Below the pieces are notes generated by a model that was not told the origin of the DNA, made no database searches, and was given only the letters and a program-made list of their open reading frames with translations. 64,000 bases of DNA, taken from the NCBI GenBank assembly GCA_020891255.1, contig BQFW01000009.1, forward strand, positions 868,001 to 932,000, read 5' to 3'. Numbering within the stretch: position 1 is the first letter of the stretch; every line of letters starts with the position of its first letter. The position numbers and the translations under genes are program-made. This stretch comes from Entomortierella parvispora E1425 (taxonomy: Eukaryota; Fungi; Mortierellomycota). This document shows positions 1 through 64,000 of the stretch, piece after piece.

Positions 1-12409: not shown

Positions 12410-15400
12410 CCCCTTCTTCATGTATAATCGAGGTCACAGTTGATCCTCCAGCTCCTTCTCCATGTATAATCGAGGTAACAATTGATCCCTCTCCCTCCTC
12501 CAACTCCTTCTCCATGTATAATCGAGGTAACAGTTGATCCTTGTCCCTCCTCCAACTCTTCTCCAGGTATAATCGAGGTCACAGTTTGTCCCTCTCCCTC
12601 CTCCAGCTCCTTCTCCATGTATAATCGAGGTAACAATTGATCCCTCTCCCTCCTCCAGCTCCTTCTCCAAGTATAATCGAGGTAACAGTTGATCCTTGTC
12701 CCTCCTCCAACTCTTCTCCAGGTATAATCGAGGTCACAGTTTGTCCCTCTCCCTCCTTCTCCATGTATAATCGAGGTAACAATTGATCCTCTCCCTCCTC
12801 CAGCTCCTTCTCCATGTATAATCGAGGTAACAGTTGATCCTTGTCCCTCCTCCAACTCCTTCTCCAGGTATAATCGAGGTCACAGTTTGTCCCTCTCCCT
12901 CCTCCAGCTCCTTCCCCATGTGCAATCGAAGTCACAGTTGGTCCTTCCCACTCTCCAGCTCCTTTTCCATGTACAATCGAGGTCACAATTGGTCCTTCTC
13001 CCTCCAATCGAAGTTCTCTATGCACAATCGAGGTAGCGCGCAATCGAGGCCACAGTTGATCCTTCTCCCTCCAATCGACCTTCTCCATTATGCAATCGAG
13101 CTCACAGTTGATCCTTCCCCCTCCAATCGACCTTCTGCATGCACAATCGAGGTCACAATGCACAATCGAGCTCACAGTTGATCCTTCCCCCTCCAATCGA
13201 CCTTCTCCATGCACAATCGAGGTCACAATGCACAATCGAGCTCACAGTTGATTCTTCTCCCTCCACAATCGAGGTCACAATGCACAATCGAGCCCACAGT
13301 TGATCCACAATCGAGGTCACAATGCACAATCGAGCTCACAGTTGATTCTTCTCCCTCCACAATCGAGGTCACAATGCACAATCGAGCTCACAGTTGATCC
13401 TTCCCCCTCCATCGACCTTCTGCATGCACAATCGAGGTCACAATGCACAATCGAGCTCACAATTGATCCCAATCGACCTTCTCCATGCACAATCGAGGTC
13501 ACAAACACAATCGAGCTCACAGTTGATCCTTCTCTCCATCGACCTTCTCCGCACAAACACAATCGAGCTCACACTTGATCCCTCTCCCTCCAATCGACCT
13601 TCTGCATGCACAATCGAGGGCGCAGTTGATCCTTCTCTCCCAATCGACCTTCTCCATGCACAATCGAGGTCATAATGCACAATCGAGCTCACAGCTGATC
13701 CTTCTCCCTCCAATCGACCTTCTGCATGCACAATCGAGGGCGCAGTTGATCCTTCTCCTCCCAATCGACCTTCTGCATGCACAACCAAGGTCACAATGCA
13801 CAATCGAGCTCACAGCTGATCCCTTCTCCCTCCAATCGACCTTCTCCATGCCACAATCGAGGTCACAATGCACAATCGAGCTCACAGCTGATCCCTTCTC
13901 CCTCCAATCGACCTTCTCCATGCCACAATCGAGGTCATAATGCACAATCGAGCTCACAGCTGATCCTTCTCCCTCCAATCGACCTTCTCCATGCCACAAT
14001 CGAGGTCACAATGCACAATCGAGCTCACAGCTGATCCCTTCTCCCTCCAATCGACCTTCTGATGCACAATCGAGGTCATAATGCACAATCGAGCTCACAG
14101 CTGATCCCTTCTCCCTCCAATCGACCTTCTCCATGCCACAATCGAGGTCATAATGCACAATCGAGCTCACAGCTGATCCCTTCTCCCTCCAATCGACCTT
14201 CTCCATGCCACAATCGAGGTCACAATGCACAATCGAGCTCACAGCTGATCCTTCTCCCTCCAATCGACCTTCTCCATGCCACAATCGAGGTCACAATGCA
14301 CAATCGAGCTCACAGCTGATCCTTCTCCCTCCAATCGACCTTCTCCATGCCACAATCGAGGTCACAATGCACAATCGAGCTCACAGCTGATCCCTTCTCC
14401 CTCCAATCGACCTTCTCCATGCCACAATCGAGGTCATAATGCACAATCGAGCTCACAGCTGATCCCTTCTCCCTCCAATCGACCTTCTTCCATGCCACAA
14501 TCGAGGTCACAATGCAATCGAGCTCACAGCTGATCCTTCTCCCTCCAATCGACCTTCTCCATGCCACAATCGAGGTCACAATGCAATCGAGCTCACAGCT
14601 GATCCTTCTCCCTCCAATCGACCTTCTCCATGCCACAATCGAGGTCACAATGCAATCGAGCTCACAGCTGATCCCTTCTCCCTCCAATCGACCTTCTCCA
14701 TGCCACAATCGAGGTCACAATGCAATCGAGCTCACAGCTGATCCTTCTCCCTCCAATCGACCTTCTCCATGCCACAATCGAGGTCATAATGCACAATCGA
14801 GCTCACAGCTGATCCCTTCTCCCTCCAATCGACCTTCTCCATGCCACAATCGAGGTCACAATGCACAATCGAGCTCACAGCTGATCCTTCTCCCTCCAAT
14901 CGACCTTCTCCATGCCGCAATCGAGGTCATAATGCAATCGAGCTCACAGCTGATCCCTTCTCCCTCCAATCGACCTTCTCCATGCCACAATCGAGGTCAC
15001 AATGCAATCGAGCTCACAGCTGATCCTTCTCCCTCCAATCGACCTTCTCCATGCCACAATCGAGGTCACAATGCAATCGAGCTCACAGCTGATCCCTTCT
15101 CCCTCCAATCGACCTTCTCCATGCCACAATCGAGGTCATAATGCAATCGAGCTCACAGCTGATCCCTTCTCCCTCCAATCGACCTTCTCCATGCCACAAT
15201 CGAGGTCATAATGCAATCGAGCTCACAGCTAATCCCTTCTCCCTCCAATCGACCTTCTGATGCACAATCGAGGTCATAATGCAATCGAGCTCACAGCTGA
15301 TCCCTTCTCCCTCCAATCGACCTTCTGATGCACAATCGAGGTCATAATGCAATCGAGCTCACAGCTGATCCCTTCTCCCTCCAATCGACCTTCTCCATGC

Positions 15401-17165
15401 CACAATCGAGGTCATAATGCAATCGAGCTCACAGCTGATCCCTTCTCCCTCCAATCGACCTTCTCCATGCCACAATCGAGGTCACAATGCAATCGAGCTC
15501 ACAGCTGATCCTTCTCCCTCCAATCGACCTTCTCCATGCCGCAATCGAGGTCACAATGCACAATCGAGCTCACAGCTGATCCTTCTCCCTCCAATCGACC
15601 TTCTCCATGCCACAATCGAGGTCACAATGCACAATCGAGCTCACAGCTGATCCCTTCTCCCTCCAATCGACCTTCTCCATGCACAATCGAGGTCATAATG
15701 CACAATCGAGCTCACAGCTGATCCCTTCTCCCTCCAATCGACCTTCTCCATGCCACAATCGAGGTCATAATGCACAATCGAGCTCACAGCTGATCCCTTC
15801 TCCCTCCAATCGACCTTCTGATGCACAATCGAGGTCATAATGCACAATCGAGCTCACAGCTGATCCCTTCTCCCTCCAATCGACCTTCTGATGCACAATC
15901 GAGGTCATAATGCACAATCGAGCTCACAGCTGATCCCTTCTCCCTCCAATCGACCTTCTCCATGCCACAATCGAGGTCATAATGCACAATCGAGCTCACA
16001 GCTGATCCCTTCTCCCTCCAATCGACCTTCTCCATGCCACAATCGAGGTCACAATGCACAATCGAGCTCACAGCTGATCCTTCTCCCTCCAATCGACCTT
16101 CTCCATGCCACAATCGAGGTCATAATGCACAATCGAGCTCACAGCTGATCCTTCTCCCTCCAATCGACCTTCTCCATGCCACAATCGAGGTCACAATGCA
16201 CAATCGAGCTCACAGCTGATCCTTCTCCCTCCAATCGACCTTCTCCATGCCGCAATCGAGGTCACAATGCAATCGAGCTCACAGCTGATCCTTCTCCCTC
16301 CAATCGACCTTCTCCATGCCACAATCGAGGTCACAATGCACAATCGAGCTCACAGCTGATCCCTTCTCCCTCCAATCGACCTTCTCCATGCCACAATCGA
16401 GGTCATAATGCACAATCGAGCTCACAGCTGATCCCTTCTCCCTCCAATCGACCTTCTCCATGCCACAATCGAGGTCACAATGCACAATCGAGCTCACAGC
16501 TAATCCCTTCTCCCTCCAATCGACCTTCTGATGCACAATCGAGGTCATAATGCACAATCGAGCTCACAGCTGATCCCTTCTCCCTCCAATCGACCTTCTG
16601 ATGCACAATCGAGGTCATAATGCACAATCGAGCTCACAGCTGATCCCTTCTCCCTCCAATCGACCTTCTCCATGCCACAATAATCGAGGTCATAATGCAA
16701 TCGAGCTCACAGCTGATCCCTTCTCCCTCCAATCGACCTTCTCCATGCCACAATCGAGGTCACAATGCACAATCGAGCTCACAGCTGATCCCTTCTCCCT
16801 CCAATCGACCTTCTCCATGCCACAATCGAGGTCACAATGCACAATCGAGCTCACAGCTGATCCTTCTCCCTCCAATCGACCTTCATGCCACAATCGAGGT
16901 CATAATGCACAATCGAGCTCACAGCTGATCCTTCTCCCTCCAATCGACCTTCTCCATGCCACAATCGAGGTCACAATGCACAATCGAGCTCACAGCTGAT
17001 CCTTCTCCCTCCAATCGACCTTCTGCATGCACAATCGAGGGCGCAGTTGATCCTTCCCTCCCAATCGACCTTCTGCATGCACAACCAAGGTCACAATGCA
17101 CAATCGAGCTCACAATTGATCCTTCTCCCCTGCACAATTGATTCTTCTACCTCAATCGACCTTCT
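12410..17165. repeat. ~4.7 kb tandem satellite array: ~52-bp units at the left, ~70-72-bp units in the core
   Basis: Core unit gcacaatcgagctcacagctgatcccttctccctccaatcgaccttctccatgccacaatcgaggtcacaat is repeated dozens of times with small variants. The left unit is gtataatcgaggtaacaattgatccctctccctcctccaactccttctccat. Confidence 0.97.
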
Positions 17166-17558
17166 CCATTGACTGTGACCCTTCACCTCTCATTGTAACT
17201 CTCCAACTCTCAGTATGACCACTCTGATGTAACTGCATATATGTGTTTCCTTTGGGGTCCCAACCAACAACACACTTCGGTATGTCATAAGTGAGCCTCT
17301 CCCACAGTCTATCAATCAGGTCCAGGACAAGATATCTGATCGTGTCTCTTTCGTGTCTTCTGCTAAATATCTTTAAATGTGAGGGTGGTCTATGATCCCA
17401 TAGCGATTTGACTGTTGCCAAAATGAATAAAAGAACCATGCATTGTCCATTCTCTTCAGCCACCAGGGGTCAGTGCACCTATACTTAAAAACTTGGGAAA
17501 TTGCAAGCGTTGTCCATCGTCTTGCCTCTTCATTCCTCTCATTTATCGCATCAGCACC

Positions 17559-19034
17559 ATGACCAAGACACGAAATGGCACTCCATCGAAGGTCAAGTGT
17601 CCGCACTGCCAGAAGGAATATAAAAATCAAAACACCATGCACACACATCTTCTCCAAAACCATGACGGCAAAAAGGGCCGGACAGAATCTCTTCGTTGTC
17701 CTGTGTCCAGTTGTCATTTGACGTATGAGTCAAGGCCATGGTTTGAGACTCACTTAAACGAGTTCGAACATGACCCAGAGGAAAATTCTTGTCCCCTGTG
17801 CCATCAAGGTTTCAAAACTTGGAGAGACCGAGAAAATCACTTGGCGGCGCACGAATCCCAAGAGGACAACGTTAAGACAGAACCCGACTCGGAAACTGAC
17901 AGCGAGGAAGACCTTGGAGCTGTTCAAGAATTAAAACGCGGTCTAACTGTTCAAAGCGGAAGTCTTTTAACTGCAGATTATATGATAAGTATCGCGCAGC
18001 CTATCGTGTTGACCTTGGACGATGATTCCAAGATTTCTGTTCTTGGTGGACCAGGAAGCGTGGAGGCTCTCGCGGGTCGAACTATTGTGCAAGCCAAAAC
18101 GATCCAGCATGGGGAGAGAGCGAATGACCCTGAATTATCAAACGCGCTGCTGCCTTGTCGATATGGAAAGCTGGTGCTTGACGATCTTTCTCTATATCAC
18201 GAATTGGATACCAACACTTGTCAATTGCGTTTCTCTACCTCTTCTAAGGAAATTGGTAGGAGGCTGGCCGGAGCCCTCATCCAGTCGAGAACCAGCATCA
18301 TGCTCGTTCTGAAAGCGGAGCCTTATGGCGTGCAGAAGACCGAAGACCCTCACGAGCAAACTCTTGTCATCCCTGATGGTCGGCCGTATATAGCCAAATC
18401 GGTCAAACATGACAGCACTCAAAAGTTAATCGTAGCCACCGATAGGTGGCAGATGCTTGTGACAAGCTGTATTCTTCTCAACACTGGAGAGGTAACAGCA
18501 GGCCCCCATGTTACTTCCTTCACACCGCACCGAAACTCTCGGGTGTGGACAAGAGCTGACTTTCAAAAGAACCTTAATGTTGAGCGACATCTCCGGTCGA
18601 AGTTTCATGATCCTTCAACATTGGCGAAATGCGCTGGCATTTTCCACGCATTTCAAAGATACACATGCCAACCCGTCACCCTTGGTCTCCTCTACGAATA
18701 TTATATTCAAAAATCTGCCAGTGGCACCAAGGTATTGGCTTATATTTTCCATAATTTCTTTGAGGATGAGGGTATCTTGAAGAAGAGTGTTGTCCAAGAA
18801 GGTCTAGCTTGGATAAAGGACGACACGTCTCGGATAACGCAGGAGCTCCGAACGTTGGAGAGTATGATACTCAACGAAAGTGGAAATGACGTTGTTAGCA
18901 TCACAGGGACAATAGGCCGCCAGCTGCGAGTGCTTGCTGGCATGTTGCCTACCGCAATAACTGACCTCAACCAAAAACAGGTGAAGAAGGAAATTGAAAG
19001 ACACATTGAGCGATTGTTGAATGTGGAGCCATGA
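17559..19034 (+). CDS. Intronless protein with three N-terminal C2H2-type zinc fingers and an unrecognised ~350-aa C-terminal domain
   Basis: CPHC..H..H, CPVSSC..H..H and CPLC..H..H fingers, an acidic linker (DSETDSEED), then a long open complex-sequence region. ATG at 17559. Confidence 0.8.
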   Translation: MTKTRNGTPSKVKCPHCQKEYKNQNTMHTHLLQNHDGKKGRTESLRCPVSSCHLTYESRPWFETHLNEFEHDPEENSCPLCHQGFKTWRDRENHLAAHESQEDNVKTEPDSETDSEEDLGAVQELKRGLTVQSGSLLTADYMISIAQPIVLTLDDDSKISVLGGPGSVEALAGRTIVQAKTIQHGERANDPELSNALLPCRYGKLVLDDLSLYHELDTNTCQLRFSTSSKEIGRRLAGALIQSRTSIMLVLKAEPYGVQKTEDPHEQTLVIPDGRPYIAKSVKHDSTQKLIVATDRWQMLVTSCILLNTGEVTAGPHVTSFTPHRNSRVWTRADFQKNLNVERHLRSKFHDPSTLAKCAGIFHAFQRYTCQPVTLGLLYEYYIQKSASGTKVLAYIFHNFFEDEGILKKSVVQEGLAWIKDDTSRITQELRTLESMILNESGNDVVSITGTIGRQLRVLAGMLPTAITDLNQKQVKKEIERHIERLLNVEP

Positions 19035-19948
19035 TTTGGGCAGAGATAATGAATTCTGAAAGAATAAATCGTGATGTTTGGCCAGTGTTTCTGCGTCAGT
19101 TTACCTCGAAGTCAACTTCAAGTGCCTCTTCGCCCTCCTCTCTACAATCGAATTTCAATCGAGTCTTCTTCTTACAATCGATCCCCGCCCCCCACCCTTC
19201 CGAACGCTGCCATTTCTATGTATAATCAGGTCTTATTTCCGTGAGGTCAGAAATGAATCCAAGGTCGAATGAATGGTCGGAGCTCCCTCAGCAGCATGCG
19301 TCGAGAGGACTGACTGAGGTGATTTTTTCAATCAGTGAGGACGCTTCATACGTTGCCCAGATATCTAAAACACCTCACAACCCGTATCGGTTGAAAAAAA
19401 AAAGATTTACGAGCTCGTAAGGAGGATCGTCAGCATGGGAATTTCTATGCTCGTGGAAGCATTGAGGTGCCTCCAGTGGAGATTCATTGTTTAGCCACAG
19501 AATGAATTATTGAAGCATATAGTTGGATGCCGCTGAGGTGTTATTGAGCAGCAAATCCACGAGCCGCACTACGGTCTGGAATATATGGCATCAAAGGAGG
19601 TCAGCATCCCTGTTCTCGAACTCGTGATGCGGGAGAAAGATAGCAACAATGACGATGGGAAGCTGTGGTGGAGTTCTAAAACTTTGTATCATGATTGAGG
19701 CAGAACGTTTCCTTTTACTACGTTGGTATAAGGGATCAAAAAGAGGCCCTCGGGGAGAACTCTATGAAGTAGACTAATGAAGGGAGAAAGGTACGCTATG
19801 TGACAATGTTGGGGGATAGTGGACAATGAGAGGTGGAAAGGGTAGGTGTAAGGGTATAGGGATGTTGTGGGGTAAAAAAAAGTCGGTGCTGCATCGTATG
19901 AGTGCAAAGTGTTTGGGGGAGGGGGCCTACTCATTCCCACTCCTTGGA

Positions 19949-21993
19949 TCATGTCGCCACAGCTGCTAGTGAGGTGGGTGGTGGAGGTGGGCTGAATGAA
20001 GTGGACATGATTGTTCTTGTGGACGTGGGTGGAGTCGCCAGGGAGTCTGCAGATGAATTTGAATTCTTGGGGCTGTCTTCGTCTGTCGATACCACGCTAT
20101 CGCTCTTGTCATGGTCTTCATCGTTCAAGTCTCCAGAAGTTCCTCGTTCGTCATGGTCCACGTCCTCAAGATGAACTCTAGATATTGAAGATTCGGCAGC
20201 ACCCTGACCAGACTCGTCCACTTCCTCGAAATCTCCATCCTCTGCGCCCGCCTCACCCTGAGCCTCTGCTGCAGCAGCAGCCTCTTCCAGCGCTTCTTTT
20301 TCATCTATTGACAAAGAAAGAAGAAAAAAAAAAGAGTTAGTTCCCAGGTCCATGGCATATCCAGTCGTCGAATCGTCAGACTCGTAAGAGGCATCGATTG
20401 TCGAAAGAAAGCTTACACATATCGTAGAGAGTCAAGACCTTGACTCCCGCTGGTTTCAACGATTGGTCCAGAGCTTGCTTTGCATCAAAGACCATTTGCT
20501 CGATGGTCAAGCAGAGTCGCTTAAACGTCAACTCGTCCTGCTTCTCAGCTTCTGTCAACTCGATGGCCTCAACATTTTGAGCAAGCGCAAGGTCTGCAGC
20601 AGTGACCCCCAGGTCTCCATAGTGCGATCTATTCATGTGGCAATTATGATATTAGTAAAATGAACAAATGCACAGGAGTCCTTCTGTTGGTCTCACGAGA
20701 ATAAGCATCCATCTCTTTCAAAATCAGAACAACAAAGACAGCAAAAAAAAAAAAAAAAAAAAGCACTCACGCCTGCATTCGAATCTTGAGTTCTTGCATC
20801 TCGCTCGCTTGTTTCCGGATCGTGGCCTCGAGTGAAGAATTGATGGAAAGCAAAGACGCGTTCGAGATTTCAAGATCAGCAATCTTGCGTCTCGTCCTTG
20901 CTGCCTCCTCGGCTCTTCGATTCTCCTCTGCCAACTTTGTTGCCGCTGCGGCGGCCGAAGCGTTGGATAGGGTCGAGCCCACAGTCTTTACAGATCGAAC
21001 GGTGGGTTGTGGTTGTTGCTGCTGTTGTTGCTGTTGGCTAGAGGATATTCCAGAAACACCCGAGATGCCGCTCACTGTCGAGCCGCCATCATCCCCGCCT
21101 CCGTTTCCTGTTTGTCGCACAGAAAGCAAGGACGAGGAGCCTGTATTGGCTGAAATAGAAGCAAAACCATTTCCCGTCGAGGGTGCCGAATCAACCTTGA
21201 TCGATGCTCCCGCTGCGATCCTCATGGGTTTAATATGTGTGGGCGTGGTGGACCCGCTGTTGTTGTTGCTGTTGCCGTTGCTTAACCCCACGGTACTGGA
21301 CGAGGTCCGAGTCCTCATCTGTTGCTTGCTGCCCGAGGGAGAGTACATGGATCCAGCTGAGGCATGCCGACCCAAAGATCCAAACGGCGCGTTACTGCTA
21401 TTCCCTCCTGAAAGCAGCTGCATCTCATCTCCTGCGCGATCAGAGTCTTCCGAGATAGTTCCGTCATCAGATGTTACAGAGCCGCCGGTGGCCATGGCTG
21501 ACGCTGTCGCCGCCACTCTTGCTCCAGAAACTCCTGTTATTGTGCCATTGCCGTTGCTAGTTGTGCTTCTATAAGATGCGTTCGTTGCTACAGAGTTGGA
21601 AGATCGTCCTCTGTTCACAGAGGAGAGGCGTGGTGGTGCTGCTGTGCTGTTGCTGCTGCTGCTGCTGGTGACGTTGTGGCCCATGGCGTTACTGGAGGTC
21701 ATGTAGGCTACATTCGGATAGGCACCTCCACCCTGACTTCCACTGCTGTTACTGACGTTTGAAGAGTACGACGAGGATCCATTGCCGCTGTTGTTCGAAG
21801 CCATGACGATCGGCCGTCCAGAGGACGATACGGTTGAGGATCCGCCAGAGTAGGAAACGGGCTTGGCAGGGCCCTGAAAAGAGGCCATGGACGAGATATC
21901 CATTTGAGCCATGCTTGCGACTTTTCTTCTTGGCGCGGTGCCCATGGGACCCCCTGGGTTCGCGTTCCTGGACGTGGGCCTGGCGGTATTCAT
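19949..21993 (-). CDS. Ser-rich fungal coiled-coil protein of unknown function; 3 exons (21993-20771, 20627-20417, 20304-19949)
   Basis: Contains RRKIADLEISNASLLSINSSLEATIRKQ, a motif recalled from conserved fungal hypothetical proteins. GT-AG junctions keep the frame: MQA|SHYGD...LYDM|YEKEAL. The start codon is uncertain. Confidence 0.7.
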
Positions 21994-23285
21994 GAAGGGT
22001 ATGTGTGTCTCACTGACAGTGCTGAATGTAAAGGGGTTGGTTGGACTGGCGAGGATCTTTCGCAATGCGTCGCTGCTGGCTTTTTGTTGACTTTGGGGGA
22101 GGGAAGGGTCGGGTTGTCGGGTTTTCTTCCCAATGTGGTTATGCCGTTGGTGGATGGGTGCAATGGAAGCACAAATAAAATGGGGGGTGAGGGAATGGAG
22201 CGGGTTGATTGCGATTGTTGATTGGATTAGATTGAATGGATTGGGCAAAAAAAAAAAAAAAGAAAGGAATGAATAAAAAGAAGAGTGGAGAGGCAACGAG
22301 AGCAGAGGAAGAGATGAGTGATTGTAATATGCGACTCACTCGTCCCTTTGGAGGATGGGGCTCATCCGCTCAGAAGGAAGGGTCAGGGGAGGGGGATGGA
22401 GAAGAGAAAGAGGGATGATGTGGCGGTAACGAACGAACGAAGGAAAGACAGACGAAAGAATGCACGCCAAAAGGGTAAATGAGGATGGGAGCAATCGGGG
22501 AGCAGGGTCAGAGCAAGCTAGAAGAAGGTCAAAAAGAGCAGCTAGAAGAAGGTGAAGCTGGTGGGGCAAAGAGAACCAAGACGAGAAGGAACAAGGTGAA
22601 GTACAAAGCGCAGAGTACACTCTTTCTTTCTTTGTCCAAGGTGGGGCCAACAGGCGGGTGCTTTCCGGTGGGTGGGATGGGGACAGACAGACAGGCAGAC
22701 AGGCAGACAGGCAGACAGACAGCCAGACGGATGGGGGGGACATGAGTGGATGATGATACATGAGTGAACAAAGGGAGACACGCAGACAGACAGAGAAGCA
22801 GGCAGGCAGCATGGCATGGGCCCAATGGGTTGCACTTGAGTGCCATGCGGTGGAGGTGCAGTGCAGCCGTGTGTGTGCGTGCAACCCCTTCTCCTCCTGT
22901 CCATCCACCCTCCGTTCGCCCATCCCTCCTTCCTGTCCCCCTTGACGCGTCTGACCCGAATGACAATCAAGAGACGACAGGACAGGTCCAAGCATGGCCC
23001 TTACATCCGACCTATCTCGTCTCGTTCTGTCAGGTACCGTCCGTCCGTGCTGTCTTCTCTTTGTCTCTAGATCCCATCGTCGTCGTCGTCATCACCCGCG
23101 CCATCCTCCTCTACACGTCCAGTCCCACGCGCCAGTTCGTGTCAACAACTGCCGTCCATCCAGTCGTCCATCCAGCCCCACTGGCTGGGCTGACAAAGAG
23201 AGAAAGAGAAAAGAGAAACAGACGCACAGGCAGAGAAACTGAATATTTTTGTTTCTTTCATTCTCCACTCTTCACTCTCCACTCT

Positions 23286-23325
23286 ATTCATTCATTCATT
23301 CATTCATTCATTCATTCATTCATTC
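23286..23325. repeat. (CATT)n microsatellite
   Basis: About ten direct tetranucleotide repeats. Confidence 0.95.
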
Positions 23326-23421
23326 ACTCTTTTCATTGCATCGAATCGCATCGCATCACCAGGCTTCATCACTTGTCCTGATCTCTATTCCGCCTTCGTT
23401 CCTCACTCTCTTCTCTGCATC

Positions 23422-24728
23422 ATGTCCTTCTTCCTCAGCGCCATCAAGGACTATGTCTACCCATCCGCAGAGTCGGATGCATCCTCCGCGAATCCTAATG
23501 CAACAAAACCAGAATCAGCCCCTTCCTCCAACCCCTACAGCAGCTCCACTGCCCCTGCAGACAGGATCATTGTCCAGCCTCCTTCATCCTCTCTCTCCAT
23601 ACCTTCAGTATCTCTCAACTCGCTGCAGCCACCCACCATCACGGCCTCGTCAGACTCGGACGATGAACTGGATTCAGACGACGAAAAGATCCAAAAGACT
23701 CCCAGTCTTCAAGTATCGTCCTCTCCCTACGCAGCCTCTGCCGCCGCCGCCGCTTCAGTTGCAGCTGGCAACCCAACACCCTCCATGACCCTCTCCACTG
23801 CGGAGGATCCAGATGGTAAGGATCTTGTTGTTTGGGATGACAGAGTCTCATTAAATAGATTAGACCAGGCACAGCAACTCCTTTTTTCCCGAATTTGCGC
23901 AGCGTCCGTCGTGTTTTTTACTTTCACACCAATGTTCCACATGGCTCTCGACTTCGCCTTCAAATGATTGAATTTGCTAATGAGCAGAAGAAAGAAAAAT
24001 GGGTCAAAACAAAGTGGTGCTAACTGTATCTCTTTTTTTTTGCTGCTTCTTTTTTCGCCGTTCAATGTAGAGGAAACCCCGAGTTTCCCTGCCCTCAATG
24101 GCCCCCAGAGATTAGCAGCCTGCGCCACAGACCCAAAGTCAAGGAGGCGGATCAAATTTGCTTTGGCTCCTGGACACTCGCCCATGGACTGGGCTCGACT
24201 CACCAGCTCTGGAGCGGATCTTAGGGTAAGGACACAGGGCGATCCTAATTGCATTTGACAAATGGTAAAAAAAAGAGAAAAGCACATCATTACAAGAGAG
24301 GCTAACTTTTCTATTGTCCTACCAAATGCCATATCTTTTCCAGGGAGTTCCCATGATGGGGCGTTATACCCTGGCCGAGGTCAAAACCCATAACCGATAT
24401 GACGATGCATGGACAGTTCTCAATGGAAAAGTGTACAACATTACACCCTACCTCCCCTTCCACCAGGGTGGCGAAAAGGAACTCATGCGATGTGCAGGGC
24501 GTGACGGCACACGGCTCTTTAGTAAGTCATTTTGATTTACTTGGCTTCATTCCATCTCTTTTTCCCAGGAACAGGTTTAACTAACCACTGGCTGTTCGCG
24601 TTTTCCCTAACCTTCCGTTGAAATTAGATCTGACCCACAAGTGGGTCAACTATGATTACATGCTCAAGGAATGTCAAGTCGGATTTCTGGTCAATGAGGC
24701 TCCAACATCCTACCAATTGACGGCATAA
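23422..24728 (+). CDS. IRC21: Cytochrome b5-like heme/steroid-binding domain protein, Irc21-like; 4 exons (23422-23815, 24071-24225, 24344-24521, 24628-24728)
   Basis: Motifs [52 protein letters not shown] and THKWVN. All junctions are canonical and in frame. Confidence 0.85.
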
Positions 24729-24915
24729 CAGGAATCTTGATCATTTGCATTTCTGATACCCTTGTATCCTGCATAGACTGGCCATATCCTTTTATAAAAG
24801 CATTAGAACCCCACTCTCCTCTTCTTCACCCCTCCAGTTCATTCGCGAATTCTGAAAGAAATTAATTTGTTTTATAGGATGCTAAAAAGGTATGCCAATG
24901 GATATAGAGAGATGT

Positions 24916-26294
24916 CTAGTACGGGGTAGACCGTGCTGACTTGCCTTCTGACCTAGCCTGCAATGGGGATCCATGTCTAGAAGACGCACTGGCGACCTGA
25001 AGGGGGATGGTCTCCTGGAGAGCATTGGCTGTCCACAGCCCCAACTTTGCATCCTCTCCGCCAGAGTACAAAATTCCGCGACGCGAATCCCAGCATGTGC
25101 TCCTGACAATCTCACTGTGACCGCCGCTCAACACTTGACAAAGCTGAAGCGAAGTTGCATTGACGTGCAAGATGTTGATGTTTCCCCTAAAAAGATGAAA
25201 GAACAGGAAATAGGTCAGGTCAGTCAGGATGGAGCCTAGCAGTGCATGCATTATAAAAGAAGAAAAATAGGTAAAGGGTCCTTACTCGTTCGATCCAGAA
25301 AGCAAAAAGAGGCGACCTGACTCTGTTTCATATTGACAATCGATACCATAATCCAAAGTCAATCCCAAAGCCGATTGACTGACACCTCTGATATCGCCAA
25401 AATGATGAATGGCGTCCGCATCCTCGGCATTCCAGAGCGACAACGTCTCCATGTGGCTCAGACAATAAATGTATTCTGATTGAGGACCGAAATAGCCAAT
25501 CTTGTTGATACTCGATCCAGTATTGGACACGACCATGATACCCTCGTCCTCATCCATGTCGGTCAAATCGAATTGACAGATCAATCCGTCCACAGATCCT
25601 GTCATCAAGCGGGAGGCGTTGGTCGGGTGGAACTTGACATTGGTGATATCGTCGCTGTGGGACTCTGCATAGGTGCTCATCAACTTTGTGGGGTTCCTGG
25701 CGTCCCAGAAATGAATGCTGGCGTCGTACTCGACCAGCTCCGTGCCTGCAGCCAAGATGGATTCCGAGAGATTCAAATCAAACGAAAGCAATGGGTTGTT
25801 GTTGGGTGCTATTTGTCATGAGCGGAAAGGAGACGAGAGAGAGGTTTACGAGTTAGAAGGGGGGCAGCTTGGTCCTTCAATCAATATGCTAGTCACTGTG
25901 GATTCTCATCTTGCTTTTGACACGTTCGTGTTAAACAAGTAGGCTCTACTTTACCTGTGAAGACTTGAACGGGCGCACCCTCTGTGCGGAGATCCCACAC
26001 GGCAACGCGGCCATCCTTGGAGGAGGACATGACAAGGTGTTCACCATGGGGTTTAATCTGAGAGATGGTATCGGTATGGAATTGGAGAACATTCTTGATG
26101 GCCAGCGTCTGGGGGTTGTAGAGTTTGATCTGGTGGTTGGATGCAGAGACGATCAAGTTGTTGCTGTTGGCAGCAATGTCAAAGATGTAAATGTCGCCAT
26201 GCGAGAATGCCGAGCTCTGGCGAAGAGCCAGAGGAGGCTGGATCAACGCTGGCTCGTAAGTAATGGGGATCTGGGGGGGAAGGCCGTCGTTCAT
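24916..26294 (-). CDS. WDR89: WD40-repeat protein, WDR89-like; at least 3 exons
   Basis: WD motifs SSSKDGRVAVWD, ASIHFWD, ESHSDDITNVKFHP, GSVDGLICQFD, HSEIVRS and SGGEDAKLGLW. Intron 25954-25809 joins VFT|APNNNPLLSFD. Confidence 0.82.
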
Positions 26295-26500
26295 GGTTCG
26301 CGGTCTAGCCAAGGATGGGGATGGAGGGAGGGAGGATCAATCGAGAAAGGAGAAAAGACAATGCGCGCAGTCAAGACATCCGTTGTGGTCGTGGACTGTG
26401 CGCCACCAACCCATCCAATGCTCACTTCTCGAGAGAAAAAAAAAAAAAAATCGCGACAAACATCGTGGGGAGGAACAGTCACTATTTTTTGGCACTGTAT

Positions 26501-27850
26501 TTAGCCAATGTAACGACCATACTTGAGGAACTCCTTGTCTGACTTCAGTCGATCCATATCTTCGTCAATCAAACAGATCGCGGCAGAGACCTCACCGCTG
26601 GGGGACTTGGGCATCAGATTCACCAAAGTACCAAATGGCACGAACCGGGGTCGCCTTACTGCCACAGGCTGGCCCAATCCCATGTTGAAGTCCATCTGCC
26701 AGCAACCGTCGATTTTCGACCAGGAACTCAACATCATGTCTGCAGAGAAATTCAGTAAACTCCAAGTCTGGATGACCGACTTGTCTTCTGTCCGGTGCAA
26801 GAGTGTGGCCAGGGCAATGGTTTCCTCTCCCAACCTCTTTCTGTCCAAGGAACCACGAAGGCGGGACGCAATGACACCCAGGGGCTCGCTCACGATCTGA
26901 CCAATTTCCAGGATTGTGTTGGACGTGTTCAGGACCATACCTGGGTACTTGGGCTCCATCCCCAAGGCTCCGCGCATATCCACAAAACGTGAGAAAATGA
27001 CGTTGTCGGTCGCGGCCAAGCGCGCACTACGCGCTCTCATGATAGACTGCCAGATCAAAGCACAGAGCGAGTCATCCGTCGAAACAAAGTCAGAGATCTT
27101 GGTCTCTGAAGCGACGGCCTTGAGTGAAGTGAGCGAGGCTCTATCAAAGGAAAAATAGACCCAAGAGGCGGTAGGCGGGAGTGGAGGGGCCACGGGCGCT
27201 GCTGGGGTGTCCGAGACGGGTACCGCGGGTGCGGTAAACTGATCTTCCAGTCCAGTCTTTTGTGAAACGTCCAGCAATGGAATGATGCGCTCACGCGCGA
27301 CATTGGCACTGTCGAGATCTGTTCCGGGGATTTCTTCATGATGACATGCTCTGTTCAAGAGATCCATGACGACATCCTGACCAACCATGTCCATGACCTG
27401 ATGGTGTCCCACAAAGCTGAGCAAGAGTCCTCCCTTTACCAAAGTTGCCTGCACAAGAAATGTAGGACGGGAGGAGGGCTCGCCAGGAGTACCAGGGAAG
27501 GTGTTACGGGGACAAAGCATGTTTTCGTCCATGAGGCTCATTGGGAATTCGGAGTTCTCAAGAGTTTGCCATAAGGGAGCTGTTTTGTCATTGCGAAGAT
27601 CCTTGACGACCACAGTTGGAATTTCAGCTGTGGGTTTGATAATCAACAGGGGCGGGTTGCCTTCGACGAGGACTTCTCCTGCTGTCCATGGGACCAGGGT
27701 GGCAAGACGTTTAAGGCCGTCGTTCAATGCGGCCACAACACTGCCGATGCCGTTGGCAGAGTCGTCGTGGACATGATAGCATAGCGTGACCTGGATATAG
27801 AGGTTGAAGCTGGGTTGTTGGCCTAGTGCATCAACTTGGTGGACCAACAT
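26501..27850 (-). CDS. Trichothecene 3-O-acetyltransferase-like (TRI101/AYT1 family) CoA-dependent acyltransferase, intronless
   Basis: 449-aa ORF with catalytic HxxxD (GHHQVMD), DFGWG-like DFNMGLG, and family motifs DALGQQP, VVKDLR, GGLLL, MLSSW, VRRPRF, LMPK and CLIDEDMDRL. Confidence 0.85.
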   Translation of the reverse strand: MLVHQVDALGQQPSFNLYIQVTLCYHVHDDSANGIGSVVAALNDGLKRLATLVPWTAGEVLVEGNPPLLIIKPTAEIPTVVVKDLRNDKTAPLWQTLENSEFPMSLMDENMLCPRNTFPGTPGEPSSRPTFLVQATLVKGGLLLSFVGHHQVMDMVGQDVVMDLLNRACHHEEIPGTDLDSANVARERIIPLLDVSQKTGLEDQFTAPAVPVSDTPAAPVAPPLPPTASWVYFSFDRASLTSLKAVASETKISDFVSTDDSLCALIWQSIMRARSARLAATDNVIFSRFVDMRGALGMEPKYPGMVLNTSNTILEIGQIVSEPLGVIASRLRGSLDRKRLGEETIALATLLHRTEDKSVIQTWSLLNFSADMMLSSWSKIDGCWQMDFNMGLGQPVAVRRPRFVPFGTLVNLMPKSPSGEVSAAICLIDEDMDRLKSDKEFLKYGRYIG

Positions 27851-28929
27851 CTATATTTTGTAAAGCAATGACAAAAGTTACTTTTACAGGAAGCAGTCCG
27901 AGAGATTCAGTTTGTACAGTATGTACCTTGGAGGGTGTATCTGTAGCGGTGTAGTGGTGTTGTGGGACAAGGTGGAAAAAGAAATGAGGACAAAGAGGGA
28001 GGTTGTTTATGAGAGTATGAATGTAAAGACCTTCAGCTTTATAGGCGATCGTGCGGTACCGTTGTAAGTTTAGTCTTGACTTAGCCCTCTCTCCTCGCTA
28101 CGTGCCTCCGATGTAGCAAGGAGAGAGAGCTATGTGCCTTCGATGCAGCGAGGAGAGGGGCTGGGTCGAGACTGCAGCAGTAAATTTGGATAAATTTCAC
28201 GTAATAACTTCTCCTCCCGAAGCCCCCCCCCCCCCTTGGTAGGAAGAAGCCAGGAAGGATCCAAGTGACGACTCCATACTGTGCCTGACCACTTGACAGG
28301 AATGTGGGTTATTGGTCCAGCGGACGTCCTGATCGCCTTCCTCCTTCGGATCCAAATGTCCATCCGGCCAAGAAGGGAAATCATTCTCCGAACAGTCGCT
28401 AGATTGCATTTTTTTTTTTTTTTTTGGTGGCGTTCAGACCTACATTGACCGCCTTTCCGATTTTTTTTCAGCACGATTTGTGCAAGCAGTTGATACAAAC
28501 AACTGGATGGATTGAAAGCTTTCAAGATGTTTTACAGGCACTTATTAATTAACTAGAAAAGGGAGAGCAAGCTATATAAAACGAAAAACTCTAGGCGTGG
28601 GGGAAGGGAAGAGTAATGCGATCGAAAGAGAATTCCAAGGGATCCATTCCGGTATCCCCTTTCTGTTCTCTTTCATTTTTTGAGGCGCGGCTAAAGAAGA
28701 CGTACGAGGAAACAAGAACAAGGAGCACGAAAGAAAGAAGGGGAAAAAAAGAAGCAAAAAAAAAAAGAACAACAAAAGCAAAAAGAAACAAAGAACCAAA
28801 AAAAAAAAAAAAAAAAACGAGCAAACAGACAAACAATCTTTCTTTCTCTCTCTTACTCTGGGAGGATGGCCCGAGATAGGCCCCGTGTTCGTCTCCCTAC
28901 ATCGCGGGATCATGGTTTTTTCTTTACTC

Positions 28930-30626
28930 CTAAGGCGAAACACTGTGCTCGACATGCTGACCACCACTGCTGTGGTCACCTAGCGAGCCCATGGATGTGT
29001 TGGGGTAAGGTGCGTATCCTCCAAGATCATTCCATGGCTGGGTCGAGGGAGGCATCGCCGTGTGAGAGTAATGTTGCTGCGGTTGTTGTTGTGGCTGCTG
29101 ATGATGAGAGTTTTGGTGAGAGGTCGTCGCCTGCGAAGAATGGCTGATCTGGGGCGAGGATGAGTGGTTAGGGAAGCCACCACCAAACGTTGAAGGCTGT
29201 GTGGGCGTAGGCGAGTGGTAGCCCATGGAGAACCCGAAATCGTTGCTGCCATTGCTGTTGCCATTCGTACTGCTGTTGCCATTGCTGCTGTTGACGTTGG
29301 GGAGAGCGGTACCGTTTGAATTTGACATCATCAAGGCAGCCGATCCAGTACCATAAGGAAGGTTATTATGGCGCTGTTGCTGCTGTTGCTGTTGCTGCTG
29401 CTGTGGCTGTGGCTGCTGTTGGTGATGTACTGAATGTTGCTGTGTTTGCTGCGGTTGTTGTTGGTGATGTGTTGATTGGGCAGAGGGGTAAGGCATGAAG
29501 GACTGGCTGCGAGGGAGGTATCGAAGAGGAGGAGGGGTGCCCGACGTGTTATCACCGCCTGCCGCGCTGGGGACGGACACATAAGGAAAGTTATTAGCGT
29601 AGTATGGGTTGTGTGAGGCATTCTGGTGCTGCTGCTGGTGGTGGTGTTGAGCTCCAGCACCGAGATGGGCCATAGTATGATAGCCCCCCTGGGGCGTATG
29701 CAGTGGATGGTGTGACTGTGCAGGGTGATATGGTTTTGAGAATACGTCCAGGGAAGACAGATCGTTCTCAAGCTTGGGTCGTACGCCATACCCTGAGGGT
29801 CCAAAGTCGGGGGCAGCTCCGTTCATGGCGTGTGCGAACGCACCGTTGGGGGTACGAGGGCTGTGGTTGGAAGTGGGCGAATGCATGTGGTCGGCCACTA
29901 GAAGAGAGCGAGACGAGCAAAGATAAAACAGTTAACGGCCGTGGATCAATGTTCTGACCGTTGCAAAGCGTGGATGGTTTTTTGAAAGATAAAAAAAGGG
30001 GACAGGAGGAGATCCATGGACTTACAATGGTCATAGGACTGCTCAACATTGGGTGGGATGCGGAAATTTTGCTTCATCAGGAACTCGGGGCTGATATCCA
30101 AGCTAGCCAACTCAGGAACAGAGGAAGGGGTTCTCAAGCGACCGGCGAGGACGTCGTCCTTTGAATAATACGAGATCAAATGCTGTGGCACGCCATTGAC
30201 GACAATGGACATTGTCTTCTTGATCAAGCCGTTCTTCTTGAACCTGTACGAGTTGGTCAGAGATCCCACCAGGGCACGCTCCTTGTTCTTCTCGATAGCG
30301 GTTTCGGGATCGCTAGAGCTGCAGCGTGAGGCACGGTCGATGGGGGAGGCATCCTTCTTGCCGCTGTTACGCTTGTCCAATTCACGGTAGACCAAAAAGT
30401 TTCCTAGGATGCGCGAAGGAGACCAGACAAGTCCATCCGTCCATCGCTTGATGCCCGATTCACGTTCGTCAAAGACAAAGACGGTGCCGGACTGGACAAT
30501 ACGACGCTCCTTCTCTTGTAACCGACGGCAGATCCGGGGAAAGAGTCCACGACGACAGGCCTCAAAGATCAAGAGGGTATCCTGTGTCGTCTCAATGTAT
30601 CCATGGAAAGTCTCGACGATACTCAT
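28930..30626 (-). CDS. PAC2: Gti1/Pac2 family (WOPR) transcription factor with Gln/His/Asn-rich tail; 2 coding exons (30626-30026, 29897-28930)
   Basis: ETFHGYIETTQDTLLIFEAC, RRLQEKER, SGTVFVFDERESGIKRWTDG, WSPSRILGNFLVYREL and GLIKKTMS are WOPR hallmarks. A GTAAGT..CTAG intron keeps the frame. Confidence 0.9.
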
Positions 30627-30635
30627 GGTTATAGT

Positions 30636-31915
30636 CTGATCGAGTCAAAGAGAATGTAAAAAAAGTGGTTAGAATTTGCTCGTCGATGGTGTTGGAAAGT
30701 GGATGTGGATGGGGGCGACTGGTCTTCAATAAAAGAGAGCAAAAAGTAAAAAAGGTGAACATGCAGGAAAAGAAAGGGACCGTCTTGCAGGAAAACAAAG
30801 GGGAATGGAGTGGGTCCATGACCCCCCAAAAAAACGAGGTGTGCACGTCCACTTTGAGAGGAGATTTTATCCTCATCCCCGATGCTGTGAAGCAGGTCGC
30901 TCTCCGTACTTCCAAGCAAGTATCACAAGGACAAAGTAACGCGTGGAAGGTCCGAGATCGACATTGGGCAATAATCAGACGAAGGGTGTGTGCAGCAGAC
31001 CTGCAGACCGTGCTGCATCTTTAAATCGCAATCAATTGAAAATAGCAGCCAACGCGAGGAGGCCCGGCCCAATTCCAAGAAGACAAGACAGAAAGGGAGG
31101 GAGAGAGTGAAAAAGGAGAACCACACAGGGAGAAGAATGAGTCTGTCCCGCCGATGATGGAAGACTTCAGTTGGAAAATGAGCGCTCAATGATCGCCCGG
31201 CCCGATGGAAGAAGAAACAAGGGGAAGAATGATAGCAAGGTTGTTGCATTGTCTGTGCCCATGGATGCCTTCCATTCAAATTCGACAACGAACATGCTGT
31301 CAACAGGGGGCCTCGCTCTCTAGGAAGGGGGGGGGGGGGGGTTCAGGGGGCTGGCTCGAAATCCACTCAACATATAGGCGGACAATCATCCATGGTAGAG
31401 TGGTGAAGGTCAGGATAGTACCCGAAGGTTTGAACACAGGGCCCACAGAAAAAAGAATGGTCCTGCGATGACACGCCCTGACAGGAATCCAATTGGACAC
31501 CTCTTTCTGGCCTTGAAAGGGTCTAGAAAAGCACTCTAGAGCTGACCAACTCGATCTAAACGCACTGCCCCCCTGCTCTCATCCCAGTTTTTATTCACTG
31601 GCTTCGGCTGGATGATCAGTCATCTCTGTAATTTAACGTCTCTCACGGAAGCCCAGCAACCACACTCCTTTTTTCAACCCTCGGCAATTCTGATACTAAT
31701 TTCAGTTGACGAACAGCAAAAGTAGCTTGGTTGGTTCCTGAACAGATGAATGGATCTGGCGGAGGAAGAAATAAAATGTAGAGAGCGGACGAACGGAAAA
31801 AAACAACGAACGTACGACAAAGTAAAGTTTGGGGGGTATGGGGGGGAAAAGGTCAAAGAGGGGGAAAGAATGAGGGGAAGGACTCAAAGAGAGTTTTCTG
31901 GTTCTGTTCGCTCAC
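30636..31915 (-). other. Probable ~1.3 kb 5'-UTR intron of the WOPR gene
   Basis: On the minus strand an acceptor (CTAAC branch, pyrimidine tract, CAG) lies 9 nt upstream of the ATG. A CAAG|GTGAGC donor lies at 31915. The pairing of these two sites is inferred. Confidence 0.45.
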
Positions 31916-32313
31916 CTTGGATGTGTTGGACTGTTTGTTTGCGTGTGTAAGCGAGTGCGTGTGCTGTTGGAGTGTGTTTGACAGAGAATGCAGTGGACGA
32001 GAGCAGAAGGCGCTTCTGGTCTCTTTGATGCTGTTGTGCGTCTTTGTTTGTGGGACAGAGAAATGCAGGCGCAAGAGAGCAAAGTGAGCCAATGAAGAAT
32101 AAAAAAAATTGGAGTCGGGAAGTGAGGGAAGCGGGGAGAGGAGAGGATGGATCAGGGTGCAGCGTTCTTGGGCGAGGGTTTGGGAAACTACAGGAGAGTT
32201 TACAGTGATGTACACAGGTGAGTTGCGGGATAAATGACAAACAGTCAAACAAGTGTGGACCTGTTGTGCAACAGAGAATGAGAAAAGAGAGGCAAGATGC
32301 GAGAATGAGGAGG

Positions 32314-32317
<4 letters not shown>

Positions 32318-32354
<37 letters not shown>
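32318..32354. repeat. (GA)n microsatellite
   Basis: Uninterrupted GA dinucleotide run. Confidence 0.95.
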
Positions 32355-32357
<3 letters not shown>

Positions 32358-35300
32358 GAAGAAGATGAGATGAGAGAGATGAGAGAGATGAGGAGAAAGA
32401 GAGACGAGATGAGCAAGTGAACGGAAGAAGAAAGAGAAGAAAAGGAGAAACCTCAAGTGGAGAAGAGACGTGTGGGTGGGCGAGGCGGACTGGTGTCCGT
32501 TTCTTCAGTTTTGTTCTTTTTTGCTCGCTTCTTTGCTTCCGGCAGTGTGTGGGGAGATGACTATCAAGCTGAGGGTAGCGATGCTGGCGCCGATGGAGGG
32601 AACGCTCTGATACGACAAGGCGGGTTGAAAGGATGTGAGCAGCGGGGAGAGGAAGAGTACGGAAGACCGATCGCCCTGTTCCTTTCGTTCGATTTCGTTC
32701 ATTTCGTTCCTCTGGTTCCTGAGACCTGCCTGCAGTCAAACAGCTGTGGCTGGGTGGCCTGTGAACAGCCTGATACTGCTGCCCAGGTCCGGCACCTCGC
32801 AAGAGGCTGGCACGGTAAACACTCGCTTTGTCTGTGCCCGAGAAGGAGAGAGGGGGGATTGACTATCGATTGTATTGTTCTTGGTGGATCAGACCAGCCA
32901 GCATACCCCGTCTGAGAGCTGCATGGGATGATACGGATAGTGTCCTCACTGGAAACAGAGAAGGCTTCTGTGTCTCTCCTCGTCGTCTCGTGGTGTCGCC
33001 TTGGGCGCCAACAGTCCTCGCTTTGAGTCTCATCCCCAAACAGGTCTTCTCTCACATTCTTCTTGTTTGTTTCATTCTTCGCCCGCCCTTCTTGAGCTGA
33101 TTTGGTGCCCTTCTTGACCAAGAGAGCGAGTTCCCTCGGTCTTTATCTCTTCGAACACACCACTCATAGGCCCCTCCCTGTCGATCAATTGCTCTTTTTA
33201 TCTGTCATAATATTATGATGTTATTTCAAAGGACAAGGAAATACAGCTAATTGCAAGCTCAGCTCGAGTGACCGGCAGATCAAACGTAAACCTGCAAGGG
33301 CTGGAAAATCACCTACCGCCGCCGCTCTCCAAAAATCAATTCTCCGGATGGTCGAACATGCATTCCCATGGAAGCGTCCAAGTGCCAGGCGGACTGACAC
33401 CAAAAAAGAAATAGAGCTCTCCACTCGTCATCTGAGACACCAACCAGATCTGTGTGTGGGAGACGTTAATCCAGGTTCAAGGGCAAGTCGCCCGTCCCTT
33501 CGAGGTGAATCCCAGGCCACCCACCGTCAGGCACATCCCTTAACTGAATCGAGAGACAAAGTGATTACTCCAATTGGAAGGGATTCCCCCTTCCTCACAT
33601 GCCGCCTTGTTCCAAGGTTCTATCTTGTCTTGAATCGTTTCCTTCAGGACTATCAGTCCTTCTCCTGAGCGTCGTTCTACCCGGAAGAATACATGGGTTT
33701 TGACAATTGCCGCAACCACCATCTTTCCATCTTGACTTCCGCGTTATCGGGAACCTCAATTCGTGGCCCACATTCTCTTTTCCCGCACCTGTACTTTCTC
33801 TAGGTTCCTAGAGAAACAAACATGAGCACATCTCGTCAGTCAAGAGCTGCGTAAAAAAAACATACATTTAACTCTCACACAGCTAGGGTGAAGGCAGCGC
33901 ATACCTTGTGTGTCATGGTAACACAGTTTGTGCATTGCGCGAAAGGGCGCGTCCGTTGCATGCATGTGTGCGCGCGTTATTCTTTATTTCTCCCACCCTA
34001 TTTCAAACAACCAGAAAGTCTTTTCGCATTGACTTTAGGACAAGTTATCTTTCTCTCCCTTTTTTTTTTTTTTGACGTTGCACGTTATGGTTTTCCATTG
34101 TCGTAATTATTGGATCTGCAACAGAACGAATCCGAATCTTTGGCCATCGATGATCGATCAAGTTCAAACCTTGAATCCATTTTTTTTCTCCATTTCTTTT
34201 TCGTGATGATCTGTCGTGTTTCTGAGTCGATTGACTCGAGTTTCCTTTTCACATTTTGAACCACCTGGGACGAACCTTTCCGAGGTATCGCGTAGGATTG
34301 TTCGTTCTTTGTCGAAATCGGCAACTCTTTTCCTTCATCCCGGGATCTCTGAACACGAGTTTTTTTTATGTACTGTAGATGGTCGTGTGATAGGTCTCGC
34401 CAGCCTGGGACCTGCCCAAAGCGAATAGTGTTGGGAGGTCCTGGCAATATTGTCATCAGATCCTCTGCGATCTAGGGATTTTGCCTCCCTGACCCTCTTA
34501 GTTCGAACCAGCACCATCTGTAGAGGCTGGACGTGTAAGGGGTCATAACCCAACGGCTGGATTCAATGTGGGATGAGAAGGAGCGGATTATGACCCGCCA
34601 CCGACGAGAAGACGCCACCAAAATAAATTCATGTCCCTCAACGATAATTCAGCCCTGCTGCGGGGTTGTCTGCTCTACCTTGAACGTACCTGAGGAGGAG
34701 GACGTCATAGTGGGTGTGTTTGTGCGTCCCCCCACAGATGTGGTTGGAGAGACTCGACTCTCAAGAGAATAGGGGGTTAAGAATACATGGCAAAAAATAC
34801 GCCCCATCCATTGAGGCCCTTTTTTGTGTTCTTGTTGATGTTGTGCGGATGTTGGTTGTTGACTCCGATCATCGCGTGGCAAAGGGCTGGAACGGCATGG
34901 CATATCATGTCGTGTCATGCCATGTTCTTTTGATTTTGTACCTTGGACTGTTTTGCTAGTATCAATTTTATTTTGGAAGGGGGTGGATCTTCTTCTGACC
35001 TACAAGTGGTACATGTACCTTCTGGCTCAGCCTTTTGTTTTTTGTTCTTCTCTTGCCGCACATTTCAGAGTTCACATTATGTCTTTGAATGGATCCAAGG
35101 AAGTAAGAAAACGTTTCTTATAAAACAAAACAGAAGGCTCCTTCTATCCTATTCCATTTTCAGAAAGAGGTTTGTGGGGGTGTGTTTCTTGTCGATCCAT
35201 TGATCTCATCCTGTAGACAGAAGGTACGATGGCATGTTGACGACGACCAGCCCATCGGAAGAAGGTGAAGGGAAAAAACAAAAAGATCGGGTGCGAGGTG

Positions 35301-36384
35301 AAATAAAGGGGGGCGGACATCAGACCGCGTGGCAAACCATGGAAAAGCCAGAGGAGACAAAAAAAACACAACCTGAAAAGGGACAAACAAAACAAACAAC
35401 TTGAAGGTTGCCACCCGATGGGTGCAACTATTTTTTTCTGGTCCCGCCATCCAACCCCTCCTTGCGCCGCCTCTGGTGTCATTCTAACCTGCGCGGAATG
35501 TAATACATGTACTATGTACAGTGTATGGCATGGCTCCCTTGTCGGGATGAGGAGAGGATGACGGAGGGAAGGAAGAGGAGGGTTTGGGATCTGTGAGCAG
35601 AAATCGAACGAGGGTGTCCTGGGGTCTGATCGATGTGAGCTGTGCTGACAAGAGCACGTTGCAAGGAGACATTGGATGCTGACTTGGTAAGCAGCGATCG
35701 TGCCCCGTGCGAGCAATTGAGCCGCGCGGAAAATGGTGATGGCCTGGGTGGCGGAAGATGAATGAGAGATCAAAAGAGAGAACGATAGACAAGGGAAAAG
35801 AAGGGGAAAAAAAGAAAGAGATTGAAAGAGATTGAGAGGGAGAGAGAGAGACAGAGAAAAGCAGTAAACGAGGCAGGGGGAGATATCCTCTTTTGATCCC
35901 ATCCGCTATATATTGCATTGCTTCATCCTGTACAGCTAGGAACGAAAGAAAGAAGAGTTAGCATTGCCTCCGTTTGTTTCGGACGCACACAGAGGATGAA
36001 GGAAGACAACGCAGAAAGACAGACAGCATCGTTGAGGGCTGTCTGTCATGTTCCAAGCCGGCACTTTTCTGGGAAAAAGGGGCGGCCAGAGAGAGACCCA
36101 AAATGCCATCCAGTCCAACCAGTCTGGACCGGCGGTGACACAACACGACCGCGACGCGTCCGAGATCAGCTAATCTCCGCGGGCAGTGCCTCCCATTGTC
36201 GCCATTCCTCCTGCTCCGGAAGGAGGATGGAGGGCGATGGGTGCAGGGTCTGGTCCATTGTCCATGGTCTGCCGAAGCGGTGTTGAAAGAGGCGAGAGAG
36301 GAAGAGGGAAGACAAAGAGAGCACTGCACCTGCGAGTGTGGGTGTGTCGACGGACTCCTTTTTTTGCACCAGAGGCTGCGAAGC

Positions 36385-36415
<31 letters not shown>

Positions 36416-36562
36416 GTGTCTGTCTCTCTGCTGTTGTCCATGGTGGTCTGCTCGTGGGGATGAGGAAGGAGACGAGAGAAGGGGATGGATGCTCTCAATG
36501 CACTCCATGGGCCACACACACATACACACACTCTCTCTCTGTCACTGACTGAAAGAACTCTC

Positions 36563-36603
36563 CATTCATTCATTCATTCATTCATTCATTCATTCATTCA
36601 TTC
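36563..36603. repeat. (CATT)n microsatellite upstream of the kinase gene
   Basis: About ten direct tetranucleotide repeats; a (TCTG)n run is nearby at about 36386-36413. Confidence 0.95.
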
Positions 36604-36801
36604 TTTCCTATCCCCCTCCCCCCCTTTCATCTCTCGCTCTCTTCATCCCTCCATCCCTCCCTTGCCCCTCCTCGGCGCATCCGTATCCAGTGCCACGCTG
36701 TTGCATGTCTCCTTTTTCTCCTTCTCTCAACTTCCAGGGATCCCACTCTTTTTCCATCCTTCTCATTCCGACCTCCACCAGCACATCACAGGGTCCATGC
36801 C

Positions 36802-39800
36802 ATGGCCGACTTTGTAAGGACTCGACACAGGAGCGGCGCCATTGACAGTGCCAGTCGCCCATTGCCTCCAAGGATTCCAGTAGCTACAGCCACTACAAGC
36901 AGCACTCTAGACAGCACCTTCGGAAACAGCACCAGCAGCAACAACATCAACATCAACAGCAGCAGCAACAGCACGTCGCCGTCGTCCCCGAGTCGTCTGC
37001 TCCCGCAGCAGTTTCCTGGCCAGCACCTCCAGCCGCCTTTTGTGCCGGTCCAGCAACAATCGCGCATACCCCCCGGCCCCACCTCGGTCCCAGGCATGAC
37101 AAGGTTGCGCTCGGGGTCGAACCCGCTCGTAGAATACCACACCCTTGCAGCGCAGAGGCGCGCACGGGAAAGCAGCAGCAGTGGAAGTGGCGCCAGTATC
37201 AGCACCAATACGAGTTCTGGAACCAGCGCTAGTTCCAACAGCACTAGCATATACGGCTCTATTGACTCGTCGTCTCATAACAGGATACCTTCCCATCTGG
37301 ACGAAACCGGGTTTCGGAGTCGCTCCAGTCCAGGACCAGGAGGATATGGCCAAAGCAGCACTTCCCGGACGGGAACACCAATTGGATCGACCACGACCAC
37401 CAACGCAGGCTCATCGAGCTCACCAGTACACTCACCAGCGTACTCGTCGCCCTACAACGCGGGCTATACGTCGTCAGGTCAAGGAACAACAAGAGCCAGA
37501 GCAGCCACGAGTTCTGGGACAGCAGGATACTTGTTGTCGAACGATAGAAGCGCACATTTGGCGCCGATGGTGCGGGAAAGATCATCTGGGAGCACTAGTA
37601 ACCTCACTACCTCCCCAAGGCAGCCACCCTCTCCCGTGCCTCGGACACACTCGCATTCAGTCTCAGTTCCAGCCGTGTACCCGAACCAACTCTCGAGTCG
37701 GACGCCTACGCCAACGCGTGTCGGGACAGGATTTCCATCACCTCCTTCTGGTTTGCGCTCTTCAATAGCCCCTCCTGCAGCATCAGCACCCTCCTCAACA
37801 TTGTCAGTGTCCAACCCAAGTCAGGGCTCAGCCACCACACGAGCCTCCAGTACGCAGGGCTCAAATAATATCCAAGGTACCTCACCCTTGCAAGGAGCCT
37901 CCGCTGTGGATGTGGTTGGCAAACGTCTTCGAGAGCAACAGCAGCAGGACAGGTTCAAGGCGGCACAGAGCTTTATTGAGCGTACCACAGGAAAAAAGTT
38001 GCCCTCAAGTGATCTGCACGAGTCCCTGAAGGACGGGGTTATTCTATGCGAGTACGACAGCTCTTTTGCGAGTCGGGTTCATTTTGCTGACCGAAACCTG
38101 TTGTTTTTTTTTCTTACCAACACTGACCTCTCTTGTCCAATGCGTTCATAGACTGGCAAACCAACTGAGTCCCAAGATAGTGCGGCTTATTAGTCGAAAG
38201 GAGTTTCCATTTCTTCAGGTAAGAGACCCTTTTTTTGCTGGACGGACGAGAACACAGCAACCACCAACTCGCATCCCAAATCAGGAACAACAAAGACAGC
38301 TACCAGGGCCAAAAAAAACAAACACATCACTGCCGACATCCACGACAGCCTTGACCATGAATTCTGTTGACATCACTAGCCCAGTGGGGTGGTGGTGGCA
38401 CACACCGAAACACGACACTAAACGAACCTCGCTTAAATATCCGACCACGACAACAAAAGAGAGACACACCTATTTTTTTTTGTATACTGACGACACACTC
38501 ATGCCTGTTCATTGACTGGCCCCTGCTCATAGATGGAGAACATCCTCAATTTTGTAGAGGCGGCCAGACAGGTAAGTCTCCATCTTTTTTGATGTTTTGA
38601 TTAGGCAATGGATGAAATAACTTGCTTATCTGTATACATTACCTAAATTATAGCTTGGGGTCCAAAGTTCTGATCTGTTCCAGACCGTGGATCTTTTCGA
38701 GGGCAAAGACATGAACCAGGTATGACGATACGATGCGAATATACTTCGAATGCTGGAATCATTCTACAGATCGTTAATTATTATTGCCGATTTTATCACA
38801 TCCAGGTTGTGTCCACAATTCTTACATTGGAGCGCGTAACTGCAGGAGGAGTGGGAAAGTTAGCAGTCAAGGAAAAAAGACCAGGGCCAAGTCCAATGTT
38901 GCCTCCCAAACCATCTCCAGCACAACCACCAAAAGGACTCAATGGCGCGGTAGGAGTGACCCGAATGCGGTCCAAAACAGCGCACGCCATCGGCGCGGCT
39001 TCAACAACGGCATCCATCAGGCCCTCCTCGTCCGCCTATTACGCTGCCCAAGTACGCAAGTTGGAGGAAGACAGTATTCGATTTGCGAACGGATACGATC
39101 GTCTCGATACGGCCGCGTTTAAAGTCAACGATCGCCACCAAAGCTCGCCAATTCCTAGTAAGAACTCTCCATTTTTGAATAGGGCCTCAATACGGCCAAG
39201 TCTAAGCGACATCCAAGCCGGTCTACAATCAAATCATCAAGATGTCAGCTTTGGTAGTGATGACAGTGGAGACTTGAATCAGCAGCAGGAGGCAGACATT
39301 CGGAGAGAGCAGCGTGATTTGGTCTTCGGGAGCAGTTCACCTTCAGGGTCTATTCCTAAATCAACATCAGGACCTCTCCTGTCTGCTGAAAGCAGGCTCT
39401 CAAATCAGGATGCAGCGAGGAGAAGAAAAAAGAGTATTTCTTTGGATCCCAAGGCCGCCAACGCCGTTATGGGAAGCCCCAATCACCGTGACCCAGGCAG
39501 TCCAGGATTTTTGATTCAATCCGCGTCGTATAGCGCCCTATCCAATATGAACGGCAATAACCAACTCCTCAACCTGAAACAACACTCTCGGTACTCCTCA
39601 GACAAAGATTTCGCAAGCAACAAAGCTGATCTCGCGTCCCCCGCATCTTCAAGATCATCCACTCCAGTACAAGGCGGCGTCAGAAAGAATACCATTTCGG
39701 ATCAGCCTATGCGTGAGAAGCTAGAGCTCTGGGAGAACGACACTCTCACAGCAACATTTGTAAGTTAACATGACATGACTCGTGCATGGCTTTCAGTTGC

Positions 39801-42800
39801 TCCCCTAACGCACTATTTGTGTCACAACTCTTTTTATTACAGAAACTAGGAGGCTTTTGCATTGGGCGCGGCCAATTTGGTGCAGTTTACAAGTAAGATC
39901 CTCATCATACTCCACAATAAGCATAGATGCAGAATCAGATCTTGTCTAATTAGCCATTTCCTTTTTCTTTAACATAGGGCGATGAACATGGTGACAGGGC
40001 AAATGGTGGCAGTGAAGCGAATCAAGATCGATGGTCTCAAAGACGCCGAGATGGATTTGCTGATGCAGGAGGTGGATTTGTTGAAGTCATTGGAGCATCC
40101 GTCCATTGTCAAGTACGAAGGATTTATCAAGACGGACGGCCATCTTAACATCATTCTTGAGTTTGTCGAAAATGGGTCTCTTTTGACGACACTCAAGTCC
40201 TTCGGTACATTTCCGGAGAAACTTGTAGTAGCTTACGTGGTCAAGATCTTGGAAGGCCTCGTATATTTGCATGGAAAAGAGGTTCGATCGATGTCAGCAA
40301 TGCTATGATGGTTTGCTAACGTTATTTTCGGGCCATTGTTTAACCTGGCCTCATCGTGTACATATGCTTTGTTCGCTCAACTAGGTTGTTCACTGCGACC
40401 TCAAAGCGGCCAATATTTTGACAACAAAAAACGGCAATGTTAAATTGTCGGATTTCGGTGTATCCCTCAATCTCAAAGTCAAGGAATCAGATTTTGGAGC
40501 GGTGGCGGGAACACCAAATTGGAGTATGTTTGTTTGATACTGGTTCTTGGTGAAGCACTGTATGCATGGCCCAAAATGACTTATATTGACTTGATGTAAT
40601 CTCTTTCTTAGTGGCCCCTGAGGTGATTGAGCTGAAAGGAGCTTCTCCAGCGAGTGACATTTGGTCCCTTGGATGCACCATTATTGAGATGCTTACTGGA
40701 CGACCGCCCTATGCCGAGTTGTTGGCCATGACCACGCTCTTCCGTATTGTAGAGGACGAGAGACCGCCACTTCCCAACAATTTGTCCGTAGACCTCTTGG
40801 ATTTCCTCTGTCAGTGCTTTCAAAAGGACCCGACATTGAGACCCAGTGCAGGCGCACTTGGCCGACATGTTTGGGTGAAGCGCAATTTTGCCTCGAGGGT
40901 ATGGACGCTTGTCTCCTTTGTTGCTATTTATTCATCATCTGCAATATGATTCTAACCGAAAGTGGTCGGACCAAATTCATTTACTCCCTAGGAGTTGAAG
41001 CCTATGGATAGCCTGCCATATATGACGCGAAAGTCGATGGAGCCGAAAGATAAATCACTTATTACAGCAGCATTGGAAGGTGGTACCAAAAGGGCGTCCA
41101 CACCCTCGGGACTCACATCAGGGGCTCCACCACCTGCAGCATCCGCCTCGATTTTGCATATAGGACGCGGAATACGACGTGGAAGTGTCGACAGTGCTAG
41201 TAGCTACTATTCCTCGACTGTTCCGGGACCATCAATATCGCAGGAGAAGATGTATGAGATGAATAAGGGCGCCAAGATTGGAAACCAGCATCAATTTGTG
41301 AAGAGTTCTTTTGCGAAGCGTAAGCATGACATGTTGCTTGCAAGTTTTCTTAGTCAGCTTCTTCTCGGGTACCACGCTGCTCACACCTACTTCTTTCTCA
41401 AACAGCTGTTGAATGTAGACTGTGCCATGATTTTGTCAAAAAGCAAGCGGTTATCTGCCAAGGTTTGTTTTCGGGAGTTTTTTTTTTTCTTTGTTCAAGA
41501 ATCCTGTGAAGCTCATCCTTTCTTTATTTTATTCCTTTTGTCTAGATTGCAGCTTGGTTTTTCACAGAAAGTGTCAGTTCTACGTTGGGGAGACTTGCTT
41601 CCCAGGCCCTCATCTTTCCTACTTTGGATCGCCTTCACCAGCCCAATCCGTCCCCAACTTGAAGCTTTTGGCCAGCGGAACTCCTCTCAGAAGCAGTCGT
41701 CCCACCTCTCGAACATCTCAACAAAACGACAGATCTAGATCCGTGACACCGTCGCAAGGAACTAGCCGACCGTGTCCAACCCCACCACTTTTGTCTTTCC
41801 CAATGCGCGAAGGAGCCGCTTCCAATGATCGCGCAGATCGGCGCCAAATGTCTCCACCCCCACTGCCACTCAACTCTGTCTATCGAATAAGTTCCCCAGA
41901 AAGTTACCCAGAGTCTGGGTCTTACAACGGTCAAAGTCAACCACCCCGCCCCCCAAGTCGTCAGACTGACAGCCCCACTTCACCTACGCTCTCCGGGTTG
42001 CGCGGCCTAATTTCCGGGCCCAGGCGATTCTCGTTCGGCGCTAAGAAAACACCTCAAAGCTCACCCAGTACCAACCATCATCCATTGCCAACACCCCCTA
42101 CCTCCTACACTTCCAACACAACAGCCTTCAATGCTCAGCGACAAACCCCGACTCCCGATTCTGGACGCTCTTCCGCTAATGGCTACTCTCAAAGTCCAAC
42201 GACCCCTCCTCAAAAATCGATTCCAGTTCCAATTATGAGATCGAAGAATGGATCAGGCGGTCGCCCATACCGCGGGCGGGAATACTTGCCAGGAGGACCC
42301 CTCGACCCCTTTGAGGACGAGCAAAGTAACACCATTCTCAACAATTATGGACGAGGTCACCAAAGACCGAGTTCCATCACCCTGTTCTCCACCAGCGCGC
42401 CACCAGTGCCCGTTGATTATTCGTCTGACAGCCGATCTTCGAGCAGTATCTCCCTGCAGTCGTCCTTGCACTCCTCCTTTACAAAATACTCTGACGACGA
42501 AGATGATGACGACCATAACATTGACGACATTGATGACATGGACGAGCGGGATTTGGAGGCGTTGTTAATCCCATCCGTCGTCCGGACGCCTAGGACCAGC
42601 ATCGATGCGGGCCATCCTATGATTGGGTACCGAAGCAAAAGTCAATCCATCAGTCAGACCCTAAGCCAACAGCAACACCAGAGCCGACTGGACGAGGAGT
42701 TTGCGTCCTTGAAGGCATTTAATGCCAAGTCTGCGGCTCAGGATATTCACAAAAAGTCCCCACCAAAAGCCCCAGCTGCCATTAGCTTTGGATCTCCTCC

Positions 42801-43668
42801 AGGAAACCGCGACAAGTTCATTCCTCACCATCGAGCTCAGCGATCGTTTGGATCAACTGCCGCCACTACCGATAATGCTGCCGCTCCTACAGCAATTGCC
42901 CCCCCTACTTCGAGGCAGAGAAAGATTTCCACCAGTAGCTCCTCTGGCTCGTCCCTGGGCTCAATCGCAGCACATTTGGAGGAAGAGGAGCGAATGATGA
43001 AGTTGTCTCTTGGTCTTGGAGGCCCAGTTCCAGCCAGCAAGAGTCCAAAGCCTCTGTCTGCGTACCAGATGGCCACATCCCCACCTCAGTCGAACCATGT
43101 CGGCCTCAAGACGATGCTCAGTCGGTTGTCGCCTTCGACCTCGAACGCAACTGTGACTGCAACGACAACTTTGAACGGAGCACCACCAGCACAAGAGGCT
43201 CAACCGAACCAGACGAGTCGGGATTCGTCCAAGGCTTCAGTAGCCTATGCAGCAGCGGCTCGTCATCAGATCCAGGCTCCTCTGCAATATCAACAGCATC
43301 CCCATTCGCAACCGCCGCCTCGATCCATCCACCCGTTTCAACCTTCGTCCTCAGAGACTTCCTCGGACTACAACGGTCATCCTTATGGAGGAGCGGTCAA
43401 GGGCGAGATTTATCCACAGCACCTGAATGGCTACGGACCAGGGCATGGAGGCAACAATGGGTTTGCACAAGGGAACAATGGCCGGAATGGTCGCACGACC
43501 CCAGGGGGCGACCTAGTATCTCCACCCATCCCGGCTCCTTTGTCTTCAAATAACGCTTCGACCACGGTTGCATCCTCTGCTGCCGCTGCTGCCGCTTCCT
43601 TGGCATCCTCGGCATTGAAGCGAGGGGGGAAAGTGATTCGACGCAGCATTGGCGCCACTGAGCGCTGA
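36802..43668 (+). CDS. Cdc15/SepH-like (STE-group) Ser/Thr kinase with calponin-homology domain, kinase domain and C1 domain; multi-exon
   Basis: CH domain across exons (LHESLKDGVILC..MENILNFVEAA..DLFQTVDLFEGKDMNQ..VVSTILTL). Kinase motifs IGRGQFGAVYK, VAVK, HCDLKAAN, DFG, GTPNW|MAPE and DIWSLG. C1 motif HQFVK...C..C...C..C...H..C split over exons at about 41290-41600. Confidence 0.85.
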
Positions 43669-43979
43669 AAGAAAAGAAAAAGAAAAAGAAAACCTTTTGT
43701 TCACTAAAATCCGTATGCATCTTTGTGCAAACAACAAACAAGAAAAGACACAATAAAAACACGAGATCCGGAAACTTACACACGTCCATGAAACCCTTTT
43801 ATTTCCTTTCGGTGTTGTCATCCTTTCAGGTTACAATCTCATTCTTGTTGCGTGCCATTCACATCCTCCTGCAGTCTACCAGTGCCACAGTGAGTCATCT
43901 TCCTTTTTGTGCGCTTTTCCTCGCATGTTGCCGTGATGCAATCAATGTAATACTCATTCATTTTCATAGGTAATCTAAA

Positions 43980-46412
43980 ATGTCATGGAGTGACCCTGAA
44001 TTTATAAAGGACTTTATCCGCAGTTCTCATCTTCCACAGCCATCCAGATTCCTCACTCCAGAAATCGTCATTCAAGAGTCTCAGGCGCATGTGAAGAACA
44101 TCTTTGACGATTGGAACTTGCTGAACCGAATCATTCTGCGACATGAGGCCTCCATCCAAAAGCGATGGCTCAAAAAATCGCGCGAGCAGCGACGCAACAC
44201 CCTGCTCCACGCCTGGCCTCAGATGCCCAAGAAACATCTCCCGGACTTGGAGGTTTATCTTGATGAAAATTCAAATCAACCTTCGAATAATCCGGCCTAT
44301 CTTTGGCCATCCATCAACCAGGAAGACCTTTTGAGACCAAAGATTCTGCTTATCTTTCTCAATGCTCGAGGTCGACACTACCCATCCGTCTTTACTGCTG
44401 CAGACGAGCTATCATTCAAACTGGGCCGAGTCGGCGGGAAGAAGATGCCAGGATTTCTCAACGAGTATACGATGCTGTTCACTGGACGCAACTCGCGTTT
44501 TACCTACGGGCAACTATACAGCTGGGATGAGCACGAAGATGTATTTGATTGGCAAATGAGTGGCTCTGCTCATAATCCTGGCCTCGGCCTCATGATCCTC
44601 GAAGTGCAGGAGCGTATATACCGATTTCTTGTCAATTGCTGTCTCCGTATCCTCCATATGACTCGCAAGGATGCCATGGATGATATCACCCCAATTGGGC
44701 CGGAACCGCCAGCCATTTCCATGATCGACGGTCCAATGTACTCTCTGTCTGATGTCGCAGCCGCGACCCCTTATTCGGTGCCCGCCAAGCTGGACCTTGG
44801 TCGTCTCCGCGAGCTCATTGCCGCTAGGCGCTCGACTGCCGAGGATCATTTCTGGTCCCTTCGAGAGGACCCTGGGTATTTTGAAAAAGCTCTTCTCGAA
44901 ATGAAGGATCACCGAGGGGAAACTCTTTTGGACATTCGTGGACGACCCCACTCCTTAATGTCCACCTGGAAGTCGAACGAATTCTGGAAGCGCGTGGTTA
45001 GCAAGCTAATTCTCGAGGCAAGCGGTATGCTGGAGGTGTGGCACATCCTGCTATCTCAGATCGACAAGTTGATAGCCCTTCAGAAGAAGTACGATGGCCA
45101 GCTCAAAGTCGAATCCCCCCTACCTGAAGAGCTCCTGATGGCTTTCTTGGACCTGGAGTTCAGTATTGATGTCTATATGAAAATTCCTTTGACATCCCTG
45201 AAGCAAACTGTCGTGGCGTCCCCCCCTCTGCGACGTTGGTTCGCTCGCATGCCAGAAGAAAACCCACGGATGATCGCCGTAACACCAAAACCGAGTGTGA
45301 GCAAGGACGAAACACAGACGAGGCTCCTATGGCTCTTCCAAACATTGTTTGATGAACGTCAACGCTTTTTGATCGGTGTACTCCCAGTGCTGGATATGAT
45401 GGAACGTCTGGTCCAGAACGACCCAAAGTCTCGGGATCTTTTTTCAAGCATCGTTGCAGACTCCATTTCAGACTATTCACTCCTTGCAGAGGTTCAGAGG
45501 CAGATCCAACTTTTTCAGCCGTGGGCGTCCACCTTTGAACATGATGCAGTCGAGCGAACAAAGATCATACGGCCCAGGTACATTGCGCGTACGAAGCGTT
45601 TGGCTCAAGTGGAGGAAGCCTTTGGATCCATTGATACCAGCGTTGCGGACCCATCGGACAAAAAGTTTTATTATCCGGCCGACAAGAGAAGAACTAAGGA
45701 GAACACACTGGCGATGCAGAAGGCGGAGAAGAATCTGGACGAGTTCTGGGACATGGTTGATCGAACCCTTTTGAAGACGGTCAACAATTCAAAGAATGGA
45801 GAGTGGACATGCTTATTGCCACCCGATCGAACGCTGCAGAGGACCCCTGATTGGGTTGAACCTGCGCCTGCTGTGTCGGTCCTGGACAGGAAGAAAGCAG
45901 GAGATCAGGTCGAAGAGTTGATGTTGGGACTTGAGCTGCGATCGGAGAGCACGACGGACAACAAGGAGACAAAGCAGCAACAGAAGGAGAAGGTCAAGAC
46001 TCGCGGGACTGCAGCGGCTCCAGCTGCTAAAACGACAACCGAGGGAACAAAAGAAGAGACCAATGTCTCTTCGCAAGTGGAACCTCAGCCGACTTTCAAG
46101 TTGGACAAGAAAGCTTTGAAAGTGTTCTCAACCTTGTTCTACCAACCCTCGACGTCATCGAAGCCTGGAGAGATTCCCTGGAGCGACTTTTTGCATGCCA
46201 TGACGAAGACTGGATTCACAGCGGAAAAGATGCTTGGATCTGCGTGGCACTTTTCACCTATCAACACTGATATGGGAAGGAGCATTCAGTTTCACGAGCC
46301 TCACCCGTCGAGCAAGATCCCGTTCAACATTGCGAGAGGCTTTGGAAGGCGATTGTTCAGGAACTATGGATGGAGAGGCGACATGTTTGTTCTTGAGGAT
46401 CCGAAAGTGTAG
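43980..46412 (+). CDS. Tandem paralog 1 (810 aa, intact): large N-terminal region plus C-terminal HicA-like domain
   Basis: Single long ORF. The C-terminus reads KALKVFSTLF..GEIPWSDFLHAM..GF...GSAW....RSIQFHEPHP..KIP..ARGFGRRL..YGW. Confidence 0.85.
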   Translation: MSWSDPEFIKDFIRSSHLPQPSRFLTPEIVIQESQAHVKNIFDDWNLLNRIILRHEASIQKRWLKKSREQRRNTLLHAWPQMPKKHLPDLEVYLDENSNQPSNNPAYLWPSINQEDLLRPKILLIFLNARGRHYPSVFTAADELSFKLGRVGGKKMPGFLNEYTMLFTGRNSRFTYGQLYSWDEHEDVFDWQMSGSAHNPGLGLMILEVQERIYRFLVNCCLRILHMTRKDAMDDITPIGPEPPAISMIDGPMYSLSDVAAATPYSVPAKLDLGRLRELIAARRSTAEDHFWSLREDPGYFEKALLEMKDHRGETLLDIRGRPHSLMSTWKSNEFWKRVVSKLILEASGMLEVWHILLSQIDKLIALQKKYDGQLKVESPLPEELLMAFLDLEFSIDVYMKIPLTSLKQTVVASPPLRRWFARMPEENPRMIAVTPKPSVSKDETQTRLLWLFQTLFDERQRFLIGVLPVLDMMERLVQNDPKSRDLFSSIVADSISDYSLLAEVQRQIQLFQPWASTFEHDAVERTKIIRPRYIARTKRLAQVEEAFGSIDTSVADPSDKKFYYPADKRRTKENTLAMQKAEKNLDEFWDMVDRTLLKTVNNSKNGEWTCLLPPDRTLQRTPDWVEPAPAVSVLDRKKAGDQVEELMLGLELRSESTTDNKETKQQQKEKVKTRGTAAAPAAKTTTEGTKEETNVSSQVEPQPTFKLDKKALKVFSTLFYQPSTSSKPGEIPWSDFLHAMTKTGFTAEKMLGSAWHFSPINTDMGRSIQFHEPHPSSKIPFNIARGFGRRLFRNYGWRGDMFVLEDPKV

Positions 46413-46711
46413 CCTTTTGTTTACAAACAATAGATGAAATGGTATTTATGAGGTTTTGTGTTGAGTTGCCCTTTGTTCACAGGGTAACTCGTTGGGATCT
46501 GATCTAGGTTAGAAGCTGCAACTGCCTCCATGAGTTCATGAAGAAGCAGGTACAGGAAACGTAATGAAAGGGAAAAAAAATCGACGATTGGGCGAAGTTT
46601 TTAAGGTTGCACCCAAAGAAGCGACTGTCCTTATTTTCAATTATTTGATGCATCAGACTCCATCTGCATTTCATTTCGTCAAACCTCAGCACATCTTGCA
46701 GGTCAATCAAA

Positions 46712-49136
46712 ATGTGGAAAGATCCCTTCGATGGTCTCCCCCCGCCATCCCGAAGTCTCACTCCAGGAATCGTCATCCAGGAGTCTCAGGCGCATGTCAA
46801 GAACATCTTTGACGACTGGAACTTGCTGAACCGAATCATTCTGCGACATGAGGCCTCCATCCAAAAGCGATGGCTCAAAAATCGCGTGAGCAGCGACGCA
46901 ACACCCTGCTCCACGCCTGGCCACAGATGCCCAAGAAACATCTCCCGGACTTGGAGGCTTTTCTTGATGAAAATTCAAATCAACCTTCGAATAATCCGGC
47001 CTATCTTTGCCCAACTCTCAACCAGGAAGACCTTTTGAGGCCAAAGATTCTGCTTATCTTTCTCAATGCTCGAGGTCGACACCACCCATCCGTCTTTTCT
47101 GGTGCAGATGAGCAGTTGTTCAAACTGGGCCGAGTGAGCGGAGCAAGAACTCCAGGATCTCTCTTCGGCTATACGATGGTATTTACCGGACACAACTCGC
47201 CTTCGACTTATGGACGGCTCTACAGCTGGGAAGAGAACGAAAATGCATTGGAGTGGCAAATGAGTGGCTATGCCCATTATCCTGGCCTCGGCCTCATGAC
47301 CCTTGAGGCACAGGAATGCGTGTATCGATTTCTAGTCAACTGTTGTCTCCATATCCTCCAGATAACACGCGAGGATGCCATGGCCGATGACACCCCAATT
47401 GAGCCAGAACCGCCAGCCGTTTCCATGGTCGACGGTCCAATGTACTCTCTGTCTGATGTCGCAGCCGCAACCCCTTATTCGGTGCCCGCCAAGCTGGACC
47501 TTGGTCGTCTCCGTGAGCTCATTGCCACCAGACGCTCTGCCGCTGAGGATCATTTCTGGTCCCTTCGGGAGGACCCAGGTTACTTTGAGAGTACCCTTCT
47601 CGAGATGAGGAACCACCGAGGGGAAACTCTTTTGGACACCAATGGAAAACCACACTCCTTAATGTCCCCCAGGAAGTCGAACGAATTCTGGAAGCGCGTG
47701 GTAACCAGGGTGCTTATCGAAGCAAGCGGTACTCTTGAGGTGTGGCATACCCTGTTGTCCCAGATCGACGAGCTGATAGCCCTTCAAAAGAAGTATGATG
47801 GCCAACTCAGAGAGGAATTACCTCTTCCAGATGAGCTTCTGATGTCGTTCTTGGATGTGGAGTTCAGTCTCGGTAATTACATGGACATTCCAATGCGGTC
47901 CCTGAATCATATTGTGTTGGCATCCCCCCAAATGCGAACTTTGTTTGCTCGTGCGCCTGAGAGCAACTCAAGGCATGTCGACATTATGATAAGGCCCAAC
48001 ATCAGCATGGACTCTACGCAGAAAAAGCTACTTTGGCTTTTCCAGGCCTTGTTTAGCGATACCCAACGCCGCCTAGTCGGCGCAGTTCCACTACTAGATA
48101 TGATGGAACGTCTTGTTCTAAACGACCCAAAGTCTCGGCATCTGTTCTCGGGGATGGTTGCGGACACCATTTCGGACTATTCACTCCTTGCAGAGGTTCA
48201 GAGGCAGATCAGGCTCTTTCAGCCCTGGGCGTCCACCTTTGAGACGGCGGTCAAGGAGCAGCAGAGTGTCATCTTGCCAAGTTCATTGGGCGTACGGAGC
48301 GCATAGGTCAAGCGGAGGCAGCTCTTGAGACCATTGATACTAGTATTGCAGATCCTACGGACAAGAAGTTTTACTACCCTGCTGATAAGAGAAGAACCAA
48401 GGAGAACACGCTGGCGATGCAAACGGCCGAGAGGAATCTGGACGCATTCTGGAACTTGATTGACCGAACTCTTTTGAAAACGGTCAACAGTTCAAAGAAC
48501 GGAGAGTGGACATGTTTATTGTCACCCGGTCGGATGTTGCAGCGAACCCCTGACTGGGTTGAACCCCCACCCAAGGCGTCAAAGAAGGACAAGAAGAAAA
48601 CAGGAGCCCAGGTCGAGGAGCTGATGTTGGGACTTGAACTCCGATCGGAGAGCACGACCGACAACAAGGAGACGAAGCAGCAACAGAAGGACAGGATCAA
48701 GACGCGCGGGACTGCAGCGACTCCAGCTGCTAGAGCGACAACCGAGGGAACAAAAGAAGAGACCAGTGTCTCTTCGCAGGTGGACCCTCAGCCGACTTTC
48801 AAGTTGGACAAGAAAGCTTTGAAAGTGTTCTCAACCTTGTTCTACCAACCCTCGACGTCGTCGAAGCCTGGAGAGATTCCCTGGAGCGACTTTTTGCATG
48901 CCATGCGACAGACCGGATTCAAAGGTGTAAAGATGTATGGATCTGTGTGGCACTTTTCACCCATCAACCCTGATATGGGAAGGAGCATTCAGTTTCACGA
49001 ACCTCATCCGTCGAGCAAGATCCCGTTCAACATTGCAAGGGGCTTTGGAAGGCGATTGTTCAGGAACTATGGATGGAGAGGCGACATGTTTGTTCTCGAG
49101 GATCCGAAAGAGCAGGCGGCAATAGTAGTCGAATAG
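46712..49136 (+). pseudogene. Tandem paralog 2, split by two 1-bp deletions (about 46877-46881 and 48277-48280)
   Basis: ORFs 46712-47038, 46870-48306 and 48417-49136 align collinearly with paralog 1. The A-run has 5 A here against 6 A in paralog 1 (44172-44177). A second shift lies at ttgccaagttc. Confidence 0.75.
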
Positions 49137-49441
49137 TCCAGTATTTAAATATGAAGTTTGAAGTCGAGCAGGTCTTTGTTCTCTGGTTGGCACATGGGAA
49201 CCGATTATCTTGGAACAGGCTCAACAACCGTGTCGCGAGAAAATAAAAAAATAAAAATTACACACACACACCAGTGCTAAACCTTATTCCCCTTTACTCT
49301 CAACCCAATAAACGCTTTGTTCATTCCTTTCATTCTCAACTTCATCCCTCTGCTCCATCCGACCGTTTGTCCTCTTCCCCCATCCGCATTCCTCCCTTTG
49401 AGAATCCTCTTCTCCGCGATATCATTCAAAGGCCAATCAAA

Positions 49442-51862
49442 ATGTTTGACTCGTGGTTCTTCGAGGAGGATGAGTATGTGCCGCCGCCAAAGCCCATTGT
49501 CCTTTCTGCAGAGATCATCGACATGGGGTCAAAGCTGTATGTCAAGAAAATCTTTGAAGACTGGAACCTGCTGAACCATATCATCCTACGACATGAGGCC
49601 ACGATCCAAAAGAAATGGCTCAAAAAGTCGCGCGAACAACGGCGAAACACCTTGCTGCATGCATGGCCTGAAATGCCCAAGAAGCACCGCCCTGATATGG
49701 AGGTTTTCCTTGAAGAGAAGTCATTGCATCCTTCGACCAACCCAGCGTATCTTTGGCCTGACATCAACCAAGAGGATCTCTTAAAGCCCAAGATCCTACC
49801 CATTTTCCTCAATGCGCGAGCTCGACACTATCCATCCTTCTTTGCTGGAGCAGATGCGGATTCGTTCAAGTTTGCTCGGAGCGCTGGAAAAGTGACACCG
49901 GCATTTCTTCACGAACATACAATGATGTTCACTGGGCACAACTCTTCTTCGACTTATGGACGACTTTACAGCTGGGAGGAAAACGACGATGCGTTTGAAT
50001 GGCAGGTGTCTGGTCGAGGTGTTCAAGGTGGACTGGGCCTCATGGTCCTCAAGGTGCAGGAGCGCGTGTACCGATTCCTGGCCGATTGCTGTCTTCATAT
50101 CCTCCAGATGACTCGCGAGGCAGCCATGGCCGATACCACCCCAATTGAGCCGGAACCGAAAGCGCAGTCCATGATCGAAGGTCCAGTGACCTCTCTGTCC
50201 GATATTGCAACCGCAACTCCGTACTCAGTGCCCGCCAAGCTAGACCTCGCTAGTCTTCGTGAGCTCATTGCCGCCAGACGCTCTGATGCTGAGGACCATT
50301 TCTGGTCACTTCGAGAGGACCCCAGCTATTTTGAGAATGCCATCTTGCAGACAAAAGAACACCGACAGGAATTTCTTATGGACATCCATGGAGAACTACA
50401 CTCGTTGGTATCTCCACACCTGACGCGCGAGTTTTGGAGACGTGTGGCCCACAAAGTGATTATGGAAGCCCATTGCCTCCTCGAAGTGTGGCATATTTTG
50501 CTGAACCAAATAGATGAGCTGATGGCTCTACTGAAGAAATATGAAGGTCAGCTCAAAGAAGAATCGCCTCTTCCGAAAGACCTTCTGAATTGCTTCTTGG
50601 ACTTGGAATTCAGTCTTGGCATCTATATGGACGTCCCATTGCATATCCTGAAGCACATTGTCGTGGCGTCACCTCCATTGCGAGCTTGGTTTGCTCGCAA
50701 ACCCGAGGTCCACCCGTTGCTGCTGATGGAAGTTGTGGTGAAGCCGTACGTCAGCAAGGATGTTACCCAGATGAAGCTGATCTGGCTCCTGCAAGCGCTA
50801 TGCGACGATCAGCAACGCCACCATGCCGGCGCACTTCCTCTATTGGATATGATGGAGCGTTTAGTTGAAAACGACCCCAAGTCTCGGAATCTGTTCTCGG
50901 CCAAGGTTTCGAGTACTATTGGAGATTACTCACTCTTTGCAGAGGTTCAGAGGCAGATCAGACTCTTCCAACCGTGGGCGTCAACGTTTGATCGGTATGC
51001 AGCCGAGCGAGAGGCGATCAGCAGGTCCAACTACATCAAGCGTACTCGGCGGATGATGCAAGTGGACGAGGCCTTCAAGTCCATTAATACCAGCGCTGCG
51101 GATCCCACGGACAAGAAATTTTACTATCCAGTAGACAAAAGGAGAACCAAGGAGAATACATTGGCGATGCAAAAAGCCGAGAGGAATCTGGACAAGTACT
51201 GGGACGAAATTGATCGTCTCATGCTGAAGACAGCCAACGATTCGAAAAACGGAAAGTGGACATGCTTGTTGTCATCAGATCGGACGTTGCAGCGAACGCC
51301 TGACTGGGTTGAACCTGCACCTGCTGTGTCGGTCCAGGAAAAGAAGAAGAAGGAGGTGCAAGTCGAGGAGCTGATGCTGGGTCTTGAACTTCGATCGGAG
51401 AGCACGACTGACAACAACGAGATGAAGCAACAACAGAAGGAGAAAGTCAAGACTCGCGGAACTGCTGCGTCTGCCGAAACATCATTGGCCCCAGAAACAA
51501 CGGAAGAGACGGACGATTCCGCGCCGGTCGACCAGGAGCCGACTTTCAAGCTGGACAGCCGAGCTTTAAAAGTGTTCTCAACTTTGTTCCATCAGCCTTC
51601 GATGACTTCACTGCCCGGCGAGATCCCTTGGATCGACTTTTTGTATGCCATGCGAAAGATGGGATTCACAGAGACAAAAATGTATGGATCTGTCTGGCAT
51701 TTCTCGCCAGTCGGCACAGATTTGGGAAGGAGCATTCAAATTCATGAACCGCATCCGTCCAAAAAGATTCCGTTCAACACTGCCCGACGCATTGGAAGGC
51801 GACTTTTCAGGAACTATGGGTGGAGAGGCGATATGTTTGTTCATGAGGATCCCAAGGCGTAA
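49442..51862 (+). CDS. Tandem paralog 3 (806 aa from ATG 49442, intact) with C-terminal HicA-like domain
   Basis: Single ORF collinear with paralog 1. C-terminal GEIPWIDF..GF...GSVW..IHEPHP..RRIGRRL..YGW. Confidence 0.85.
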   Translation: MFDSWFFEEDEYVPPPKPIVLSAEIIDMGSKLYVKKIFEDWNLLNHIILRHEATIQKKWLKKSREQRRNTLLHAWPEMPKKHRPDMEVFLEEKSLHPSTNPAYLWPDINQEDLLKPKILPIFLNARARHYPSFFAGADADSFKFARSAGKVTPAFLHEHTMMFTGHNSSSTYGRLYSWEENDDAFEWQVSGRGVQGGLGLMVLKVQERVYRFLADCCLHILQMTREAAMADTTPIEPEPKAQSMIEGPVTSLSDIATATPYSVPAKLDLASLRELIAARRSDAEDHFWSLREDPSYFENAILQTKEHRQEFLMDIHGELHSLVSPHLTREFWRRVAHKVIMEAHCLLEVWHILLNQIDELMALLKKYEGQLKEESPLPKDLLNCFLDLEFSLGIYMDVPLHILKHIVVASPPLRAWFARKPEVHPLLLMEVVVKPYVSKDVTQMKLIWLLQALCDDQQRHHAGALPLLDMMERLVENDPKSRNLFSAKVSSTIGDYSLFAEVQRQIRLFQPWASTFDRYAAEREAISRSNYIKRTRRMMQVDEAFKSINTSAADPTDKKFYYPVDKRRTKENTLAMQKAERNLDKYWDEIDRLMLKTANDSKNGKWTCLLSSDRTLQRTPDWVEPAPAVSVQEKKKKEVQVEELMLGLELRSESTTDNNEMKQQQKEKVKTRGTAASAETSLAPETTEETDDSAPVDQEPTFKLDSRALKVFSTLFHQPSMTSLPGEIPWIDFLYAMRKMGFTETKMYGSVWHFSPVGTDLGRSIQIHEPHPSKKIPFNTARRIGRRLFRNYGWRGDMFVHEDPKA

Positions 51863-52130
51863 CCTTTTTGGGCATCTGGATTCCCTCTAGACTCGAGAAT
51901 ATATTTATAAAGTTTTGCTTTGACCAACAGTTTGTGGGCCATGGGTTGACGCGTGTTTTCACTCGGTGTCGCCAAAGCTTTTCATGACCGACGTCTGATG
52001 TGTGCATACTCTTAAATGTAATGAATGCGGCGCGTCTGATGAACCTCATTCCCCCTCCCGTCAAATGACATCCTCATCTTCTTCCAACTTCTTCCATCTT
52101 GGTCCTTGACACAATCCAATTCATTTCGAA

Positions 52131-54506
52131 ATGCCGAGCAATCCGCAAGCATTCATATTCTTAACGCCCGATATTGTTCTCAAGGAGTCCAAGAAGCACG
52201 TCAAGAACATCTTTGACGACTGGAACTTGTTGAACCATATCATCCTTCGACACGAGGCCACGATTCAACAGAAATGGCTCAAGAAGTCGCGCGACCAGAG
52301 ACGAAACACCTTGCTCTACGCCTGGCCTCAGATGCCCAAGAAGCATCGTCCCGACATGGAAGCTTTCTTGGAAGAGGGATCGCGTTTCTACGCCACCAAT
52401 TCCGATGTCTATCTCTGGCCAGACATTAACCAGGAAGACTTGCTAAAGCCCAAGATCCTGCCGATTTTCCTCAACGCTCGAGCTCGACACTACCCATCCG
52501 TGTTTGCCAGCACTGATGAGCAGTCTTTCAGGTTTGCCCAGGCCGGTGGAATAGTGACGCTAGGATATCTCGACGGCTTCACAATGATGCTCACTGGTCA
52601 GAACTCGCCTTCAACGTATGGAAAACTCTCGACTACGTTTGGTCTCAAGATGCCTGATCGGGGGGTCAAACCTGGCGTGGGTCTTCTTATCCTCAAGGCT
52701 CAGGAACGTGTGTACCGATTCCTTGTCGATTGCTGTCTTCATGTCCTCCAGATGACGCGCGAGGCGGCTATGGCCGATGCCACCTCCATTGAGCCGGAAC
52801 CACCAGCGCTGTGCATGATCGACGGTCAAATGCACTCTCTGGCTGATGTCGTTTCCGCAGCCCCTTATTCTGTACCTGCCAAACTCGAGCTTGGTCGTCT
52901 CCGTGATCTCGTTGCTGCCAGACGCTCCGCTGCCGAAGATCATATCTGGTCCTTTCGAGAGGATCCAGGCTATTTCGAGAATGCTATCATCGAGATGAGG
53001 GAGCATCGGCAAGAGATGCTTTTGGACACTCATGGACGGCAGCACTCATTGATGGCACCCAGCGGGTGGAACGACTTTTGGAGGCGCGTGATCCGTAAAG
53101 TGATTCTGGAAGCAAACTGTTTTCTTGAGGCGTGGCATGACCTGTTGTCCCAGATCGACGAGTTGATCGCGCTTCAGAAGAAGTATGAAGGCCAACTCAA
53201 AGAGGACTCCCCTCTACCGAACGAGCTCTTGAACGCCTTTTTGAACTTGGACTACAGTCTCGTCGGCTATATGAAGATCCCATTGACGATCCTGAGGGAT
53301 GTGCTTTATGGGTCTCCCCCTTTGCGCCAGTGGTTTGATCGCAAGCCTGAGGTGAACCCACTGATGATCGGTGTGGTTGATAAACCAAACATGGAAAAGG
53401 ACCCAACTCTGACAAAGCTCCTCTCGCTTTTCAACGTTTTGTTTATCGAGGACCAGCGAGATCTAGTCGGTGTGTTTACAGTCATGGACATGATTGAGCG
53501 TCTGACTCAGAACGACCCGAAAGCTCGAAATCATTTTTCAAGCAAGATTGCGAATACCGTTGCAGATTATTCACTCCTGGCAGAGGTTCGAAGGCGGGTC
53601 AAGCTTTTCCATCCATGGGCGTCGACATTTAAGGAGGAGGCGGACGAGCGACAAGAGATGACGTTTTCTTATCACTGTAACCATACCTTGCGGATGGCTC
53701 AGGTGGAGGCAGCCTTCAAGCCCATCGATATCAGTATCGCAGAGCCCTCAGACAAGAAGTTTTACTACCCAGCAGAGAAGAGGAAAACCAAGGAGAATAC
53801 GCTTGCGATGCAAAAGGCCGAGAAAAATCTGGACGAGTTCTGGGACAAGATTGACCGAGCCGTTCTGAAGACAGTCAACAACTCGAGGGATGGAGTCTGG
53901 ACTTGTCTGCTGTCACCCGGCTGAACACTACAACGAACCCCTGACTGGGTTGAGCCCGCGCCCAAGATTTCAGCCAAGGACAAGAAGAAGGAGGAAAATC
54001 ACTTGGAAGATCTGGTTCAGGGGCTTGATCTCTGCTCGGGGAGCTCGACTGACAGCAAAAAGTCGAAGAAAAAGCAAGGCGATATGATCGAAGCTCAAGC
54101 ACTTGCTGGCACCAGCGAGGTGGTGTTGTCCAACGATACAGCAGGAGAGACTGACACGTCCAAGCAGGAGACCAACCACCAACTGAACTTCAAATTGGAT
54201 AAACGAGCATTGAAGGTGTTCTCGACCTTGTTTTATCAGCCTTCGATATCTTCACAACCCGGCGAGATACCTTGGAACGATTTTCTGTATGCCATGAGGG
54301 AGGTGGGGTTCAAGGATCAGAAGTTGTACGGATCATTGTGGCATTTCACACCTACAAACTCGGATATGGGAGCAGGAATTCAATTCCATGAGCCGCATCC
54401 TGTCAGCAAGATCTCGTTCAATACTGCCCGGCTCTTTGGAAGGCGACTGGCCAGGAACTATGGATGGACGAGCGACATATTTGTTCCCGAGGACCCAAAG
54501 ATGTAG
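52131..54506 (+). pseudogene. Tandem paralog 4 with in-frame TGA at 53922-53924 (CGA/CGG Arg in the other copies); reading frame otherwise intact to 54506
   Basis: ccc ggc TGA aca cta caa cga acc cct gac tgg aligns with ccc gat CGA acg ctg cag agg acc cct gat tgg in paralog 1. The downstream ORF 54003-54506 is in the same frame and contains FHEPHP. Confidence 0.75.
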
Positions 54507-55863
54507 CTTTTTTTAATTAGGGCAATGCAATAATATTCATGGGTCTTGCTGTTGAACATCTGCGCAAAGAGGTTTTGATCACAGGGAGTGTGGCTGTGTG
54601 TTTGAATGTCATTCGGGTTCTGTTATTGGAGCTTCACGAGGTTGATCAAGGAATTACTGTTGACGCTCTTCGTCCAGCTGATATCACGATTGTTGCAGTG
54701 TCTAGAAGTTCCTCACTTGTTGTCACTTTGGCTGCCCTGTGGACCTATATCATTTTCTGCCAACCGGGGGAGTGATCATCCCAATTTATTCCAGCATGCG
54801 CGTGGATGACTTTCAAACCATATTGGGCGCAGCGTTCAATATGGTTGTGGTGGTACCAAACCATGTGGCCCGTGTGTTGTTTTTGTGCACGACGCTCTTT
54901 GTCGCGATAATTCCAGCGGACGGTGCAGACGTGCGGACGAAACCATATTGGTGTGCTGCCTTGTTGAGAGCTGGGTATCGTGATACTTGAGCAGTCTGCT
55001 TGGATAGTGATGAGGTCAGACAGCATCTTTTGAGAGTGGATTGTCAGGTTTTTCCTCTTTTTCCTCTTTTTTTTTTTTTTTTTTTTTTTAAATTTCATTT
55101 GATCTTTTAATAAGTGATGCAGAGGTCTATTGAAACTATGGTGGCCATGTCTTGTCGGTTCATCGATCGGGCGCTGTTCTTGAGTACCTATTCCTACTTG
55201 CACTCTTGCCAAGGGACAAAGCTGAAAAGAGGAGGAAGAACGGGAAGGCGAACTCACCATGATCATGGCATTCAAAAGCTCGAGTCCTCGACCTAGTCCT
55301 TGATCTAGTCCTTGATCTAGTCTGTGAGAAAGGCACCTCCAACAACAACGCCAGTTTATTTCATATTTGCATCCTGAAAATTCCTGATCGTCCTCGAGTC
55401 CCGTGGAAAGGATGAAAACGTTAGTATGTTAGTATGTTAGTATGTCAGTAAAACACCCCCAACAACAACGCCAGTTTATTTCATATATGCATCCTGATCT
55501 TGACCTAGACCTATCAAGAAAAAAAAAGAAAAGCCTGGGACGGAGGAGAGGGTGAGTACGAAGGAGCTTGTTCTTTTTGATCATAGAGCGATAGAGAGCG
55601 AGGGGGAAGTATCAGGTAAGGAGGCAAGAGTGCAAGTGAGTGAGAAAAGGAGCGAGAAAGCGAGATCAGTGAGAGCAGACGTCCAGCAACAGCAAAGGGA
55701 ACAAACTTGTCGTTGAAAGGCAGCGTGGTGAAAGGTGGTGGTAAAGGTGGTGAAGGTTGCCGTGAAAAGTTGTGGTGAAGATGAAGGTGGTGAAGATGAG
55801 AGCGAAGGGCTGAGGAGAGTGGAAAGTGGAAAGTGAAGAGGGGAGTGAAGGGTTGGAAGAGAA

Positions 55864-56977
55864 GAGAAAAGCGAAAAGCGAAAAAAAGGCGAGCACCTTT
55901 TGTGCCGCGCAACTTTTGCCAAGAGGACGAAAGGAGGGTGACGACAACGCATTGCTCGCGTATTCAGTCGACGCGGACTGAATGGAGGAGAGTGGCCCGG
56001 GTCCTCGTTGTCGGGAGGAGGAAAGACACATGGTGAAAGAAAGGAAAGGAAAGGGAAAGGGAAGGAAACGATCAGTGAGTGCGCTGATTGGTTGCTTTTG
56101 GATGAAGGGCTGGAAAGACATTGAAAAGACATGCAGAAAATGCGGTGGATAGACATTCAAAGCAGGGAAAGATGTCAAGGGATAGAGGGAGAGAGTTGTG
56201 GTCTACGCCCTCACCATCACCGTTACCATCGCTATCACTATTGCCATGAAGGATGGAAGGAGGAGCAGAAAAAGTGCGTCAGAAAAAGAGAGAAAGACAG
56301 GTGGAGAGGGGAGACATTTACATGGTCGCCATGTCCCTCTTCCCTTTCCCTCTCCGGCCCCATAGTCCCTTCGCTCTTGTAAAGCCTCACAGCAATAAAG
56401 GACTGGGATAGTATGGAGAAGGACCACTGCAACTGCGCTGTTGCCATAATCATCATGGCCATTCTCATCGTGATGAAGGAACGAAAGCTGGGTGGAAAAG
56501 AGAAAGAATGCATTTGCACAAAGGCCATGTCCATTTTTTTTTCATTTCTCTCTCTTTTTCTGACGCACTTTTTCTGCTCCTCCTTCCATCCTTCATGGCA
56601 ATAGTGATAGCGATGGTAACGGTGATGGTGAGGGCGTAGACCACAACTCTCTCCCTCTATCCCTTGACATCTTTCCCTGCTTTGAATGTCTATCCACCGC
56701 ATTTTCTGCATGTCTTTTCAATGTCTTTCCAGCCCTTCATCCAAAAGCAACCAATCAGCGCACTCACTGATCGTTTCCTTCCCTTTTCCTTTCCTTTCCT
56801 TTCTTTCACCATGTGTCTTTCCTCCTCCCGACAACGAGGACCCGGGCCGCTCTCCTCCATTCAGTCCGCGTCGACTGAATACGCGAGCAATGCGTTGTCG
56901 TCACCCTCCTTTCGTCCTCTTGGCAAAAGTTGCGCGGCACAAAAGGTGCTCGCCTTTTTTCGCTTTTCGCTTTTCTC
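55864..56977. repeat. Long inverted repeat: near-identical ~430-bp arms (55864-56295 and 56547-56977) around a ~250-bp spacer
   Basis: By eye the right arm is the reverse complement of the left arm with only a few mismatches or indels, for example gatgaagggctggaaagacattgaaaagac versus gtcttttcaatgtctttccagcccttcatc. Confidence 0.95.
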
Positions 56978-57384
56978 CTTTCTCCTTTCTCCTTCTCTTT
57001 CTCTCCCCAACCCTTCACCTACCTCTCCCTCTCCATCTGGCACCACCACAACCAACAAGACCACCACCACCACCAACACCTTTCACCTTCACCGTCACCT
57101 TCACCTTAACATTCAACTTCAGCTTCATCCTCACAATGTTGCTTCACGATAAGTTTGTTCTGTTTGATGATGTTGAAGCCATCTGTTCTTACTAATCTCG
57201 ACTTCTCGTTTTTTTTTTCTTCTCCTTCTATCACTTACTCGCACTCTGGCCTTTCCTCCTTACTCTCATACTTTCCAGCCCTCGCTCTCTGTCTCTATGA
57301 TTAAGATGATCAAGTCAGCTCGTACTGACCCTCACTTATGTCCTCTTCTTAGCATTTTGCTCCCTTTTTGATAGGTTTTTAGGT

Positions 57385-58585
57385 GAGGACATGGAAGAGT
57401 TGGACATGGATAGGGAGTTGGTGGACAAGGAAGAGGTGGACATGGACAGGGAGTCGGAGGACAAGGAAGAGGTGGACATGGACAGGGAGTCGGAGGACAA
57501 GGAAGAGGTGGACATGGACAGGGAGCCGGTGGACAAGGAAGAGGTGGACATGGACAGGGAGCCGATGGACAAGGAAGAGGTGGACATGGACAGGGAATCG
57601 GAGGACATGGAAGAGTTGGACATGGACAGGGAGCCGGTGGACATGGAATAGTTGGACACGGACAGGGAGCCGGTGGACAAGGAAGAGGTGGACATGGACA
57701 GGGAGTCGGAGGACAAGGAAAAGGTGGACATGGACAGGGAGCCGGTGGACAAGGAAGAGGTGGACATGGACAGGGAATCGGAGGACATGGAAGAGTTGGA
57801 CATGGACAGGGAGCCGGTGGACATGGAATAGTTGGACACGGACAGGGAGCCGGTGGACAAGGAAGAGGTGGACATGGACAGGGAGTCGGAGGACATGGAA
57901 GAGTTGGACAGGGACAGGGAGTCGGAGGACATGGAAGAGTTGGACATGGACAGGGAGTTGGAGGACATGGAAGAGTTGGACATGGACAGGGAGCCGGTGG
58001 ACAAGGAAGAGGTGGACATGGACAGGGAGTCGGAGGACATGGAAGAGTTGGACATGGACAGGGAGCGGTGGACAAGGAAGAGGTGGACATGGACAGGGAG
58101 TTGGAAGACATGGAAGAGTTGGACATGGACAGGGAGCCGGTGGACAAGGAAGAGGTGGACATGGACAGGGAGCGGTGGACAAGGAAGAGGTGGACATGGA
58201 CAGGGAGTTGGAAGACATGGAAGAGTTGGACATGGACAGGGAGCGGTGGGCAAGGAAGAGGTGGACATGGACAGGGAGTTGGAAGACATGGAAGAGTTGG
58301 ACATGGACAGGGAGTCGGAGGACATGGAAGAGTTGGACATGGACAGGGAGCGGTGGACAAGGAAGAGGTGGACATGGACAGGGAGTTGGAAGACATGGAA
58401 GAGTTGGACATGGACAGGGAGCGGTGGACAAGGAAGAGGTGGACATGGACAGGGAGTTGGAAGACATGGAAGAGCTGGACACGGACAGGGAGTCGGTGGA
58501 CAAGGAAGAGGCGGACATGGACAGGGAGTCGGAGGACATGGAGGAGTTGGACATGGAAGAGCTGGACATGGACAGGGACACGGAC
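57385..58585. repeat. Purine-rich minisatellite with 36-bp units and 35-bp variants
   Basis: Units such as gacatggacagggagccggtggacaaggaagaggtg and gacatggacagggagtcggaggacatggaagagttg. The right half contains 1-bp-shorter units (gagcggtgg). Confidence 0.95.
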
Positions 58586-59159
58586 GACTTGGGCGACTTT
58601 GGACGTACTGATCATGGTGAGTTTTCATTTCCCCTCTCTTCATCCTTTTCTTCTCCCTCCATTGGCAAGAGTGCAACTAGGGATAGGTTCCAAGAGCAGC
58701 GCCGATCGACAAGCCTACAAGACATCACAGCCGTAGTCTGATAATCCTCCAACTTTTATTAAATAAATGATCAAACGAACTGCGTGGTCAAGACAACTTG
58801 TCAATCCCAAAAAAAAAAAAGTGAACGAGGTGTTGGAGCCTTGGTTGACCACTGATATCAAAGCCGTTGATCTGCAGCAGTAGCCGGTACCAAGCATGTA
58901 CGCAACTTTTGGTGTAGTATCTCACTGATACAATGAGGTGCCTTGGCAGAGTGGCTCTAGCGCACACACTGTTAAAACGGCAAATAGGCCGTTGATCAGT
59001 GCCAATGCTGAGGCTCAGTCCCAAAGTCTCTATTTGTATTCACCTCCACAACTGAACCGTGGGCAATGAAGTATGACATTGACGAAAGAGAGAGAATTCG
59101 GAACAGCTCTTGTATTGTTTTTAATAAATGAAGGATTTTCGTTATTTTTTTAAATGTCT

Positions 59160-61062
59160 CTACTTGATGAGCGTGGCCTCGACCTCTGCGGCGGTGACAT
59201 TGGAGAGGCGGGTAATCAAGGTATCGTAAAAGTCAATGCCCTCCAAAAAGATGTCCTCGTGCATGCGCTCGTCGTGGTCGTGCAACAACAAGGGCGTGTT
59301 CTTCAAGTACGAGACTCCCAAAGCTGGGATTCCGACCTCGCGCAAGAAGCGAGAGTCCGTGGCGGCGGGGAAGATTTCGGTCTCATACTCGACATCCATG
59401 CCCTTGCAGGTCTCGCTAAAGACTGTCCACCAGATGTTGGATTCGTCAATGGCAGTCAATGTGTTGTCGAAATGGCCGTTGACGAACTCCATCTTGACGC
59501 CAGGCTCAGACGTGACAAAGGACTCGATCTTGGCCTGGAACTCCTTCATGTCAAAGAACGGACTGACACGGATATCAAAGCCGCAGGTGGCCTCCATGGG
59601 GATGACGTTGTACTGAATACCACTCTACATTCGACAAAGAGAAAAAAAAAACAGGATTAGGTCCAGATCGCGTCTATTTCTCGATAACCCATTCATTTGC
59701 AACGCTTCTTCTCACCTGCAAGAAGGTCAGGTTGATGGTGGTGACATCGCCCAAGGTGTAGCGCTGCCCGTTGTGGTTCAAACCAATCTCGAGCAACTTC
59801 TCTTGCTCATTACGGAGGGCCATGAACTTCTCAATCACCCTCAACAACTTTGTAGGGGCGGTATCCTTGATGAATTGAGATCCGTGACCGGTAGGGCCGG
59901 TGGCGGTGATCTTGATCCACCAAGGCATACGCTCGCCGTAAAACACCTTGAGCGCAGGCTTGGGCGAAGCAATGCCCTCATCCAAGGCAAACGCCACGTT
60001 GAGCTTCTTGAATGCTTCGTGATGGACGAGCAACTTCATTCCATCTCCGCCTCCGAGCTCCTCGTCTATGAAACGTCGGAAGTAAAAAAGGGGAGGTTTC
60101 CAGAATGAATGTGACATCGCATTGGGCAAACAGGGAACATGGGCCGTCCATGATTGGCGAGCGAACACGAGGATGTAGGATATCCGATAGGGCGTACCAT
60201 GGCGGCATGCATTGCAGAAAAGTAGAGGGAAAGAAAGATCTGCGGGTTAGCTTCCCAAAAGAGGAATAGTTTCTTTTTTTCCCCTTTGTCTGACTGACAA
60301 CTGAAAACGTCTCAAGTCTCTCTCCAGCCAAACTAAAATCGGACCAAAGCCAACATCTGCTGGACACAACATGAAAGAAAACCTCTCGTTATTGAACTTG
60401 CCTGGGACCCATGTGAGATGGATAGTGCGCAGAGGCTTCTTTCCTTCGGCGCGGTAACGGCGAAGGACCTCGAGGTAACTAGCGGCAAGTTCGTTCGGGA
60501 GAAAGTAATGGCGAGCAGGGTGAGTTTTCTTCCCTTGTCGCATGCGATCCAGTTCATTTTCTGCTTTCTTCAGAAAAAACATAGAGATAAATACCTCATG
60601 CCGACACACTTCATGTCCTGAGATCCACGGGCGTAAATGAAGCCGTCGACCTTGTTGGCAGCAAAGGCATCTTGGGTCCACTGGTCCTCAAAGACAGGCA
60701 CGACATCCGTGTGACTGTTGAGAAGGAGCGAGGGCAGACTGGGATCCTGGCCTTCAAAGGTCATGATCACTGTAGGCTTTCCCTCGACGCACTATTCGAG
60801 AGTCATAAAAGAGAAGACAAAGTCAGTGGGTGGGCAGACAGGTTGAATGTAGAGCGAAACAGGAAGGCAAGCACCTGCATTCTGGCAATGAAATGGAGAA
60901 GGTTACCTCGACGGTGCTGTAAGGCATGCCAATCTCCTGAGCCTGGCGGATCAGGAACGCGGTGCTGCCAACATAGTCGGGGTTGGGCTGAACGGTCTTG
61001 ATGCGGAGATACTCGCGGAAGCGGGTGACAGCGGGGTGCTCTGTGGGGTCGTTGTGGGTCAT
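59160..61062 (-). CDS. ACY1: Aminoacylase-1 (M20A peptidase family), multi-exon
   Basis: HPAVTRFREYLRIKTVQPNPDY, LLNSHTDVVP, YARGSQDMK, DEELGG, FALDEG, GHGS and PAATDSRFLRE, LHDHDE are characteristic ACY1 motifs. Confidence 0.92.
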
Positions 61063-61606
61063 TGTTGGTGCAATTGTGAATGAGAAGAGAAGGTTGATGG
61101 AAGAAGAAAAGACGTTCTGAACTGAATAAAAAGAGCGGAAATAAAAGCCCGGGGCGTGGTCGCGCGATGGTGCAATTGGGCCGTGGGAGACTGACTGTTC
61201 GCTGGATTCGATTCGACAGCGCGCCTGCGTTCGTCCGTCCCTGCACTTTCCTGCACCACCCGAGTCATCTTGCACAACCCCAACACGGGCAATAGGTGAA
61301 GAAGGGCCATAGACTAGCGGGGCCATAGACTGTCTGCCAGTGCTCTACTTCACACAGAGGAGAACATCTTTCCCCTTTCCCCCTTGCACCTCCCTTCTCC
61401 TTCATCGCAATCGATGCATCAAGCAGACTCCAGGAGAGGAAATCGGCCTGCAGAGGGATTCAATACCAACTGAGCGCCAGGCGCCAACGGCGCAGGTCAA
61501 AAATAAAAAGACGGCGTGCAGCATCCTTGTTCTTTTCATTTCGCATCATTGTCTGCGGCATCATTTCCATTCGTCTCCATTGACCCGCCTCAGGTTCACA
61601 AAACAG

Positions 61607-62146
61607 ATGCTAACTACAGAGATTCGCCCATTCAACCCCCGGGACCAACAGGCAGTTCGCGACCTGGTCCTGGAGGGCCTAGCGGAGCGTTGGGGTGCAG
61701 AATTCGACACCTCATACAACAAAGACCTAGAGGACATTCAGGCCTACTACATAGAACGCCACCAAGCAACCGTGGTCGTGCTTCTTCAACAACAACAGAA
61801 TCACCCTGAACATCGTCGCATCATTGGCTGCGGTGTCCTGCTCCCCTTGCCTGCAGAGGACATTTACGGCGCCTGGTGTTCTGAGCCTCCATCTTCCTCG
61901 GGCCCAAACGAGACAAAGTCCTGTTGTCGGATGATGAGACTCTCTGTGGCAAAAGACTGCAGAGGTCAGGGTCTCGCCAAGAGGATCATTCGTCATCTTA
62001 TCGAACAAGCAAAAGAGCGGCACTTTGAACGGATCCTGGTCGAGACCCAGACGGCCTGGACAAGCGCTGTGGGGATTTATCGCTCCATGGGATTCCAGGT
62101 CATCGAGGCAGGCGAAGAAAATGTTCACTGCGAGTTGGACATATAG
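61607..62146 (+). CDS. GNAT-family N-acetyltransferase, intronless (179 aa from ATG 61607)
   Basis: IIGCGVL; motif A MRLSVAKDCRGQGLAKRII; ILVET..W.SAVGIYRSMGF. Confidence 0.85.
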   Translation: MLTTEIRPFNPRDQQAVRDLVLEGLAERWGAEFDTSYNKDLEDIQAYYIERHQATVVVLLQQQQNHPEHRRIIGCGVLLPLPAEDIYGAWCSEPPSSSGPNETKSCCRMMRLSVAKDCRGQGLAKRIIRHLIEQAKERHFERILVETQTAWTSAVGIYRSMGFQVIEAGEENVHCELDI

Positions 62147-62472
62147 TCGACGGGAGATGATTGGCTAATGGACACTCTCTATTCCGTTGTCCATGTCCTT
62201 GTCCTTGTCCTTGTGCTTGTTGGTTGCCTTGTCCCGTTTGCTCACTTGTGCTTCACCATCCGCTTTGTGTGCCCACAGCGCAGGTTTTCCCGCAATGCAT
62301 GATGGATTACATACTTGTACCTCAAAGGGTCGCACCACATCTACCAAAAAAAGGGTCTTGCAGCATTTTTTTTTTTTTTTTTTTTTGCTTGTGTATTGAA
62401 ATAAAAAGTGATGAACAAAAAAAAAAGAGAGAAAAGCACTTGCAAAGAAACAGCATCAAGAAAGGGAGAGGA

Positions 62473-63255
62473 TTACAACTTGGCCTGGTGGTTCTTGACA
62501 ATGTCTTGCAAATCGCCGTTGGTGTACCAAGCGACCGTCGTCTTTGACTTTGGGTTGACAATGACATGCTTGGGCTTGACACCCTCGACCTCTGGGGTGG
62601 GATTCGTGCCAATCAAGCGCATGGCCTGGGCCACGACCGCGACACTGATGGTCGTTGACCTTTCCGAGATGAACTCCATGACGGGCACCATCTTGTTCGC
62701 GATCCACTCACCCCCTCCGCCGCGTCCACTGCGGGGCTCCACGACCTTCAAGAACGCAGGGTGCAGAATCGTGACCCGCTCGAATCCAATCTCGCTCAGG
62801 GCCTCCTCCGTCTCGCCCTTGGACTTTGGGTACAAAAAGTACGACTTTGAGTTGGCACCGGCCGAGGAGCAATACAGGAAATGGACCTTGGACAGACCCG
62901 TCTCGGGATCCTTGGGCGCGTGCTCATGAATGAACCGTGCCGAGCTGACAACGTATTCCTGATCAATCTTCTTGAACGCGGCCGCGGACCCGGCCGCGGC
63001 ACGGGTGGTGGCGAGGGAGCAAAAGACCACCTGGGGAAGATCTGAGGCGGGGAAGGTCGAGTTGATATTGTCGAAATCGACCGTCTTTTGTTCCAGCACG
63101 GAGGTGTTGGTGAACGAGTCGTCCAAGGGCACGGGACGACGACCGAGGGCGAGGACGCGGTTGAAGGCGTTGGAGGCGAGGGTGTCACGAACGACGCACT
63201 TTCCGACGGCACCAGTGCCACCCAGAATCAAACACGAAGCTGTTGGAATAGACAT
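62473..63255 (-). CDS. HTATIP2: TIP30/CC3 (HTATIP2) / Fmp52-like NAD(P)-binding atypical SDR
   Basis: LILGGTGAVG Rossmann motif, LGRR, VVFCSLATTRAAAGS, FKKIDQEYV, SSAGANSKS.FLYPKSKGETE and ILHPAFL. Confidence 0.85.
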   Translation of the reverse strand: MSIPTASCLILGGTGAVGKCVVRDTLASNAFNRVLALGRRPVPLDDSFTNTSVLEQKTVDFDNINSTFPASDLPQVVFCSLATTRAAAGSAAAFKKIDQEYVVSSARFIHEHAPKDPETGLSKVHFLYCSSAGANSKSYFLYPKSKGETEEALSEIGFERVTILHPAFLKVVEPRSGRGGGGEWIANKMVPVMEFISERSTTISVAVVAQAMRLIGTNPTPEVEGVKPKHVIVNPKSKTTVAWYTNGDLQDIVKNHQAKL

Positions 63256-63811
63256 ATTACGAGGGTGGGAAATATAAAGAGGCTGGATGGGTGAAGAACG
63301 AAAGAGAAAAAGGGGAATGCAGGAATGGAGGAGACAATGACGGAGATTTGGGAATGAGCAAGAAAAAATCACCCTTTTTGTATCCCAGAATGAGAGTCAA
63401 GAAAGAGCAGGTGGAAAAAAAAAAAAAAAAAAAAAAAAAAGCGATCGGTGCGATCGCCACCAACCAGATTGCAAAGACACACGCAATGATTCGTGTGAGG
63501 GGGGACAGTGCGCGTTCTTTTCAGTCTCCTGTCTTTTTTTGTTTCTAGGCAACTTTTCTCCTTGCCTCTTTCTTGCCTGACTCCATCTTGTTTTTCCTTT
63601 TTGGTCAATGCACCTTCCTTCTCTTTCTCACCTCGGATTTCAACACACAGTTTCAACAGAAAGAAAGAAAATCGTGAATTTATTTTTGAATGAAGATATT
63701 TGACAGATGGAGGGAAAAGTGGCGCCAAAAAAGAAAAGAAGAATTCTTCCTTCTCTTTGTCACCTCAATGGAATGAATTGGAAGCGGAGGGGGGGAAACC
63801 GATCCACTTCT

Positions 63812-64000
63812 TTAGTAGACATAGGGGATGAGCTTGTAGGGGACAACCTTCATGTACTCCTCCCAGAACTTGCCGTACTTGCCCTTGCAGCGAGTGTGGT
63901 CACGCTGGATACGGTGCAACAGCAAGATGGTCATGTAGATGATGTAGAAGTAAGGCAACAAGTGCTGGGTACCGCAGGTCATGCACATGGCCAAGGAGAT
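63812..64000 (-). CDS. DHCR7: 3' end of an ERG4/ERG24-family sterol reductase, most like 7-dehydrocholesterol reductase; truncated by the window edge
   Basis: [42 protein letters not shown]...VPYKLIP carries the LLxHRxxRD family signature. [11 protein letters not shown] resembles the vertebrate DHCR7 C-terminus as recalled. Confidence 0.65.

Follow-up and report, generated by a model that had tools for sequence, protein, structure and literature searches.

HicA toxins are described as stand-alone proteins of 50-100 aa whose gene lies beside that of HicB (PMC11594946, PMC6159526), and a review of HicAB systems describes HicA from bacteria and bacteriophages only (PMC11594946). One essential histidine, adjoining a Gly-Ser, is needed for RNase activity (PMC11594946); in the reference proteins it is His23 (Ec), His24 (Bps), His28 (Yp) and His36 (Stp). 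E. coli-type HicA also has an invariant P-R-H after strand beta3. In HicA, as in double-stranded RNA-binding domains (dsRBDs), RNA is bound by the two helices (PMC6159526). The locus considered here lies in a window of 64,000 nucleotides (the whole stretch of DNA analysed) from Entomortierella parvispora, a fungus of the Mortierellomycota, not the Ascomycota, and encodes large proteins that end in a domain with a HicA-like predicted fold. A literature search found no paper on this protein family and no account of any fungal HicA-fold family; every member that we encountered is annotated as "hypothetical".

The tandem array and its history

A reading of the locus from its sequence alone had proposed four head-to-tail, intronless paralogs of ~800 aa, separated by ~270-305 bp and neighbouring an intron-rich kinase gene. 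The direct repeats are as described, with start-to-start distances of 2704, 2746 and 2644 bp, proteins of ~806-810 aa and coding-to-coding gaps close to those given (Table 1); Pkinase exons at 39982-40305, 40418-40534 and 40611-40946 lie upstream. All four paralogs are present, but only copies 1 and 3 are uninterrupted, the breaks in copies 2 and 4 having been missed; "intronless" is true of this array but false for some orthologs.

DNA alignment with the other copies places 1-nt deletions in copy 2 after 46876 (an A6 run reduced to A5) and after 48276; the NCBI model of this copy, EMPS_06945 (P0003, 722 aa), begins downstream of the first frame break. The TGA of copy 4, at 53922-53924, stands within a frame of 798 codons, and the NCBI model EMPS_06947 (P0012, 768 aa) falls ~30 aa short of the read-through frame, a deficit consistent with an intron having been modelled over the stop codon. 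Analysis of the array corrects these two gene models of the E. parvispora genome. The spacers are AT-richer (GC 0.40-0.45) and mutually unalignable, with pairwise identities of 31-49%.

Table 1. Positions of the array's features within the window
Feature	Position	Strand	Remark
Copy 1, intact, 810 aa (P0001)	43980-46412	+	uninterrupted ORF; translation is P0001
Copy 1 helical body, residues 1-~603	43980-45788	+	
Copy 1 disordered linker, residues 639-701	45894-46082	+	
Copy 1 HicA-fold domain (predicted), residues 706-810	46095-46409	+	
Spacer 1-2	46413-46711		299 bp
Copy 2, interrupted frame	46712-49136	+	three frame pieces
Copy 2 HicA-fold domain (predicted)	about 48798-49112	+	
Spacer 2-3	49137-49441		305 bp
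Copy 3, intact, 806 aa (P0002)	49442-51862	+	ORF and start checked against P0002
Copy 3 HicA-fold domain (predicted)	51545-51859	+	
Spacer 3-4	51863-52130		268 bp
Copy 4, single in-frame TGA, otherwise collinear and conserved	52131-54506	+	direct sequence reading
Copy 4 HicA-fold domain (predicted)	54189-54503	+	

These four are the only copies of the family in the 38.9-Mb genome. In the gene tree they form one clade (100/100) that is sister to Podila/Dissophora, and copies 1 and 2, whose mutual identity is a mosaic ranging from 62 to 96%, have gene-conversion tracts in common. The locus probably arose when one member of a large fungal family was multiplied in tandem in this lineage alone, with partial homogenisation by gene conversion after the expansion and with frame disruptions now in two of the four copies. 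The paralogs are under purifying selection over their full length, with an overall dN/dS of 0.18-0.28 and values of 0.05-0.23 in the C-terminal domain, where constraint is strongest, and a search in sliding windows of 60 codons along the paralogs found none above 1.

The protein family and its C-terminal domain

The family comprises 2,063 clusters at 50% identity and extends over Mortierellomycota, Ascomycota and at least one basidiomycete. The domain is present in 118 of 120 homologs, ending within 10 residues of the C-terminus in 114, and shorter database entries are collinear fragments of the ~800-aa protein. Among the top 150 hits of an exhaustive search, all 146 that were tested are family members or fragments, the other four being members already in the alignment. 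A fused double copy exists (P0121), and Gryganskiella has several divergent copies. In Dikarya, gene tree and species tree disagree strongly.

Three parts make up the protein: a mostly helical body of ~600 residues, a disordered linker of ~60 and a C-terminal domain of ~105 (AF2 full-length model of copy 1, pLDDT 84.3, pTM 0.82). The N-terminal motifs picked out in the four copies hold across 52 homologs (RHE..IQK.WLKK, AWP.M, WP.INQEDL, FLNAR, LREDP.YF); the invariant polar residues of the body include D289, R295-E296-D297, D318 and H324, and the otherwise disordered linker carries a conserved basic K-x-K-V-K-T-R-G. No Pfam domain was found in the body, and structure searches matched it to no known fold, enzymatic or other. 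Between the AF2 model and an ESMFold model of a homolog from an ascomycete, superposition gives a TM of 0.86 (753 residues spanning 1-808). Since the body alone, at 79% of residues, would not suffice for this value, the two predictors appear to put the C-terminal domain at the same position on the body; this matching placement is the one observation behind an in-cis antitoxin or sensor role, which the body might have.

The C-terminal consensus read from the array is right and holds across 137 family representatives. G48, S49 and W51 are each kept in 134 of these; H67 is kept in 136, E68 in 135, P69 in all 137 and H70 in 136; and K45, K74, R81, R85, R86 and R89 are nearly invariant. G48-S49 sit between model strands 41-45 and 50-55, that is, in the beta1-beta2 turn, as does the Gly-Ser of HicA. 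The canonical histidine beside the Gly-Ser is missing, as had been pointed out: its slot, equated with that of HicA by secondary-structure register and not by residue-level structural alignment, is taken by V, A or I (133/137), followed by W (134/137) and then by Q (89/137) or H (32/137). Residues for mutation are now defined (H772, E773, H775 and G753/S754).

In the model of the copy 1 domain (pLDDT 89) the chain runs from a short strand through helices 0 and 1, three strands and the strongly basic helix 2 to a final short strand, residues 23-99 forming the HicA-like core. The alpha-beta-beta-beta-alpha fold of HicA type that the sequence-only reading had attributed to the domain finds support in this model. 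HicA chains, five different cluster representatives, take ranks 1-4 and 8 among 48,161 PDB representatives, followed by a gap to the next match, and they are covered nearly completely (68/70 and 61/61 residues, rmsd 2.5 Å). Models of bacterial HicA-HicB fusions superpose on residues 702-802 at 2.8 Å over 93 residues. Foldseek with the domain returned nothing at E ≤ 0.001. As modelled, the domain is a eukaryotic variant of the HicA fold and, most likely, a very remote homolog of the HicA of bacteria.

The profile PF07927, named earlier as a check, scores 13.4-19.2 bits against a gathering cut-off of 27, which leaves the domain outside the Pfam family; copy 3 is the best HicA_toxin match of the genome (19.2 bits, per-genome E 0.05), and when all six frames of the genome were scanned with PF07927, only two candidates emerged, both within this array. 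Among weak Pfam matches HicA_toxin is the joint commonest (13 of 137 members at E ≤ 1, best E 0.001), equalled by the obviously spurious Herpes_gQ2 (13 of 137). In an ESM Atlas cluster of family fragments, 26% of members carry PF07927. A search of PDB sequences with the domain profile found none, an hhalign comparison with the E. coli-type HicA profile was not significant, an E. coli-type HicA model gave the fungal domains scores of about 1 bit, and no bacterial intermediate sequences linking these to HicA were found.

Partners, neighbours and possible functions

The absence of a HicB gene noted for the window extends to the whole genome and to the surroundings of five orthologs; a whole-genome search with PF15919 and PF05534 gave zero candidates, while controls registered. 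In four of the five ortholog neighbourhoods sampled, the genes are ordinary metabolic ones; Botryosphaeriales show local synteny. One ortholog adjoins a NACHT-TPR NLR gene. The body, being without Pfam domain or fold match, shows no NACHT/NB-ARC, HET or HeLo signature that would place the protein among NLR or HET proteins. Any activity of the domain would be without the known catalytic histidine of HicA and without an antitoxin partner.

The explanation that we favour, and that we hold to have somewhat better than an even chance, is an expanded fungal family whose distant-HicA domain binds RNA, possibly with catalysis, under control in cis by the body. The domain would bind RNA via its basic helix 2; if catalytic, it would work through the invariant H-E-P-H loop and not through the canonical HicA histidine; and the body would act in cis to target or regulate it, replacing a separate HicB. 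That the domain is homologous to HicA, binds RNA, has any nuclease activity and is regulated by the body is what we infer here; roles as RNase, toxin, in-cis antitoxin or immune factor are likewise conjectural.

The model of the sequence-only reading, a single-chain toxin-antitoxin-like conflict module, has the body keep an RNase toxin inactive until mycovirus infection, non-self contact or stress releases or activates it, for example by linker cleavage, with growth arrest or death ensuing. It could draw on the HicA-like fold with its invariant polar H-E-P-H loop, the conserved basic motif of the linker, the lack of a separate antitoxin in the genome, the reproducible placement of the domain on the body, the multiplicity of copies (interrupted here, fused in P0121, divergent in Gryganskiella), the gene tree of Dikarya and the NLR gene beside one ortholog. 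We nevertheless consider it unlikely: the canonical catalytic histidine is missing, and an 800-aa architecture conserved across phyla suits a cellular function better than an arms-race gene. Nor does an immune or allorecognition role find support in the paralogs, which have no 60-codon window of dN/dS above 1, or in the mostly metabolic, partly syntenic gene contexts.

A non-catalytic module that binds structured RNA or a protein partner, the real activity residing in the large body and toxin function being absent, would fit the loss of the histidine alongside retention of R81, R85, R86 and R89 in helix 2 and of K45/K74, as well as the RNA-binding role of the two helices in HicA and dsRBDs (PMC6159526), the many invariant polar residues of the body, full-length purifying selection and the ordinary neighbourhoods. 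This too is improbable in our judgement, in that an H-E-P-H kept in 135-137 of 137 sequences points more typically to catalysis or metal binding than to a binding surface, selective constraint is highest in the C-terminal domain and no enzymatic fold can be recognised in the body.

A decidedly doubtful proposal, and the most far-reaching, is that the protein is a eukaryotic descendant, on one polypeptide, of a toxin-antitoxin RNase, its HicA-fold domain having acquired a new H-E-P-H active site, being silenced by docking on a fungal-specific 600-aa body and being released, perhaps by cleavage at the basic linker motif, to degrade RNA in virus infection, non-self fusion or stress; if true, it would make the family a widespread, undescribed cell-autonomous defence or death effector of fungi. 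Convergence, in which the domain is an unrelated small alpha/beta fold with weak Pfam matches by chance, would account for the lack of any significant profile or HMM comparison, for spurious families matching as often as HicA_toxin and for the empty Foldseek search, but it is very improbable in view of the five HicA representatives heading the structural ranking with near-complete coverage, the Gly-Ser at the same turn and P-x-H-P-like segment after the same strand in both, and the confinement of the sole PF07927 candidates in 38.9 Mb to the array.

An active domain would represent an RNase active site rebuilt on a toxin fold and cis-controlled by a new 600-aa domain, and an inactive one an example of a toxin fold domesticated for RNA binding. 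In both cases the result is a new fungal domain family, open to testing, related in fold to HicA, a toxin hitherto assigned to prokaryotes and phages.

Comparison with known systems

The body has its fold in common with ESM Atlas clusters labelled "Ipa protein" or "Ipa protein family protein" (TM by query 0.59-0.67, the superposition covering residues 37-237 and 271-633), which are fungal and mostly from Ascomycota. The name is an automatic label only, for which no Pfam family or literature was found. One such cluster, of 637 aa, may be without the C-terminal domain.

Canonical dsRBDs (ADAR, TRBP, Dicer partners) have the same overall topology as the domain and yield weak Foldseek matches (7zj1, 3llh, 3vyx), but the fit is far poorer than with HicA (probability 0.08-0.15, rmsd 6-8 Å). 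Identity with dsrm was rejected on the poor alignment, the absence of dsRBDs near the top of the PDB ranking and the lack of any dsrm Pfam match at E ≤ 1-10.

Single-chain bacterial HicA-HicB fusions (an ESM Atlas cluster with PF05534 on 96% and PF07927 on 60% of members) resemble the fungal protein in covalently joining a HicA fold to a putative regulator. Their partner can be recognised as a HicB, about 100-150 aa long, whereas the fungal body, of 600 aa, is helical and has no relation to HicB, PF05534 and PF15919 giving no signal.

HicA toxins themselves (PF07927, COG1724; 1whz, 6g26, 5yrz, 4p78, 6hpb) superpose on the domain over 56-68 residues at 2.5-3.1 Å; both carry a conserved Gly-Ser where beta1 turns into beta2, helix 2 is basic in each, and a Pro/His segment follows beta3 (P-R-H-P in EcHicA, E-P-H-P in the fungal domain). 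In contrast to these free-standing proteins, the fungal domain scores below the Pfam cut-off, lacks a HicB and is always the C-terminus of a eukaryotic protein of ~800 aa; it begins with an additional helix, its beta2-beta3 loop is longer, and where HicA has its histidine it has V, A or I and then an invariant Trp, with an invariant H-E-P-H instead.

Fold of the C-terminal domain

Each of the array proteins ends in a domain that a sequence-only reading had taken for a HicA-like toxin. The AlphaFold2 model of that domain (pLDDT 89.1, pTM 0.82, from a 48-sequence alignment) has a short strand, helices at residues 5-14 and 29-38, strands at 41-45, 50-55 and 64-67, a further helix (77-91) and a short final strand. 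When VIA-align set the model against 48,161 PDB cluster representatives, without pre-filter, HicA-family chains held the first four places. In Foldseek, too, the best compact superpositions are on HicA (6g26_E, with probability 0.93 and TM by target 0.66, and 1whz), though nothing is returned at E ≤ 0.001; canonical dsRBDs superpose poorly. ESM Atlas models of bacterial HicA-HicB fusions superpose on residues 702-802 at 2.8 Å, and in a cluster of fungal family fragments from the same source 26% of members carry PF07927, the Pfam HicA_toxin family. The modelled fold can be called HicA-like with good confidence; homology to HicA is probable but not proven.

Support at the level of sequence is weak. 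HicA_toxin gives the fungal domains 13-19 bits where the cut-off is 27, which places them outside the family; it matches 13 of 137 diverse members at E ≤ 1 (best 0.001), and a spurious Pfam family matches as many. With filters off, an E. coli-type HicA HMM gives the fungal domains about 1 bit. Aligned by hhalign to a 25-member profile of E. coli-type HicA, two domain profiles gave nothing significant, only a P-H-P..K-I segment of 7-8 columns, the profiles being narrow (Neff 1.6-2.7). Neither the domain profile nor a single-sequence search found a match among PDB sequences. When all 38.9 Mb of the genome were scanned in six frames with PF07927, only two candidates came up, both inside the array. 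The search for relatives of the domain in 185,579 bacterial and archaeal genomes provided no bacterial bridge: its one match, an apparent membrane protein of 273 aa in a Pseudomonadota MAG (locus L004, 2593-3414), was judged to be due to a chance G-R-R-L-R-R-N-Y-G-W string, which has the same pattern as the motif in helix 2 of the fungal domain.

Body, linker and family architecture

In the full-length AlphaFold2 model of the copy 1 protein (pLDDT 84.3, pTM 0.82), a mostly helical body extends to about residue 603 and the HicA-fold domain follows a disordered linker (639-701, pLDDT about 30). The linker is poorly conserved apart from a nearly invariant mid-linker K-x-K-V-K-T-R-G, which might serve for nuclear localisation, cleavage or modification. 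Superposed on the ESMFold prediction for an ascomycete homolog, the model aligns across 753 residues in the span 1-808 and reaches a TM by query of 0.86; since the body accounts for 79% of residues, such a value would be unreachable unless the C-terminal domain had the same place in both models. Drawn from superposition statistics, this is suggestive of a defined intramolecular interface between body and domain. A two-chain prediction with body (1-640) and domain (702-810), folded without alignments, scored 0.00, a value that counts neither for nor against docking. Language-model and shape searches with the body returned fungal uncharacterised clusters only.

The closest database proteins are E. 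parvispora EMPS_06945 and EMPS_06947, which puts the window in Mortierellomycota and not in Ascomycota. Homologs spanning 88-100% of the length are found in Mortierellomycota (47-66% identity), in many Ascomycota (38-46%), and also in Lipomyces and Amanita; all are labelled 'hypothetical', none has a precomputed Pfam domain, and some orthologs contain introns. Searching 1.84 billion representatives exhaustively with the domain profile brought up 2,063 clusters at E ≤ 0.001, 405 of them at ≤ 1e-30. Among the 150 best matches, the 146 compared with copy 1 all belong to the same family or are collinear C-terminal fragments of it (the other four were already aligned family members); a 1,751-aa entry is two tandem copies fused. 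The domain is present in 118 of 120 first-search homologs, the remaining two being partial sequences, and in 114 it ends 10 residues or fewer from the C-terminus. Since the domain is so regularly present and its matches otherwise lie in the same family or its fragments, the family has a single obligate architecture. Public domain annotation reaches only a minority of its fragments.

The array, its descent and its surroundings

Region 43980-54506 consists of four direct repeat units (start-to-start distances of 2704, 2746 and 2644 bp), each coding for a + strand paralog of ~806-810 aa; repeat spacing and ORFs together confirm the four-copy head-to-tail array that had been noticed there. The spacers (299, 305 and 268 bp) are only 31-49% identical and not alignable with one another. 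Family members in the E. parvispora genome are confined to this array. Four-way DNA alignment places 1-nt deletions in copy 2 after 46876, where a run of A6 becomes A5, and after 48276; in copy 4 the coding sequence is conserved on either side of a TGA. The public gene model of copy 2 begins 3' of the first frame break, and that of copy 4, at 768 aa some 30 aa under the read-through frame, is consistent with an intron apparently modelled across the TGA. The three frame disruptions represent either real pseudogenisation or assembly error, and the A-run deletion especially could be an error; two copies are possibly decaying.

Features of the array, its surroundings and a Diplodia ortholog context (window positions unless a locus is named)
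Feature	Position	Strand	Remarks
Copy 1	43980-46412	+	uninterrupted ORF, 810 aa
Copy 2	46712-49136	+	ORF split into three frame pieces
Copy 3	49442-51862	+	uninterrupted ORF, 806 aa; start checked
Copy 4	52131-54506	+	one in-frame TGA, 53922-53924
Conversion tracts, copy 1	44080-44380, 45980-46412 (approximate)	+	versus copy 2 tracts
Conversion tracts, copy 2	46790-47090, 48690-49136 (approximate)	+	versus copy 1 tracts
Linker basic motif	~45969-46010 (residues 664-676 of P0001, the copy 1 protein)	+	K671, K673, T674, G676 and equivalent in all homologs
Pkinase exon	39982-40305	+	E 3e-19
Pkinase exon	40418-40534	+	E 0.0025
Pkinase exon	40611-40946	+	E 1.6e-18
ORFs	38722-39768, 40995-41738, 41491-43668	+	no Pfam match
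Direct repeat, 60 nt	55318-55377, 55438-55497		88%
Long overlapping ORFs	57332-58741	opposite strands	no Pfam match
GNAT acetyltransferase ORF	61340-62146	+	Acetyltransf_1, E 9.6e-13
NAD(P)H-binding ORF	62473-63372	-	weak match
Diplodia seriata NLR-type gene	L005/L006 (Diplodia loci), 14805-21530		NACHT (NPHP3_N)/TPR, 2,131-2,181 aa

The four copies group as a single clade (100/100) in a 52-member maximum-likelihood tree, with Podila/Dissophora as its sister, and their expansion is therefore lineage-specific. Pairwise dS is 0.47 for copies 1 and 2 and 1.0-1.4 for the remaining pairs. The identity of copies 1 and 2 is a mosaic: 95-96% close to the 5' end, a similar 91-94% at the 3' end, and 62-67% in the middle (codons ~420-480), where it is no higher than for any other pair and dS is saturated. 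The mosaic implies gene-conversion tracts, which at both ends show 91-96% identity and dS of 0.08-0.24; the array is a lineage-specific tandem expansion with gene conversion. Between copies dN/dS is 0.18-0.28, with the C-terminal domain (0.05-0.23) the most constrained part of the protein, and no positive selection is seen among the paralogs, dN/dS never exceeding 1 in 60-codon windows.

On the wider scale, Mortierellomycota sequences are monophyletic (100/100) and the inter-phylum branch is short (0.26, versus 0.3-1.0 for terminal branches). In its Dikarya part the gene tree departs strongly from the species tree: Aspergillus appears in three separate places, Lipomyces inside an otherwise Sordariomycetes clade and Amanita nested among Ascomycota. 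This branching pattern suggests ancient paralogs with subsequent loss, or transfer among fungi. The sequence-only reading had proposed a phylogeny as a test for ascomycete or bacterial transfer: recent transfer from a bacterial endosymbiont is rejected because Mortierellomycota are monophyletic within a pan-fungal family for which the scan of bacterial and archaeal genomes gave no bacterial relative.

HicB-type families give zero candidates genome-wide, while control genomes register, which extends to the whole genome the earlier remark that the window holds no HicB antitoxin gene. No partner gene common to five ortholog neighbourhoods was seen. The Diplodia ortholog has a NACHT-TPR NLR (2.3-2.4 kb downstream in Diplodia seriata) and a kinase nearby; the NLR gene was not seen in the four other contexts sampled, and the Aplosporella, Amanita, Thermothielavioides and Linnemannia orthologs have ordinary metabolic neighbours. 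Two Botryosphaeriales genomes are linked by PEMT synteny. Beside the E. parvispora array, the intron-rich kinase gene noticed at the outset is real, its Pkinase domain being split over at least three short exons that probably belong to a longer gene (about 38.7-43.7 kb), of which the flanking ORFs may be non-catalytic extensions. Farther along lie a direct repeat, a stretch of ORFs overlapping on opposite strands, and two ORFs (GNAT and NAD(P)H-binding) that are ordinary neighbours unconnected with the array.

That these genes constitute a conflict-system module, the toxin-type proposal of the sequence-only reading, is attractive: it agrees with the multi-copy arrays, with the interruption of some copies, with the incongruent gene tree and with the motif conserved in the linker. 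Diversifying selection is not seen, however, the immune neighbourhood is not recurrent and conservation across phyla is strong. A domesticated, purely RNA-binding role is about equally likely.

The putative active site

HicA is a single-domain RNase of 50-100 aa with a dsRBD fold. Next to the Gly-Ser conserved in its beta1-beta2 turn stands a single essential His, and HicB masks this His (PMC11594946, PMC6159526). The E. coli protein has G-S-N-H in this segment and M-P-R-H-P after beta3, with G20, H23, P36, R37 and H38 invariant across 25 relatives. Among 137 representative fungal domains, G48 and S49 are each kept in 134, followed by V, A or I at position 50 (133), W51 (134) and Q (89) or H (32) at position 52; the canonical His is indeed missing, as had been noted. 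Essentially invariant, on the C-terminal side of beta3, is H67-E68-P69-H70 (136, 135, 137 and 136 of 137, with P71 in 126), a candidate motif that may be catalytic, metal-binding or structural. K45, K74, R81, R85, R86 and R89, all nearly invariant, give helix 2 its strongly basic character.

The best-supported reading of the family is of a distant HicA-fold module that a flexible linker ties permanently to a large novel body. The body probably holds and regulates the module, for which RNA binding is probable and catalysis through H-E-P-H possible. Convergence is an unlikely source of the resemblance to HicA, even if sequence grounds do not dismiss it.

Literature searches for HicA-fold families of fungi or other eukaryotes, and on 'Ipa protein', found nothing relevant in the library searched. 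The toxin fold is known; what is new is its eukaryotic architecture, in which the putative active site is altered and no antitoxin accompanies it. HicA and the fungal domain have in common the Gly-Ser turn scaffold and the Pro/His segment; the catalytic His of HicA, in contrast, is without counterpart in the fungal domain, which fixes a new polar motif, H-E-P-H.
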